A stretch of 64,000 nt of DNA from a bacterium (GCA_013360215.1 JABWCP010000012.1:1-64000); one strand, 5' to 3'; positions 1 through 64,000 are shown, counted from the stretch's first letter. Numbers and translations: made by a program. The notes: generated by a model from the sequence alone, not told the origin.

Positions 1-151
1 GAAAATTGCTACGCTTCCTACATTCAATCTCGACCTGCTCTGGAAATTCAAACTTGAAAACAACAGCCAAAGGGGGTATGATCTTATTCAGTATCCCTAT
101 CTTGCAATTCGCCTGACGAATTCTCATATTGAAAAAAAACGGAACCCTAGT

Positions 152-835
152 ATGACCCGCGCACAAAAGTTATATACGATTCTTTGCGGCATTTTTATTT
201 CGGCATTGATCGTCGCCGAAATCACCGGCAGTAAACTCATTCAACATTCCGTCTCCGAAAATTGGGTTTTTATACTCACGATGGGTACGATCCCGTTTCC
301 GATTACTTTTCTTGTAACCGATTTGATCAATGAATACTACGGAAAACCCGGTATTCGTTTCGTCACATTGCTTGGCATGGTACTGATCGGCTTTGTGTAT
401 GTTATTTTATTTATTGATATGAGTATTCCTGCGGCGGCGATTTCACCCGTATCCGATGCACAGTTCAACGCTGTTTTTGGCCAGTCCAGTCGCATTATTT
501 TAGGTTCGGTTACGGCGTATCTCATCGGGCAATTTATTGATATTCAAATTTTTCATACCATCCGCAAACATACCGGTGAGAAATGGCTCTGGCTCAGGGC
601 TACGGGTTCCACTTTTGTATCCCAACTCATTGACTCGTTTGTCGTACTGTTCATTGCATTCAGCAATACTTTGTCTTTCGAGCAAATTATGACGATCGGA
701 GCAACGAATTATATTTACAAATTTGTCATCGCCATTATCCTGACACCCGTGATTTATTTGACCCATGCGATGATTGATCGCTATTTGGGTGTCTCGGAAT
801 CACACACAATGATCGCACAGTCCGTCGAAAAATAA
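152..835 (+). CDS. yhhQ: Queuosine precursor (preQ0/preQ1) transporter, YhhQ/VUT family
   Basis: 227 aa, multi-TM; motifs FPITFLVTDLINEYYG, AYLIGQFIDIQIF, WLRATGSTFVSQLIDS typical of the family. Confidence 0.85.
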   Translation: MTRAQKLYTILCGIFISALIVAEITGSKLIQHSVSENWVFILTMGTIPFPITFLVTDLINEYYGKPGIRFVTLLGMVLIGFVYVILFIDMSIPAAAISPVSDAQFNAVFGQSSRIILGSVTAYLIGQFIDIQIFHTIRKHTGEKWLWLRATGSTFVSQLIDSFVVLFIAFSNTLSFEQIMTIGATNYIYKFVIAIILTPVIYLTHAMIDRYLGVSESHTMIAQSVEK

Positions 836-855
836 ATGAATACGGAATTCAACCT

Positions 856-1323
856 ATGCCTGAAATACTTTGCCGCGTAATAGACTGCCACGTTTTTCGT
901 CAAACACAAGAAGGGCCGCGTTATCTGGTGATGCAACGTGCCAATGAAGTGATTTACGCCGGTTCGTGGCGTATGGTCGGTGGAAAAATAGAAAACGGGG
1001 AAAAAGCGTGGGAAACGGCCTTACGGGAATTGAGCGAAGAAACCGGGCTTACGGCTATGCGTCTTTGGGCCGTGCCATACATCAATAGTTTCTACGAGGC
1101 TTCCAAAGATCGTGTCAACATCATACCTGTTTTTGCGGCGTGCGTACAAAACGACACCGTGACACTTTCGCGGGAACATAACGCATATCGATGGGCATCG
1201 TATGATGAGGCTTTGACCTTATTACCGTGGCCGGCTCAAATCGAGGGATTGCGTATCGTTCACGAATACATCACTACCGGAAAAACGGTTGCCGGATTCG
1301 TAGAAATCCCTTTACGCGCGTAG
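856..1323 (+). CDS. Nudix hydrolase, dihydroneopterin triphosphate pyrophosphatase (NudB)-like
   Basis: Nudix box GKIENGEKAWETALRELSEETGL; LSREH..YRW motif as in NudB-type enzymes. Confidence 0.75.
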   Translation: MPEILCRVIDCHVFRQTQEGPRYLVMQRANEVIYAGSWRMVGGKIENGEKAWETALRELSEETGLTAMRLWAVPYINSFYEASKDRVNIIPVFAACVQNDTVTLSREHNAYRWASYDEALTLLPWPAQIEGLRIVHEYITTGKTVAGFVEIPLRA

Positions 1324-2748
1324 TTTGGGATCCAGAGCATCACGTACACCGTCACCGACGATATTAAAACTCATCACGGTCAACACGATCGCTAAACCGG
1401 GAAATGTCGAAATCCACCACGCGTTCAGCAAGGCATCGCGCCCATCACTCACCATATTACCCCAGCTTGCCGTAGGCGGCTGAACGCCCACACCAAGAAA
1501 ACTCAATCCGGCTTCGACTAAAATAATCGCGCCTAAACGCAGCGTCGCCGCGACAACGACCGGCGCTAAAGTGTTGGGAATAATATGCACACGCATGATG
1601 CGTGCATGCGAATAACCCAATGCACGCGCGGCCGTGACAAATTCACTATTACGCAATACCAACACCTGACTTCGTACGATACGCGATACACCCATCCATC
1701 CGGTCAATCCTAATACGGCGATCATTAGTAAAACCGAATTGCCAAAAAGCGCAACGATCATCAGAATGAGAAATAAATTAGGAAAAGCCATCATGATATC
1801 CACTCCGCGCATCAGAAATCCGTCAATCCGATGACCAAAATAACCGGCGATCGTACCCACCAATGTGCCGAGCGCCACAGCCATCACCATGGCCAGCATA
1901 CCGATGGCCAGCGAAATGCGCGCACCGTAGATCAGTCGGCTCAGAATGTCACGCCCAAAGCGATCTGAACCCAACCAATATGTTCTTTGTGTTAGAAAAA
2001 TTTTGGGTTCAGTACTTGCCAGATTCGAAATATCCAGTTTCTTTTTTTGAATTCCTTGTGTATAAAAAACTTCGTTACCCTGAAGATGCCACTCATCAAC
2101 AAACAGTAAGGGTTCTTCCGTTTGTCGAAGCTGTTGATTGATGCTTTGAAGTGTAGCGGTCCAGTATTCTGAAAAGTTTAGTGCAGATGGCCTAGGCGGC
2201 GCGATATCATTTTTTTTAAGCCGCAAGGCCGTAACGGAGTGCATGGGTTTTATGTATTTAGTAACGACAATATCTTGTTGCGCATTGGGATCATGTGGTG
2301 CATACCAGGGTGCAAATATAGCCATAAGAACGAGTAACATCAGAATGCAAAAAAAACACATGGCAAAGCCATTACGCCGAAACGCCTGCCCGGCAAGCCG
2401 CCACGGTGATGCCGATATTCTCTGTTGAGTTATTATGCATTTTTTGTGATACCAGTAAAATACGCCGATGATCCATCCCGATGCCGCCAGAGAAGCCACC
2501 GCATGCTCCATGATTTCCGGTGACCACAGACGTGTAAGGGACTCAAAATTTGTAACGATCAATATTGGTACGGTCACTGCGGCATGCCAACCCGTGAGAA
2601 AGGCCTTCCACGAATATATAATCATCCCTATCGGCAATAGCCACGATATGAACAGGATCATGGCTGAGGTACGATCACCGCGCCGCAATTCGGGAAAACC
2701 CGGCAAACTCTGTATCGAAATGCGATTCCCTATTTTGTTATTCGCCAT
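1312..2748 (-). CDS. Peptide/nickel ABC transporter permease (OppC/DppC-like) with N-terminal extension and large loop insertion
   Basis: LGSDRFGRDILSRLIYGARISL, EAA loop EFVTAARALGYS, EAGLSFLGVG, GDGVRDALDP; start taken at ATG 2748 overlapping the upstream stop (track start 2781). Confidence 0.85.
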   Translation of the reverse strand: MANNKIGNRISIQSLPGFPELRRGDRTSAMILFISWLLPIGMIIYSWKAFLTGWHAAVTVPILIVTNFESLTRLWSPEIMEHAVASLAASGWIIGVFYWYHKKCIITQQRISASPWRLAGQAFRRNGFAMCFFCILMLLVLMAIFAPWYAPHDPNAQQDIVVTKYIKPMHSVTALRLKKNDIAPPRPSALNFSEYWTATLQSINQQLRQTEEPLLFVDEWHLQGNEVFYTQGIQKKKLDISNLASTEPKIFLTQRTYWLGSDRFGRDILSRLIYGARISLAIGMLAMVMAVALGTLVGTIAGYFGHRIDGFLMRGVDIMMAFPNLFLILMIVALFGNSVLLMIAVLGLTGWMGVSRIVRSQVLVLRNSEFVTAARALGYSHARIMRVHIIPNTLAPVVVAATLRLGAIILVEAGLSFLGVGVQPPTASWGNMVSDGRDALLNAWWISTFPGLAIVLTVMSFNIVGDGVRDALDPKLRA

Positions 2749-3226
2749 GTTCGAACATGCTCCGCCAGTAATCCATTTCACGTTCCGATAACGACGGATC
2801 GTTTTTCGCGCTCAGTTCGTCTGAAACCGGTTTATTTTTAAGCGTCGTCAATCGTTGGAAAAAATCTTCGGAGCGTTCGACTCGGCAGCCGCACCCTTGA
2901 GCATACCACATCACTTCGTTATCGGAAGACACGACGGTGATCGTACGCGCTTTTGCCTGATCATCCACGAGGCGTTTGATCGCTTCATCAGCGCGATTGG
3001 GAAGATTAGAAAATAGTATGCGCACTCCGGATTTGACCTGTAGGGACATTTTTTTTCCGTCAAATACCACTACCGCATCGTGGTTTGTCATATTTCTAAA
3101 CGTAGCGATATGCACCAAAAGCGCCTGACGTCCTTGCTCTAAACTTTTTATTTCCTCCCGTCGCAAAGCGTCAATACGTTTGATCAGGTTATATCCGTCA
3201 AAAATATAAAGCGGTTTTTGTGTCAT
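2738..3226 (-). CDS. NYN/PIN-domain protein, YacP/Rae1-like putative RNase
   Basis: IFDGYNL, VVVFDG, ADEAIKRL, VVSSDNEV acidic motifs. Confidence 0.8.
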   Translation of the reverse strand: MTQKPLYIFDGYNLIKRIDALRREEIKSLEQGRQALLVHIATFRNMTNHDAVVVFDGKKMSLQVKSGVRILFSNLPNRADEAIKRLVDDQAKARTITVVSSDNEVMWYAQGCGCRVERSEDFFQRLTTLKNKPVSDELSAKNDPSLSEREMDYWRSMFEHGE

Positions 3227-4368
3227 ACCCCGGCGCTCAGTTTTTCGAGAATCTGTCGTATTTCATTTTCGGTATTATAAAAATGCGGTGAAACGCGAAT
3301 CGCGCCATCGCGGTACGATACGGTAACTCCCGATTGCATAAGCTTTTCAAAAACGTTTTTCGTAGGAATGCGCTGCTCGTCACGCGACTGAAACGATATA
3401 ATCCCCGAACGATGGATGGGGGTTAGATCGCTACGGATGATCCATCCTTGTTCATTCAAACCCTGTGCCAAAAGATCAATGAGCTCCGTAATATGATAAA
3501 AAATATTTTCAATGCCGACTTCCATCAAAAGCGACACCGATGCTTTCATACCGTAGATACCCAGCATGTTTTCAGTAGCCAATTCAAACCGACGGGCATC
3601 TTCCGGAAAATCCAGAGCATATTCACGCAGATTCCACGGATGCTTTACCGACAGCCAACCGACCTGCTGAACCGTCAAACGATCAATCAGTTGTTCACCG
3701 ACATATACGAAACCCAATCCGCCCGGCGCCATGAGCCACTTGTGACCGCCATTGGATAAAAAATCCACATAGGTTTTTGTTACATCCAAAGGGACGGCTC
3801 CGACACCCTGAATCCCGTCCACACAAAATAATATTCCGCGATCACGGCATGCTTTGCCCAGTGCTTCCAAATCAGCTCGAAATCCATTATGGTATTGGAC
3901 AAAACTAACCGAGACTAGGCGCGTCGCCGCGGTAAATCGCGAAACAAAATCATCGGTTGTAAAGCGCCCTGTAGGTGTCGGCACAAATTCGACACGCACA
4001 CCGCGATCTTGCAATTTTAAAAAAGGATATACATTGGAAGGAAATTCACCCTCCGCGATCAGAATATGGTCACCGCGTTGCCACGACAATCCATCAGCCA
4101 GGATGTTCAATCCCGCCGATGTGTTTTTGACAAAGCCGATATGCGCTGGTCGAGTGTTCAACATTTGTGCTAAGATACCGCGCAGATTTTCGCGCGTTTC
4201 CATCCAGACGGGAAAATTATCAACGTGTGTCGTAGAAGAAACCGTCAAAAGTTCGTCAATGGCCGATTTCACGCGTGTAGATACCGGCGAACAGGCTGCA
4301 TGATTGACATATACCCCATGTTGAGTGGACGGAAAAAGCGCACGCCATTGGTTGAGTTTATTTTTCAT
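3223..4368 (-). CDS. Class V PLP aminotransferase / cysteine desulfurase-like
   Basis: YVNHAACSP, EFPSN, VDGIQGVG, GGHKWLMAPGGLG (PLP Lys), IRVSPHFYN. Confidence 0.85.
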   Translation of the reverse strand: MKNKLNQWRALFPSTQHGVYVNHAACSPVSTRVKSAIDELLTVSSTTHVDNFPVWMETRENLRGILAQMLNTRPAHIGFVKNTSAGLNILADGLSWQRGDHILIAEGEFPSNVYPFLKLQDRGVRVEFVPTPTGRFTTDDFVSRFTAATRLVSVSFVQYHNGFRADLEALGKACRDRGILFCVDGIQGVGAVPLDVTKTYVDFLSNGGHKWLMAPGGLGFVYVGEQLIDRLTVQQVGWLSVKHPWNLREYALDFPEDARRFELATENMLGIYGMKASVSLLMEVGIENIFYHITELIDLLAQGLNEQGWIIRSDLTPIHRSGIISFQSRDEQRIPTKNVFEKLMQSGVTVSYRDGAIRVSPHFYNTENEIRQILEKLSAGV

Positions 4369-5282
4369 TTTTTTATAAAAATATCCCTTAGTGCCGCATA
4401 CAGTTCATCAAACGTAAACTGAAAACCGGCGTTTTGTAATTTTACCGGAAGAGCTTTCTGACCGGCTAATAAGGAATCGGAAAATTCTCCGACAACTATT
4501 TTTAAAACAAAACCCGGAACAGGCGCCCAACTGGGTCGGCGCAGCACTGAACCGAGTGTTTGAGAAAATTGTTTCATTGTCACGGGCATAGGGGCTGTCC
4601 CATTAACCGGACCGCGGATGGTTTTTTCATTTAAAATAAAAAGTACCGCTCGCACAAGATCGTCACGGTGAATCCACGGCAACCATTGTCGGCCGGAGCC
4701 AAGCGGGCCACCTACAAAAAGTTTAAACGGTAAAACCATTTTTTGTAATGCACCGCCACCTTCTTCAAGCACGATGCCGATGCGCAGACACACCACGCGT
4801 ATTCCCAATGTTTCCGCTTGTAAGGCTTCGTTTTCCCATGCAGCACACGTACGCCCTAAAAAATCATCGGATGCGTGACGGGTTTCGTCCACAGCACCTT
4901 CCGGAACATCGCCGTAATAACCCACCGCGCTCGCATTGATCCAGGTTTTTGGTTTTTGTTGCGCTACGTGGCACGCTTTCATCAATATGCGTGTTGATAA
5001 TATCCGACTATCGGCTATTATTTTTTTATAAGATGCGTCCCACCGTTTTCCGGCAATACTAGCTCCGGTCAAATTAATTATGGCGTCCGCTTCATTGACG
5101 TCGGAAAACCAATCCCCCGAAGAAACAGCATCCCAGAAAACGGCTTTGACCGTATCGCCCCACTGATTTCGAACCACATCCGGTCGGCGTGAGAGAATGA
5201 TAAGTTGATGTTTTTCTTCTAATAATGCCTTTATCAAAGCATTTCCGATAAATCCGGTCGCGCCGGCCAGTACGATTTTCAT
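4365..5282 (-). CDS. TIGR01777 family NAD-dependent epimerase (YfcH-like)
   Basis: GATGFIG, INLTGASI, SAVGYYG, GGPLGSGRQWLPWIH. Confidence 0.9.
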   Translation of the reverse strand: MKIVLAGATGFIGNALIKALLEEKHQLIILSRRPDVVRNQWGDTVKAVFWDAVSSGDWFSDVNEADAIINLTGASIAGKRWDASYKKIIADSRILSTRILMKACHVAQQKPKTWINASAVGYYGDVPEGAVDETRHASDDFLGRTCAAWENEALQAETLGIRVVCLRIGIVLEEGGGALQKMVLPFKLFVGGPLGSGRQWLPWIHRDDLVRAVLFILNEKTIRGPVNGTAPMPVTMKQFSQTLGSVLRRPSWAPVPGFVLKIVVGEFSDSLLAGQKALPVKLQNAGFQFTFDELYAALRDIFIKK

Positions 5283-5507
5283 TTAAAATACATTTAAGAT
5301 TATGAATTTGAATAGCTCAATGTATTAGATTCATCTCTTAATTTGCACATTTTTAATTCTAAAGAAAAAAAATTAATTACTTTTATTAAAAATAATTACT
5401 TTTAAAAGCCAAATAAACTAACCTATTATTAATCAATGTTTTGCAAAAAACAGACTCCGTATTATTATGTATTTTTAATTTATTTTTTGATTACTGCAAT
5501 ATTTTTC

Positions 5508-5536
5508 TTGCGCAGTAACCTGTGATATATTATATT
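5508..5536 (+). promoter_or_regulatory. sigma70-type promoter TTGCGC-N17-TATATT upstream of the candidate sRNA
   Basis: -35 at 5508-5513, -10 at 5531-5536, AT-rich upstream tract. Confidence 0.5.
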
Positions 5537-5539
5537 GAA

Positions 5540-5646
5540 AGTGTGATCGCTGATCACATTGTTTTTGAAACCCCCACGGAGGTTACCCCCTAACCTCTGG
5601 CTACGATAGAGACCCAGGGTTGTTTCCCTCATCCCTGGGTTTTTTA
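5540..5646 (+). ncRNA. Candidate small RNA (~105 nt) with three hairpins, C-rich loops and an intrinsic terminator
   Basis: Stems TGTGATC/GATCACA, GAGGTTA-CCCCC-TAACCTC and ACCCAGGG..CCCTGGGT followed by a U-tract; GC-rich island in an AT-rich spacer. Confidence 0.55.
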
Positions 5647-5758
5647 TTTTCATTTTTTCCTACTCTAAAATTCATAAATTAATTGGGTACAAAATTACTT
5701 TTTTTCGTACCATAATAATGACTCATTACCCCACAATACATCGTTTGCGCAGGTGATT

Positions 5759-7213
5759 ATGAAATCGTATCGCATATTTTTTTTATTACTGATTTTGTTC
5801 GTTGGTATCGGAATAGGGCTGATTCTTAGTTTTAATATCGGAAAACCACGCCCTTCCGCCCAAAATTCTTCGACAACCGATTCGTTCCCGATCGTTCACA
5901 TTTCACAAGCGCTGGCATCAGAGCTCGCCGCAACTTCTTTTTCGGGAATTGCCCGGCTTTCGACACCGGCGGTTGTAACTATTACAAGCGAAAAAAAACA
6001 ATCTTCATCGGACGAAGAAACACAATTCCGTTTTCACCGTGATATGCCCGAGCAAGGCGTCGGTTCCGGCGTTATTGTTTCCGCCGATGGCTATATCGTA
6101 ACCAACAATCACGTAATTGATCAAGCCGAACGTATCGTAGTGCGTTTAGCCGATCGCCGCTCTTTTGAAGCCACACTTTTGGGAACCGATCCACTAACGG
6201 ACATCGCCCTCATTCGCATTGATGCGACAGGTTTGCCGACCATCACGTTTGGTAATTCGGACATGATCCAAGTCGGCGACTGGGTCATCGCTGTCGGCTC
6301 GCCGCTCAGTCTTAATTCGACCGTAACCGCAGGTATCGTCAGTGCAACGAATCGTCAAATCGAAATCATCGGTGATCAATATGGGGTTGAAAATTTTATT
6401 CAAACCGACGCCGTCATCAATCCCGGAAACAGCGGCGGTGCGTTGCTCAATATGCGAGGTGAATTGATCGGCATTAATACGGCTATAGCCAGCCGAACCG
6501 GCATGTATCAGGGATACGGTTTCGCCGTCCCATCCAATATTGTGCGTAATGCCGTTCAGGACTTATCGCGGTACGGGCGTGTCGTGCGCGGTTATATCGG
6601 TGTCGGCATCAAAGATGTGGACGCTATATATGCCAAAGCTATCGGGCTGGATAAAGCCCGCGGCGTATTGGTAGAATCGCTTACGGAAAAAGGCGCGGCA
6701 CGGCACAGCGGCGTGGAAGAAGGCGACGTGATTTTACAAATTGACGACATGCCGCTTTTTCAGCGCAACGAACTGCAAGCCTACGTCGCACTCCACAAAC
6801 CGGGTGAGAGTGTGCGATTACAGATTTGGCGCGACGGGCAAACCGTCGAAAAGAAAGTCATGCTGCGCAATCCCGACGGCAATACCGATATACCAGCAGA
6901 AAAAATACAACGGCAAAACGATGCACATATCGGTTCAGAATCATGGGGTTACGGGCTTGGGTTTGAAGTGGAGAACTTAAGTGATCAAGGGATGCGCGGT
7001 GTGATGATTTCCAAAAGCTCATGGCGCGCCAAGGCTCAAAATATTTACGAAGGCATGATCCTGACCCGCGTCCAAAAAACGGATATCAATGACGTTTCTG
7101 TTTTTGAAAAAACAGCACGGGAATTAAAAAATGGCGAAGCAGTGATTATCCAGTTAGCCGATCGTCGCAATCCGGCCAATCATATTCTTACGGCCGTAGA
7201 GGTGCGCCGTTAA
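5759..7213 (+). CDS. degP: HtrA/DegP (Do) serine protease with PDZ domains
   Basis: TNNHV, DIALI, INPGNSGGAL triad; N-terminal TM; two PDZ-like regions; AGGTGA RBS before ATG 5759. Confidence 0.92.
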   Translation: MKSYRIFFLLLILFVGIGIGLILSFNIGKPRPSAQNSSTTDSFPIVHISQALASELAATSFSGIARLSTPAVVTITSEKKQSSSDEETQFRFHRDMPEQGVGSGVIVSADGYIVTNNHVIDQAERIVVRLADRRSFEATLLGTDPLTDIALIRIDATGLPTITFGNSDMIQVGDWVIAVGSPLSLNSTVTAGIVSATNRQIEIIGDQYGVENFIQTDAVINPGNSGGALLNMRGELIGINTAIASRTGMYQGYGFAVPSNIVRNAVQDLSRYGRVVRGYIGVGIKDVDAIYAKAIGLDKARGVLVESLTEKGAARHSGVEEGDVILQIDDMPLFQRNELQAYVALHKPGESVRLQIWRDGQTVEKKVMLRNPDGNTDIPAEKIQRQNDAHIGSESWGYGLGFEVENLSDQGMRGVMISKSSWRAKAQNIYEGMILTRVQKTDINDVSVFEKTARELKNGEAVIIQLADRRNPANHILTAVEVRR

Positions 7214-7243
7214 AACCAATCGCTTGAACAAAATATCGTTCTA

Positions 7244-8875
7244 TTAACCGATCTGAAGTTTCATACCGTCGTCGGTCCATGTACCAGTATTGGGTGACGA
7301 ATCTGTCGGCTTAATGATCGCACTCCCGATCGTAAGTAATCCGACTCGGCCGACAAACATCGTTACAACGATGAGTATTTTCGAAGCCGGCGTCATCAAC
7401 ATCGTAATGCCGGCCGACAGGCCTACGGTACCAAACGCGCTTACGACTTCAAACGCCATTTGCATGAGCGTAAATCGCGTTTCCAAAACGGTCATCAAAA
7501 GTATCACGCTCAATACAAAGGTGGAACTCAAAACGTAAAGCTTCACGGCATTGCCTACCGATCCTTTGCTTACCACATAGCGGAACAAAGAGACACGATT
7601 CATACCACGAAACGAACTGCGAATATATCCGAGCATAGTGGCAAATGTAGGAATTTTAATGCCGCCGGCCGTACCCTGGGGCGCTGCACCGATAAACATC
7701 AGCGAAATAAATACCATCAAAGTACGGATTTGCAGAAGCCCAATATCAACGGTATTAAATCCGGCCGTCCGTGTAGATACGGAGTGAAAAAATGAAATCA
7801 ACCATTTTTCACCGGCATCGTAGTGACCAAGCGTATGTGGATCATCCCATTCGTATGCGGCCATGAGTACCGTACCGATGGCGAGCAGAACAACAGTTCC
7901 CCATATTACAATTTTCATTTGCAAGGGACTTGCCACGCCGGCTAGTTCTTCACGCAATTTTTTGGATCGTAAATATAACCGATCAACAAAATTATAAAAG
8001 GGTTCCACCAGATACAGCTTGTCCGGGCGTCGCATGGCGATCATCTCCATCAATGCTTCGCTGAAATTGAGCATTTTGTGAAGCATCAGCAGGAAAAAAC
8101 TTTCAATGCCGAGAAGAACGGGGTAGCCGATACCGCCTAATACGATGAGTCCGGCGATAATCATATTCACAGACACATCCGAGCGAAAAGGCATCAGATT
8201 ATCCGTATATAACCCGAAACCTGCATTATTGAATGCCGAGATCGTATGAAAAACAGAAAACCATAACGGTGTAATCGGGCCCTCGGCTAAACGATCTTTC
8301 GTCGCCAGATAAAGCAGTAAACAACCTACTCCTTCGATCGCCAAAGTGATTTTAGCCGTCGAAGCCAAAACTTGAAAAATCGTACGATGCTCACCTTCGA
8401 CGTCCATCACGGAACCTAATGTTTGTGCTGTTCCCGGAGAAAGATTACCGGTTCTACCAATCCACAAAAGTCGAAATGCCGTCACCACACCAAAGCCACC
8501 GACTTGTATCAGAACCATCGTTATGACTTGACCGGCAAAAGTGAATTTGCTGAAGTCAACCGATGTCAGGCCGGTTACACAAATTGCGGACGTCGAAATA
8601 AACAACGCATCCACGTAGGATATCACATTTTCGCCGCGATTTTCAATAAGGAACAACAAAATCGATCCGATCAAAATCGCCATAGCAAAACCGATGATGG
8701 CAATTTCGGCTGCCGAATACTTGCGGATACTAAATTCAATCCGACTTTCTATTCGGTTTATTTCGTCTTGTAAAGAACCGGTTTTTGCTTGAGGATCGTT
8801 AGATTGGGGAGGTTCATCAGATCCGGATTGGGATACCGAATCCGGTTTCGAGGCTTCAGAAGTAGAATTTTCCAT
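7244..8875 (-). CDS. KtrB/TrkH family potassium uptake membrane subunit
   Basis: Four filter motifs CVTGL, NNAGF, RTAGF, GTVGL; GTAGGIK; FVGRVG; ATG 8875 preferred over track TTG 8932. Confidence 0.9.
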   Translation of the reverse strand: MENSTSEASKPDSVSQSGSDEPPQSNDPQAKTGSLQDEINRIESRIEFSIRKYSAAEIAIIGFAMAILIGSILLFLIENRGENVISYVDALFISTSAICVTGLTSVDFSKFTFAGQVITMVLIQVGGFGVVTAFRLLWIGRTGNLSPGTAQTLGSVMDVEGEHRTIFQVLASTAKITLAIEGVGCLLLYLATKDRLAEGPITPLWFSVFHTISAFNNAGFGLYTDNLMPFRSDVSVNMIIAGLIVLGGIGYPVLLGIESFFLLMLHKMLNFSEALMEMIAMRRPDKLYLVEPFYNFVDRLYLRSKKLREELAGVASPLQMKIVIWGTVVLLAIGTVLMAAYEWDDPHTLGHYDAGEKWLISFFHSVSTRTAGFNTVDIGLLQIRTLMVFISLMFIGAAPQGTAGGIKIPTFATMLGYIRSSFRGMNRVSLFRYVVSKGSVGNAVKLYVLSSTFVLSVILLMTVLETRFTLMQMAFEVVSAFGTVGLSAGITMLMTPASKILIVVTMFVGRVGLLTIGSAIIKPTDSSPNTGTWTDDGMKLQIG

Positions 8876-8930
8876 ATATGTATTTTGGTCCGACCGTAAA
8901 CAAACGACGTGTTTGTTTTTGGTGGGGAGC

Positions 8931-8960
8931 AATATACACTGAGCCCTATTGCAATGTCAA
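8931..8960 (-). promoter_or_regulatory. sigma70-type promoter TTGACA-N18-TATATT for the ktrB-like gene
   Basis: Consensus -35 on the minus strand (8960-8955), -10 at 8936-8931. Confidence 0.5.
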
Positions 8961-9014
8961 TAAATTTGTTACGAATGCAAATAAGGTTTCACACCAAACA
9001 AGCGGTAAGTAATT

Positions 9015-9407
9015 TTAAGAACATTTTTTTAAATGTGAGTCAATCCGTATGATATGGGTAACCAACCAAACTTTTACCAACGCCTGAATTTCGCGGAGCA
9101 ATTGTATCGAGTCGCCGTCATGCTGATATTTATCCGCAATTTTTTCATACGCTTCTAAGAATTTTTTATGAGAATGCTCATTATATTCGGCTACCGGGCA
9201 TTTGCGTTCATGCATGCACTTCTCTTCGTACTTAAAATGATCGCGGATGTATGCGCTCAAAAAATCAATAGCCTGATTGACCAGCTCATCGCTACGCCCG
9301 TGCGTGACGCCTTCCTCCAGGTCGGCCAGGAAATGAAAAATATTTTTATGCTGATCGTCTATTTCTTTATCACCGATCAGGTATTCATCCTTCCAAACAA
9401 AAGACAT
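9015..9407 (-). CDS. Bacteriohemerythrin (single domain)
   Basis: W...Y.IG..EIDDQH, HFKYEE, WLVTHI..ID iron-ligand pattern. Confidence 0.88.
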   Translation of the reverse strand: MSFVWKDEYLIGDKEIDDQHKNIFHFLADLEEGVTHGRSDELVNQAIDFLSAYIRDHFKYEEKCMHERKCPVAEYNEHSHKKFLEAYEKIADKYQHDGDSIQLLREIQALVKVWLVTHIIRIDSHLKKCS

Positions 9408-9652
9408 AAATTTTTTCTCGTTATAGGTAGGTCAAAAGAACCGACCTAATTTGCAAGGCCATAGAACTATAATCAAGAGTTAATACGTAAATTTTAATGG
9501 AAAGGATGTAAGGAAACAAAATATTTTTCAAACAAATCTGCGTACAAACATTTTCTAATTTACCGATCGCCTTATCGGGCATGCGTCTTGACAGAGAGCA
9601 TGCTCGCGTACAGAAGGAAACGCCGTATGCTTTTAAACACTGCGTTCAACGT

Positions 9653-9760
9653 TCACTGCACCAACTGTAAATAAAAATACATCAAGATACAAACGGCTAA
9701 AAATTCAGCCGTAAAAATGGCCAACATTGTTTTTTTGTATTCTTGCTTTTCCATACGCAT
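9653..9760 (-). CDS. Putative 35-aa single-pass membrane peptide (MRMEKQEYKKTMLAIFTAEFLAVCILMYFYLQLVQ), below the ORF-track cutoff
   Basis: Translated by hand; TAAGGAA RBS just before the ATG; charged N-terminus then a ~20-residue hydrophobic stretch. Confidence 0.45.
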   Translation of the reverse strand: MRMEKQEYKKTMLAIFTAEFLAVCILMYFYLQLVQ

Positions 9761-9790
9761 CTATTCCTTAATTAGTCAGATTTAAAATTA

Positions 9791-9820
9791 ACGGCGGAGC
9801 GGTTTGACGCGCTCCACCGT
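9791..9820 (-). terminator. Hairpin terminator after the lipoprotein gene
   Basis: ACGGTGGAGCG...CGCTCCGCCGT stem followed by TAATTTT on the minus strand. Confidence 0.5.
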
Positions 9821-9850
9821 CTTTCACTAAACCAAGGGGGAATTAGATAA

Positions 9851-10837
9851 TTAGTTGATTACTTTGCGATACGGTAACGCTACGATCAGTGAATTATAAG
9901 GTGCAACATCCGCATCGGATTCGTACACAGTATTGTGAGTAACGAAATCCAAAGCACCGACATGTACACCGGCAAATTCGGTCTGACCTACAATCCAGCG
10001 AACCGTATAAATACCGTCACCGGCAACGCGATCGCCATAGGTACCTTCATCGTTGAAAAGATGCTTGACGCGCATACCTGCAATTTTGGCATTACGGTTT
10101 TTACCGCGATGTATCCATCCCATCGGCGCATCGTCAGCGTTGCTGTTCGCAATCCCGACTTCTACAGTCACCGTATCGCCCTGACTCACTTGCGGTAAAC
10201 CACCGCGTTCGATGAAGTAGGCGAGCGGATCGGTAAATCCGAAATCCGTTACACCGGCTGCACTGTGTATGGTTACATTGACGCTGCTCAGACTCATCGT
10301 CCCGTTTTTGGATCTACCAAATCCGGCCGACACTTCGCTCACGAGCCAACGGCGATCTATCTCCGGATCGGTATTGCGAACGAAACGAACGATACGTTTC
10401 ATTTCATGTTCGAGCGGCTTAGTATATTTGACCAATCCTTCGCCGTCCGGATTTTCCGCACGAATCACAAAATTACCTTTCATAAGAAATGTGATTTCCG
10501 CTTCGGCGCTCATCGTATCTTCGGCAACCGTTATCTGGATATCTCTACGGCTCATACGCACAACACGACCATACCCTTTGATCGAATCAATAGGCGACGC
10601 GGACTTAGACAATACGACCGCCTCACCATCATAGGACTTGGAATACCCCGTTGCATCCGATTCACCCAAAATATCTACGCCGATTATTTCATCCGCATCT
10701 TCGATTATCTGATTCTGAATTTCTTCTTCATCAACTGTCAGATTGGAACTATCTTTTTCAGAACACCCGATAACCAGTAAAAAATTGACCATAATCATTA
10801 CGATCAACCATCGGCTTGCATTCCAATACTTTTTCAT
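9851..10837 (-). CDS. Lipoprotein of unknown function with a C-terminal choice-of-anchor-X-like motif
   Basis: Lipobox LVIG-C; AAGGAG RBS before ATG 10837 (track start 10879); LFNDEGTYGDRVAGDGIYT motif. Confidence 0.7.
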   Translation of the reverse strand: MKKYWNASRWLIVMIMVNFLLVIGCSEKDSSNLTVDEEEIQNQIIEDADEIIGVDILGESDATGYSKSYDGEAVVLSKSASPIDSIKGYGRVVRMSRRDIQITVAEDTMSAEAEITFLMKGNFVIRAENPDGEGLVKYTKPLEHEMKRIVRFVRNTDPEIDRRWLVSEVSAGFGRSKNGTMSLSSVNVTIHSAAGVTDFGFTDPLAYFIERGGLPQVSQGDTVTVEVGIANSNADDAPMGWIHRGKNRNAKIAGMRVKHLFNDEGTYGDRVAGDGIYTVRWIVGQTEFAGVHVGALDFVTHNTVYESDADVAPYNSLIVALPYRKVIN

Positions 10838-10904
10838 ACGCTTCACTCCTTTATGTTTGTGGTAAATATCTTCTAACATTTTCTGACCCGCTGCATGATA
10901 TTAA

Positions 10905-10920
10905 AACAATTTATATGCCA
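10905..10920 (-). promoter_or_regulatory. Putative sigma54 -24/-12 promoter TGGCAT-ATAAA-TTGTT
   Basis: Fits TGGCAC-N5-TTGCW with a variant -12; IHF-like TATCAAATATTTA just upstream. Confidence 0.45.
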
Positions 10921-11083
10921 TATTTTAAATATTTGATATTTAATGTTATAATGATTCAAAAAAGTACGGATTGACGAAAAAACCGTCGCTTTTTCAGATT
11001 AATCAACCCAAATAACCTTCAAATTGGTAAAAGGAAATTTTGGCATAGAGAAAAGACAATAAGTCATATCTTATGATGACATT

Positions 11084-11110
11084 TTAGCACTCATGATTTA
11101 TGAGTGCTAA
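11084..11110. promoter_or_regulatory. CIRCE element (HrcA operator)
   Basis: Perfect TTAGCACTC-N9-GAGTGCTAA upstream of groES. Confidence 0.95.
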
Positions 11111-11144
11111 CAAGTAGAGTGCAAATTAAATAAAAACAAAAAAC

Positions 11145-11174
11145 TTGAATTTAGGCACAAACCTTGTATATTTG
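11145..11174 (+). promoter_or_regulatory. Putative groESL promoter TTGAAT...TATATTTG
   Basis: -35/-10-like boxes; TATATTTG also fits the Bacteroidota -7 consensus TAnnTTTG. Confidence 0.45.
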
Positions 11175-11254
11175 CGGCCAACGAATTCAAGCTATAACCA
11201 TTAACCAATAATAGTAACTTCTTAACTCATACTTCATAAACAGGAGATTCTCTC

Positions 11255-11530
11255 ATGAAACTGAAGCCCTTAGCGGATCGCGTCATCGTGGAACCGATGG
11301 AAGCCGAAGAAAAAACAGCATCCGGTCTTATTATTCCGGATTCAGCCAAAGAAAAACCGCAAGTCGGTAAAGTCGTTGCCGCAGGTCCCGGCAAGAAAAA
11401 AGACGAACCCCTCACCGTTAAAACCGGCGATATGGTGCTTTACGGAAAATACTCCGGTACTGAAATCACCTATGAAAACAAAAAATATCTGATCATGAGC
11501 GAGTCGGATATCCTCGCCGTTCAAGGTTAA
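11255..11530 (+). CDS. groES: Co-chaperonin GroES
   Basis: [33 protein letters not shown]. Confidence 0.98.
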
Positions 11531-11562
11531 TCTAATTTTAGAACACTAACCGATAACGATAA

Positions 11563-13239
<1,677 letters not shown>

Positions 13240-13300
13240 TCGTCAGCTTAATACGTCTCCCAAGTTCCGCAGGCGAAAACGGCCGGCGGACATCAAATAT

Positions 13301-13340
13301 AAAATCCCTGTTCTGCGCTATGCAGAACGGGGATTTTTTT
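13301..13340 (+). terminator. Rho-independent terminator of groESL
   Basis: AAAATCCC(T)GTTCTGC...GCAGAACGGGATTTT stem plus T-run. Confidence 0.8.
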
Positions 13341-13504
13341 TGGAAAGCATGCAACAATTTGCGGCCGATAACGTTCTTATCCGATCCATAAAACCGTGCA
13401 TTTTATCATACCCAATGTCAAAACGTTTTTGTAGTATTACACCGTTTCCACGTCGTTAAAAATGTTTTTTACATATCTATCACTATCTCTGCGAGGATAA
13501 AGTT

Positions 13505-16500
13505 ATGAAACGGAATCTCTGGTTATGCTTATGGTTTGCGCTCTTTACGCTTTCATCGGCACAAGCGCAACAAGAGTCGCGCTTAATGCGTTTCCCGGCG
13601 ACGGATGGACAGCAAATCGTGTTCACCTATGCCGGTGATTTATACACCGTCCCTGTCAACGGCGGATTGGCACGCAAGCTTACCTCCGATGCCAATGGTT
13701 ATGAAATGTTCGCACGCTTTTCTCCGAACGGTCAATGGCTGGCTTTTTCCGGCCAATACGACGGCAACACCGAAGTTTATGTAATGCCTTCCGGCGGCGG
13801 TGTTCCCAAACGTCTGACCATCACCGCCACCCTCGGGCGCGATGACGTTGCTGATCGTATGGGCCCCAGTACGATCGTGATGGCATGGAAAAATACATCC
13901 GAAGAAATTCTATTCCGCTCCCGCATGCGTTCTTTCAACGATTGGAACGGTGAACTTTTTAGCGTCAATCTGCAGGGCGATGCCCTGTCTCAAGTACCCG
14001 TACCGCGCGGCGGATGGATGTCCTTTTCTCCGGATGATAAAAAAATGGCGTACAATCGCATCTTCCGCGAATTCCGTACATGGAAACGCTATCGCGGCGG
14101 TATGGCCGATGATGTCTGGATTTATGACTTTGCCTCCAAAACGGTCGAGAACATTACTAATAATAATGCCTCCGATCTTTACCCGATGTGGGTCGGCAAT
14201 AAAATCTACTTCGTTTCCGACCGCGACGCCCGCTCCCGATTTAACTTGTACAGCTATGATATTACCTCCAAAACGACAACTCAACTTACAACGTTCACGG
14301 ATTTTGATATCAAGTTTCCTTCGCTCGGCAAAGACGCCATCGTATTTGAAAACGGCGGCTACATTTATCGTTTTGATTTGAAAACCGAAAAAGCAACAAA
14401 AGTACCGATCTCGATTCAGGAAGATTTCGCATCGGGCCGCAATGCGCTTCTTCAGGTCGGCAAAAATGTAACCAATTTTGAAATTTCACCGGATGGTAAA
14501 CGTGCTTTATTAGGTGCGCACGGCGAAATATTTACCGTACCGTCCAAAGCCGGTATCACGCGTAATCTAACGCAGACTTCCGGTACGCACGAACGCGCTT
14601 CCAAATGGTCGCCCGATGGCAAATGGATCGCGTTCATCGGTGATGCATCCGGCGAAAATGAAATCTACATTATGCCGCAGGACGGCAGCGCCAAACCGAC
14701 ACCGATCACCAAAAATGCGGACACCTATTACTATACGCTGTACTGGTCTCCGGACAGCAAAAAAATTCTCTGGGCGGATAAAAAACTCCGTTTGCGTTAT
14801 GTGGATGTAGCTACCAAAAATGTAACTGAAGTGGATCAGGCGACGTTTTGGGAATTTTCGGAATATACGTGGTCGCCCGACAGCAAATGGATCGCATACA
14901 CACGCCCTGAAGATGCCGGTATGAGCCGTGTTATGTTGTATTCTCTGGATCAAAAAAAATCAACGGAAATTACCGACGGTTGGTACGAATCCGGTTCGCC
15001 GGCTTTCAGCCATGACGGCAAATATCTGATTTTCGGTTCCAATCGCGATTTTAATCCGGTTTACAGTTGGACGGAATGGAATCATTCCTATCAGGACATG
15101 ACGCGTATCTATATGGTCACTTTGTCCAAAGAAACGGATTCGCCGTTCAAACCAAAAAATGACGAAGTTGAGATCAAAAAGGACGACCAACCTAAAGCCG
15201 ACGATAAAGCCAAAAAAGATGACGCCGGCAAAAAAGCAGATGCTTCAGTAAAAATAGATTTGGATGGCATCAAACAACGCCTGATCGTATTGCCGGTCAG
15301 CGCATCCAACTATTATAATCTGGCAGGCGTCGACGATAAGATTTATTACAGCCGCCAAGGCAGCAAAGACGAGAAACCGCTGCTTTTCGTGTTTGACCTC
15401 AAAGAACAAAAAGAAACCGAACTCGGATCATTTAACGGGTATGAAATTTCCGCTGATAATAAAAAGATGCTCGTCGGCCAAAGCGGTTCATTTGCCATCG
15501 TCGATCTGCCCAAAGGAAAAATCGAATTTAAAGACAAGCTTGACCTCGGCAATATGGAGATGCGCGTTAACTATCGCGAAGAATGGATGCAAATCTTCAA
15601 CGAGTGCTGGCGGCAAATGCGCGACTTTTTGTATGACCCGGCTCTGCACGGCGTTGATTGGGAAGGCGTTCGCAAAAAATATGCACCGCTTGTAGAACAT
15701 GTCAACCATCGCAATGATCTGACCTATATCATCGGCGAAGTCATCGGCGAACTCAATATCGGACATGCTTATGTCGGCGGCGGTGAACGCAAACAACCGC
15801 GCCGTATCAATCTCGGCTTGCTCGGCGCAGAAATCGAACGTGATCCCGCAACGAAATATTATCGTATCGCACGCATTCTGCCCGGTGAAAACTGGCGGAA
15901 AGAAGTGCGTTCGCCGCTCACCGAAGTCGGCGTAAATGTAAACAGCGGTGATTATATCATCGCGATCAACGGTCAGTCGGTCGCCGGAGTCAATAATATC
16001 AACGAACTTCTGATCAATACCGCCGACAAAACAACCCTGCTGAAAGTTAACTCCAAACCATCGGAACAAGGTGCGCGCGACGTCGCCGTGACCCCTATCG
16101 CTGACGAAGCGGACTTATACTATTATCAATGGGTACAAACCAATATCGAAAAAGTCAACAAAGCGACGAACGGCGAAGTCGGATATATCCACGTACCTGA
16201 CATGGGCGTCAACGGGCTCAACGAATTTGTAAAACACTTTTACCCGCAGCTTCGCAAAAAAGCGCTGATCATAGACGTACGCGGCAACGGCGGCGGCAAC
16301 GTATCACCGATGCTCATCGAACGTCTGCGCCGTGAAATCGCTATGGTGGATGCGCCACGTAATCTTTCATCCCGCCCGGATCCTTTTGATATGATGGTCG
16401 GTCCGATGGTTTGCCTCCTCAATGAGTTTTCCGCATCGGACGGCGATCTTTTCCCCTACCGTTTCCGCAAAATGAAACTCGGTAAACTCATCGGCAAACG

Positions 16501-16774
16501 CAGCTGGGGCGGTGTCGTCGGTATTCGCGGCTCACTGCCGCTCGTAGACGGCGGTTATCTGAATCGCCCGGAATTCGGTTCATATGATACCGACGGCAAA
16601 GAATGGATCATCGAAGGACACGGCGTGGATCCCGATATCGTCATAGATAATGACCCGGCGCGTGAATTCGCCGGCATAGACGACCAGCTTACCAAAGGCA
16701 TCGAGGTCATCATGGAAGAATTGAAAACCAAAAAACGCGAGTTACCCAAAAAACCGGAATATCCGAAAAAGTAA
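13505..16774 (+). CDS. Tricorn protease homolog (S41), exported
   Basis: Signal peptide; PD40 propeller repeats (WSPDGK), WKRYRGG, PDZ, DVRGNGGG, SASDGD catalytic Ser, WGGVVGI. Confidence 0.93.
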   Translation: MKRNLWLCLWFALFTLSSAQAQQESRLMRFPATDGQQIVFTYAGDLYTVPVNGGLARKLTSDANGYEMFARFSPNGQWLAFSGQYDGNTEVYVMPSGGGVPKRLTITATLGRDDVADRMGPSTIVMAWKNTSEEILFRSRMRSFNDWNGELFSVNLQGDALSQVPVPRGGWMSFSPDDKKMAYNRIFREFRTWKRYRGGMADDVWIYDFASKTVENITNNNASDLYPMWVGNKIYFVSDRDARSRFNLYSYDITSKTTTQLTTFTDFDIKFPSLGKDAIVFENGGYIYRFDLKTEKATKVPISIQEDFASGRNALLQVGKNVTNFEISPDGKRALLGAHGEIFTVPSKAGITRNLTQTSGTHERASKWSPDGKWIAFIGDASGENEIYIMPQDGSAKPTPITKNADTYYYTLYWSPDSKKILWADKKLRLRYVDVATKNVTEVDQATFWEFSEYTWSPDSKWIAYTRPEDAGMSRVMLYSLDQKKSTEITDGWYESGSPAFSHDGKYLIFGSNRDFNPVYSWTEWNHSYQDMTRIYMVTLSKETDSPFKPKNDEVEIKKDDQPKADDKAKKDDAGKKADASVKIDLDGIKQRLIVLPVSASNYYNLAGVDDKIYYSRQGSKDEKPLLFVFDLKEQKETELGSFNGYEISADNKKMLVGQSGSFAIVDLPKGKIEFKDKLDLGNMEMRVNYREEWMQIFNECWRQMRDFLYDPALHGVDWEGVRKKYAPLVEHVNHRNDLTYIIGEVIGELNIGHAYVGGGERKQPRRINLGLLGAEIERDPATKYYRIARILPGENWRKEVRSPLTEVGVNVNSGDYIIAINGQSVAGVNNINELLINTADKTTLLKVNSKPSEQGARDVAVTPIADEADLYYYQWVQTNIEKVNKATNGEVGYIHVPDMGVNGLNEFVKHFYPQLRKKALIIDVRGNGGGNVSPMLIERLRREIAMVDAPRNLSSRPDPFDMMVGPMVCLLNEFSASDGDLFPYRFRKMKLGKLIGKRSWGGVVGIRGSLPLVDGGYLNRPEFGSYDTDGKEWIIEGHGVDPDIVIDNDPAREFAGIDDQLTKGIEVIMEELKTKKRELPKKPEYPKK

Positions 16775-16794
16775 TTTTTTCATAACCTAAACCA

Positions 16795-18459
16795 ATGGAC
16801 CAAACCATGAAACATTTTCTCATCACGGCTCTGCTGATCACGATGATCGCATGCAAACCGGCTGAAAAACCTAAACCGGAAAAATCTGAAATGCAGAAAA
16901 AAATAGACGAATTTGCCAAAACGCACATCGCCGTCAATATGGACCATCTTTCCGCCAAGGAAAAAGAAATGGTCAAACTACTGGTCAAAGCCGGACAAAT
17001 CGCCGATGGTATTTTTTGGAAACAAACGGATGCGGATGCCGTTAGGCTCCGTGATGAACTGAAAGCCAAAAACGATCCGGCTTCCAAAGAAGCCTACGAA
17101 TACCTGATGATCAATTATGGGCCGTACGATTTGGAAACCAATCGTCGCTTTGTCGGGCAAGGGCCCACCGAACGTCCGTTGACGGGAACGTATTATCCCG
17201 CCGACATGACCAAAGAAGAATTTGAAGCGTATATCAAGGCCAACCCTAAAGAAGAAAAAGAACTGACCGGATTGTATACCGTAGTCGTGCGGGATGGGAA
17301 AAAACTCAAAGCCGTTCCTTTTCATGAAGTGTACAAAGCGGAAGTTACGGCCATAAGCCAATTGCTTGCGCAAGCCGCTGCATTGTGCGAAAATGTCTCC
17401 CTCAAAACATATCTCACCGAGCGCGCCAAAGCCGTATTGACGGACGACTACTACGCATCCGATGTCGCGTGGATGAAACTTAAAGATAACAACATAGACG
17501 TCGTGATCGGCCCCATCGAAAACTACGAAGATCGTCTGTACAACTACAAAACAGCACACGAATGCGCCGTGATGGTCAAAGATCCCGAAGGCACCAAAGA
17601 ACTGCAAATGTTCCAGTCGCACTTGGATGCACTTGAAAAAAACCTCCCGTCTAAAAAAGAATACATTCGCTCCTCGGCCGGCAAAGCCAATGTGCTTGAG
17701 GTGGTCAATATTGTTTACTTCGGCGGCGACTTTCAAAAAGGCGTAAAAACGATTGCTGCATCTTTACCCAACGATCCGAAAGTCCATGATGAATACGGAG
17801 GCAAAAAACAGATGTATAAAAATCTGATGGAAGCTAAGTTTCAAAAAATTCTGCTTCCTCTCGGCGAACGTCTTATCGCACCGGATTCGCGTAAATATAT
17901 AGACATGCATTCGTTTACGACATTCGTAACGATGCACGAAGTGTCGCACACGCTCGGACGCAGTTTTGTCTATGGTAAAGACGATCTGCCTGTTCGTAAT
18001 GCTTTGAAAGAATTGTATTCTGCCATCGAAGAGGCCAAAGCCGACGTTGTCGGTATTTACAATATGGATTATTTTGCCAAACAAGGCATTTACGATGCGG
18101 AAACCATGCGCAAACATTATACAACCTACGTTGTCGGTTTGTTCCGTTCGATCCGATTTGGCGCCGAAGAAGCGCATGGTAAAGCCAACATCGCGCAGTT
18201 AGCATTTTTGCAAGAACAAGGTGCGTTGGGACGTGATGCGCAAGGTTATTGGCAAATTCATCCCGAAAAATTTCAAGCCGGTCTGTCGGCTTTAGCTAAA
18301 GTACTGCTTGAAATCGAAGCCGAAGGAAACTATGACGGAGCTAAGACGTTTATCGAAAAATACGGTAAACTGACCGATGCGATCAAAGCCGACTTGGCCA
18401 AGTTTCACGATATTCCGCGCGATCTCAATACGACATACGATATAATGAATCAACTTTGA
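16795..18459 (+). CDS. Dipeptidyl-peptidase III-like zinc peptidase (M49, HEXXH type), lipoprotein
   Basis: Lipobox MIA-C; IGPIENYED, ASLPND, MHEVSH, EEAKAD, RSIRFG..EAHG. Confidence 0.82.
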   Translation: MDQTMKHFLITALLITMIACKPAEKPKPEKSEMQKKIDEFAKTHIAVNMDHLSAKEKEMVKLLVKAGQIADGIFWKQTDADAVRLRDELKAKNDPASKEAYEYLMINYGPYDLETNRRFVGQGPTERPLTGTYYPADMTKEEFEAYIKANPKEEKELTGLYTVVVRDGKKLKAVPFHEVYKAEVTAISQLLAQAAALCENVSLKTYLTERAKAVLTDDYYASDVAWMKLKDNNIDVVIGPIENYEDRLYNYKTAHECAVMVKDPEGTKELQMFQSHLDALEKNLPSKKEYIRSSAGKANVLEVVNIVYFGGDFQKGVKTIAASLPNDPKVHDEYGGKKQMYKNLMEAKFQKILLPLGERLIAPDSRKYIDMHSFTTFVTMHEVSHTLGRSFVYGKDDLPVRNALKELYSAIEEAKADVVGIYNMDYFAKQGIYDAETMRKHYTTYVVGLFRSIRFGAEEAHGKANIAQLAFLQEQGALGRDAQGYWQIHPEKFQAGLSALAKVLLEIEAEGNYDGAKTFIEKYGKLTDAIKADLAKFHDIPRDLNTTYDIMNQL

Positions 18460-18490
18460 TTCGGTCACTTTATAAACCGATGGCGGAATC

Positions 18491-19360
18491 ATGCCCATAG
18501 CCTGGATCAACGGCAAATATGTGCCCGAAGATGAAATAGCTTTGTCGCCCAACGATCGCGGTTTTTTATACGGCGACGGGGCGTTTGAAACGATGCGGTC
18601 CGTGCAATCGCGCATCATCGCATTGCATGCACATATACACCGTTTGAAAACGGCCTGTGAACGATTGCGAATTCCGCTTACACAAGGACCTGAAAATTTC
18701 CGAACGATCATTCAAGAATTGCTCAACCGAAACGCGTTACAAGATGCTTATATACGGATCAGTATAAGCCGCGGCCCGGTTGAGCAATTTGGTTTTGGAT
18801 TTTCCAAAACCATCAAACCGACGTGCCTCCTCGCCGTACGCCCTGCGCCGACGATTCCTGATAATATTTACCAAAAAGGCGTATCTGTCGGATTTCAGAT
18901 CAGTTCACTTTTTGGTTCACACACCGGTGATACGGCCATCAAATCATTGAGCGCGGTGGAATACGTTCTTGCCAAACAATCGGCGCTTGAGAATAAATGC
19001 TACGATATGTTATTGATGGATTCGATCGAACGCGTGTACGAGGGCACCTCCAGTAATGTATTTGTCGTCCGTCAAGGTGCGTTGTGCACGCCGCCGGTTC
19101 ATAGCGGCATACTTCCGGGTATTACGCGCGCACGGGTCATCACTTTGGCTGAAACAAAACTTCATCTGCCCGTGCGGGAAATCTTGTTTTCTAAACAAGA
19201 TGTACTGACCGCAGAAGAGGTTTTTTTGACGAATACCAATATTGATGTATTGCCGGTAACCGTCGCAGGTGAACAAACCATAGGCAATGGCTTACCTGGA
19301 AAAATCACACAATCATTACTTCAACTGTACCGCCAAACTCTGATCGAAATCCTTGAATAA
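18491..19360 (+). CDS. Class IV aminotransferase / 4-amino-4-deoxychorismate lyase (PabC-like)
   Basis: DRGFLYGDGAFET, EGTSSNVF, ILPGITR, EEVFLTN; adjacent to the pabB-like gene. Confidence 0.8.
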   Translation: MPIAWINGKYVPEDEIALSPNDRGFLYGDGAFETMRSVQSRIIALHAHIHRLKTACERLRIPLTQGPENFRTIIQELLNRNALQDAYIRISISRGPVEQFGFGFSKTIKPTCLLAVRPAPTIPDNIYQKGVSVGFQISSLFGSHTGDTAIKSLSAVEYVLAKQSALENKCYDMLLMDSIERVYEGTSSNVFVVRQGALCTPPVHSGILPGITRARVITLAETKLHLPVREILFSKQDVLTAEEVFLTNTNIDVLPVTVAGEQTIGNGLPGKITQSLLQLYRQTLIEILE

Positions 19361-20756
19361 AGCATCCGACGTACATAGCGAACCTTGGGATTGGCCGAAC
19401 GATATTTGGTCACTGTATCGTACGATCGCCGCCTCTCCGCGATTTATTTTTTTATACAGTTCGTTGCTACAACCATCGTACGGCCGATATTCATACCTTG
19501 CATGCGACCCTTCCATCGTTTTTAAATGTACCTCTCATCACAACGAGATTACTACAGCGACCGGCGTGACGTCTATGGACGGGAACCCCTTCGATTGCAT
19601 GTACGATCTGATGCAACAATATGCCGCGCCAAAAAATCACGGCAACGTTGATTTTTGTACAGACGGCTGGTTTGGATATTGGGGTTATGATACGCGCGAT
19701 CATCTGGAAAAAGTCGCATCACACGCCCGCATGTGTTTGAATACGTCCGATGCGTTATGGATGAAATTTGACGCCGTTATCGTTTTAGATCACCAAGAGC
19801 ATCAGGCGCGGATTACCGGTACTCGTACCGGCATTCAGAAATTACGCGAGCGCCTTCAACAACCTGTAGCCTCGTATCCTGAAAAACCGCTTCAATTTAA
19901 AATTCATCCGACCGAAACCCGTGCATCATACATTCAAAAAATTAACTCCCTGCATGAATCAATCGCTGCGGGCGATGTGTACGAAGTCAATCTATCGCAG
20001 CGTTTTGATGTGACGGTAGATGGCTACGATCCGAACGTGTACAGTCGTATTTTTAGATCGTTGGTCGAAACAAGTCCCGCGCCTTTTTCGGCGATTATTC
20101 AATGCGATGAAACAGCTGTAATCAGTTCATCACCTGAGCTCTTTTTGCAAATGCATCAAAATATATGCACCAGCAAACCGATCAAAGGCACACGGCCACG
20201 CACGGGTAATTTTGATTCCGACGAAAAAAATTATTTCGATTTACAAACCGATGAAAAAGATCGCGCCGAAAATCTCATGATCGTTGATCTCGTCCGCAAT
20301 GATCTTGGGCGCGTTTCACAGGCGGGCTCTGTTGTTACGAAAGATCTTTTTGCTGTCGAAACGTACGCCACCGTTTTTCAGATGGTTTCTACGATACAGA
20401 GCCGATTGTCCGAACATGCTACGATGATGGATGCCGTGAAAGCAGCATTTCCGCCCGGTTCGATGACAGGCGCCCCCAAAATAAGCGCCATGCAACATAT
20501 CGAATCGTTAGAACCTTATAAGCGCAGTGTTTATGCCGGCGCTATCGGCTGGATGCAAGCTTCGGGGGAAACAATGTTATCGGTGGTAATTCGAACACTT
20601 ATTTTCAACGGAGCCTCCGGTTATTTTCAAACCGGCGGGGCCATCGTGTGGGATTCTATACCCGATGAGGAGTATCAGGAGTGTTGGGATAAAGCTCAGG
20701 GAATTCTGCGCGCGCTTGAAAAATTGGGAGTAATTAACTTACCGGTATATATATAA
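19353..20756 (+). CDS. pabB: Aminodeoxychorismate synthase component I
   Basis: SSPELF, KPIKGTRPR, AENLMIVDLVRNDL, FPPGSMTGAPK; PIKGT favours PabB over TrpE. Confidence 0.82.
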   Translation: MNKASDVHSEPWDWPNDIWSLYRTIAASPRFIFLYSSLLQPSYGRYSYLACDPSIVFKCTSHHNEITTATGVTSMDGNPFDCMYDLMQQYAAPKNHGNVDFCTDGWFGYWGYDTRDHLEKVASHARMCLNTSDALWMKFDAVIVLDHQEHQARITGTRTGIQKLRERLQQPVASYPEKPLQFKIHPTETRASYIQKINSLHESIAAGDVYEVNLSQRFDVTVDGYDPNVYSRIFRSLVETSPAPFSAIIQCDETAVISSSPELFLQMHQNICTSKPIKGTRPRTGNFDSDEKNYFDLQTDEKDRAENLMIVDLVRNDLGRVSQAGSVVTKDLFAVETYATVFQMVSTIQSRLSEHATMMDAVKAAFPPGSMTGAPKISAMQHIESLEPYKRSVYAGAIGWMQASGETMLSVVIRTLIFNGASGYFQTGGAIVWDSIPDEEYQECWDKAQGILRALEKLGVINLPVYI

Positions 20757-20863
20757 CCTATACGTCATTCTATCGCCCATCGTCACATCATCTGCAATGC
20801 CTAGCCGAACCAGCTTTTTAGATTCTTCAAAATTTCATTTTTATTTTTTGTCAGCAAAAGCGG

Positions 20864-21883
20864 CTATTTGAAAAGCGCATCCATCGAGTAACCTTTGGCA
20901 TCAATGCTTTTTTTGTATTTTTCGTACATTGAACGCAAAATTTCTGTTGATACGACATGGGTGATGCCGTAACGGTATTCTGTTTTAAGGCGAGCGTACA
21001 GTTCACCCTTATATAAACTTGGCGCAGGAATTTCCTGTGTAAAACCGGGATCCGGCATCAGATAATATTCCTGCGTAGCGGATATGGATTTCGCCACGCC
21101 CACAAGTTCAAAATTGGGCACCCCGTCTTTGATGGCGAGCACGATCCCTCCACTGAGTCCTTCATTCATCGGCGCATCGGTCAGAAAGGAACCGTTACGA
21201 TCGCGATTGGGACTGCTCACTGTGCCTTTGGTTACCATTTTAAAACCCATCGGATAACCGATCACGTACACAAATGAACCCCATCGTAATTTTTTGGATT
21301 TCCCGATCGGATATCCGAAAACATGCACGGGTTCCTGTGGCATATGATCAAATGAACGGCCGATGATCGCGATATCATTTTTGCTATCTATGGCTAAAAC
21401 TTCCAACTCTCCGCCTTCCGGCAAATCGCGTATAAAATTGCTTTGACGTTGAAGAAAAGACACCGACTGGACATGCCCGCTCGGATAATAAGAATACACC
21501 GTATCCGAAAATTCGACAACATGCGCACACGTAAGTAAAGCCACACGTTTGGTATCATAATAAATCACCGTCGCCGTACCGGACACAGAGGCTTGCGTAT
21601 TAAGATAACGGTACGCGTATTTTTCTGCTGCACCGGCGCGCACCGCCGTCGGAGTTACGGCAAATTTTTCATCAAAATAGTACGAATTATAAAACGCCGT
21701 GGAGAACATGATTTTTACCGAAGCGCTGATCTCTTCCAATTGATCCGAACTGCTTCGGTATGGGAATTCGCTGTCGTATTCATTATCAAATAAGGTCGGA
21801 TAAGCCGCTTGGCGAATACGTGACGAACACGAAAGCAAGAGGCCAAATGCGATAATGACCATCATACGCAATAATGTTTTCAT
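20864..21883 (-). CDS. Trypsin-like (S1) serine protease, lipoprotein
   Basis: Lipobox LLS-C; LLTCAHVV, NDIAII, IGYP, NEGLSGG triad motifs. Confidence 0.8.
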   Translation of the reverse strand: MKTLLRMMVIIAFGLLLSCSSRIRQAAYPTLFDNEYDSEFPYRSSSDQLEEISASVKIMFSTAFYNSYYFDEKFAVTPTAVRAGAAEKYAYRYLNTQASVSGTATVIYYDTKRVALLTCAHVVEFSDTVYSYYPSGHVQSVSFLQRQSNFIRDLPEGGELEVLAIDSKNDIAIIGRSFDHMPQEPVHVFGYPIGKSKKLRWGSFVYVIGYPMGFKMVTKGTVSSPNRDRNGSFLTDAPMNEGLSGGIVLAIKDGVPNFELVGVAKSISATQEYYLMPDPGFTQEIPAPSLYKGELYARLKTEYRYGITHVVSTEILRSMYEKYKKSIDAKGYSMDALFK

Positions 21884-21996
21884 AAAATTTCCCCGATTTA
21901 GTTTAACGATGAACCTTTTCGCATCTCTACCGGCTTTACACGAGATAAGTTAATCCGACAGATTGGTTTTCGCATCGGTAGTTAAGGCTCACAATG

Positions 21997-22065
21997 CAAA
22001 ATACATTTAAAGTGTAGTCAAATCCACGATCAATAAATACGATATTTTGAGAAGAATGTATTTTG
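21997..22065. repeat. 11-bp perfect inverted repeat CAAAATACATT / AATGTATTTTG with a 47-bp spacer
   Basis: Arms at 21997-22007 and 22055-22065, between the recombinase 3' end and the protease start. Confidence 0.55.
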
Positions 22066-22120
22066 TATGATCTCACATATCGTTACATCGGGGTAATTAA
22101 TATTATTCCATGCAATGCGC

Positions 22121-23053
22121 CTAATAAGATTCTTGAAAGCAGTTTATTTTTCTGCGCCAGGGGCGATAACGCCTGTCCGCATACGCGGATCGTGATAAAC
22201 GTTTAGGAAGTGCAGTAAACGCTTGCATGTGGTCCAACGGGTGATCAATCTGGTTGAATTCACGTGCTTGCAATTGGATATATTGCAGCGTGGGATTGAT
22301 ACTGCGATGACCGAGTACACGCTGGATCGTCATCAGATCCGTACCGTTTTCATAAAGATGTGTCGCCAAGCTATGACGCAGGGCATGCATATTGAGTTGT
22401 TTACTGAGCCGGCTTCTTTTTTGTAATGTACGGAAAAGCCCTTGCACATAACGATCGGCAAGCGGTTCATCCCCTATTTGCCCTGGAAAAAGCCACCGTT
22501 GCTTCGGTTGCGTACGCAGATAATTTTCTATATGAATTAAAAGCGTCGCATTCATAGGTACATAACGCGCTCTGCCGCCTTTGGCATAGCGCACCAAAAT
22601 AAGCATGCGCTCCCGATCAATGTCGCGCTGCCGAACATGCAAAAGCTCATTCAATCGCATACCCGTCGCATAAATCATCATAAAAATAAGCCGATATTTT
22701 GCGTTAGGTTCATGCGTCAAAAGCCGCTCGACTTCACTAATGGACAGAACAACCGGAAGGCGTTTCTCACGCGTCGGTCGCGGCATCGGAAAATGATTGA
22801 TAACCACGCCCAAGGTTTGTTCGTATAGAAACTTTATCGCGCTATAGACGATATTAACGCCGGACCAACTGTAGTTTTTTGTTTCACGCAAAAACATAAG
22901 ATATCGCCCAATCTCGTCGTCGCGGATAGTTTCTGGCGCTTTTTGAAAATGCATCAAAAAACAACGCACTCTGTAGGTGTACACGTCAACCGTTCTATCA
23001 CTCATGTTTCTCAATTTCATTTCCATGACCATACGTTGAATAATATTTTCCAT
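22121..23053 (-). CDS. Tyrosine recombinase with N-terminal SAM-like domain (type often found beside IS91-family transposases); no transposase here
   Basis: LRNMSDRTVDVY, LPVVLS, YATGMRLNE, KGGRAR, HALRHSLATH, LGH..I..T..Y; lacks the integron-specific insertion. Confidence 0.88.
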   Translation of the reverse strand: MENIIQRMVMEMKLRNMSDRTVDVYTYRVRCFLMHFQKAPETIRDDEIGRYLMFLRETKNYSWSGVNIVYSAIKFLYEQTLGVVINHFPMPRPTREKRLPVVLSISEVERLLTHEPNAKYRLIFMMIYATGMRLNELLHVRQRDIDRERMLILVRYAKGGRARYVPMNATLLIHIENYLRTQPKQRWLFPGQIGDEPLADRYVQGLFRTLQKRSRLSKQLNMHALRHSLATHLYENGTDLMTIQRVLGHRSINPTLQYIQLQAREFNQIDHPLDHMQAFTALPKRLSRSAYADRRYRPWRRKINCFQESY

Positions 23054-23156
23054 AACTGTGGTGGGTTAGATGATGAAGTATATTGAATGAAACTATCATA
23101 ATTTAGATGCGTATTCACGATCAATCCTCTATCATCTCTCTAAAAAGGAAACGCTT

Positions 23157-23627
23157 ATGCGCGGCTTCACACGATTGTTTTTCGTACACCTAAATTTAGG
23201 TATTTTTGGTTTGGCTCTTATTACACCGTGCCTAGGGCAAAGCCGGTCTCAAACTGATTCCGTGGCGGCCGTTAGAAAATTACATTTAAGTGCACTCAAC
23301 AAAACCCTTGAAGGCCGTGAATCATTACCGGCGGATTCGGTTTTTAAAAACCTGCAGACCATCGGGGGATTTGAAGCCGGGTTAATGCCGGTCATTATGG
23401 AAAAATGGAGTATCGCTTTGGGGGTCGGTTGCGACTATTGCCACGATACAAATAACTGGGCTTCGGATGCTATTCACGAAAAAAAGACGGCGCGTCAGAT
23501 GGCCGGACCACTCAATGAAGCGATACGTAATGTACTTAGCAAAATTGACGGACTAAGTGAACGACCTGTGGTCAATTGCGCAACATGCCATCGCGGCGAA
23601 GTCAAACCGGCTACGCGGGTAAAATAA
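23157..23627 (+). CDS. Exported dihaem c-type cytochrome, short homolog of reaction-centre cytochrome c (PufC) family
   Basis: Signal peptide; VFKNLQ, ALGVGCDYCH, KKTARQM, VNCATCHRG. Confidence 0.82.
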   Translation: MRGFTRLFFVHLNLGIFGLALITPCLGQSRSQTDSVAAVRKLHLSALNKTLEGRESLPADSVFKNLQTIGGFEAGLMPVIMEKWSIALGVGCDYCHDTNNWASDAIHEKKTARQMAGPLNEAIRNVLSKIDGLSERPVVNCATCHRGEVKPATRVK

Positions 23628-23855
23628 ATCAATTCAAGCCATTTATAGCCGAAATACCTTTCACGAAAGGCTTTTGTCATACTATAAAATAATCACATTG
23701 TGTGATGCATAGGCCGATTTCTTCAAAAATAGTCCCCTCTTGAATACTCTTTTTTTTTAGCGTACAATATGACCGAAGTCATTCTTTTTCCCGTCTCATG
23801 ACTCTTAATTAAGTGTGAATTTGCATACACCCCCGGCTATTAAGGAGATTATTCC

Positions 23856-24980
23856 GTGGTCATAGGAATTCCCAAAGAAACTGCAGCAGGCGAAAACCGC
23901 GTTGCCGTGACGCCCGATACTGCTGCCAAACTCATCAAAATGGGGTTTGAAGTCCGCGTCGAAAAAAGCGCCGGCCAAAATGCTCATTATACGGATGAAC
24001 AATACACCAAACATGGCGCGGCCATTGCCGCTACGGCGACAGACCTGCTCGGTCAGTCGGATATCATTCTCAAAGTTCAAAAACCCAGCGATGCGGAAAT
24101 CAAACAAATCAAAAAAGGCGCATTGCTGATTTCGTTTGTGTATGGGCTAAATTATCCGCAAGTGCCCAAAGCGTGTGCTGAAGCGGGCGTCAATCTGATG
24201 TCCATGGACTTCATTCCGCGCACTACACTGGCTCAAAAAATGGATGCCCTGAGTTCACAATATAACATCGCCGGCTATAAAGCCGTTCTGATGTGTGCTG
24301 CGGCTTTCGGTAAAATGTTCCCTCTGATGATGACGGCCGCCGGTACGATTTCACCGGCCAAAGTTGTGATCATGGGCGCCGGCGTTGCCGGATTGCAGGC
24401 TATAGGAACGGCTCGCCGTCTCGGTGCTGTCGTCGAAGTGTCCGACGTGCGCGCTGCGGTCAAAGAAGAAGTGCAGAGTCTCGGCGGTAAATTCATCGAA
24501 GTGCCCGGTGCTGAAAATATGCAGGATGCCGGCGGATATGCCAAAGAAGCCTCGGCAGAATTTCTGCAAAAACAAAAAGAATTACTTTTCAAACACATCA
24601 CCGAAGCCGATATCGTCATTACCACCGCGCTGGTACCCGGTAAAAAAGCACCTGTGCTCGTCACCGAAGAAATGATCAAACACATGCGCCACGGTTCCAT
24701 CGTTTTGGATATGGCGGTCGAATTTGGCGGAAATTGCGAAGTCAGCGAAGTCGGTAAAACCGTAACCAAACACGGTGTAACAATTATCGGCGAATCCAAT
24801 ATTCCCGCTACCGTACCTACGCATGCCAGCGAATTGTATTCCAAAAACCTGCTCGCATTGCTTCAGTACATCGCCAAAGACGGCAACCTCCAGCTCAAAC
24901 TGGAAGATGAAATCGTCAAGTCGGCGTTACTGGTACACAATGGCGCGGTAGTCAACGAACGCATTAAACAAGTTTTATAA
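23856..24980 (+). CDS. pntAA: NAD(P) transhydrogenase subunit alpha part 1
   Basis: IGIPKE..ENRVA, MDALSSQ.NIAGY, GAGVAGL, GGYAKE. Confidence 0.95.
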   Translation: MVIGIPKETAAGENRVAVTPDTAAKLIKMGFEVRVEKSAGQNAHYTDEQYTKHGAAIAATATDLLGQSDIILKVQKPSDAEIKQIKKGALLISFVYGLNYPQVPKACAEAGVNLMSMDFIPRTTLAQKMDALSSQYNIAGYKAVLMCAAAFGKMFPLMMTAAGTISPAKVVIMGAGVAGLQAIGTARRLGAVVEVSDVRAAVKEEVQSLGGKFIEVPGAENMQDAGGYAKEASAEFLQKQKELLFKHITEADIVITTALVPGKKAPVLVTEEMIKHMRHGSIVLDMAVEFGGNCEVSEVGKTVTKHGVTIIGESNIPATVPTHASELYSKNLLALLQYIAKDGNLQLKLEDEIVKSALLVHNGAVVNERIKQVL

Positions 24981-25001
24981 CCGATCCCGGAGGATATATA
25001 T

Positions 25002-25280
25002 ATGGGTGATATCGTTATGCTCATCACGGTTTTTGTGCTCGCCTGTTTCGTGGGCGTGGAATTGATTTCCAAAGTACCCCCGACGCTGCACACACCGCTG
25101 ATGTCCGGTTCCAATGCTATTTCGGGCATTACCATCGTAGGCTCGCTGATCAGTGCCGGTATCGGTGAAATGACTATCAGCACTATTTTGGGCGTGATTG
25201 CTGTGGCTTTTGCCATGATCAATGTGGTCGGCGGTTATCTTGTCACTGACCGTATGCTCAAAATGTTTAAAAGAAAATAA
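25002..25280 (+). CDS. pntAB: NAD(P) transhydrogenase subunit alpha part 2
   Basis: VPPTLHTPLMSGSNAISG, INVVGGYLVTDRMLKMF. Confidence 0.95.
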   Translation: MGDIVMLITVFVLACFVGVELISKVPPTLHTPLMSGSNAISGITIVGSLISAGIGEMTISTILGVIAVAFAMINVVGGYLVTDRMLKMFKRK

Positions 25281-25310
25281 TTTTCTCAGCGATAAACCAA
25301 CAGGTTCACT

Positions 25311-26753
25311 ATGGAACATCTCCGCGAAAGTATTGAAAATATCATGTACCTCATCGGTGCCGTACTTTTTATTTTCGGCATCAAAATGCTCGGTTCACCG
25401 AAGACGGCACGTAAAGGTAATTTTTATTCAGCGGTCGGTATGCTGATCGCTATCGTTGTTACGTTATTTGACAAACACATTCTCACATACGAATGGATTA
25501 TCGTAGGCGTTTTGGCCGGATCTTTAGTCGGCGCTGTATTAGCCGTTAAAGTGGAAATGACTTCCATGCCGCAGATGGTCGGTTTGCTCAACGGATTCGG
25601 CGGCGGTGCATCGACCCTGGTGGCCTTGGCGGAATATTACCGCGGTATGGCGACCTATCAAACTGCGCTTCAGTCCAATCCGTCATTGACGCTTCTTGAG
25701 CATATGCCGTATCAAACCACTGTTTCAATAGTGCTCGGTATTCTTGTCGGCGCGGTTACATTCAACGGTTCACTCGTCGCGTACGCCAAACTTCAGGGTT
25801 TGATTTCCGGTAATAGTATCCGTTATCCTATGCAGCATCCGCTCAACGCGCTGATGATCGTTGTTACGTTGGTCATTGGTGCCTTAGGCGTTATGGACTT
25901 GAACAACCAATGGTACTTTTTAACGGTCACTATACTCGGGCTTATTCTCGGTATCACGCTTGTGATTCCCATCGGCGGTGCCGACATGCCGGTAGTTATC
26001 TCGTTGCTCAATTCCTACTCCGGTATTGCCGCGGCGATTACGGGATTTGTGATCAACAATAATATGTTGATCATCACCGGCGCATTGGTTGGCGCTTCGG
26101 GTATCATCCTTACGGACATTATGTGCAAAGGCATGAATCGTTCGCTGATGAATGTGCTCCTCGGCGGCTGGGGTACGGCGCCGGCTGTCGAAGCCTCGAA
26201 AGATAAAAAACAAGTAGTCGTCAAATCGGTGGATGTCGAGGAAGCCGCTATGCTGTTTGATGCCGCGCGTCTTGTGATCGTCGTTCCGGGTTACGGTATG
26301 GCCGTCGCACAAGCACAGCATGCTGTTCGTGAACTGATGAATGTACTCGAGAAAAAAGGATGCGCCGTTAAGTTCGCTATTCACCCGGTCGCCGGTCGTA
26401 TGCCCGGTCACATGAATGTGCTCTTGGCAGAATCCAATGTGCCCTACGAACACATGTACGCTCTTGAAGAAATCAATGATGACTTCCGCAATGCCGATAT
26501 CGCACTCATCATCGGTGCCAATGACGTCGTCAATCCGGCCGCACGCCATGACCAGTCCAGCCCGATTTATGGTATGCCTATTCTTAATGCGGATTACGCT
26601 AAAACCGTAATTATCAACAAACGCTCCATGGCGGCCGGTTATGCCGGTATTGATAACGAACTCTTCGGATTCCCCAATGCGTTGATGTACTTTGGTGACG
26701 CGAAAGATGCCGTTTCCAAACTCACCAACGAACTGAAGAGCATGAATAATTAG
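25311..26753 (+). CDS. pntB: NAD(P) transhydrogenase subunit beta
   Basis: MTSMPQMV, IGGADMPVVISLLNSYSG, HPVAGRMPGHMNVLLAE. Confidence 0.97.
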   Translation: MEHLRESIENIMYLIGAVLFIFGIKMLGSPKTARKGNFYSAVGMLIAIVVTLFDKHILTYEWIIVGVLAGSLVGAVLAVKVEMTSMPQMVGLLNGFGGGASTLVALAEYYRGMATYQTALQSNPSLTLLEHMPYQTTVSIVLGILVGAVTFNGSLVAYAKLQGLISGNSIRYPMQHPLNALMIVVTLVIGALGVMDLNNQWYFLTVTILGLILGITLVIPIGGADMPVVISLLNSYSGIAAAITGFVINNNMLIITGALVGASGIILTDIMCKGMNRSLMNVLLGGWGTAPAVEASKDKKQVVVKSVDVEEAAMLFDAARLVIVVPGYGMAVAQAQHAVRELMNVLEKKGCAVKFAIHPVAGRMPGHMNVLLAESNVPYEHMYALEEINDDFRNADIALIIGANDVVNPAARHDQSSPIYGMPILNADYAKTVIINKRSMAAGYAGIDNELFGFPNALMYFGDAKDAVSKLTNELKSMNN

Positions 26754-26783
26754 AACCCCCCTTCGTTTGATAGACGGTTACAC

Positions 26784-26826
26784 ACAATCGCCATGATCAC
26801 AAATGTTCATGGCGATTGTCCTTTTT
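26784..26826 (+). terminator. Terminator of the pnt operon
   Basis: 13-bp stem ACAATCGCCATGA/TCATGGCGATTGT followed by CCTTTTT. Confidence 0.7.
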
Positions 26827-26843
26827 ATCCTTTATCTTTTTTT

Positions 26844-28496
26844 ATGAAGCGTTTTACTATCGTACGTTATCAACGCATCGTGTATTGTACAGGTCTGTAT
26901 TTGGCCATTTTCATTTGGTTAGGATCAGCACCATCCGTCATCGCGCAGCGTTCATTTAAAATGCCAAATGAAACCGGTGCAATTGCACAAGAGCGCCCTT
27001 CCGGTAATTCGATCGGTGTTATTACCACAACCGGCGATACAGTTTTTATCGCTGCAGGAAGCAATCTCAATATCACCACAAATGCGGGTGCGGCATGGAA
27101 CATCATCGGACGCTCTGACGGATTATACAAGGGTTCGCCTGTCGCCATCACGCATCATAAATCCGTTTTGTATGTAACGACGGCTTACGATTCGTCCCTC
27201 GCCATTGAACCAACCTACGGTGTCAGTGGCGGTATTTCCATTTCCAAAGATTTCGGCAACACGTGGTCGCATATTGCGCAACCCACTGACACCGGCACCA
27301 TTCGGGGCCCCGTCGTACGCACGGATGCACGTACATCGCAGCCGATCGTTCTTAATTTGGTACGTGATGTGATGCGACGGCAAACGGGTTTCCTTACCGA
27401 TTCGATCTACGTCGTTACGATCAAGTCGGCGATAGATAATATCACGTTTGATATCGCTGTCAACGACAGTTCGATTTGGCTGGCCGCATTTGCCGGCGGA
27501 CTCCGTCGCGCACGTATCGCCTTGGACGGCACGATCGGATATTTCACGCCAATGCCATTGCCGCCCGACTCGCTGCTTGAAATTAAAGCCGACCGCGATT
27601 ATGATTTTTCGATCGACCCTTTAGAGCATTACAATCATCGCGTTTTTTCGGTGATCAGCGCACGCGATGGCATATGGTGCGGTTCGGCCGGCGGTATCAA
27701 TTTTTCGTCCGATTTCGGTCAAACATGGAAACGCTATACGTCCGATCAACACCATATCAGCGGTAATTTTGTCACCGCCTTAGCTGAACAATTTTATACC
27801 GAATCCGGTTCGCTGCATCGGGTTATTTGGGCAGGGACCAACCGCGCCCTGAGTTCGGCCGAAGAATCCGGCGTTTCTTTTACTACCGATTCGGGTGCGA
27901 CATGGCAAACTTCGCTTCGCGGTTATTTTGTCAATAACATTACTTTTGACGGAAAAACAGTGTACGTTGCTACGTCGGACGGTCTTTTTCGCTCGTCGAA
28001 CCTCGGCCAAAGTTGGGAACGTTTTATTACCATTATAGATCAAACAAGCGGCGATCGTATTTTTACGAGCGAATTTACAACCATCGGTGTCACTCCTAAA
28101 TCCGGAACGCATACTATCTTTGCAGGAACCTATGATGGTTTGGGCATTTCTACTGATGATGGCGTGACGTGGACCATACCGCGTGCGTATGCCAAGCCCG
28201 GGCAAAAAGGAAATCCATCTTCATACGCATATCCTAACCCTTTCTCTCCGAAGTATGGCATCACACGATTCCAATTTGACAAAGACGACCTTTCATCCGA
28301 CGATCGTGTCACGTTATCCATCTATGATTTTTCTATGACACCGGTCGTCACACTTGTCAAAAACGCACCGATTGATCAAACCATTTTCTGGAATGGCAGG
28401 AACCAAAAAGATCAACGCGTTGCCAATGGTACGTATATTTATATTATCGAAGCGGGGAAAAAGAAGTTTCACGGCAAAGTAACGGTGAGAAAATGA
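26844..28496 (+). CDS. Secreted Asp-box/BNR beta-propeller protein with C-terminal FlgD-Ig / T9SS-like sorting domain
   Basis: Repeated S.D.G.TW Asp-boxes; C-terminal YAYPNPFSP...IYD...WNGRN...VANGTYIY; track ATG 26793 lies inside the terminator stem. Confidence 0.75.
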   Translation: MKRFTIVRYQRIVYCTGLYLAIFIWLGSAPSVIAQRSFKMPNETGAIAQERPSGNSIGVITTTGDTVFIAAGSNLNITTNAGAAWNIIGRSDGLYKGSPVAITHHKSVLYVTTAYDSSLAIEPTYGVSGGISISKDFGNTWSHIAQPTDTGTIRGPVVRTDARTSQPIVLNLVRDVMRRQTGFLTDSIYVVTIKSAIDNITFDIAVNDSSIWLAAFAGGLRRARIALDGTIGYFTPMPLPPDSLLEIKADRDYDFSIDPLEHYNHRVFSVISARDGIWCGSAGGINFSSDFGQTWKRYTSDQHHISGNFVTALAEQFYTESGSLHRVIWAGTNRALSSAEESGVSFTTDSGATWQTSLRGYFVNNITFDGKTVYVATSDGLFRSSNLGQSWERFITIIDQTSGDRIFTSEFTTIGVTPKSGTHTIFAGTYDGLGISTDDGVTWTIPRAYAKPGQKGNPSSYAYPNPFSPKYGITRFQFDKDDLSSDDRVTLSIYDFSMTPVVTLVKNAPIDQTIFWNGRNQKDQRVANGTYIYIIEAGKKKFHGKVTVRK

Positions 28497-29467
28497 TCAT
28501 ACTGCGGCGCTATTTATATATTCCCACAAGTTATTTGATTTGGATGCAATGGATGGTTTTCAGCATTACAACCGCCGCGGCTTTGTATGCCGGAGATAAT
28601 GGTGGACGCGCAGGGTCCTTCCTTCGCCTGGGATTAGGTCCGCGTGCACGCGCTATGGGTGATGCGTACACGGCATTAGCTGATAATGTGTACGCCCCAT
28701 ACTACAATCCCGCAGGACTGCCTCTGATTGTTCAGCCGGAGGTTGCTGTTTCAACTGGTATTTTGAGTTTTGATCGCCAATTCACTTCTGCAGGATTTGC
28801 CAAGTTTCTTCCGCCCAAAGCAGGATTTGGGATTAACGTACTGCGCAGCGGTTTCGGCGAAAGCGATGTACGCGATGCCGATGGCAACGCTACCGGCGAA
28901 CACATCGAGGATACACAGTACACCGTGATGTTCGGGTTCGCATTACGTTTCAGTGAAAAATTTTCAGCCGGTATCGCACCGCAATGGATTCACTCCCGGA
29001 TTTACGATGTGACCGCTTCGTCCGTCGGATTAAATGTCGGAGCTTTGTATCAATATTCTCCGGTTTGGTCGTTCGGTATTTCACTCAAAAATCTTTTACA
29101 AAAACTTCAATACTCCCGCAATGCAACCGGGCTCGGCGATGAAACCACGGTGGACAAGCTTCCGGCAACATTACGACTCGGCGTCGCACATCATCATTCG
29201 CTCAACGAAAATTTCTCGTTGGTCGCATCCTATGATCTGGAAAAAACATCCGGTTACACATTGGCGCATCACTTTGGAGCTGAGATCGGCTGGCAAAACA
29301 AATTTTTCTTACGCACAGGCTTGGATCAATACGATTGGACGGCGGGATTGGGAATCCCGTTTGATACGTTTGGGGAAAAACTCATCGTGGATTACACTGT
29401 TATATTGGACGGGCGCAACGGCATTAGTACCGTATCGCACGACATGGGGCTCTACGTCAGATTTTGA
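28493..29467 (+). CDS. PorV/PorQ (UPF0164)-like outer-membrane beta-barrel
   Basis: FLRLGLGPRARAMGDAYTA...YYNPAGL signature; LPATLRLG; C-terminal F. Confidence 0.8.
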   Translation: MIILRRYLYIPTSYLIWMQWMVFSITTAAALYAGDNGGRAGSFLRLGLGPRARAMGDAYTALADNVYAPYYNPAGLPLIVQPEVAVSTGILSFDRQFTSAGFAKFLPPKAGFGINVLRSGFGESDVRDADGNATGEHIEDTQYTVMFGFALRFSEKFSAGIAPQWIHSRIYDVTASSVGLNVGALYQYSPVWSFGISLKNLLQKLQYSRNATGLGDETTVDKLPATLRLGVAHHHSLNENFSLVASYDLEKTSGYTLAHHFGAEIGWQNKFFLRTGLDQYDWTAGLGIPFDTFGEKLIVDYTVILDGRNGISTVSHDMGLYVRF

Positions 29468-29559
29468 ATCTCTGCGTTTGTCCGGCAACGATTTCGATTC
29501 TGAAAATTAAAATCAACACACAAACGGTGAGAAGCCGACGTAACGTACGAACTGATTTT

Positions 29560-32364
29560 TTATAATGCTTTTATCACAACGACCGTCTCGTCATCGTGCT
29601 GCATGGCTTCACCGGTAAACGAATGCACATCATCAATGATCCGATGCACCAACATCTCCGCTGAGGAATCCGGTTTTTCATCAATTAGTTTCAATAACCG
29701 CTCTTCACCGTATTCATGACGATGAATATTGTGCGCTTCGATCACGCCATCCGTTACAAAAACAAAGACATCCCCTGGTGCATAAGCGAATTCTTTCTCT
29801 TCCAGATTTTCCTCAAATGTCCCGTCATCGGTTATGCCCAATCCTACTCCTAGCGGCGTAATAAGCTCCACCTTGCGTTGGGATGCATTGTAACAATACA
29901 ACGGTAAGTGCCCTGCACGTGCGAGACGAATTTTTTTCTCTTCCAATAGAAACGTTGCACCGATCGAAGTGACAAATGATTTTTTCTCCAGATCACGACA
30001 TAAAATACGATTGGAACGAATAAACAATTCGCGCGGTGTCAGATCAAAGCTGTTGAGCGAATGAATAATACCCTGCACCTTGGACATATATAACGCCGCT
30101 GACGTGCCTTTGCCGCTCACATCGCCTACGATAACAGTAAACTTATCCGGTTTACCGTTGAGATAATCGAAATAATCACCGCCCACCTCGAGCGCCGGTA
30201 CCGAGCGCCCTGCGATTTCCAAACCTCTCACGTTCGGTGTTTTTTGAGGCAATGACTCCAACTGAATGCGACGGGCGATATTCAGCTCATGCTTCAAACG
30301 ATCTTGCTCGGCAAGATTCTCATACAAAAAGGCATTCTCGATCGCAACCGAAGCTTGTTTGGCGACCGTCGTCAAAAACATAAGATCATCATGATCAAAC
30401 GGCGATTCCGACATGCGTTCCCCGACGATAATCGCGCCGACAGTGTGCTCTTTTGAGCGAATCGGTATCACAAAACGAAAACCGCATTGGCGCAATTCGT
30501 TGCGCAGCGGTCCCGGTAAATTATCCACATTGATCGTAGCTGTTGACGTATTGGCACGCACAGCCGCCATAAGAGGTTGATCCGACTTCGAGCATAACGC
30601 CTGCCACGCGCCGGATTCATACCCATATACTTCACTGCAACACAACGATTTTTCATCCCGATAAAAAACGACGCCGGCCATTTTGAGATGCATGAGCGAA
30701 GCTAATTTTTCAACCATTCCGCGCGCCAAATCATTCATATTAAGATTGGTCGCCATCACCTCCGCAAGCTCTGCCGCCGCACGCCGGTAGTCGTGATGGG
30801 ATCGGTGAAATTTATAATCGATCCAACGTTGGCCCCATGATCGCAGGCGTACCCAAACAAACGTCATCAAAACAGCTAATAGTATCAGAACGACTTTAAG
30901 AATTTGCATGCGTTCATCCGCACTTACAGGTACATCCGTAATTTCGACAGAAGATTCCGTAAAACGGATATTAGGCAAATCCATATTCGAAGTGACCGCT
31001 ATGACAATCAATTGTACAGCGCCGTACACCACGGTTAAATTCCAAACCAGCGATGCGATTACATATTGCACATTACGACGCACACGGAAGTTTAGCTCCA
31101 TCAAGTGGTATCGTGCGATCGTATAAAGATGCGCGAGAGGGATCAGCGCAAAGAAGAATCCGGCATAACCGAAAAGGTAACCACGTCCTGAATTACCGTC
31201 ACTGAAAAATGTCAGTACATAACCCAAAACAGCGCATGCGAAAGCAATCCAACCGCTCAGACGCGAAACCGAACGATATGAGGATGAAAAATACGACTTG
31301 TAACGCAATCGGATAAATATATAATACACCATCATCGCAATACCGCTTACAAACGCGGCAAACGCTTGTTGGTAAACTACAATTCCGATAAACGTTATCG
31401 CCGATATGCCATAGGGTACGATGGCTACCCATTTTTTCTGAATTAATTCCTGAACGGAAAACGGAAAATATAATCGGCTGTGCATCAGCATGGCCATACC
31501 AAGTACGAGGCTCCACCATCGCACATTGGTCACAAATACTCCGAATGGTGTAGTACTCAAGGATCCCCGCTCACCTAAAAGCGACAACATCATTCCGATA
31601 AGAAAAAAAGCCATTCCCAAAAGCACTGCCGCTGTGGTATCCGCGCGTTTGTAAACCAAAAATGATCCTACTAATATATACACGAGACCGGCGCCATAAA
31701 TCACCAACAGAAAAAATGGTATGCCAAACTTGGCCAGCGTAACATCCAAGGTAATGATTTGGTTGTCGCGCAAAATATCGTAAGCAATGGTCTTACCGAT
31801 TTGTCCGGATGACAGAATTCGATCCGCTTCGATCGCCGATTTGAATGTTCGCCCGTTGATACGAACAATCAAATCACCGACCAACATGCCCGCGCGATCG
31901 GAAGCGCCGTTGTGGGCCACTTCACGCACATGCGCCGTAAAAGGAATTTCATGATAAAAACTATCCGGGGCATCTTTCCGGATAAAATTGGCCACGAACA
32001 TCTTGGATGCTTTGGAGCGAAAAACAATGGCGTTGATTTTTTCTTCAGATCCGACGCGTTTCAAAAATCGGGCTATGGAATCCTGATCTTTCCAAAAGAT
32101 ACCGCCGACGGATACGAGCAAGTCGCCTGCATATACGGAATCGCGAATAAATACACCTGTCGTATCGCGTTTTTGATAATAACTGATATCGGCCGGAAAA
32201 CTGCGAAAGATGTATAGCTGAGACGGTGCATCATCAAAAATATTTTCATCTGTCGGAGAAGCGGCAAAACGATAAAAATTGACAACGACTAAGACTACGG
32301 CAGCGATCATAAAGGCTGTCAGAAAAATGCGCCGAAATAGGAGGTGTGTGGGCTTCATGGTCAT
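29560..32364 (-). CDS. Membrane sensor PP2C (SpoIIE/RsbU-type) phosphatase with PDZ, multi-TM and GAF domains
   Basis: ASDRAGMLVGDLIVRING (PDZ); ~9 TMs; GAF ending ENAFLY; ARRIQ, VGGDYFD, VGDVSGKG, RAGH, TDGV, DDET. Confidence 0.88.
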   Translation of the reverse strand: MTMKPTHLLFRRIFLTAFMIAAVVLVVVNFYRFAASPTDENIFDDAPSQLYIFRSFPADISYYQKRDTTGVFIRDSVYAGDLLVSVGGIFWKDQDSIARFLKRVGSEEKINAIVFRSKASKMFVANFIRKDAPDSFYHEIPFTAHVREVAHNGASDRAGMLVGDLIVRINGRTFKSAIEADRILSSGQIGKTIAYDILRDNQIITLDVTLAKFGIPFFLLVIYGAGLVYILVGSFLVYKRADTTAAVLLGMAFFLIGMMLSLLGERGSLSTTPFGVFVTNVRWWSLVLGMAMLMHSRLYFPFSVQELIQKKWVAIVPYGISAITFIGIVVYQQAFAAFVSGIAMMVYYIFIRLRYKSYFSSSYRSVSRLSGWIAFACAVLGYVLTFFSDGNSGRGYLFGYAGFFFALIPLAHLYTIARYHLMELNFRVRRNVQYVIASLVWNLTVVYGAVQLIVIAVTSNMDLPNIRFTESSVEITDVPVSADERMQILKVVLILLAVLMTFVWVRLRSWGQRWIDYKFHRSHHDYRRAAAELAEVMATNLNMNDLARGMVEKLASLMHLKMAGVVFYRDEKSLCCSEVYGYESGAWQALCSKSDQPLMAAVRANTSTATINVDNLPGPLRNELRQCGFRFVIPIRSKEHTVGAIIVGERMSESPFDHDDLMFLTTVAKQASVAIENAFLYENLAEQDRLKHELNIARRIQLESLPQKTPNVRGLEIAGRSVPALEVGGDYFDYLNGKPDKFTVIVGDVSGKGTSAALYMSKVQGIIHSLNSFDLTPRELFIRSNRILCRDLEKKSFVTSIGATFLLEEKKIRLARAGHLPLYCYNASQRKVELITPLGVGLGITDDGTFEENLEEKEFAYAPGDVFVFVTDGVIEAHNIHRHEYGEERLLKLIDEKPDSSAEMLVHRIIDDVHSFTGEAMQHDDETVVVIKAL

Positions 32365-32531
32365 AACTTATGGCTTAGAACGCAATGCTGCAAGCTTCAA
32401 AAAATACTCTAACAAAGGTTACGCGCTATGATAAAAAAAGATTCACTATTTATATGCGCATCCGGTTCATGCCCACTGGAATACGTTCCGATTACCGCCG
32501 CGCAGAACATACTGATACATTACAATTCATT

Positions 32532-33371
32532 CTATCGTATCACATGCATTCCCGATAGCGTCAAAATCAATATGCCGAGAACGATACGATAAACGATAAA
32601 AATCGTCGTCGAACGTGTCTGTAGCCATTTGATCAGAAAAGCAATGGAAGCATATCCGACGATACCGGCGACAAGCGTGGCTACGAAAAGATGAATCAAC
32701 CCTTCGTCACCGAGACCGTATTTAATAAGGTCTTTTAGTTCGAAAAGCCCGCTGGCTAGCACGGCAGGGATCGAAAGTAGAAACGAAAATCGTGCGGCGC
32801 TTTCACGCGTCAAACCTAGAAATAATCCGGCCGTGATCGTCACTCCCGAACGCGATGCGCCCGGTATCAATGCAACAGCCTGCGCAAGCCCGATGATCTG
32901 GGTATCTTTAAAATCCATGTCGGTAATACTACGACGATGCTTGGCCACCACCTCCGCCAATGCTAAGATCACAGCCAGTCCGATCAGACTCCATCCTATG
33001 ATGGTGAGGCTGCGAAAATCGGTTTCAATCGTATCTTTGAAAATAATTCCCAGTATTCCGAGCGGCAAGGTTCCAAGTGCAATAAACCAAGCCATTCGTA
33101 CGTCCTGTCGTAACTCGGCATCCCATTGCGCTTTCTGACTCCATCGTGTCACAGAAAAAAAAGCCGCTTTGATAAGGCGGATAATATCGTTTCTAAAAAA
33201 GATAAGCACCGCCATCAGCGTCCCAAGCTGTGTCACCGCCGTCACGGCGGCGCCGGGATCTGACCAACCCAAAAGCGCCGGCACGATGCGAACATGCGCC
33301 GTACTGCTGATCGGCAAAAATTCAGTAAGTCCTTGTATGATACCGATCACTATCGCTTGAAAAAAATCCAT
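32532..33371 (-). CDS. uppP: Undecaprenyl-diphosphate phosphatase
   Basis: QGLTEFLPISSTAH, PGASRSG, AARFSFLLSIP. Confidence 0.95.
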   Translation of the reverse strand: MDFFQAIVIGIIQGLTEFLPISSTAHVRIVPALLGWSDPGAAVTAVTQLGTLMAVLIFFRNDIIRLIKAAFFSVTRWSQKAQWDAELRQDVRMAWFIALGTLPLGILGIIFKDTIETDFRSLTIIGWSLIGLAVILALAEVVAKHRRSITDMDFKDTQIIGLAQAVALIPGASRSGVTITAGLFLGLTRESAARFSFLLSIPAVLASGLFELKDLIKYGLGDEGLIHLFVATLVAGIVGYASIAFLIKWLQTRSTTIFIVYRIVLGILILTLSGMHVIR

Positions 33372-33398
33372 ACGTTTCCTGAAGTTTAAAGTAACAAT

Positions 33399-33432
33399 AA
33401 AAAAGCCCTACACCAATGATGTAGGGCTTTTT
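33399..33432. terminator. Terminator after mglA (A/T tracts on both sides)
   Basis: AAAAAAGCCCTACA...TGTAGGGCTTTTT. Confidence 0.75.
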
Positions 33433-33449
33433 TCCGCATATCAGAAAAA

Positions 33450-34034
33450 TTATAATTGTGTTTGAACGTTGGCAATCACTTTATTGATGATCGCTTTGAG
33501 TGTGTCAAAAACACCGACACCTTTGATACCGACGGCTTCATAATAAGGTACATTAAAATAATTGAGGCGTTTTTGAAGATTTTCTACTGTATCAACATCC
33601 GGAAGATCGCGCTTATTGTACTGGATCACCCAAGGAAACGAGTCCAGCGAGTGGCCGTCTTCACGCAGATTGTTTTCCAGATCAAGCAAGGTTTCAATAT
33701 TGCCGTCCATACGATGCTTTTGTGAATCGGCAACGAAAACGATACCGTCCACGCCGTTGAGAATAACTTTACGGCTGGAGGCGTAATAAACCTGACCGGG
33801 AACGGTGTATAAATTAAATTTCGGTTTTTTACCTTTGATACGACCGACTTCAAGTTGTAAAAAGTCGAAAAATATCGTACGATCTTCTTTGGTTTTAAGC
33901 GATACGAGTTCGCCGGCCAGCGAGGGATCCATTTTGGAATGGATGTATTCCAAATTGGTCGTCTTGCCGCTCATACCGGGGCCGTAGTACACTATCTTCA
34001 GATTGATCTCTTGTAATGCCCAGTTGATAAACAT
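33450..34034 (-). CDS. mglA: MglA-family small GTPase
   Basis: KIVYYGPGMSGKTTN, RTIFFDF, YTVPGQVYY, NKRD; closely resembles Myxococcus MglA. Confidence 0.93.
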   Translation of the reverse strand: MFINWALQEINLKIVYYGPGMSGKTTNLEYIHSKMDPSLAGELVSLKTKEDRTIFFDFLQLEVGRIKGKKPKFNLYTVPGQVYYASSRKVILNGVDGIVFVADSQKHRMDGNIETLLDLENNLREDGHSLDSFPWVIQYNKRDLPDVDTVENLQKRLNYFNVPYYEAVGIKGVGVFDTLKAIINKVIANVQTQL

Positions 34035-34084
34035 TCGTATCCTCTCTAAGGTTTTATGGTTGAATCAGCAGACCGGATAATCCG

Positions 34085-34600
34085 TTATTTAAACGATTCG
34101 TCGAGTGCATCCCCGAGGAGCGAACCGAATTCGGAGTCAATCAGGTCTTTTGCGGAATCATCGCTGGAATTGGAAGAATCTTCAAAAATTTCAATCAGAT
34201 TCTGGATGGCTTTTTTCGTGTAAATACGAATGAGGCCGAGCGTTACGCTGGTATCAAACACGACGACGAGGAAAAAATTGTCGCCGACATTGGAAAGATA
34301 AACATTGCGTTTTTCACCCTCGTGAAAAAGCAATTTGAACTTAGCGTCTTCGCCGACAAGTTTGGCCATTTCCGCCGTCGCTGCAAAATCCGATGCAGCT
34401 AACGCCGAAAGCACTGTCGTGTTCATTTTGTCCGTATTGCCGCGCTGGCTGATGAGCTGGCCGCTCATATCCGCAAAAAGAATCGCCGAAGCTTTCGTTT
34501 TCGACGCCAGCTCAGACAAAACTTTGGTAACGCCCTCAAATTGTTTCCCGTTGAGAATAATTTGCTTGCTACCGTCTTTCAATTTTTTCGTCTGCAACAT
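34085..34600 (-). CDS. mglB: MglB roadblock/LC7 protein
   Basis: FADMSGQLI, LSALAASDFAATAEMAKLVGE, LFHEGEK, TLGLIR; acidic C-terminal helix. Confidence 0.9.
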   Translation of the reverse strand: MLQTKKLKDGSKQIILNGKQFEGVTKVLSELASKTKASAILFADMSGQLISQRGNTDKMNTTVLSALAASDFAATAEMAKLVGEDAKFKLLFHEGEKRNVYLSNVGDNFFLVVVFDTSVTLGLIRIYTKKAIQNLIEIFEDSSNSSDDSAKDLIDSEFGSLLGDALDESFK

Positions 34601-34735
34601 AGCGGTTACCCTTTGCTCTGGTTATGGTAATCTTAAAAGAATAATCAAAATTGGATCTTGATAAGCGGACGTGCATCGCATTACGGATTAACAACCGTAA
34701 CCTATGGAATTTTCGTCCTTTAGTCAAATAATTTT

Positions 34736-35482
34736 TTAACCGGCCTTTTTCTTTCGCAAACGTTCGATAGCCGCTTTCAACGATTCACGCAAACGCTCAA
34801 TCGCATCCGCCAAATCACCGATTTCATCGGTCGCTTCGACGCGCACGATGGATTCCAGATCGCCTTTACTGATCTGCTCGGCCGATTCCGTCAGATACAA
34901 TAGCTGTTTGGTAAGCGCGTTCGAAAGATACAACGCGACGATCATACCGAAAACCACGGCCAGAGCGAGTACGCCGCCCACTAAAAGCGCCGTAGCACGG
35001 ATCGTGTCATCAATAAATTTTCCGGACATTCCGACGTGTGCATTGCCCAACGTACCGGCGCCGATCGGTGTGGAAATTTCGTAGGTTTCTGTATTTTCGA
35101 CTTGTGTCAAGTCAATCTTATAATCACCGCCGCCGTCAATCACGGCCGCTTCTACCATCGTGCGTTGATTGTACGAACCGACTTTAAATTTCTGTGCAAC
35201 CACTTTATTTTCTTTGTCGGAAATATACACGTAAGATACGGCGGTAAAACCGGAAGCTATATCCACGAGATTCTGGATGTCCACTTCATCATCGCCGACC
35301 AGCGGACGTTCCACCTGTTTGGACAGTGTGGTCACGATCGCTTTGCCGCGCTCTGTCAGTTCGGACTGCAGTGAACCCGACACCAACTGTACCACAAGAA
35401 TGGTAATCGTGATACCGGCAATCAACGCACCGCTCACGATCACGAGCGGCACTTTCCATTTTAGGCTTAGTCCTTTGGCCAT
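34736..35482 (-). CDS. Two-TM sensor with periplasmic (Cache-like) domain and HAMP, no output domain
   Basis: TM1, ~130-aa periplasmic region, TM2, HAMP (LTESAEQISKGDL...DEIGDLADAIERLR), short basic tail. Confidence 0.85.
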   Translation of the reverse strand: MAKGLSLKWKVPLVIVSGALIAGITITILVVQLVSGSLQSELTERGKAIVTTLSKQVERPLVGDDEVDIQNLVDIASGFTAVSYVYISDKENKVVAQKFKVGSYNQRTMVEAAVIDGGGDYKIDLTQVENTETYEISTPIGAGTLGNAHVGMSGKFIDDTIRATALLVGGVLALAVVFGMIVALYLSNALTKQLLYLTESAEQISKGDLESIVRVEATDEIGDLADAIERLRESLKAAIERLRKKKAG

Positions 35483-35492
35483 AATCGTCCGA

Positions 35493-36296
35493 TCACAATG
35501 TACGGATTTGTTTGAGCATCAGTTGTTTAAAGGCCAATTGTTTGGCCGGATCGTAGATCTCATTGGCGATCGCCTCCACCAACGGCGGCACTTTGTCTTT
35601 GGGAAACGTTCTCTGATCTTCGCCAAACGTCTCAACCACGTCGTCGATAATGATCGAGGCCACCGGCCCGATCAATTGAATCAATTCATTTTCCAGGTTC
35701 TTGAAAAATGCAGAGGATACGTTTTGTTTATCGGCCGACGCTGTAGCGCCTGAAACTGCCGTGATCAACCCGGCTTCGGCCAGCATGTATACGATCCCCG
35801 CCACATCCATATCTTTCATACCAAGACGCGAGGATAACTCATCCACGGAATATTCGTCTTTTTCTAAGAGATGTAGCAATTCCCAGTCTTTAGCTTTAAG
35901 ACGAATGGTCGGCGAAGGTTCATTATCTGTTTTACGAAATTTGACGCGGAACGAAGGTATGTGGCGTGCAATTTTTTGCCAGGCTTCATACTCTAACGTC
36001 GCTTCCGTGATGAGCTTGCCTGTTTCCTTATCAATGCTTTTCTGAAGCGACGCCACATCCGGTTCAAATGAAAACTTACCGCTGGTCCAGAGTATCAACT
36101 CGTGGAAGGCGGGTTCGCCGAGATAGGTATCGCACACGGCATGGACGATACGCTTATTGGCCAGATAAATTTCCCCATTTTCGCGTTGATCGCCGCGCTC
36201 CAGCAAAATGCGTCCTGTACGGTCACCTGCGACCAATAACTTGACGATGCTCAGCACGTCAACGTGAGATAAATTTCCGGAGAGAACGGTTGCCAT
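35493..36296 (-). CDS. DUF4388 (PATAN-like) protein with central winged-helix-like segment and helical C-terminal domain
   Basis: LSGNLS...RTGRI...GEIYL....VHA...GEPAF..LILWTSGKFSF; SVDELSSRLGM...IVYMLAEAGLI. Confidence 0.78.
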   Translation of the reverse strand: MATVLSGNLSHVDVLSIVKLLVAGDRTGRILLERGDQRENGEIYLANKRIVHAVCDTYLGEPAFHELILWTSGKFSFEPDVASLQKSIDKETGKLITEATLEYEAWQKIARHIPSFRVKFRKTDNEPSPTIRLKAKDWELLHLLEKDEYSVDELSSRLGMKDMDVAGIVYMLAEAGLITAVSGATASADKQNVSSAFFKNLENELIQLIGPVASIIIDDVVETFGEDQRTFPKDKVPPLVEAIANEIYDPAKQLAFKQLMLKQIRTL

Positions 36297-36318
36297 GGAT
36301 CAGGCCCGCACGTGTTGG

Positions 36319-36756
36319 TTAATTGACAACTTCGACCAGTGCCCAGCTTTCCGCATCCATATTGCTCCGCACCAGAAAACTGCGGCGGGACGCTTCAACT
36401 TTACTGAGTCTTTTTTGAAATTTTTTATCGGCTTCCAGATCCGCCAGCGCCACATTGACCGTGAGGCGCAGCATCGCCACGCTCACATTGGGCTGACACA
36501 GAATGATCAAGTTAAAATTACTCATCGGATAGGCGATGACGCGCCCATTATCGTATTTGAGATCGTATTCATGCAGCGGCGTGGAGAGGCGATCAAACAT
36601 GGCCGCCACCTGGATCACATCGCGCGCGATTTCCACATACGTCGCTTCGTCAAAACCTTGCGGCATATTGGCATACACCGTTTCGCCGTCATTAAAATAA
36701 ATAAATGAGGTTTTGACACCGTTGACGCTATTGATTTCTTCGAGTTTGTCTTTCAT
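36319..36756 (-). CDS. Roadblock/LC7-like protein
   Basis: LEEINSVNGV..SFI...DGE, LIILC.PNVSVAMLRL pattern. Confidence 0.65.
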   Translation of the reverse strand: MKDKLEEINSVNGVKTSFIYFNDGETVYANMPQGFDEATYVEIARDVIQVAAMFDRLSTPLHEYDLKYDNGRVIAYPMSNFNLIILCQPNVSVAMLRLTVNVALADLEADKKFQKRLSKVEASRRSFLVRSNMDAESWALVEVVN

Positions 36757-36777
36757 AATCCTGTCCGTGGAAAACGC

Positions 36778-37440
36778 TTATTCGGAAACTTTTTGAATAC
36801 CGGGCGCTTTTTCTATTGCCTGCTCGATCAGATCCGCTGCCGCTTTTTGTTCTACGGTCAGCGTGATAATATCGTCATGCCACTTGGAAATAATTTTTCG
36901 ATCATTTTTGCCCGTTACGATGCCAAACTTATACGTGCCTGATTTGGAAGCACGGCCTATCTTAGCCAGTTTGCGCATTATAAAACCCATACCGGCAGAG
37001 GTGCGTTTTCCGTTGGCAATGCCGTCTTCCATCAGAATCTCGCCCTGCGGTGACGATACCAGCACCGCGTTTACGCCGTTGATGGTTTTGATGTCACGGG
37101 TAAACTTGGCCATGGCTTCGCCTTTGGCTTCTAAGGCTTCATCAATCAGGCGAAGGCCTTCCATCATCAGATTGCCCCACGGTGCATTGATCGTACGCTT
37201 CGGTGAAGCAACACCGTTTTCGACTTTAAAAGGGCCTTCTTTGATAGCTAATATTTTATACACGGCATCTTCACCTTCTACAGCACCAAATGTCGCGTGT
37301 ACGATATTACCTTCCGCAAAATAAATACGTCCGACCGCATTGCGTAATTCGACCGTAAACATCGCTTCGTTCTTTTCCATACAGTTCAGTTGAACGATGT
37401 TGGTCAATTTGAGATCTCTTAGATTTCCTACAAGCGCCAC
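36778..37440 (-). CDS. DUF4388 + roadblock/LC7 fusion protein
   Basis: LVGNLRDLKL, GRIYFAEGNIVHA, GEDAVYKIL, LMMEGLRLIDE; then IKTINGVNAVLVSSPQGEIL. Confidence 0.78.
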   Translation of the reverse strand: MALVGNLRDLKLTNIVQLNCMEKNEAMFTVELRNAVGRIYFAEGNIVHATFGAVEGEDAVYKILAIKEGPFKVENGVASPKRTINAPWGNLMMEGLRLIDEALEAKGEAMAKFTRDIKTINGVNAVLVSSPQGEILMEDGIANGKRTSAGMGFIMRKLAKIGRASKSGTYKFGIVTGKNDRKIISKWHDDIITLTVEQKAAADLIEQAIEKAPGIQKVSE

Positions 37441-37457
37441 GTCAATACCCTTTATTC

Positions 37458-37832
37458 TTATTTCAACGCTTCGGCAATTACGCTTTTCATCATCTTGATT
37501 TCAAACGGTTTTTCGATATAGCGGTATGCGCCAAAACTCAGCGCTTCCTCTTTTTTTTCATCCGAACCGTATGCCGTCATGATAATCACATGCGTCTGCG
37601 GGCGTTCTTTTTTTACGCGTTTGAGCAATTCGATCCCGCTGATGCCGGGCATGGTAATATCCGTCAATATCAGATCAAACGGATGTTCGGCAAATTTTTC
37701 CCACGCTTCGGTACCGGAGGAAGCTGTCACGACTTCGTAATTTTCTTTAGATATGATAAAACTCTGGTAGAGACTAAACGTAAGCGTCTCTTCGTCATCT
37801 ACAATCAAAATTCGCTTTAAAGTACCCGACAT
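37458..37832 (-). CDS. Single-domain response regulator (receiver only)
   Basis: ILIVDDE, DLILTDITMPG, IMTAY, YIEKPF. Confidence 0.93.
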   Translation of the reverse strand: MSGTLKRILIVDDEETLTFSLYQSFIISKENYEVVTASSGTEAWEKFAEHPFDLILTDITMPGISGIELLKRVKKERPQTHVIIMTAYGSDEKKEEALSFGAYRYIEKPFEIKMMKSVIAEALK

Positions 37833-38038
37833 AAGGCCTCAGATTGCCATTGAAAAAAACATTTGTTTTAATAATTACAAAACCGAACTGCATCGGTTTA
37901 ACAGACACCATACGCTTAATAATTTGAAATTTTATGTTTGTGACCGATGATTGGAATCTTTACTGCAATGAATTGCGTAATGATTATTCGGGTATTCTTT
38001 CAGACTTTCAAATTACAAGATAAATTAAATAGCGGGGA

Positions 38039-38068
38039 AATATATGAAAAGCGAATGGAGATTGTCAA
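38039..38068 (-). promoter_or_regulatory. sigma70-type promoter TTGACA-N18-TATATT for the receiver/mgl cluster
   Basis: Consensus -35 on the minus strand about 200 bp upstream of the receiver gene. Confidence 0.45.
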
Positions 38069-38248
38069 TTGAAAAGATATGCTTCGTGAAGAATTTTCAA
38101 GACTTTAGCATCGTTTTAAGACAAAGAAACTCCTTTACTTTTTATTTTTAGCTGTGTATTTTCCCAAAATTTTGATATACCTGACTTATATTGGTTGTAT
38201 ATAGTTTCGGGTATCGTTGAGGGTGTCATCCAATAACCGGAGCAGGGC

Positions 38249-39502
38249 ATGAGTACGTGGTTAGTCGAAAAATGTAAACCGTTTTCTAACTTTGTCGAAG
38301 ATATTAAGGCCAAAGGCTTATACAGTTACTTTACGGAACTGGAACGCACCGGCACATATATCACCGTCAAAGGTCAAAATCTCGTCAATTTTTCATCCAA
38401 CGATTATTTGGGTCTTACGCATGATCCGCGTGTGATCGAAGAGGCACGCAAAGCGCTGGATATTTACGGGTCGGGACTCTGCGGATCCCGCTATGTCGTC
38501 GGCACGACCATCGAACATACGCGCTTGGAAGAAAAAATTGCCGACTGGAAGCAAAAAGAAAATTGCATTGTATTTAGTACCGGTTATCAGACTTTGCTTG
38601 GCACCGTATCGGCCATGCTGGTCAAAGCCGATGATTCGATCGAAGATAATATTGTGCTGGCCATTGACAAACTGAGCCACGCCTGTATCCTTGACGGATG
38701 CGCGCTGGCCGTAGGAACCCACATGACGCGCGGCGGAAGTACCAAAAATCTGGACGGACAGATACGGTATTTTCGACACAATGATCCGGGAAGCCTAGAG
38801 TCCATCGTTGAGTCCAGTGTCAAACGCGGTAAAAATGTGATGATCATTGTAGAAGGTGTTTACAGTATGGACGGCGACATTTGTCGTCTTCCGGATTTTG
38901 TCAATATTGCCAACAAATACGATGCGTGTATCGCCGTAGATGACGCCCATGGCACCGGTGTTTTGGGTAAAACCGGACGCGGCACGGGTGAACACTTCGG
39001 CATGGACAAAGATATTGATCTGCTGATGGGCACCTTCAGCAAAGCCCTAGGCGGCGTCGGAGGCTTTGTGTGTGGCCAGCGCGATGTGATTTCCCACATC
39101 AAACATAAAGCCCGCAGCCTCATCTTCTCCGCCGCATCCCCCGTCTCCAATATCGTTTCCGTATCCAAAATCATAGACATCATTCGTTCTGAACCCGAGC
39201 ATCTTCAAAATCTGCGCGTCAACGAGTCGTACTTCAAATCCAAACTCAAAGAATTCGGATTTAACTACGGCGACAGTGAAACACCGATCGTACCGATCAT
39301 CATCGGTGACTCGGAAAAAACGATGTACATTTCCAAAAAATTGTACGAGAACAATATTCTCATGCTGCCGATGATTTTCCCTGCCGTTGCGCGCGGCCAG
39401 GAACGTCTTCGCTGTACGATCAGCGCCAAACATACGCGCCAGGATTTAGATCACGCCTTGGACGTGCTCTACACGGAAGGTAAAAAAATCGGCGTTATCT
39501 GA
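38249..39502 (+). CDS. Alpha-oxoamine synthase (serine palmitoyltransferase/BioF/Kbl family)
   Basis: FSSNDYLGL, SHACILDG, EGVYSMDGD, VDDAHG.G, GTFSKALG (PLP Lys). Confidence 0.88.
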   Translation: MSTWLVEKCKPFSNFVEDIKAKGLYSYFTELERTGTYITVKGQNLVNFSSNDYLGLTHDPRVIEEARKALDIYGSGLCGSRYVVGTTIEHTRLEEKIADWKQKENCIVFSTGYQTLLGTVSAMLVKADDSIEDNIVLAIDKLSHACILDGCALAVGTHMTRGGSTKNLDGQIRYFRHNDPGSLESIVESSVKRGKNVMIIVEGVYSMDGDICRLPDFVNIANKYDACIAVDDAHGTGVLGKTGRGTGEHFGMDKDIDLLMGTFSKALGGVGGFVCGQRDVISHIKHKARSLIFSAASPVSNIVSVSKIIDIIRSEPEHLQNLRVNESYFKSKLKEFGFNYGDSETPIVPIIIGDSEKTMYISKKLYENNILMLPMIFPAVARGQERLRCTISAKHTRQDLDHALDVLYTEGKKIGVI

Positions 39503-39524
39503 TATAAAGCAACCTCCATTTTTT

Positions 39525-39559
39525 AAAACCCTGCAAGCTTTGGCATGCAGGGTTTTTTT
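39525..39559 (+). terminator. Rho-independent terminator
   Basis: AAAACCCTGCA...TGCAGGGTTTTTTT. Confidence 0.75.
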
Positions 39560-39653
39560 GTGTTCGGCCATTTTCATACGCCAATTCCCTTGATTCCCCC
39601 TATTTGCTTCTCTATATTCAAAACAATCGTTTTTTACGGCGGTACGCGGCACC

Positions 39654-41396
39654 ATGACAAAAAAATCGGTCGGTAATTTTATCCTCGTCCTGCATACGCA
39701 TCTACCCTATGTGCTGCATCATGGTCAATGGCCGCATGGCATGGAGTGGCTTTATGAAGCCGCGTCCGAAACTTATATTCCGCTGCTCAATGCCCTGAAT
39801 GCATTGCAAAACGAAGGCCGCCGGCCGCGCCTTACCATCAGCATGACTCCGGTCATTACCGAACAACTTGCGAGCGAAGCGTTTAAAAAAGAATTTGTCG
39901 CTTTTTTGTACGATGAGATTGAACGCGCCCGCACGGATATGGTGTCTTTTGAAAAAAGTCCGACGGAGAAAAAGTTAGTTTCGCTGGCGGAATATTGGTT
40001 GGATTTTTATCAAAATACGCTCAAAGATTTTACACTCACATACCGCCATGATTTAATCGGCGCGTTTCGCACCTTACAGGATCAAGGCGTACTTGATATC
40101 ATCACCTGCGGTGCTACCCACGGATATTTTCCTCTCCTCGGTACCGATGCCAATATCCACGCGCAAATCCGAATGGCCGTCGTGACACATGAAAAATATT
40201 TTGGTCGTAAACCGCGCGGAATATGGCTTCCGGAATGCGCCTATCGCCCCCGGTATGTATGGACACCGCCCGTGGCTTCGGCGCTTGGCTCCGAGCCGCG
40301 TCTTCGTAAAGGTATCGAGGAAATACTGGACGCTAACGGTTTGGAATATTTTATCGTTGATTCCTCGCTCGTCGAGCCGGGTCGGGCCGTACCGATGTAC
40401 ATGGGACGGTTTGAAAATCTACGCAAACTGATGATGCGTTTGGCCAGTGAAAATCGCCCGATACCTAAAGCGGATTTTCTGCAATCGGTATATGATGTCT
40501 ATAAAACCAAATCATCGTACGACGCACCCGGTAATCCCGTTTCCATTTTTGCAAGGGATATGGAAACATCCATGCAGGTTTGGTCCAGTGAACAAGGTTA
40601 TCCCGGCGGCGAATGGTATTTGGATTTCCATAAAAAGCACGAGCAAAGCGGACACCGCTACTGGCGCGTCACCAGTCTTGAGGCCGATCTCGGTCTAAAA
40701 GCACCATACGAGCCTCAAAAAATCCAATCGGCCATCGCCGATGATGCACAGCATTTTGTGCAAGCCGTGCGTCAGGCACTCACTCGATTTAAAACAAAAC
40801 ACGGATACGAAGGCACGCTTACCGCTCCTTTCGATTCCGAGCTTTTCGGGCATTGGTGGTTTGAAGGTCCCGGTTTTCTCAAAACCATCTTCGAACTGAT
40901 GGATGACGATCCCGCAATCCAAACTATGCATTGCGCCGAATCGTTGGATCAGAATCCGCCTGAAAAAATCATCGCTATTCCGGAAGGCAGTTGGGGTGCG
41001 GGCGGCAACCACTATGTGTGGTTTAATCATGAGGTGGATTGGATGTGGCCTTTTATCTACAATGACGAAGCGGCTATGCGCGATCATGTGCAGCGATGGA
41101 ACAATAATACCGATCCCGAATGGACCGCGATCATCAAACAAATGGTGCGCGAACTTTTTCTTCTCGAATCTTCCGATTGGCCTTTTTTGATCAGCACGCA
41201 GTCGGCGATAGATTATGCGACCGAGCGCTTTATGGAACATCATACTGCTTTTGAAAAATTAGCACGTCTGTCCGAATATCATTGTAACGGTTCTGCATTG
41301 CATCCGGACGACCGCGCCTGGTTACGCGAAATCACATCGCAAGATCACATTTTTGATGATGCGCTGATTGATCCGAATTGGTTTTTGAACGATTGA
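39654..41396 (+). CDS. GH57 1,4-alpha-glucan branching enzyme (DUF1957 C-terminus)
   Basis: HTHLPYV, ETYIPL, THGYFPL, GIWLPECAY, FDSELFGHWWFEG, ESSDWPF. Confidence 0.9.
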   Translation: MTKKSVGNFILVLHTHLPYVLHHGQWPHGMEWLYEAASETYIPLLNALNALQNEGRRPRLTISMTPVITEQLASEAFKKEFVAFLYDEIERARTDMVSFEKSPTEKKLVSLAEYWLDFYQNTLKDFTLTYRHDLIGAFRTLQDQGVLDIITCGATHGYFPLLGTDANIHAQIRMAVVTHEKYFGRKPRGIWLPECAYRPRYVWTPPVASALGSEPRLRKGIEEILDANGLEYFIVDSSLVEPGRAVPMYMGRFENLRKLMMRLASENRPIPKADFLQSVYDVYKTKSSYDAPGNPVSIFARDMETSMQVWSSEQGYPGGEWYLDFHKKHEQSGHRYWRVTSLEADLGLKAPYEPQKIQSAIADDAQHFVQAVRQALTRFKTKHGYEGTLTAPFDSELFGHWWFEGPGFLKTIFELMDDDPAIQTMHCAESLDQNPPEKIIAIPEGSWGAGGNHYVWFNHEVDWMWPFIYNDEAAMRDHVQRWNNNTDPEWTAIIKQMVRELFLLESSDWPFLISTQSAIDYATERFMEHHTAFEKLARLSEYHCNGSALHPDDRAWLREITSQDHIFDDALIDPNWFLND

Positions 41397-41440
41397 CTTT
41401 TTCCGCTTATTTTTCCTACTCAACAAACACCGGAGGTGTT

Positions 41441-41854
41441 ATGAAAAATTCCCGGATTTTAGTTTTATTTTGTTTGCCGCTCATGACCACGGCCATCCAT
41501 GCACAATCGGACCCTTTCACAGGTTCCTACACCGGCAAAGGATTTCGCCCCGGCGAAAAATATACGGAAAAACCAAGTTATGTGATCGATGTGACGATCG
41601 AAAAAACCGGCGATTATTATATGGTACGTTGGTTTGAAAACGGTAATCTCTCGTATTACGGGCTCGGCATTCACATTGATAATGTTCTTTCTGTCAGTTA
41701 TGTATCCGTGGATAAATCCATTTACGGAACGGTATCGTATAAAGATTTTAAAAAAGATAAAGGTTATCTCGTCGGCGCATGGTGTATCGCGCCCATGGAT
41801 CCCGACGCCGTCGGTAACGGAAAAAACGGAATGGAAGTCCTCTGGCCCAAATAA
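41441..41854 (+). CDS. Exported hypothetical protein
   Basis: GGAGG RBS, signal peptide ending AIHA, beta-rich mature domain. Confidence 0.7.
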   Translation: MKNSRILVLFCLPLMTTAIHAQSDPFTGSYTGKGFRPGEKYTEKPSYVIDVTIEKTGDYYMVRWFENGNLSYYGLGIHIDNVLSVSYVSVDKSIYGTVSYKDFKKDKGYLVGAWCIAPMDPDAVGNGKNGMEVLWPK

Positions 41855-41958
41855 AGTCCTCGTGAATGGCTTGAAATTCAGATTTTTTGAGTTTATCTTG
41901 CCGCGTTCGGATAAAACACACGGAATATAAATCGTCCCATAAATTAAAGGAGTTTTTT

Positions 41959-42420
41959 ATGAAAAAATGGATGATGATTGCAGCACTGATCACTGCATTT
42001 ACATTTTCTCAAAATGCCAACGCTCAATTACCTGTTAAAATGGGACCGCGCGCAGGCGTCAATATCGGTGACGGCGGCGATTATTTTGTCGGCGGACATA
42101 TCGAAGTCAGTTTGCCGGTATTACCTTTGACCTTCGTTCCGAATGCCGAATACGTCTTCGTAGATAACGCGACAAACATCCATACCGGTGCGGATGTACA
42201 ATATACATTCATCGGTGTCGGCGTGGCAAAACTGGTTGCAGGCGGCGGGTATACTTTTCAATACGCCAAACCTAAAGGTGTTGATGCCAGCACCAACAGT
42301 GGATTTAACTTGCAATTCGGCGCAAAGGCCAGCCTAGGTGTGAGTGCGTTTGGATTGATTCGCACAACAAATATTGACGGTAGTTGGGTGAAGTCCATGG
42401 TTCTTGGCGTGACGTTTTAA
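41959..42420 (+). CDS. Small outer-membrane beta-barrel protein
   Basis: AAGGAG RBS; signal peptide ending ANA-Q; alternating beta strands; C-terminal F. Confidence 0.72.
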   Translation: MKKWMMIAALITAFTFSQNANAQLPVKMGPRAGVNIGDGGDYFVGGHIEVSLPVLPLTFVPNAEYVFVDNATNIHTGADVQYTFIGVGVAKLVAGGGYTFQYAKPKGVDASTNSGFNLQFGAKASLGVSAFGLIRTTNIDGSWVKSMVLGVTF

Positions 42421-42448
42421 TTTTAAGTGAATGCATACAAGGAGTTTT

Positions 42449-43621
42449 ATGGCTGGAAAGTTTAAGAATGTAGATTATTATGATATGGATACGCTGCTCT
42501 CCGACGAAGAACGGATGACGCGTGATACGGTTCGGGATTTTGTGGATGACAAAATCCTGCCCATCATCGAAGAGCATAACCGTAACGGCACGTTTCCTAT
42601 GCATCTGGTAAAAGAGATGGCCGACCTCGGTGTTTTTGGAGCCAATCTGCCAGAGAAATACGGTTGTGCCGGCATGAACAATGTCGCGTACGGACTTATC
42701 ATGCAGGAGCTGGAACGCGGTGACAGCGGGGTGCGCAGTTTTGCATCGGTGCAGGGCGCGCTCGTAATGTATCCGATCTACGCCTACGGTTCCGAAGAAC
42801 AAAAAAACTATTGGTTACCTAAACTGGCTAAGGGTGAAAAAATCGGATGCTTCGGTCTGACTGAACCTGATAACGGCTCCGATCCCGGCGGTATGAAAAC
42901 TAAAGCCGTCAAAGACGGAAAGCACTATATCCTCAATGGCGCCAAGATGTGGATCACCAATGGCACGGTTTCCGATGTGGCCGTTGTCTGGGCGAAATTG
43001 GATGGTGTGGTGCGCGGCTTCCTCGTAGAAAAAGGAACGCCGGGATTTACAGCACCGGAAATGAAAGGTAAGTTTTCATTACGCGCATCCGTTACAAGCG
43101 AACTTGTACTTCAGGATGTTCGCATTCCTGAAGAAAATATTTTACCTAACGGCTCCGGCCTCAAAGCGCCTCTCGGATGTCTTACCCAAGCGCGTTACGG
43201 TATCGCGTGGGGTGCACTCGGTGCCGCGATGGCGTGCTTTGATTCGTCCGTTCGTTACGCTAAAGAACGTATCCAATTCGATAAGCCCATCGGCAGCTTC
43301 CAGTTGGTACAGGAAAAATTGGCTTATATGATTACTGAAATCACCAAAGGCCAACTTTTGGTATTGCAACTGGGTCGCCTGAAAGACAGCAACAAGATGA
43401 AATTCCATCAGGTTTCGATGGCCAAACGCAATAACGTGTATATCGCCCTTGAGATAGCCCGGATGGCGCGCGATCTGCATGGCGCTAACGGTATCATCGA
43501 CGAATATCCGATCATACGCCATATGATGAATCTCGAATCCGTGAAAACCTACGAAGGTACGCACGACATTCATACGTTGATCATCGGCGAAAGCGTGACG
43601 GGCATTCCGGCTTATAAGTAG
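42449..43621 (+). CDS. Acyl-CoA dehydrogenase, glutaryl-CoA dehydrogenase-like
   Basis: ELERGDSGVRS, GCFGLTEP..GSDP, KFSLRAS.T, TYEGTHDIH. Confidence 0.88.
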   Translation: MAGKFKNVDYYDMDTLLSDEERMTRDTVRDFVDDKILPIIEEHNRNGTFPMHLVKEMADLGVFGANLPEKYGCAGMNNVAYGLIMQELERGDSGVRSFASVQGALVMYPIYAYGSEEQKNYWLPKLAKGEKIGCFGLTEPDNGSDPGGMKTKAVKDGKHYILNGAKMWITNGTVSDVAVVWAKLDGVVRGFLVEKGTPGFTAPEMKGKFSLRASVTSELVLQDVRIPEENILPNGSGLKAPLGCLTQARYGIAWGALGAAMACFDSSVRYAKERIQFDKPIGSFQLVQEKLAYMITEITKGQLLVLQLGRLKDSNKMKFHQVSMAKRNNVYIALEIARMARDLHGANGIIDEYPIIRHMMNLESVKTYEGTHDIHTLIIGESVTGIPAYK

Positions 43622-43633
43622 TACTCATTTCAC

Positions 43634-43684
43634 AGCCGCAGCATAGTTTTCGTATTGCATCGAGATTATGCTGCGGCTTTTTTA
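43634..43684 (+). terminator. Long-stem terminator
   Basis: AGCCGCAGCATAG...TTATGCTGCGGCT plus T-run. Confidence 0.75.
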
Positions 43685-43746
43685 TTTTCAAAGTAACCGA
43701 TCGTCATTTCCCGCGTATATTGTAAAGATCAATTTCGGAAATACTC

Positions 43747-44187
43747 ATGAAAATCTGTCCTAACTGCACGACCAACAATCTTGACACGTCGGCCTACTGT
43801 GTCAGTTGCGGCGCGGAACTGACAATGCCTGTTAAAGAAGAACCTGCGCGCGAATCCCGATTTCCCAAAGACCATATCACACATCGCGAAGATCATCCGG
43901 CCAGCGGTATGGCAAAACTCGCCATGACGCTCGGATTGATTTCGTTGTTTTTTGTTTTTTTTGCAGTGATTTGTGCGCCGCTGCCGGGGATCATGGCTAT
44001 CATCATCGGAAACAATGAACTCAAAAAACTGCGCGGTGAAAGATATTCGACCAACGGCGAAACATATTGCCAGATCGGCATTTGGTCGGGTTGGATTTCT
44101 ACTGCCATCGGCATACTGCTTATTGCCATCGGCGGGATCGCGACGATTTGGCTTGTCAATTGGTTTATCGAAGCTTTTACACGTTAA
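43747..44187 (+). CDS. Zinc-ribbon + DUF4190-like membrane protein
   Basis: CPNC..YCVSCG N-terminus; two hydrophobic segments with LGLIS and GI..G motifs. Confidence 0.7.
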   Translation: MKICPNCTTNNLDTSAYCVSCGAELTMPVKEEPARESRFPKDHITHREDHPASGMAKLAMTLGLISLFFVFFAVICAPLPGIMAIIIGNNELKKLRGERYSTNGETYCQIGIWSGWISTAIGILLIAIGGIATIWLVNWFIEAFTR

Positions 44188-44226
44188 TAAGTATTCTTCG
44201 TATTCAGATTTTTTAGAGGAGCAGAC

Positions 44227-44880
44227 ATGTTCATCGGACATTTTGCGACGGGATTTATTTCCAAAAAATGGATGCCGCATATTTCACTTCCCGTGCTTTT
44301 TATCACCGTACAATGGCCGGACTTGATATGGCCTGCCATGCTTTTATTGGGATGGGAATCGGTACGCATCGAACCCGGCAATACGGTAATGACGCCGCTG
44401 GCATTTGATCACTATCCGTACTCGCACAGCCTCATGACCAATCTTCTCGTTGCATCTCTATTTGCTCTCTGGGCGCTACGGCGATATCGCGATCAACGCG
44501 TAGCCGCTTTACTTTTTATCACGGCATGTAGTCACTGGATTTTGGATTTTGTAACGCACCGACCGGATTTACCGCTTTCGCCGGGCAGTTCGCAAATGTT
44601 TGGTCTCGGCTGGTGGAATATTCCTCCGGTTGCTGTCGTTGCAGAGTTGGCATTAATGGCTGCGGGAATTTTTATCTATCATCGCACAACCCGAGCAACC
44701 GGAAAAACAGGCGTATGGGCGTTTTGGGGTTTGATCGCTTTTCTTATGATCATTCATACAGGAAATCTCCTCGGTCCTCCGCCGCCAAATATTACAGGCA
44801 TAGCACTGGCCGGGAACCTGATGTGGTTATTTGTACTGTGGGCGTATTGGATCGAAAAAAATCGCACCGTAATCAAATAA
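44227..44880 (+). CDS. Membrane-bound metal-dependent hydrolase (YdjM-like)
   Basis: MFIGH, PD, YSHSL, SHWILD. Confidence 0.72.
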   Translation: MFIGHFATGFISKKWMPHISLPVLFITVQWPDLIWPAMLLLGWESVRIEPGNTVMTPLAFDHYPYSHSLMTNLLVASLFALWALRRYRDQRVAALLFITACSHWILDFVTHRPDLPLSPGSSQMFGLGWWNIPPVAVVAELALMAAGIFIYHRTTRATGKTGVWAFWGLIAFLMIIHTGNLLGPPPPNITGIALAGNLMWLFVLWAYWIEKNRTVIK

Positions 44881-44914
44881 ATTACCATTATCGTTTAACT
44901 ACAGGATCAGCCGT

Positions 44915-46294
44915 ATGAAACAATGGTTTTGTGTTTTTTTGATCATCATGGTCGCATCATGCCAAAAACCAGCTCCGAAACAACCGGATGTCAAACATTT
45001 GGAACCGGCCGCGATGGCTTTGATGAAACAAGGTTTGAATGATCTACACGCATACACGATGTTATCCGAACTTACGACGAAAGCGCCCAAAAGACTGAGC
45101 GGTTCCGCAATGGCGGACAGCGCCGTTGCGTGGGGCGAACGTACGATGAAAAATCTCGGATTTGAAAATGTTCGTTTGGAACCCGTAATGGTACCGCATT
45201 GGGTACGCGGACCTGTCGAAGAAGCCTTTATCACATCAACCGCACCCTCTCAAAAACTCAATATCTGTGCGCTGGGCGGCAGTATCGCCACACCTAAAGA
45301 AGGCATCGAGTCCGAAATCATCGAAGTGAAAAGCCTTCAAGAAGTGCGTACGCTTGGTGACAAAGTGAAAGGCAAAATTGTATTTTACAATCGCCCGTTT
45401 GATAAAACGTTATTTGCTCCTTTTGAGGCCTACGGCGGCGCGGTAGATCAACGCGGATACGGCGCGGTCGAAGCGGCCCGTTTCGGAGCCGCCGCAGTAC
45501 TGGTTCGCTCCATGACCAATCGGATTGATACCTATCCGCACACCGGCGCGATGCGTTACAACGATTCCATTCCGAAAATTCCGGCCGCCGCGATCAGCAC
45601 GCTGGATGCCAATAACCTCAGCGCTATGCTGACCAAAGGACAACCGGTAAAAGTGCGGATGAAACTCACATGCGAAACGTTGGCTGATAAGCTGTCGTAC
45701 AATGTCATCGGTGAAATTCGCGGAACGGAAAAACCGGAAGAAGTGATCGTGATCGGCGGGCATCTTGACAGTTGGGATAAAGGTACAGGTGCACACGATG
45801 ACGGCGCCGGGATCGTACACTCTATCGAAGCGTTGCGGTTGATGAAGGCTACCGGCCTTTTACCCAAACGCACCGTTCGTGTCGTATTATTTATGAACGA
45901 AGAAAACGGCGTCCGCGGCGGTAAGGGTTATGCGGCGGTTGAGCGGCCAAACGAAAAACATATTGCCGCTTTGGAATCCGACGGCGGTGGGCATGCACCG
46001 CGCGGCTTTGGCGTAGAAGCTGATTCCGTAAAACTACCGCGGATTACACGATTTGAATCGCTCCTCAAAATCATAGATGCCGATCGCGTCGGGCCCGGGC
46101 ACGGCGGAACCGATATCGAACCTTTGGGTAAAACCGGTGTACCGTGTATCGGACTTCATCCCGATCCCCAACGTTATTTTGATTACCATCACTCCGATCA
46201 CGATACGATCGACAAAGTACATGATCGCGAACTCGAACTTGGAGCTATTGCCATGGCGATTCTAACTTACGCCATCGCGTTTGAAGGCATTTAA
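44915..46294 (+). CDS. M28 family peptidase (carboxypeptidase Q-like), lipoprotein
   Basis: Lipobox VAS-C; GGHLDSWD.GTGAHDDG, NEENG, ESDGG, YHH...D. Confidence 0.88.
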   Translation: MKQWFCVFLIIMVASCQKPAPKQPDVKHLEPAAMALMKQGLNDLHAYTMLSELTTKAPKRLSGSAMADSAVAWGERTMKNLGFENVRLEPVMVPHWVRGPVEEAFITSTAPSQKLNICALGGSIATPKEGIESEIIEVKSLQEVRTLGDKVKGKIVFYNRPFDKTLFAPFEAYGGAVDQRGYGAVEAARFGAAAVLVRSMTNRIDTYPHTGAMRYNDSIPKIPAAAISTLDANNLSAMLTKGQPVKVRMKLTCETLADKLSYNVIGEIRGTEKPEEVIVIGGHLDSWDKGTGAHDDGAGIVHSIEALRLMKATGLLPKRTVRVVLFMNEENGVRGGKGYAAVERPNEKHIAALESDGGGHAPRGFGVEADSVKLPRITRFESLLKIIDADRVGPGHGGTDIEPLGKTGVPCIGLHPDPQRYFDYHHSDHDTIDKVHDRELELGAIAMAILTYAIAFEGI

Positions 46295-46354
46295 AAAACT
46301 TGCAGTATCAAAAAGAAGAAACTACCACGATATGCTTAAGGTCGTTTTTATCGC

Positions 46355-47197
46355 GTGAAACCCGTAACAGAAATTAATACGGTTCATTTATTTCCCGAGC
46401 TGGACCGATTGCTCATCGCGTGCTTGCGGAATCTAAGGCCGGAAGACTGGCGTGTACAGACATCAGCCGGTTCGTGGACGGTTCGTGATGTAGCCATACA
46501 TCTGCTTGACGGTAATATTCGTTTAGTATCAGCGATGCGCGACCATCATTTTGCACCGACACCGAACGATCTTTCTTCGTATGAAGCGACGGTACAGTTT
46601 CTTAATACACTCAATGCCGACTGGATCAAAGCTTTTGAGCGAGTCAGTCCGGCGATGATTTGCGAATTGCTTGAAATTACGGGCGCGTGGTACTGTGCTT
46701 ATTTGAAAACGATACGCCATGATGATGATGCGGTATTTCCCGTTACGTGGGCGGGTGAATCCATGTCTAAAAATTGGTTTCATGTCGCTCGGGAGTACAC
46801 TGAAAAATGGCATCATCAGCAACAAATTCGTTCATCGCTCGGCGATGAGGTGACACTTTTGCAGAACGTATGGTATTTGCCTTATCTTGATACCAGTATG
46901 CGTGCGCTGCCGTATGTATATCGTAATATGCCGGCTCCCGACGGCATAGTTTTACAGTTTACAGTATCCGACTTGACTGATGCTAATTGGTTTTTGAAAA
47001 GAAATAATAACAAGTGGGAACTTTTCAGTGGTACCGATCCGAAGCCGCACGCACACATGCGTATCGAAAAAAAAGCGGCTTGGCGTATTTTTACTAAAAA
47101 TCTGAATGGCGAGCGTGCACGTCCCTATATCCACATGCTTGAGGGCGATGATTTTTGGCTTAACCCCTTGCTGAATATGGTGGCTGTCATGGCTTGA
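46355..47197 (+). CDS. Maleylpyruvate-isomerase N-terminal (MDMPI/DinB) family protein
   Basis: WTVRDVAIHL, EKWHHQQQIR. Confidence 0.75.
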   Translation: MKPVTEINTVHLFPELDRLLIACLRNLRPEDWRVQTSAGSWTVRDVAIHLLDGNIRLVSAMRDHHFAPTPNDLSSYEATVQFLNTLNADWIKAFERVSPAMICELLEITGAWYCAYLKTIRHDDDAVFPVTWAGESMSKNWFHVAREYTEKWHHQQQIRSSLGDEVTLLQNVWYLPYLDTSMRALPYVYRNMPAPDGIVLQFTVSDLTDANWFLKRNNNKWELFSGTDPKPHAHMRIEKKAAWRIFTKNLNGERARPYIHMLEGDDFWLNPLLNMVAVMA

Positions 47198-47239
47198 TTT
47201 TTTTATAACCGACGGTCAATAACTTATTTATACAATCAA

Positions 47240-47749
47240 ATGAAACCTATGATTATTGCAGAAACAGATCGTTTGATCCTCCGCCGATTGACCCATGAAG
47301 ATAAACATTTTATCCTGCGCTTGGTCAACGAACCATCGTGGTTACGGTTTATCGGAGATCGTAATGTACACAGCCCCGAAGACGCTGTACGTTATATTAC
47401 CGATGGCCCGATGGCGATGTATGCCAAATACGGATTTGGTTTATTTCTTGTAGTTCTAAAAGGGTCGGATACACCTATCGGCATGTGCGGTTTGCTCAAA
47501 CGTGACACACTCGAACATGCGGACATCGGGTTTGCTTTTTTACCGGAATATTGGGGGCAAGGTTATGCGTACGAAGCGGCGGCGGCTACGATGGCTTATG
47601 GTCAAAAACAGCACGGCCTCAATAAAATCATCGCCATCACTTCACCGGATAATGCGTCTTCTATCAAACTGCTCAAAAAACTCGGCCTCGTCGAAAAAGA
47701 AATCATCCAATTACCCGGCTACAGCGGCGAAACTTTGGTCATGGAATAA
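47240..47749 (+). CDS. GNAT (RimJ/RimL-like) acetyltransferase
   Basis: ETDRLILR, DIGFAFLPEYWGQGYA, N.SSIKLLKKLG. Confidence 0.88.
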   Translation: MKPMIIAETDRLILRRLTHEDKHFILRLVNEPSWLRFIGDRNVHSPEDAVRYITDGPMAMYAKYGFGLFLVVLKGSDTPIGMCGLLKRDTLEHADIGFAFLPEYWGQGYAYEAAAATMAYGQKQHGLNKIIAITSPDNASSIKLLKKLGLVEKEIIQLPGYSGETLVME

Positions 47750-47779
47750 AAAAAGAGCTGCAATTAGCGGCTCTTTTTT
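47748..47779. terminator. Bidirectional terminator between convergent genes
   Basis: AAAAAAGAGCTGC...GCGGCTCTTTTTT. Confidence 0.75.
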
Positions 47780-47805
47780 CTAGTAAAATAGAATTAATCA
47801 AAATT

Positions 47806-48615
47806 CTACATCGCCGATGTATTCAATATTTTTGTAGTTTTTTCCTGAAAACGGCGTTTTCTATCTTCGCGTGTACGACGTTCCTGTACATGCGAGGACG
47901 ATTTTTTAACATTGGAGCCGGCTTCTATACCGACAGCAAAAGACATATAGAAAGTATCATCTGATACAATATGCCACATAAATCCGGTACCATCGCCGCC
48001 CATGTTACCGGACGCACCGGCTTTAGCGATAGGTCCATTGGCGCAATCAATACCATAAATATATAGATACGACTCCGTATCAAGCATGCTGGCCGGAAAA
48101 GTAAAGGTATTGCCCTCAAATGCTGAATCAATTTCAACATAATACCATGATTCGCCATCATAATATTCTAATTCCGCGGAAATATATTTGAAGTCTGAGT
48201 TTCCACCGTACGTCGTCAATGTCAACGCGGTATTCAAAGGAATATAATAATCCGTCGTACTTGCTTTGACACTATCATACATCGTCGGCTGATCTACGGT
48301 GCCTGTTATCGTTCCTTCGGTAGTTTTGATCGCGATATCTCCATCGCCAAATGAGGCTTCGGATGCAAAATCAAAATCGAATGAATTTTGAAAAACAAAT
48401 AAATCTTCCACGCCGGTGATGTTTTTTGCAGTAACCGATTCGATAAACGGCAGAGGATCGCCCATAACAATTCCGTCATAATCAAAATCATTTCCTTCGG
48501 AGCCCAAATACTCATGCTGATAAACATAAGCGATAAGCACATTGGAATTATTGCTGTCGCAGCCCAACATGGTCAGCGTCAGAACACCAAACACAAATAA
48601 TCTCATACTTTTCAT
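47806..48615 (-). CDS. Acidic lipoprotein of unknown function
   Basis: GAGGGG RBS before ATG 48615 (track start 48660); lipobox MLG-C; basic C-terminal tail. Confidence 0.65.
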   Translation of the reverse strand: MKSMRLFVFGVLTLTMLGCDSNNSNVLIAYVYQHEYLGSEGNDFDYDGIVMGDPLPFIESVTAKNITGVEDLFVFQNSFDFDFASEASFGDGDIAIKTTEGTITGTVDQPTMYDSVKASTTDYYIPLNTALTLTTYGGNSDFKYISAELEYYDGESWYYVEIDSAFEGNTFTFPASMLDTESYLYIYGIDCANGPIAKAGASGNMGGDGTGFMWHIVSDDTFYMSFAVGIEAGSNVKKSSSHVQERRTREDRKRRFQEKTTKILNTSAM

Positions 48616-48820
48616 AAAATCCCCTCTGGTTTTGTTATACAGGTTAATTATTGATGACACCTGTAATTACGATTGAATACCATTTACGTGAACAAAGTAA
48701 ATATATTTTATAATGATTACGATGTCCATCTCTTTTATGTGCTTATAATAAAAACCGCTTGATTTCCATAACGATAATTGTTTTTATTGATCAATCATGT
48801 ATCATAAAGTGTACCGTTGA

Positions 48821-50215
48821 TTGAAAAAATACCCTGTCCTTTCTTTACGCGAACGCGTCCGGCCGCATGCCGACTATGATGGTAGTGGTGTGACTATCGC
48901 TTTTGTGGACAGCGGATATTATCCACATCCGGAATTGCGCGGTCGTATTCTAAAATTTGTGGATGTGTCATCGGAAGCATTTACGGAAAAAGATTTTCAT
49001 ACAATCCGGCCGTCCAGTTGGCACGGTACGATGGTAGCCTGCTCCGCCTGCGGGAACGGCATCTGGTCCAAAGGTTATTATCGCGGAATCGCATCCGGAG
49101 CTAATGTAGTTTTGATCAAAGCCTTTGACGGTAAAAAAGTAAAATCGTCGTATATCCTTAAATCCCTCACATGGATTATCGCCCATCACAAGCCGTATCA
49201 TATTCGCGTCGTCAGTGTATCCGTGGGCGGTGACCGCAATGAACCTTCCGAAAAAAGCCGCATTTGCAAGGCTATTCACCGTTTACATCAGTTAGGCATT
49301 ACCGTGATTGCGGCGGCCGGCAATAATCCTTCACGACCGGTGATTCCACCGGCGAGCTGCCGCTTTGCTATCGCCGTCGGAGGTATCTACGATCATAACG
49401 ACAAAAACCCGGATACGGCCAGCGAATATGGTTCCTCCTACGGTATTACTTTAGATGGTCTGAGTAAACCGGAAATCGTAGCGCATGCCCGGTTTTTACC
49501 GGCACCAATGCTGCCGGAAAATTTTACATATGCGGAATCGGAAATTCTGCATGTACTTTATAAAACACCGGCCAGTAATCTGAAGCGTAAGTTAAGGTCG
49601 TTGATACATAAAACGCGCTTAGACGCGGCTATTCTTTCTCTCAAGCCGGCAGAAATCAAAAAAGCTATACGGCAACGCATGGACGGCGAAAAATTTATCG
49701 CACCGGGTTTTCAACACGTTGATGGCACTTCATTTGCCGCGCCGATCATAGCCGCCGTAGTGGCGCAAATGCTGGAAGCTAATCCATTGCTGACGCCGAC
49801 CATGATACGTATGATCCTCGAAACGACGGCCAAACGTATACCCGGCATTGCACCCGAGAAACAAGGATTCGGCCTCGTTCAAGCCAAGGCTTGTGTAGAA
49901 CAGGCTTTGATAGAAACGTCTATGCCGGAAATTCACGAGTCTCCATTGATACTCAAAGATCGCATTGTTTTTTTGTATTACCATCGCAATATCCGCAAGG
50001 TCAATCTTGTCGGTGATTTTACGGATTGGCAAAAGAACAAATTACTCTTCGTTGAAATTCGTCCCGGTGTATGGCGTGTTGATATACCCCTTTTATCAGC
50101 CGGGCAATACCAGTACAAATTTTTTGTGGATGATACTTTATGGACCGAAGACCCGCTCAATCCGCATAAAACTGCCGACTCGTTCGGAGGAATGAATAAC
50201 ATTCTGCATATCTGA
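48821..50215 (+). CDS. S8 subtilase (AprX-like) fused to a C-terminal AMPK1_CBM/CBM48-like domain
   Basis: FVDSG, WHGT, AAGN, GTSFAAP; C-terminal VNLVGDFTDW...GVW...YQYKFFVD...DPLNP; TTG start uncertain. Confidence 0.85.
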   Translation: MKKYPVLSLRERVRPHADYDGSGVTIAFVDSGYYPHPELRGRILKFVDVSSEAFTEKDFHTIRPSSWHGTMVACSACGNGIWSKGYYRGIASGANVVLIKAFDGKKVKSSYILKSLTWIIAHHKPYHIRVVSVSVGGDRNEPSEKSRICKAIHRLHQLGITVIAAAGNNPSRPVIPPASCRFAIAVGGIYDHNDKNPDTASEYGSSYGITLDGLSKPEIVAHARFLPAPMLPENFTYAESEILHVLYKTPASNLKRKLRSLIHKTRLDAAILSLKPAEIKKAIRQRMDGEKFIAPGFQHVDGTSFAAPIIAAVVAQMLEANPLLTPTMIRMILETTAKRIPGIAPEKQGFGLVQAKACVEQALIETSMPEIHESPLILKDRIVFLYYHRNIRKVNLVGDFTDWQKNKLLFVEIRPGVWRVDIPLLSAGQYQYKFFVDDTLWTEDPLNPHKTADSFGGMNNILHI

Positions 50216-50346
50216 TCGTCTGTCCTTCATACAAATGCCTGCCAACTGCCTCTTTTTCCTTGCAGGCTTGTATTTTATTTTCACTCCTGTGAATTAATCT
50301 TCTGAATTGCACATCATTAAATCCTTAATTTTTAATGTTATGTTTT

Positions 50347-50374
50347 TGGCATACAAATTGTGATCTCTATCACA
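50347..50374 (+). promoter_or_regulatory. Putative sigma54 promoter (TGGCAT-ACAAA-TTGTG) overlapped by a TGTGA-N6-TCACA (CRP/Rex-type) site
   Basis: -24/-12 at 50347-50362; TGTGATCTCTATCACA at 50359-50374. Confidence 0.5.
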
Positions 50375-50414
50375 CGTAGCAATAACATATCAAAAACTTT
50401 TAGGGAGTCTCGTC

Positions 50415-51005
50415 ATGAAAAATTTACTGAAAATCTTCACATTCGTTTTCGCAACCCATGTAATGGTGGCCGCTCAAACGATCGAAGTCGCAAACGAAGA
50501 ACCGCTTACGCCCGAGCCAAAAAGCACTTACTATGAAACCAAAAACCGTATCGGCTTTGCTGCAGGAAATGTATCCGGGGTTGGCTTATCATACGAACGT
50601 GATCTTTTTAGAAATTTTTCAGCACTGTTTGTCATCGGCGGTGTTGCCCAAAAAAGCCAAAGCGATTTTAATACCGGCCTTACTTTCAAATACACTTTTA
50701 GCCGAATCAACAAACGTGTCAGTGTCAATGTCGTAAGTGGTGGCAGCTATTTTCTTGACATTGACCGTTTTGGGATCTACGACCCTACAACCGGCGATCG
50801 CAGTGAATCGGAACGTCGTCGTAACTATATCAAAATGGGATTGGGTCTCGGAATGACGGCGTTATTTTTCGACGGACGTTTGGGTATTGATGTCAATTTT
50901 ATCGGTATGGGCGCCAGCTTTCAGAAAAAACAAAACAAGAAAGACTATCAGCTTGGCGATAAACCCATTCGCGGACCTCAAGTTAATCTGACGTATCACT
51001 TTTAA
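50415..51005 (+). CDS. Exported, probably outer-membrane beta-barrel protein
   Basis: GGGAG RBS, signal peptide, amphipathic beta strands, C-terminal YHF. Confidence 0.7.
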   Translation: MKNLLKIFTFVFATHVMVAAQTIEVANEEPLTPEPKSTYYETKNRIGFAAGNVSGVGLSYERDLFRNFSALFVIGGVAQKSQSDFNTGLTFKYTFSRINKRVSVNVVSGGSYFLDIDRFGIYDPTTGDRSESERRRNYIKMGLGLGMTALFFDGRLGIDVNFIGMGASFQKKQNKKDYQLGDKPIRGPQVNLTYHF

Positions 51006-51107
51006 TTCCGATATCGTTTTCACGGGTCCTGTCGTGCCAAGGGGGTAACATGGGAATCTGAATCTTTTAGAAAACGTATCGGGAGCATCGGATCCTCTCC
51101 GGTATTT

Positions 51108-51138
51108 AGGCTGAAAACAAATGTGTTCTCAGCCTTTT
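51108..51138 (+). terminator. Terminator about 100 nt after the OMP stop
   Basis: AGGCTGAAAACA...TGTTCTCAGCCTTTT. Confidence 0.6.
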
Positions 51139-51178
51139 GCCGTCATGTGTCCGAATAATCAACGAACTGAAAAAAATC

Positions 51179-51207
51179 TTGACATCCTCGGTCTCTTTTG
51201 ATATTAT
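51179..51207 (+). promoter_or_regulatory. tRNA promoter TTGACA-N17-TATTAT with extended -10 TG
   Basis: Near-consensus sigma70 boxes 33 bp upstream of the tRNA. Confidence 0.75.
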
Positions 51208-51240
51208 TGCCTGCCTGAAAATAAAAAAACATATGAATTT

Positions 51241-51313
<73 letters not shown>

Positions 51314-51320
51314 CAGCAAA

Positions 51321-51352
51321 GACCCTTAAGTTACAACAGCTTAAGGGTTTTT
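51321..51352 (+). terminator. tRNA terminator
   Basis: GACCCTTAAGTT...AGCTTAAGGGTTTTT. Confidence 0.75.
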
Positions 51353-51591
51353 AGTTTATGTCCTATGACATTATTTCACGTAGTTTTATTTCTTCCGTGA
51401 ACTAGTGTATGGTGATGACCGATCGTGCCGTGATATTTTTTCATTTCTTGAACTTATGGGGCATTTTTTTGTAAGTTATGTATAATTGTGACCGGGCACG
51501 TCCCTTGCCACACATCGGTTCCAATGTTCGTGCTTTCCGGTTACCCCTACCTTTTTTGAAACTGCCGACGCTGTTACGAAAGTAAAGCTTC

Positions 51592-54500
51592 ATGAGTATC
51601 ACATCTAAAAAAATATTTCGTCGTCTGTTTTGTTTTTTCCTTTTTCTTTTCATGTTGGCTGCCGATACGAAGGCGCTGGATCCGGAGCGCAGTGTAACGC
51701 AATACGTGCACGATGTTTGGTTGAAAGAAGACGGTTTACCCGGAATCTCCGTACTGTCGTTTTATCAAACCCGTGAAGGGTATTTATGGATCGGTTCGTT
51801 TGAAGGATTGGCGCGTTTTGACGGCGCAAAATTTACGCTTTTCAATCGCCGTTCCATTGATGCTTTTCTCAGTTACGGGCTCTGGCGAATCTTAGAAGAT
51901 AAACACGGTTATATTTGGATGGGAACCAACGGCAACGGTATTTATCGCTTTAAAGATCCTAACTTCCAACGCCTTGCCGTAACCAACGGGCTCACCAATG
52001 ACAATGTTTTATCACTGGCGATGGATCAGGATGAAATAGTTTGGGCGGGCACGCGAAAGGGATTAAACAGAATACGAATTATTTCACAAGATAGTTTTGC
52101 CGTTGAACCCGTGATGTATCGCAGTAATGTACTGCAGGACGTTTTTGGGTTGTGTACCGATCACGACGGCACCGTATGGATAGGCGCTACAAATACTATT
52201 TATCGTTATGTCGAAGGCCGCCTTGAGGAGTTTGCAAACATCGGCGAGCGCATCCGTTCGATGTATGTAGATCGCGATAATAGGATATGGATCGGCACCA
52301 CCAACCCCGGCGTTTTTCAAATTTCAGAAAATCAACTGCGCCATTTTACAACTAAAAACGGGCTCCCCCCGGAATCCATCTGGCGTGTGTGGTATGACCG
52401 TGACGGCAATGTTTGGTTGGGTTCGGATGGTATGGGTCTTTTTCGCGCCAAACCCGGAAGTTTCCGCGACGAAAACGAATTGATTTCCCTTGAGCAGTTT
52501 TCAGAAAAAGAAGGATTAACCAATAATCGAATTTCGGCGCTTTTTGAGGATCGGGAAGGCAGTTTGTGGATCGGCACATTTCGCGGTGGTCTCAATCGCC
52601 TGCGTGACGGAAAATTTATCACTTATGCATCCGCCAACGGAATGGTGCACCCGGTTGTTTATCCCATCGTACAGGAACATAACGGCGATATGTGGTTTGG
52701 TACGGAGGGCGGTTTGTCGCACTATTCGGGCAACCGTTTTGTAAATTACACGACGGCCAACGGGCTTTCCAATAATCAGGTACGCGGCATTGTTCGTGAT
52801 TCCAGGGGCCGCCTGTGGGTCGGCACGTACGGTGCGGGTTTAGATATTTTTAATCCGGCCAGTGGACGATTCGCGCCGGCTCCGTCTGCGATTAACCACG
52901 CCTTTCGCAACATTCGTGATATGCTTAAAGACCGCGAAGGCCATCTGTGGATCGGCACTATCAACAGTATCGGATTGATCAAACCAGACGGCAGCCACCG
53001 TACTTTTACCATGCAAGACGGCCTGCTTACCACATCTATTTTATGTTTGTACGAAGACATCTATGGCAACGTGTGGGCCGGTACGGATGGTGGCGGCGCT
53101 GCACGCTACGATCGTAACAAAGGTTTTTTCAGAGTACTGACGATGAAAGACGGATTGAGCAGCGATATTGTTTTTGCAATACACTGTGACCGGGACAGCG
53201 TATATTGGTTTGCGACGCAAAGCGGCATTACGCGCTACGATCCACGCGCCACAGATTTGCCGTTTGCTTCGCTCACCGTACGCCAAGGTTTGCCGGCCGA
53301 TGCGGCATTTGAAATCCTCGAAGATAATCACGGTTACATCTGGCTTGGCGGTGCAGAAGGAATTTTTCGCATCAGTAAAAAGGATTTTGAAGATGTCGCG
53401 CGCGGTAAAACCAATCAATTGACCCCGCTTCTTTTTGGCAGACCGGACGGTATGAAGACCAGCCAAACAACCCCTTCGGGACGTGCGCACAAAACATCCG
53501 ACGGAAAGCTTTGGTTTCCCACCCCTAAAGGCGCCGTGGTCATCGATCCGGATAAAATAAAAACCAACCCTGTACCGCCACCCGTGGTGATCGAACGATG
53601 CATAGCCGATGGGCAATCATGGCCGATACAAAACGATGTGGTATTGCCGCCCGGTATTTTGCGAATTGAGTTTCAATACGCCGCTTTGAGTTTTCTCGCT
53701 CCGCAGCGCGTATTTCACAAATTTAAACTCGAAGGATTTGACACCGATTGGATGGATGCCGGTACACGACGCACGGCATTCTACACGGGACTTCATCCCG
53801 GCGAATACACTTTTAAAGTCATCGCCTGCAACAACGACGGCATCTGGGCATCGGAGCCGACTTCGTTTTCTTTTACGATTCGTCCGCATTTTTACGAAAC
53901 ACGGTGGTTTTTGCTTCTCATTTTCGGCGGTATGATCGCTGCGGCTTTATCATTATACCGTTGGCGTGTTCGCCACTTGATGCACCGTGAAAAGGAACTA
54001 GCCGCATTGGTCAAACTGCGCACGCATAATCTGGAAGAAGAAAAAAAACGCACCGAGGACGCACGCATCGAAGCCGAACGTCAACGCGAAGAGGCGTTGC
54101 GCGCCAATGAGCTTAAAACACAATTTCTCGGTATGGCATCCCATGACTTAAAAAATCCGTTAGCGGCTATCATAAGTTATACCGATCTGATCATCGAAGC
54201 GTATGACGATAAAGCTCAGTCCATGCGCGATCTGGGTTATATTCGCAAGGCGGCCCATCGCATGCTTCATCTTATTAACGGTCTTCTCAATACGGTTAGC
54301 CTGGAAAGCGGAAAAGTCGTCCTGCAAAAAGAAAAATTAGATGTATCCGATTTGGTGGAACAGGTTCTTTTTAGTAATCAACAAATGCTGGAACGAAAAC
54401 GTCAACATGTGCAGGTACAAACTGTACCCGGACTCTATGTTAACGCCGACCGTGACCGTCTCTACGAAGCGCTGGATAACCTGATCAGTAACGCGATCAA

Positions 54501-54789
54501 ATATTCCGATTACGATAAAACAATACGCGTAGATTTGGGCATGAATGAACTTAAAATCATAATTCGAATCACGGATGAAGGTCCCGGAATGACTACCGAC
54601 GATATGAAAAAACTTTTCGGTAAATTTCAACGTCTTTCAGCCAAACCTACCGGCGGAGAGACATCTACAGGCTTGGGTTTGTCTATCGTCAAACAAATCG
54701 TCGAAATGCATGAAGGCCAGGTTTGGGCCGAAAGTGAATTCGGTAAAGGCAGTACCTTTGTCGTGGAGTTGCCAAGATTCACTTCATAG
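51592..54789 (+). CDS. Sensor histidine kinase with periplasmic double beta-propeller (Reg_prop) and Y_Y_Y domains
   Basis: Repeated D..G.LWIGT..GL; YYY region; TM; ASHDLKNP, NLISNAIKY, DEGPG, TGLGL. Confidence 0.92.
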   Translation: MSITSKKIFRRLFCFFLFLFMLAADTKALDPERSVTQYVHDVWLKEDGLPGISVLSFYQTREGYLWIGSFEGLARFDGAKFTLFNRRSIDAFLSYGLWRILEDKHGYIWMGTNGNGIYRFKDPNFQRLAVTNGLTNDNVLSLAMDQDEIVWAGTRKGLNRIRIISQDSFAVEPVMYRSNVLQDVFGLCTDHDGTVWIGATNTIYRYVEGRLEEFANIGERIRSMYVDRDNRIWIGTTNPGVFQISENQLRHFTTKNGLPPESIWRVWYDRDGNVWLGSDGMGLFRAKPGSFRDENELISLEQFSEKEGLTNNRISALFEDREGSLWIGTFRGGLNRLRDGKFITYASANGMVHPVVYPIVQEHNGDMWFGTEGGLSHYSGNRFVNYTTANGLSNNQVRGIVRDSRGRLWVGTYGAGLDIFNPASGRFAPAPSAINHAFRNIRDMLKDREGHLWIGTINSIGLIKPDGSHRTFTMQDGLLTTSILCLYEDIYGNVWAGTDGGGAARYDRNKGFFRVLTMKDGLSSDIVFAIHCDRDSVYWFATQSGITRYDPRATDLPFASLTVRQGLPADAAFEILEDNHGYIWLGGAEGIFRISKKDFEDVARGKTNQLTPLLFGRPDGMKTSQTTPSGRAHKTSDGKLWFPTPKGAVVIDPDKIKTNPVPPPVVIERCIADGQSWPIQNDVVLPPGILRIEFQYAALSFLAPQRVFHKFKLEGFDTDWMDAGTRRTAFYTGLHPGEYTFKVIACNNDGIWASEPTSFSFTIRPHFYETRWFLLLIFGGMIAAALSLYRWRVRHLMHREKELAALVKLRTHNLEEEKKRTEDARIEAERQREEALRANELKTQFLGMASHDLKNPLAAIISYTDLIIEAYDDKAQSMRDLGYIRKAAHRMLHLINGLLNTVSLESGKVVLQKEKLDVSDLVEQVLFSNQQMLERKRQHVQVQTVPGLYVNADRDRLYEALDNLISNAIKYSDYDKTIRVDLGMNELKIIIRITDEGPGMTTDDMKKLFGKFQRLSAKPTGGETSTGLGLSIVKQIVEMHEGQVWAESEFGKGSTFVVELPRFTS

Positions 54790-54978
54790 CAAACGAATCA
54801 TTTTATCGTTTATACAAGGAAAGACCCATCATACAACCAACTCCGATCCGACCGGATTGAATTTTTAATAAAACGGCGGATCGCCACTCACTGTAGCGAC
54901 CGAGTTTGAATTGGAAATCAAGTTGGCAAAGGCAGCATATCCATTTTGAATTACATATAAAAAAATCATAGTGTATTT

Positions 54979-57900
54979 ATGCAATCATGTCATCCTCTTA
55001 GAAGCCGTGTTCAAATAACCCTGATTTGGTTACATTGCCTTTTCGTCACCGGTTCCTTATACGCGCTGGATCCGGATCGGCGCGTGACACAATACATGCA
55101 TACGATGTGGACGACCGATCAGGGGCTGCCACAAAATAATATTACCTCTATGATCCAAACGCGGGACGGCTATATCTGGTGTGGCACGTTGGATGGGCTT
55201 GTACGATTTGACGGTGTACGCTTTGAAGTTTTTGATAAGCGTAATACGCCGGCCATTCGCAATAATGCAATCATCACGATGTTCGAAGATCGCTCCGGTG
55301 GTTTGTGGGTAGGTACCATAGGCGGAGGCCTAGTGCATTATAAGAACGGAAAATTTATTTCTTACGGATTAACGGAGAAGTTCCCCAGTGCGTATATCTT
55401 GCATATGGCCGAAGACGAACAAGGGCGCTTGTGGTTCGCTACGCGCGACGGATTGGTCACTCGCGGCGATACGTCGTGGATTACCTATACGGCAAAAGAA
55501 GGTTTAACGCATACTTCCGTACGTTCGCTGTTTTTTGATCGTAAAGGACGGCTTTGGATCGGCTCTTCGGTCGGACTCAGTTTAATGGAAAACGGCGTGA
55601 TTCGTAAAATTTTCGCGCACGAACTTGCCGACAAAAACGTCACTTCGATCACTTCCGACAGCACGGATATCATTTGGATTACGGTACTCGGCAAAGGCGT
55701 GTATCGTATCAAGGGAGATAGCATCGCACACTTGCAAGCACCCAAAAGTATTCCTCATAATTTTATCAATGCGATCGCTCGTGATAAAAACGGTAATCGC
55801 TGGTTGGCTACCGATGGCGGTCTCTATCGTGAACATCACGGACGCTTTGAACGATTTATGGATGAATCGAATTTTCCTCTCGACAAAGTCATGTGTCTGC
55901 TGGAAGATCGCGACGGCAATTTGTGGTTTGGCACCAACGGTAGCGGGCTTAACCGTCTGCGTGATGAAAAATTTATCACTTATACGACCCTTGAAGGTTT
56001 TAAAGACAACAGCGCCAACGTCGTATTCGAAGACAGCCGTGCTCGCATCTGGGTCGGTACCGAAGCCGGCGTTTCGATCATTGACGGCGATACGATCCGT
56101 AATCTCGGTGAATCCAGCGGACTGACCAACACCAAAGTGCGTTCTTTTGCGGAAGATACAGACGGACGAATATGGGTCGGCACGCGCGAAGGTGTTTTTG
56201 TATGGAATGAGGTACGTTTCGAATCATGGAATGCGCGCCTCAAAATTCCACCCTTGGTCATTCTCTCCATGCTGCGCGCGCGCGACGGTACGATGTGGAT
56301 CGGCACCGGCGGCGCTGGTGCGGTATCTTACAAACCTCAAAACGTACAACAATATACCTCCAAACAAGGTTTAGCCGGCATCGTCGTGATCGCTATAGCG
56401 GAAGACTCGCTCGGGCGAATGTGGTTTGGCACCAATAGCGGACTGAGTCGCTTCGACGGAAAAAACTTTGTCACATACAATTCCAAAAACGGTATGTCAT
56501 CTGATATTTTTTTATCTCTGTATGTGGACAAAACCAATACGCTGTGGGCGGGTACATTTGGTAACGGACTCAACCGCTTACAAAACGACTCCATCGCCAT
56601 ATTTACGACGGCCGATGGTTTATTCAACGAAAACATGTATTCCATTCTGGAAGATGGCGAAGGTTATCTGTGGATGAGCTGCGGTAAGGGCGTGTTTCGC
56701 GTCGCCAAAGAAGATTTTGAACGATACCGTCAGAAAATAATACCCGTTATACCATGCAAAGTGTTTGGCCGCAGCGACGGTATGCGCAGCAGCGAATGCA
56801 ATGGCACTACACAACCCGCCGCATGGATGACCCGCGGCGGATGGCTTCTGTATCCGACCGGTAAAGGTCTTGCTGCCGTGAATCCGCGTTTGTTGTCGCG
56901 CGTTTCCCCGTCACCGCTGGTCGTCATTGAGCGCATGCTGGCTGAACAAAAACTCATCACCTTAGGTGAAAAAATCGAATTGACGCCGGGACACCGCCGT
57001 ATCGAATTTACATTTACCGGTTTAAGTTTTACCGCTCCGGAAAACAACACATTTATGTACCGGCTTATCGGTTTTGATAAAGAATGGATCCAAGCCGAAA
57101 AAACTCGTCATGCCGTCTATACCAATGTACCGCCCGGTGCATACCGCTTTGAGGTGATGGCTTCCAATAGCGACGGCATTTGGTCCTCGCAACCGGCGAC
57201 AGTATTATTTTCAATTGATCCGTATTTTTTTGAGACCGTGTGGTTTTACAGTTTGTCCGGTGTATTCCTTTTGTATCTCGGTTTTACGTATTACCGTTCG
57301 CGTGTGCGCGAACTGCACGAACGTCAGGAAGAACTGACACGGCTTGTACAGGAACGCACACGTAATCTGCGCGAGGAAAAAGAAAAAACCGAACACGCGT
57401 TGCGGGAATCCGAGGAAGCTAAACGCGAGATCGAAAAATCTCAGCAGGTCATTCAGTCGCAATCACAAAAATTGATCGAATTGGATAAAGTAAAAACCAA
57501 TTTCTTTACCAATATTTCTCACGAATTTCGTACCCCGCTCACATTGATCATCGGACCTTTGGAAGATGTATTGCGATCCGCCACGCTTTCGGCCGATCAA
57601 CGCGTTTCATTTGAACTCATGTTACGTCAAGCCAAGCAACTATTGGGTTTGATCAATCAACTTCTGGAGGCAGCCCGGCTTGAGTCCAATCGGGTTCAGT
57701 TTCATCCTTCACTTCGACCGCTGGTTCCTTTTGTTCGCGAACTGACTTCTATGTTTGAATCGGCGGCTCAGCGTAAAGGCATTCATCTTTCGCTGGAGAC
57801 CTCCGACGAGAAAATACAATTGTACTATGACCTTCATGCGATGGAACGCGTTTTGACAAATCTTATTTCTAATGCGATCAAGTTTACCGAGCAAGGGTTT

Positions 57901-59412
57901 ATAAAAATTACGATCAAACATAGTGAACATACGCATCGTCCGTCGGTTGTCATTTTTGTCGAAGACAGCGGACGCGGTATTCCGCAGGAACATCTCGGCC
58001 ACATCTTTCAGCGTTTTTATCAAGCGGACGGTGTCGAAGCCGATCAACTGGGGAGCGGAATAGGTCTTTCGCTGGTCCACGATTATGTGGAGATGCACCG
58101 CGGCTTGATCACTGTCGAAAGCACGGTCGGCAAAGGCACACGTTTTATGATAACGCTTTTTACCGGCGAAGAACATTTATCCGGTACGATCACACCTCAT
58201 GCTGAAATAAAAACGGAGACCGAATTTATTTACGCCCGTTCCATCGCCGCACTTTCATCCGAACATAACATTACTCCCGAAATATCAGCGCCGGATCCGA
58301 CGGAGCGTCAAACGGCCGATAAGCCTAAGGTATTGATCGCCGATGATAACGCCGATATTCGTTTGTACTTATATAACCTCTTGCGGGACGAATACCGCAT
58401 GATCATGGCGCACGACGGCGCCGCGGCGTTGGATTTGCTTCAACGGGAATTTCCGGATATGGTGCTCAGCGATGTGATGATGCCCAATATGGACGGAATG
58501 GAATTGTGCCGTCGTATCAAATCCGATGAACGCACCCGCCACATTCCGGTCATACTGCTCACCGCACGCGCCGATGAATCCAGCAAAGTGGAAAGCCTCA
58601 ATCTGGGTGCGGACGATTTTGTCGCCAAACCATTTAGCGCTAATGAACTGAAAGCACGCATGCGCAATTTGCTCGGCATCCATGCCATGAAACTGCAGTT
58701 GATCGAACAAGAAAAAATGGCTTCTTTAGGACATCTTGCCCGCGGTGTCGCACATGAAATCAATAATCCGCTCTCCTTTGTAACAGGTAATCTTTCCGTT
58801 TTGGAATCACGGCTAGCCAAACTACATCCGGATGAGAATATTAAACCCATTGTCACCGATATCATGAGCGGAACCAAACGCATTGCCGCGATCGTGCAAC
58901 ACTTGCGTGAATTCACACGTCTGGATGAAGCCGAACGTAAATTCGTTGATCTGTCCGATATGGTGGATAACATTCTCACGCTCTTAGCCGGCGAAATGCA
59001 ATCCGATATTCGCATCGAAAAAAATATCGCACAGGTGCCCATGATTGATTGTTTTCCGCGCGATCTCAATCAAGCGATAGCACAAATCCTTATGAACGCG
59101 ACATATTATGTACGTGAACGCAACCGCATTGAAAACCGGTCTCTTGGTCATATTACCATTCATCTGAACAAAACCGATGAGAAATATGTCGAACTTATCA
59201 TAGAAAACGACGGCTTCCCGATTGCACCCGAAATTCGCGAACATATATTTGAACCCTTCTTTACGACCAAACCCATCGGCAAAGGTACCGGACTGGGCTT
59301 AAGCGCTGTTTACGGCATCATTCGCCGTCACCACGGACAGATACGCTGCGTGTCGGAACCGTCCCAGCCGGTGCGCTTCATTATAATGTTACCGTTTGCA
59401 ATACCGTCATAA
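54979..59412 (+). CDS. Hybrid sensor kinase: propeller-YYY-TM-HisKA-HATPase-REC-second HisKA-HATPase
   Basis: SHEFRTP...GSGIGL; ADDN..SDVMMP..KPF receiver; AHEINNP...IFEPFFTTK.GKGTGLGL. Confidence 0.9.
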   Translation: MQSCHPLRSRVQITLIWLHCLFVTGSLYALDPDRRVTQYMHTMWTTDQGLPQNNITSMIQTRDGYIWCGTLDGLVRFDGVRFEVFDKRNTPAIRNNAIITMFEDRSGGLWVGTIGGGLVHYKNGKFISYGLTEKFPSAYILHMAEDEQGRLWFATRDGLVTRGDTSWITYTAKEGLTHTSVRSLFFDRKGRLWIGSSVGLSLMENGVIRKIFAHELADKNVTSITSDSTDIIWITVLGKGVYRIKGDSIAHLQAPKSIPHNFINAIARDKNGNRWLATDGGLYREHHGRFERFMDESNFPLDKVMCLLEDRDGNLWFGTNGSGLNRLRDEKFITYTTLEGFKDNSANVVFEDSRARIWVGTEAGVSIIDGDTIRNLGESSGLTNTKVRSFAEDTDGRIWVGTREGVFVWNEVRFESWNARLKIPPLVILSMLRARDGTMWIGTGGAGAVSYKPQNVQQYTSKQGLAGIVVIAIAEDSLGRMWFGTNSGLSRFDGKNFVTYNSKNGMSSDIFLSLYVDKTNTLWAGTFGNGLNRLQNDSIAIFTTADGLFNENMYSILEDGEGYLWMSCGKGVFRVAKEDFERYRQKIIPVIPCKVFGRSDGMRSSECNGTTQPAAWMTRGGWLLYPTGKGLAAVNPRLLSRVSPSPLVVIERMLAEQKLITLGEKIELTPGHRRIEFTFTGLSFTAPENNTFMYRLIGFDKEWIQAEKTRHAVYTNVPPGAYRFEVMASNSDGIWSSQPATVLFSIDPYFFETVWFYSLSGVFLLYLGFTYYRSRVRELHERQEELTRLVQERTRNLREEKEKTEHALRESEEAKREIEKSQQVIQSQSQKLIELDKVKTNFFTNISHEFRTPLTLIIGPLEDVLRSATLSADQRVSFELMLRQAKQLLGLINQLLEAARLESNRVQFHPSLRPLVPFVRELTSMFESAAQRKGIHLSLETSDEKIQLYYDLHAMERVLTNLISNAIKFTEQGFIKITIKHSEHTHRPSVVIFVEDSGRGIPQEHLGHIFQRFYQADGVEADQLGSGIGLSLVHDYVEMHRGLITVESTVGKGTRFMITLFTGEEHLSGTITPHAEIKTETEFIYARSIAALSSEHNITPEISAPDPTERQTADKPKVLIADDNADIRLYLYNLLRDEYRMIMAHDGAAALDLLQREFPDMVLSDVMMPNMDGMELCRRIKSDERTRHIPVILLTARADESSKVESLNLGADDFVAKPFSANELKARMRNLLGIHAMKLQLIEQEKMASLGHLARGVAHEINNPLSFVTGNLSVLESRLAKLHPDENIKPIVTDIMSGTKRIAAIVQHLREFTRLDEAERKFVDLSDMVDNILTLLAGEMQSDIRIEKNIAQVPMIDCFPRDLNQAIAQILMNATYYVRERNRIENRSLGHITIHLNKTDEKYVELIIENDGFPIAPEIREHIFEPFFTTKPIGKGTGLGLSAVYGIIRRHHGQIRCVSEPSQPVRFIIMLPFAIPS

Positions 59413-59446
59413 TACCGGTTTTTTGATATATGTAATTTTCGAAAAA

Positions 59447-59460
59447 TTGATTTTTATCAT
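59447..59460. promoter_or_regulatory. FNR/DNR-like box TTGAT-TTTT-ATCAT upstream of the fadL-psr operon
   Basis: One mismatch from TTGAT-N4-ATCAA; TAGACA-N17-TAGTTT promoter-like boxes at 59482-59510. Confidence 0.45.
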
Positions 59461-59610
59461 CCCGACTCCTCATCCCGATCATAGACAAATCTCCCATAAC
59501 ATGATAGTTTAAGGAAGAGCTGCAAAACAGCTCTCCTTTTAGTTTAAATAAATAACTAAATGGTTATGTAACTAATTAGTTTTTATGTACTTCCACTTTG
59601 GAGAGATCGT

Positions 59611-60879
59611 ATGAAATCTATTTTACACTCCTTTACCCGTACCCTGACACTCTTTTATATACTGGCTTTTATAAATCAGGCTTGGGCTACCGACGGATAT
59701 TTTTCACATGGCTATGGTACCAAACAAAAAAGTATGGGTGGTGTATCCACCGCGTTGACCTTTAATGCGTTTTCCGCCATCACGAACCCGGCGAATGCCG
59801 TTTATATTCAAAACAACTGGGGACTGGGTATTGCTTTCTTTAATCCCAACCGGCAATACGCCGTGAGCGGTTCACCTTCCGGTTTTCCCAATACGTTTCC
59901 GCTCACACCGGGAACGGTCAAAAGTAAAAGTACGGGATTTTTTATTCCATCCCTGAGTTACAATCGCCTGATCAATGAAAAATCCGCTTTCAATTTTGCT
60001 ATTTTTGGCAACGGCGGAATGAATACCGATTATAAAACCAATACGTTTAATACGACCAAACCCACGGGTGTTAATCTATCACAACTTTTTGTCAATACGA
60101 GTTATGCATATAAAGTGACCGACAACCATGCTTTTGGCGTTACCGCGATTTTCGGGTACCAATGGTTCGAAGCCAAAGGGCTCACAGCCTTCAGCGGATT
60201 TTCAAGATACAACACCAAACTCACGGACAATAAATCGGATAAAGCTTACGGATACGGCGCTCGTCTGGGTTATAGCGGACAGATCACGCCGCAGTTGCGC
60301 ATCGGCGCATCGTACCAAACGCGTATATGGATGACCGAATTCAACGACTACAAAGGCCTCTTTGCGGAAAAGGGTGATTTTGATGTGCCGGCCACATGGA
60401 ATGCCGGATTAGCATGGGATATTAATTCCGCATGGACGCTCGCGGCAGACCTTACTCAAATCTATTATAGCTCCGTCAAATCCGTCGGCAATCCGATGAA
60501 ACCGGCTGATTTTCAAAACGACATTTTACTCGGCGACAAAAAAGGTGCCGGATTTGGCTGGAACGATATGACGGTTTACAAAATCGGCTGCGAATATCGT
60601 CACGGCAACGATTGGTCGGCCCGCGTCGGCTACAACTACGGCAAACAACCTATCCCCACGAGCGAAGTGATGTTTAACATCCTCGCACCCGGCGTGATCG
60701 AACATCATCTCACGTTTGGCGCCAGCAAAAAAATCGGATCGAAATACGAAATCAGTTTGGCTGTCATGCGCGGTTTCTCCAATGAAGTCAAAGGTGCCAA
60801 TCCGATGGAAGCTCCGGGGCAACAAGCGATTGCGCTCAAAATGAATCAATGGGAATTTGAAATCGGTTTAGGTTTCTAA
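59611..60879 (+). CDS. OmpP1/FadL family outer-membrane transport protein
   Basis: Signal peptide; TDGYFSHGYG...MGG...NPA; GNGGMNTDY; GFGWND; FNILAPGV. Confidence 0.85.
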   Translation: MKSILHSFTRTLTLFYILAFINQAWATDGYFSHGYGTKQKSMGGVSTALTFNAFSAITNPANAVYIQNNWGLGIAFFNPNRQYAVSGSPSGFPNTFPLTPGTVKSKSTGFFIPSLSYNRLINEKSAFNFAIFGNGGMNTDYKTNTFNTTKPTGVNLSQLFVNTSYAYKVTDNHAFGVTAIFGYQWFEAKGLTAFSGFSRYNTKLTDNKSDKAYGYGARLGYSGQITPQLRIGASYQTRIWMTEFNDYKGLFAEKGDFDVPATWNAGLAWDINSAWTLAADLTQIYYSSVKSVGNPMKPADFQNDILLGDKKGAGFGWNDMTVYKIGCEYRHGNDWSARVGYNYGKQPIPTSEVMFNILAPGVIEHHLTFGASKKIGSKYEISLAVMRGFSNEVKGANPMEAPGQQAIALKMNQWEFEIGLGF

Positions 60880-60900
60880 TACTTAACAGGCGATTACATC

Positions 60901-63093
60901 ATGTTATCACGCAGACGTTTTTTAAAAATCGGGGCCGGATTTACAGCCGGCGCAACCATCGCGGCCGGCGCCGCTCATACTTTGGCGGATCGTTTAGCCG
61001 CGTTGGAAAAACCTTCCGGACAAGTAGAAGTGATACCGACATATTGCGATATCTGTTTTTGGAAGTGCGGCGTTTTGGCGCATGTCAAAGAAGGTCAGCT
61101 GTGGAAACTGGAAGGTAATCCGGAAGATCCTCTTAGCCGCGGGCGCTTGTGTCCGCGCGGCACAGGCGGGGTCGGCGCACACTACGATCCGGATCGGCTG
61201 CGTACGCCCCTGATCCGCCGCGGCGAAAAAGGCGCCGAAGAATGGACCTCCGTCACATGGGATGAAGCGCTGGACTTCATCGCCGAAAAAATGAAAAAAA
61301 TTAAAACCGAATACGGTCCGGAATCCGTGGCACTCTTTAGCCATGGCATCGGCGGTAATTTTTTTAAGCATACGATCAAAGCCTACGGCTCACCCAATAT
61401 CGCGGCGCCTTCGTTTGCCCAATGCCGCGGTCCGCGGGATGTCGGATTTCGCCTCACCTTCGGTGAAGATGTAAGTTCACCCGAGCGCACCGACATCCGC
61501 AACGCCAAGTGTCTTGTTTTGATCGGATCGCATCTCGGCGAAAATATGCACAATACGCAGGTTCAGGAATTTGCCGAAGCCGTAGACAATCACGCGACGA
61601 TCATCGTCGTGGATCCGCGCTATTCCGTCGCAGCCAGCAAAGCGCAGCATTATCTCCCGATCAAACCGGGTACCGATCTCGCGCTGATCTTGGCGTGGAT
61701 GCATGTCATCATCAAAGAAAATCTTTATGATAAAGCGTACGTCGAACAGTATGGTTTTGGTTTCGACGCATTGGTTGCGGCTTTGGAAACTTACACACCG
61801 GAGTGGGCATATCCTGAAACCGGCATTGAACCGGAAACGATTCGCACTACCGCCCGCGTGATGGCACAATACAAACCTGCGACACTCGTGCATCCGGGAC
61901 GCCACGTCACATGGTATGGGAATGATGCCCAACGCAGCCGTGGCATTGCTCTGCTTAACGCGTTGCTCGGCAGCTGGGGACGCAAAGGCGGTTTTTATAC
62001 GCCGGTCAGTATGGATGTGCCGGCTTTCCCCTATCCCTCTTATCCCAAATCGGATAAAGGTAAAGTGGATAACCCCGGTCATAAATATCCCTTTGCGCAC
62101 GAAACGATCACCACCGGCATACGCGAAGCGACACTCACCGGTAAACCTTATCCGATCAAAGGTTGGTTTGTGTACGCAACCAATCTGCTGCATGCTTTGC
62201 CTAATGAGGAAGAAACGATCAAGGCCATTCAGAATCTCGATCTGATGGTCGTGATTGATGTTATTCCCAGTGAAATCGCCGGCTGGGCCGATGTGATATT
62301 ACCGGAGTCGGTGTATCTTGAGCGGCACGACGATCTTAATGTCGAATGGTTCCGCGATCCGTTTGTGGCACTGCGCCAACCCGTCGTATCTGCCCCGCAT
62401 GAGCAGAAGCCCAACTGGTGGATGGCCAAGCGTCTTGCCGAAAAACTCGGGCTCGGTCATTATTATCCGTGGACTCATATCGAATCGTATTTTGAAACGC
62501 GGCTTCGGCAGGCGGGATTGAGTTATGAAACACTGAAAAAAAACGGAATCCTCCTCGGCGAAAAAAAACCGGTTTATTTCGATGAAGGCGTACCGGCCGA
62601 ATTTCCCACGCCATCAGGAAAAATAGAATTTTATTCATCCCAACTCGCAGAAGCCGGTTTTGAACCGGTACCCAAATATGTAGCCCCGCCTCAACCGCCA
62701 CCGGGTTCATTTCGGCTTTTGTTTGGTCGTGCGCCGGTGCACTCGTTTAGCCGTACGCATACCAACCCCGTACTGATGGATATGATGAATGAAAACGAAC
62801 TGTGGGTCAATGCGGACATGGCGTTACGGTACGGTTTAAAATCCGGCGATTATGTTCGTCTCAAAAATCAGGACGGTGTGGTCAGTACTAAAATCAAAAT
62901 CAAAGCGACGGAACGCATTCGCACCGACTGCGTGTATATGGTGCACGGATTTGGGCATAACGCCAAAGCGCTCAAGCGCGCTTTCGGACGTGGTGCCAGC
63001 GATGCACAGCTTATCACACGCTACGATACCGATCCCTTGATGGGCGGCACCGGTATGAATAATAATTTTGTCACTCTGGAAATGGAGGCTTAG
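60901..63093 (+). CDS. psrA: Polysulfide/thiosulfate reductase molybdopterin catalytic subunit (PsrA/PhsA)
   Basis: Tat signal SRRRFLK; CDICFWKC..LCPRG 4Fe-4S; SFAQC probable Mo ligand; HPGRH. Confidence 0.85.
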   Translation: MLSRRRFLKIGAGFTAGATIAAGAAHTLADRLAALEKPSGQVEVIPTYCDICFWKCGVLAHVKEGQLWKLEGNPEDPLSRGRLCPRGTGGVGAHYDPDRLRTPLIRRGEKGAEEWTSVTWDEALDFIAEKMKKIKTEYGPESVALFSHGIGGNFFKHTIKAYGSPNIAAPSFAQCRGPRDVGFRLTFGEDVSSPERTDIRNAKCLVLIGSHLGENMHNTQVQEFAEAVDNHATIIVVDPRYSVAASKAQHYLPIKPGTDLALILAWMHVIIKENLYDKAYVEQYGFGFDALVAALETYTPEWAYPETGIEPETIRTTARVMAQYKPATLVHPGRHVTWYGNDAQRSRGIALLNALLGSWGRKGGFYTPVSMDVPAFPYPSYPKSDKGKVDNPGHKYPFAHETITTGIREATLTGKPYPIKGWFVYATNLLHALPNEEETIKAIQNLDLMVVIDVIPSEIAGWADVILPESVYLERHDDLNVEWFRDPFVALRQPVVSAPHEQKPNWWMAKRLAEKLGLGHYYPWTHIESYFETRLRQAGLSYETLKKNGILLGEKKPVYFDEGVPAEFPTPSGKIEFYSSQLAEAGFEPVPKYVAPPQPPPGSFRLLFGRAPVHSFSRTHTNPVLMDMMNENELWVNADMALRYGLKSGDYVRLKNQDGVVSTKIKIKATERIRTDCVYMVHGFGHNAKALKRAFGRGASDAQLITRYDTDPLMGGTGMNNNFVTLEMEA

Positions 63094-63095
63094 CC

Positions 63096-63635
63096 ATGGC
63101 GCGTCTCGCAATGGTCATAGATACCCGAAAATGCGTCGGATGTATGGATTGTGTCGTGGCCTGCAAAACTGAAAATCAGGTTCCCGAAGGATACAATCGC
63201 GACTGGATCACGACCGAAGCCAAAGGAAAGTTTCCCGACGTGCGTCTCGAAATTCGATCCGAACGTTGTAATCACTGTTCCAATCCACCGTGTGTGACAT
63301 GCTGCCCTACCGGTGCGAGTCATGTGCATGACTATGGCGGCGTCGTGCTGGTCGATCATGATGTATGTATCGGCTGCAAAGCATGCGTCGCATCGTGTCC
63401 GTATGATGCGCGTTTTGTTCATCCCGAAGGTTATGTGGACAAATGTACATTCTGCATTCATCGCGTGGAAAAAGGACTTGAGCCGGCTTGCGTGTCCGTT
63501 TGCCCTACGCATTGTATGTACTTTGGCGATCTGGATGACCCTAATAGTAAAGTTTCTCAACTTCTGCAGAAACGCGGTTACCATACGAATTTACCGGAAG
63601 CCGGTACGCAACCGAATATTTTTTATCTCACGTGA
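63096..63635 (+). CDS. psrB: 4Fe-4S ferredoxin subunit (PsrB/NrfC-like)
   Basis: CVGCMDCVVAC, CNHC.NPPC..CCP, CIGCKACVASCP, KCTFC..PACV.VCP. Confidence 0.92.
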   Translation: MARLAMVIDTRKCVGCMDCVVACKTENQVPEGYNRDWITTEAKGKFPDVRLEIRSERCNHCSNPPCVTCCPTGASHVHDYGGVVLVDHDVCIGCKACVASCPYDARFVHPEGYVDKCTFCIHRVEKGLEPACVSVCPTHCMYFGDLDDPNSKVSQLLQKRGYHTNLPEAGTQPNIFYLT

Positions 63636-63642
63636 GGACGCT

Positions 63643-64000
63643 ATGAACGAATTGACACATACGCGCATGAATCCGATGATTGATCCCGCGCTGCACATTT
63701 GGGGCTGGGAAATCCCCGTGTATCTTTTTCTTGGCGGATTGGTGGCAGGGTTTATGATTTTGTCCGGTTATTTTACGCTTAAAGGCCATCATAAACATGA
63801 TCACTTCTCTTCTTTTTATTTACCGCATGTGAGTTTGGCCTTACTGAGCCTCGGTATGTTTTCCTTATTTCTCGATCTTGAGCACAAGCCTTATGTATGG
63901 CGTCTTTATACGACATTTGAAATCACTTCGCCGATGTCCTGGGGATCTTGGATTTTACTGTTAGTCTATCCTTCGTTACTTCTCAATACGTTGGTGCGCA
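63643..64000 (+). CDS. psrC: NrfD/PsrC membrane anchor, truncated by the window end (not in the ORF track)
   Basis: Hand translation MNELTHTRMNP...WGWEIPVYLFLGGL..FLDLEH...SPMSWGSWIL. Confidence 0.88.
   Translation, partial: MNELTHTRMNPMIDPALHIWGWEIPVYLFLGGLVAGFMILSGYFTLKGHHKHDHFSSFYLPHVSLALLSLGMFSLFLDLEHKPYVWRLYTTFEITSPMSWGSWILLLVYPSLLLNTLVR

Follow-up and report, generated by a model that had tools for sequence, protein, structure and literature searches.

A conserved seven-gene locus that may form an input and adaptor layer for a bacterial MglA/MglB switch

In the actinobacterial conservons (AGPS, CvnA-D), a HAMP membrane protein, a roadblock protein, an HTH-like adaptor and a MglA-type GTPase are encoded together (PMC13343842; PMC4316618). 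The polarity module of Myxococcus xanthus comprises MglA, MglB, MglC, RomR/RomX and FrzX/FrzZ, and MglC is described there as a paralogue of MglB and RomR as a receiver protein. RomR is reported to sequester MglB, and MglB to show both GAP and GEF behaviour (PMC13408092). The occurrence of PATAN beside MglB and MglA was noted by Wuichet & Sogaard-Andersen 2014, who credit it to Makarova et al. 2006 (PMC4316618), and their survey reports such neighbours from Chlorobi, Chloroflexi, Aquificae, Gemmatimonadetes and delta-proteobacteria. Its Table S2 gives the neighbourhood of Chloroherpeton thalassium Ctha_0398 as '<PATAN:MglB-<MglA<MglB', and for Bacteroidetes the survey lists no MglA of group 1. 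That PATAN occurs beside MglB/MglA is not new, having been catalogued in 2014; in the literature searched we found no experimental study of these neighbourhoods nor, in agreement with the original prediction, any experimentally characterised system of the composition described below. Fusions of PATAN to a receiver (PATAN-REC) also exist, and one such protein, PixE of Synechocystis, interacts with PilB1, the motor ATPase of the type IV pilus (10.1101/2021.06.11.447907).

The locus lies at 33450-37832 on the minus strand of a 64,000-nt stretch of bacterial DNA (GCA_013360215.1, JABWCP010000012.1:1-64000), here called the window. Seven co-oriented genes had been predicted, and all seven ORFs were found on that strand with unchanged coordinates (Table 1). 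The order from 5' to 3' is a receiver (g1), a PATAN(DUF4388)-roadblock protein (g2), a roadblock protein (g3), a PATAN-winged helix-DUF8082 protein (g4), a sCache-HAMP protein (g5), MglB and MglA; the genes are those originally listed, and almost every domain call agrees as well. The intergenic gaps, recomputed from the ORF coordinates, are 17, 21, 22, 10, 135 and 50 nt from g1 to mglA, close to the 10-50 nt, with 134 nt before mglB, given earlier. On balance we think it probable that the locus is a lineage-conserved regulatory module, in which a dedicated input and adaptor layer serves the MglA/MglB switch by a mechanism that we infer.

Table 1. Features of the locus; positions are counted from the first nucleotide of the window.
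Feature	Position	Strand	Length	Basis or detail
P1, promoter-like motif TTGACA-18-TATATT, sigma-70-like, upstream of g1	38039..38068	-		scan and reading of the sequence
Leader between P1 and g1	37833..38038	-	~200 nt	weak hairpin and T-rich tail at 37899..37880
g1, stand-alone receiver (REC)	37458..37832	-	124 aa	PF00072
g2, PATAN (DUF4388) fused to roadblock/LC7, GTG start	36778..37440	-	220 aa	PF14332 and profile search
g3, divergent roadblock protein	36319..36756	-	145 aa	AF2 model and Foldseek
g4, PATAN, winged-helix-like, DUF8082 (four-helix C-terminal domain)	35493..36296	-	267 aa	PF14332, AF2, PF26309
g5, TM1, periplasmic sCache-like, TM2, HAMP, 12-residue tail	34736..35482	-	248 aa	Pfam and hydropathy
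P2, A-tract and TTGACT (34727..34722), 17 nt, TAGGTT (34704..34699)	34699..34737	-		alignment A6
mglB, roadblock GAP-type protein, acidic C-terminal extension	34085..34600	-	171 aa	PF03259
mglA, Ras-like GTPase	33450..34034	-	194 aa	M. xanthus MglA match
Putative intrinsic terminator, 16-bp stem and T-run, 16 nt past the mglA stop	33399..33433	-		scan

MglA proteins are defined by a P-loop, an NKxD motif, an intrinsic Arg in switch I, a Gln in switch II and a Thr that replaces the Asp of DxxGQ. The mglA product has these features of a M. xanthus-type Ras-like GTPase: it matches M. xanthus MglA over its full length (6hjh, E 8.8e-72), and GPGMSGKT, R52 and T53 (RTIFFDF), TVPGQ81 and NKRD are invariant in 12/12 sequences, which bears out the earlier statement that the catalytic Arg (RTIFFDF) and Gln (PGQ) are kept. 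The match makes it closely related to M. xanthus MglA, and from this match, not from a tree, we read it as the group 1 polarity type. MglB matches Robl_LC7 (PF03259, E 5.6e-12) and M. xanthus MglB (6hjm, E 7.8e-25, residues 11-167; 3t1r, E 2.7e-15), is 96-98% identical to 12 orthologues, and has a net charge of -9 in residues 136-171. Encoded 50 nt upstream of mglA, the protein has the sequence features of MglB, and a role as GAP is predicted. It does not belong to the Thermus-type MglB equivalog of NCBIfam, where it reached 80.2 bits as compared to a cut-off of 200.

That roadblock domains regulate MglA-type GTPases is known from the structures of MglB and MglC, which we counted in favour of the model, and such domains appear in two more proteins of the locus. 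The PATAN domain of g2 is found at residues 5-101 (PF14332, E 9.6e-20, 71.3 bits, cut-off 25), and for the C-terminal half a profile of 29 sequences (A5) matches Roadblock/LC7 in the PDB at positions 96-214 (best 9jue_D, E 2.9e-4), most of the other 35 PDB matches listed being roadblock proteins as well. Several g2 homologues are labelled 'Roadblock/LC7/MglB family' by JGI, and P0119 carries both PF03259 and PF14332. For g3, which has no Pfam match, the AF2 model (pLDDT 85) has a roadblock fold, a-b-b-a-b-b-b-a, with an extra C-terminal helix (residues 111-130) that is nearly invariant. Foldseek gave 84 PDB matches to this model at E<=1e-3, led by roadblock (7yh1, 5.5e-6), LAMTOR2 (1.4e-5 to 4.6e-5), MglB (6hjm, 3.9e-5) and MglC (7ct3, 7.4e-5). 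When g3 was aligned with 70 remote relatives (A11, n=71), 16 members matched Pfam Robl_LC7, and the extended profile matched 7yh1_D at E 3.3e-6. Fold and profile place both g3 and the C-terminal half of g2 in the roadblock superfamily; the Pfam roadblock model is reached alone by neither g2 nor g3 of the window.

The hydropathy of g5 gives hydrophobic segments at residues ~13-33 and 165-187, sCache_3_2 scores 25.5 bits, below the cut-off of 28.4, and HAMP spans residues 186-236 of a protein that ends at residue 248. Residues 6-241 align to the N-terminal part of WalK (E 3.5e-17), and neither HisKA nor HATPase_c was found in a Pfam search of g5 and its orthologues (13/13). The orthologues, all 13 of them, end 10-12 residues past HAMP as g5 does, and an output domain is indeed lacking, in line with the kinase-free, output-less receptor proposed earlier. 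The nearest clusters of g5 are ~250-aa sCache_3_2-HAMP proteins. Short sCache-HAMP-only proteins were also seen in Calditrichota, Binatota and Gemmatimonadota, and PATAN-roadblock fusions in Calditrichota.

The receiver g1 matches Response_reg (PF00072, E 1.4e-30), and its D12, D13, D58, T86 and K108, which include the phospho-acceptor residues, are invariant in 12/12 sequences. It is encoded on its own, as a 124-aa protein, in the window as well as in 11/11 loci reaching g1. There is no histidine kinase among the seven genes, so the locus is not a two-component system with the cognate kinase alongside the receiver; within the window the closest kinases, two of the Reg_prop/Y_Y_Y type, are ~14 kb away (51592-59412). 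Periplasmic sensor domains and phospho-acceptor receivers typically belong to the input side of a pathway, which argues against the accessory proteins being downstream effectors or localisation factors, with the PATAN and HAMP proteins recruited by MglA-GTP to a pole or a machine. Such recruitment would have parallels in RomRX, long taken for a GEF and re-assigned as a MglA-GTP-binding effector (PMC13408092), and in the interaction of the PATAN regulator PixE with PilB1 (10.1101/2021.06.11.447907). The accessory genes are, however, placed upstream, under their own promoter-like motif P1, and we consider this explanation unlikely, if less so than the two that follow.

The PATAN domain of g4 (PF14332, residues 6-107, E 2.2e-14, 54 bits, cut-off 25) is 31% identical to that of g2 (E 3e-9). 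The original prediction of a DUF4388-wHTH protein was right about this domain, but overlooked a third one, DUF8082 (PF26309), at ~195-266, and the winged-helix-like segment at ~127-185 is seen only in sub-threshold Pfam matches and in the AF2 model. The best wHTH families in g4 are HVO_A0114 (E 0.015) and Rrf2 (E 0.028), all under the Pfam cut-offs, and the model (pLDDT 82.7) has an H-H-H-strand fold compatible with a winged helix, matching the winged helix 2yu3 with a probability of 0.98 but an E of 0.28. In one JGI record a g4 homologue is labelled as an ArsR-family regulator. A winged-helix DNA-binding regulator should have a family match above the cut-off and a basic recognition helix, and g4 has neither. 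Because its 'recognition' helix (residues 162-174) contains no Lys or Arg, and the net charge of the whole protein is -8, the winged helix looks protein-binding, as in an adaptor, and not of the DNA-binding type.

This also makes it improbable, more so than the recruitment of effectors, that the locus is a conservon-like transcription switch, where g4 would bind DNA by its winged helix and be controlled by the MglA-GTP/GDP state that the roadblocks and the HAMP sensor set. The sub-threshold matches and the ArsR label would fit such a switch, and neighbourhoods of Group 3 MglA are reported to contain a REC-like and a wHTH protein (PMC4316618). Besides the acidic g4 and its helix without Lys or Arg, no wHTH family reached the Pfam cut-off, no kinase is present, none of g2, g3, g4 and g5 matches DUF742 even with E<=10 allowed, and the MglA, near that of M. 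xanthus, is read as the group 1 polarity type.

The comparison set consisted of 14 related loci, 11 from records titled Bacteroidota or Bacteroidetes and three from records titled only 'bacterium', which agrees with the FCB-type host suggested earlier. Synteny in relatives had been chosen beforehand as a test that could refute the prediction, and the same gene order was observed in 14/14 related loci wherever the contig reaches. All seven genes are present in 9/14 loci, and the other five are uninterrupted up to the contig ends. Since the flanks differ between the loci beyond uppP, it is the linkage itself that is preserved. Across these genomes the mean amino-acid identity is 0.959 for MglA and 0.977 for MglB, as compared to 0.848 for REC (g1) and 0.674 for g3, with four-fold sites at about 0.38 for mglBA and similar for the other two. 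Proteins that are 96% and 98% identical while the four-fold sites are at ~38% indicate extreme purifying selection on MglA and MglB, and not a recent transfer. By the same measure the fixed order exceeds chance, as it is kept in 14/14 loci despite saturated synonymous sites. The families of g3 and g4 are narrow, 33 and 29 clusters respectively, and the full seven-gene set may for that reason be peculiar to one lineage.

A promoter upstream and a terminator downstream had been predicted, and candidate sites for both were found, conserved among the relatives. P1 matches at 11/12 positions in the scan, and its motif TATTGACAA...TATATT aligns in 11/11 loci upstream of g1; the copy of the window is misplaced in alignment A7, yet present in the sequence. 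In 11/11 loci extending far enough, mglA likewise has a GC-rich hairpin and then a T-run on its 3' side. The raw numbers of promoter and terminator sites in the window scan are not above those in shuffled sequence, and it is therefore their conservation that makes P1 and the terminator credible. The leader between P1 and g1 is poorly conserved across loci, and an Rfam scan gave no family at gathering score, the weak matches lying outside this leader.

One plain operon, as first proposed, does not fit with a second conserved promoter-like motif, P2, that precedes mglB. Its consensus, an A-tract and TTGACT-N17-TAnnnT, lies just 3' of the stop codon of g5, both in the window and in 12/12 aligned loci, and TTGA and the A-tract are invariant, the remaining spacer being unconserved (alignment A6, 13 sequences). 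As P2 sits in a gap before mglB that is always long, 106-170 nt in 13/13 loci, the sequences suggest that the layout is probably 5+2 transcription units and not one simple operon. If P2 is a promoter, it would permit independent transcription of mglBA, and make a co-regulation of g1-g5 and mglBA less certain. The window scan found no terminator-like site between g5 and P2, and an overlap of 4 nt between g2 and g3, in 3/12 measured junctions, suggests coupled translation. Least probable of all is that g1-g5 are a separate signalling system and mglBA a housekeeping polarity pair downstream by chance, which would agree with the motif P2, the long gap and the far slower evolution of mglBA, but not with an adjacency kept in 14/14 loci amid rearranged outer flanks, the missing terminator-like site, the presence in g2 and g3 of roadblock, a fold tied to small-GTPase regulation, or the PATAN-MglB-MglA association that, by the 2014 survey, recurs in unrelated phyla.

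In the reading we prefer, g1-g5 would supply the MglA/MglB switch with its input and its adaptors. The HAMP protein g5 would serve as a membrane anchor that senses a periplasmic cue, and pass a conformational signal to the cytoplasmic adaptors by protein-protein contact, not by phosphorylation. The targets of the g2 and g3 roadblock domains, which most likely pair, would be MglA or MglB; these domains would act on either of them, and could tune the GAP/GEF balance or sequester MglB, by analogy with MglC and RomR in Myxococcus. As proposed earlier, phospho-input may pass through the PATAN adaptors, with the stand-alone receiver taking its phosphate from an unlinked kinase and gating these proteins; receiver and PATAN would then correspond to a PATAN-REC regulator of the PatA type whose parts are encoded separately. 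A separate P2 promoter would allow constitutive mglBA together with a regulated input layer. The output may be the polarity of the cell or its motility on surfaces, perhaps by way of PATAN touching the motor ATPase of a pilus, for which Synechocystis gives the example; motility is unsupported locally, since no pilus or gliding gene was found among the ORFs scanned, 40 from the 64-kb window and 41/117 from the locus flanks.

A more specific and rather doubtful version is a kinase-free receptor-coupled G-protein pathway, running from sCache-HAMP through the PATAN/DUF8082 adaptors and a Ragulator-like roadblock pair to the MglA nucleotide cycle, with the receiver as a second, phosphorylation-dependent gate. 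If true, the same logic could be widespread, as short sCache-HAMP-only proteins and PATAN-roadblock fusions occur in other phyla, and it could explain the role of 'output-less' HAMP receptors. The locus as a whole looks like an as yet hypothetical route by which an uncultured Bacteroidota lineage would couple a sensor in the membrane to its G protein.

As in the conservons, a HAMP membrane protein, a roadblock protein, an HTH-like adaptor and a MglA-type GTPase lie in one cluster here. The differences are that g5 lacks HisKA/HATPase, the kinase core of the sensor histidine-kinase-like CvnA, and g4 lacks DUF742, the domain of CvnC-type proteins, that the GTPase is near M. xanthus MglA and not of the conservon type, that the host is Bacteroidota, going by the record titles of the relatives, and that REC and PATAN domains are added. 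With no kinase, no DUF742 and a host outside Actinomycetota, we rejected a conservon (AGPS) identity, and the original description as a conservon- or GPCR-like module is not supported in its conservon part. The PatA-type PATAN-REC regulators of cyanobacteria (PixG, PixE, PatA) share PATAN and a receiver with the locus, but here the two are on separate polypeptides, with PATAN fused to roadblock or wH-DUF8082, and a PatA-type response regulator was rejected on this ground. The model of g3 resembles LAMTOR2. In the eukaryotic Ragulator-Rag system, pairs of LAMTOR roadblock proteins form a scaffold for GTPases at a membrane, and the locus recalls this by encoding several roadblock domains alongside a small GTPase and a partner in the membrane; the resemblance is one of fold and logic only, without orthology or a Rag-type GTPase.

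The likeness to the Myxococcus polarity module includes the intrinsic Arg and Gln of MglA, an MglB match that takes in the C-terminal extension, and the participation, in both systems, of one more roadblock paralogue and of proteins with receiver domains. On the other hand, g3 matches MglC by fold only and not by sequence, and, by the domain calls, the cluster encodes no homologue of RomX, of RomY or of the part of RomR that serves as its output. The PATAN fusions, DUF8082 and the HAMP membrane protein are outside the Myxococcus core module. The accessory polarity genes of Myxococcus are scattered in the genome, whereas those of this locus are contiguous. The PATAN:MglB fusion of Chloroherpeton has the same architecture as g2. 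In the neighbourhoods of Table S2 only PATAN, MglB and MglA are named, the other genes being dashed, and the gene order differs; a receiver, a HAMP receptor and a DUF8082 protein are not named in that table, and all three are present here.

The seven minus-strand ORFs described in the original prediction were all confirmed in the window (33450-37832), with intergenic gaps of 17, 21, 22, 10, 135 and 50 nt from g1 to g7, and the plus strand of the cluster holds only short overlapping ORFs of at most 153 aa. A profile scan of genome contigs with the g4-family alignment gave 15 loci, 14 of them in MAGs whose titles read Bacteroidota or Bacteroidetes (11 MAGs) or only 'bacterium' (3), where g4 is 52–58% identical to the window protein. 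The fifteenth (L015), in a delta-proteobacterial MAG, was rejected as a relative: it has only a 158-aa winged helix-DUF8082-like ORF (9923-10399), and mglAB was not found there by tblastn. Searches with the window proteins (tblastn) showed the expected synteny, the order from g1 to g7 being identical in 14/14 loci as far as the contigs reach. All seven genes are present in nine, contig ends cut the other five, and inside the contigs no gene is missing or inverted; in L009 the g3 match spans residues 54-145 only.

Feature coordinates in the window (PATAN is DUF4388, PF14332)
Feature	Position	Strand	Basis
g1, receiver	37832..37458	minus	
g2, PATAN-roadblock	37440..36778	minus	
g3, roadblock	36756..36319	minus	
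g4, PATAN-winged helix-DUF8082	36296..35493	minus	
g5, sCache-HAMP membrane protein	35482..34736	minus	
g6, mglB	34600..34085	minus	
g7, mglA	34034..33450	minus	
P1, TTGACA-18-TATATT	38068..38039	minus	promoter scan and conservation
P2, window copy	TTGACT 34727..34722; TAGGTT 34704..34699	minus	alignment of 13 sequences
Terminator, 16-bp stem	33433..33399	minus	terminator scan and conservation

The gene after mglA is uppP in 10 of the 11 loci of sufficient reach, with a methyltransferase gene between them in two (L003:12905-14134 and L005:13005-14252; PCMT-like, ~410 aa), and in L014 a pyruvate:ferredoxin oxidoreductase gene takes this position instead. Past uppP the flanks vary among the loci, and it is therefore the block itself, not the neighbourhood, that is preserved. 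Downstream of uppP in the window, on the same strand, lies a gene for a 934-aa PDZ - multi-TM - GAF - SpoIIE (PP2C phosphatase) protein (29560-32364), which stays adjacent to uppP in L001 only. The window also encodes a tricorn-protease-like S41 peptidase of 1089 aa (13505-16774), a tyrosine recombinase with Phage_integrase and SAM-like N-terminal domains (22121-23053) and a GH57 branching enzyme (39654-41396), and the remainder is ordinary chromosomal content.

The GTPase switch was readily identified, g6 as MglB by a Robl_LC7 match and similarity to M. xanthus MglB (E 7.8e-25; Pfam and PDB sequence searches), and g7 as MglA (M. xanthus MglA, E 8.8e-72, residues 2-189). The MglA motifs, including the arginine and glutamine that had been read as catalytic, are all present: the P-loop, R52/T53, TVPGQ81 and NKRD. 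In the related loci the identity to the window protein (tblastn) is 94-97% for MglA, 96-100% for MglB and 82-86% for the receiver, as compared to 61-79% for g5, 62-70% for g2, 62-81% for g3, 52-58% for g4 and 66-73% for UppP, some of these values being partial matches at contig ends, such as a 27-residue g3 fragment in L008. An explanation to the 96-98% identity of MglA and MglB could be recent horizontal transfer, which was rejected as four-fold degenerate sites are only about 0.38 identical for MglA, MglB, the receiver and g3 alike (0.31 for UppP). The synonymous sites are saturated and MglB is nevertheless 98% identical, and the near-invariance of the two proteins therefore reflects very strong purifying selection. 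Nearly every MglB residue is fixed, including those of the acidic C-terminal tail (net charge -9, residues 136-171), and this near-invariance over saturated synonymous sites suggests that partners engage almost the whole surface of the protein.

Two further roadblock domains, in g2 and g3, had been proposed, and both are borne out by the comparisons. The g2 protein begins with a PATAN domain (Pfam, 71 bits, cut-off 25), and for its C-terminal half a 29-sequence profile matches PDB roadblock/dynein-LC7 proteins over positions 96-214 (best 2.9e-4). Several g2 homologues are named 'Roadblock/LC7/MglB family' by JGI, one carries both PF03259 and PF14332, and g2 shares 32-40% identity with a group of 212-aa PATAN-roadblock proteins, of which one comes from Calditrichales. 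For g3 there was no family match in Pfam or NCBIfam, and NCBIfam gave nothing for g2 and g4 either. The AlphaFold2 model of g3 (12-sequence alignment, pLDDT 85.1, pTM 0.79) has the roadblock order a-b-b-a-b-b-b-a plus an additional helix at residues 111-130. Foldseek found 84 PDB matches to this model at E<=1e-3, with the Asgard roadblock 7yh1 (5.5e-6), LAMTOR2, M. xanthus MglB 6hjm (3.9e-5) and MglC 7ct3 (7.4e-5) at the top. Searched exhaustively with HMMER, the g3 profile returned 277 representatives at E<=1e-3; in a widened alignment of g3 with 70 remote relatives (A11), 16 of the 71 members match Pfam Robl_LC7, and its profile finds the roadblock 7yh1_D at 3.3e-6. Such deeper alignments were needed because PDB searches with the 12-sequence alignments found nothing for g2 and, for g3, no more than Gtr1 at E 0.07. 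Shallow lineage alignments compared by hhalign gave probabilities of 7.9% for g3 with MglB, 0.2% for g2 with MglB and 25% for g2 with g3, and the g2 alignment A5 aligned the right regions with MglB at a probability of just 4.6%. The best-conserved part of g3 (window 36319-36756) is not the roadblock core; it is residues 97-134, which comprise the last roadblock helix and the added helix. The latter is basic and amphipathic (KKFQKR...RRSFL.RSNMD), and it may be a docking helix, for instance for the acidic MglB tail or the membrane.

The original prediction described g4 as a DUF4388-wHTH protein, and of this the PATAN domain is firm (54 bits, cut-off 25), the winged helix has only sub-threshold Pfam matches (HVO_A0114 0.015, Rrf2 0.028, HTH_27, TrmB and DprA_WH), and a third domain has to be added. 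The g4 model (pLDDT 82.7) has three parts: residues 5-109 form the PATAN domain, residues 135-180 a helix-helix-helix-strand unit, and residues 195-266 (window 35493-35700) a four-helix C-terminal domain, which is PF26309/DUF8082 and the most conserved portion of the protein. As a single domain, the middle part has a fold match to 2yu3 with a probability of 0.98 but an E of 0.28, and the whole three-domain model gave no Foldseek matches at E<=1e-3. It is unlikely that the winged helix binds DNA, since its third helix (residues 162-174) contains no Lys or Arg and the protein has a net charge of -8. The g4 protein belongs to a small family, with 29 clusters that are 264-267 aa long. Elsewhere, the fusion partners of DUF8082 are PatA_N, AAA_22 ATPases, regulators of the IclR or GntR type and Ser/Thr kinases of cyanobacteria, and no mention of the domain was found in the literature searched.

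The g1 protein is a receiver domain (Pfam, E 1.4e-30) in which the canonical phospho-acceptor set D12, D13, D58, T86 and K108 is invariant. The histidine kinases nearest to this orphan receiver are two adjacent Reg_prop/Y_Y_Y sensor kinases of 1065 and 1477 aa (window 51592-59412), the latter of which is a hybrid kinase that also contains a receiver and a further HisKA/HATPase stretch. The 248-aa g5 protein is hydrophobic over two spans, about 13-33 and 165-187. Pfam places a HAMP domain at its residues 186-236, and a periplasmic segment resembles sCache_3_2 just below the cut-off (25.5 as compared to 28.4 bits). As originally described, it lacks a kinase or other output domain, and this is the case in 13/13 orthologues. 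In the g5 alignment (A9) a 9-residue insert in the periplasmic domain (window 35050-35080 region) is absent in the window and in L004, and present in the 11 other orthologues; the L001 protein is partly masked by a run of X. Sizeable clusters of short proteins with only sCache_3_2 and HAMP occur in Calditrichota, Binatota, Gemmatimonadota and other phyla.

The predicted promoter and terminator are both present, as P1 and the hairpin after mglA. Alone they carry little weight, because the scan totals are no higher than in shuffled sequences (promoters 8, shuffles 11.0; terminators 8, shuffles 7.5), and they gain weight from being conserved among the loci: a TATTGACAA...TATATT motif is aligned 5' of g1 in 11/11 loci, and a GC-rich hairpin followed by a T-run comes after mglA in 11/11. 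The label of a single operon, on the other hand, probably does not hold, as a second conserved promoter-like motif (P2) precedes mglBA. The gap between g5 and mglB is 106-170 nt in 13/13 loci, and P2, which has an A-tract, TTGACT, about 17 nt and TAcACT immediately past the g5 stop, is apart from the ribosome-binding site the sole conserved island in this variable spacer (13 sequences). The most economical reading of these motifs is two units, g1-g5 transcribed from P1 and mglBA from P2. Read-through from the first into the second is possible, since the scan gave no terminator-like site between them. The leader of about 200 nt between P1 and g1 (37833-38038) has a hairpin with a T-rich tail at 37899..37880 and is poorly conserved in the relatives. 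An Rfam scan of 32300-38400 gave five weak matches, all far under the gathering scores, and thus no known RNA family or riboswitch in the leader of P1 or P2.

Most likely the block serves the MglA/MglB switch as its dedicated regulatory module. Its domain identities, fixed linkage and selection pattern are observed features, as are the phospho-acceptor set of g1 and the output-less g5. The latter would serve as membrane sensor and anchor, and the roadblock domains of g2 and g3, probably paired, would have MglA or MglB as their target. In three loci the g2 and g3 genes share a 4-nt overlap. A complex prediction of g2 residues 105-220 with g3 and MglA scored 0.00 and 0.01 as compared to a mark of 0.32, and counts neither for nor against an interaction. 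The PATAN proteins would be gated by g1, an analogy to the PATAN-REC fusions in the available part of 10.1101/2021.06.11.447907. The output could be polarity or surface motility; no pilus or gliding genes were found among the 40 window ORFs and the 41 of 117 flank ORFs that were chosen as adjoining the cluster. A gene pair for a Sortilin/Vps10-like protein and a TraF_2-like outer-membrane protein (window 26793-29467) lies near the cluster in five loci (L004, L008 and L011-L013), with the sides rearranged. In L004 the counterpart of the TraF_2-like protein, encoded close to the block, is similar to the type IX secretion system protein PorV, and in several loci counterparts are again found in the vicinity of the block.

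To our knowledge, signal reception by MglA-type GTPases is understood in one organism only, and is under revision there. According to the available text of a 2026 study, RomRX has been re-assigned from GEF to effector (PMC13408092). Here the switch and a candidate complete input layer lie together in a compact and conserved block, the input layer consisting of a membrane sensor and a receiver along with two PATAN adaptors and two additional roadblock domains. The seven proteins are small and open to expression and reconstitution. The block would be a defined test bed for the role of PATAN and DUF8082 domains, for the signalling targets of output-less HAMP receptors, and for whether roadblock pairs modulate GEF or GAP activity in bacteria in the manner of Ragulator in eukaryotes.

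Of the original interpretation, the composition and synteny stand, whereas the conservon label fails and that of a single operon probably does as well; the link between PATAN and MglAB was already published. PatA-type membership was rejected, as REC and PATAN are separate polypeptides here. Conservons (AGPS) likewise join a GTPase and an adaptor to a roadblock protein and a membrane protein with HAMP, as far as described in the available text of PMC13343842, but the cluster has no kinase core and no DUF742, and its host phylum, judging from the record titles of the relatives, differs. The Myxococcus polarity module is alike in that receiver proteins and an additional roadblock paralogue accompany MglA/MglB, but g3 has no sequence match to MglC. 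The cluster is a member of neither. The nearest published description, judging from the available parts of Wuichet & Sogaard-Andersen 2014 (PMC4316618), is comparative and not experimental: PATAN genes are located close to some of the MglA genes of groups 1 and 5, and the MglB-PATAN link is credited to Makarova et al. 2006. The accessible part of its Table S2 gives 'PATAN:MglB-MglA-MglB' and 'PATAN>MglB>MglA>' for Chloroherpeton thalassium, with comparable sets for Chloroflexi, Aquificae, Gemmatimonas and delta-proteobacteria; it lists no group 1 MglA under Bacteroidetes and, unlike the cluster here, names no receiver or HAMP gene in these neighbourhoods. Our literature searches found no experimental study of a system of this composition. 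The block elaborates on the PATAN-roadblock-MglA theme in a compact, conserved and experimentally untouched form, with the receiver, the output-less HAMP receptor and DUF8082 as its additions.
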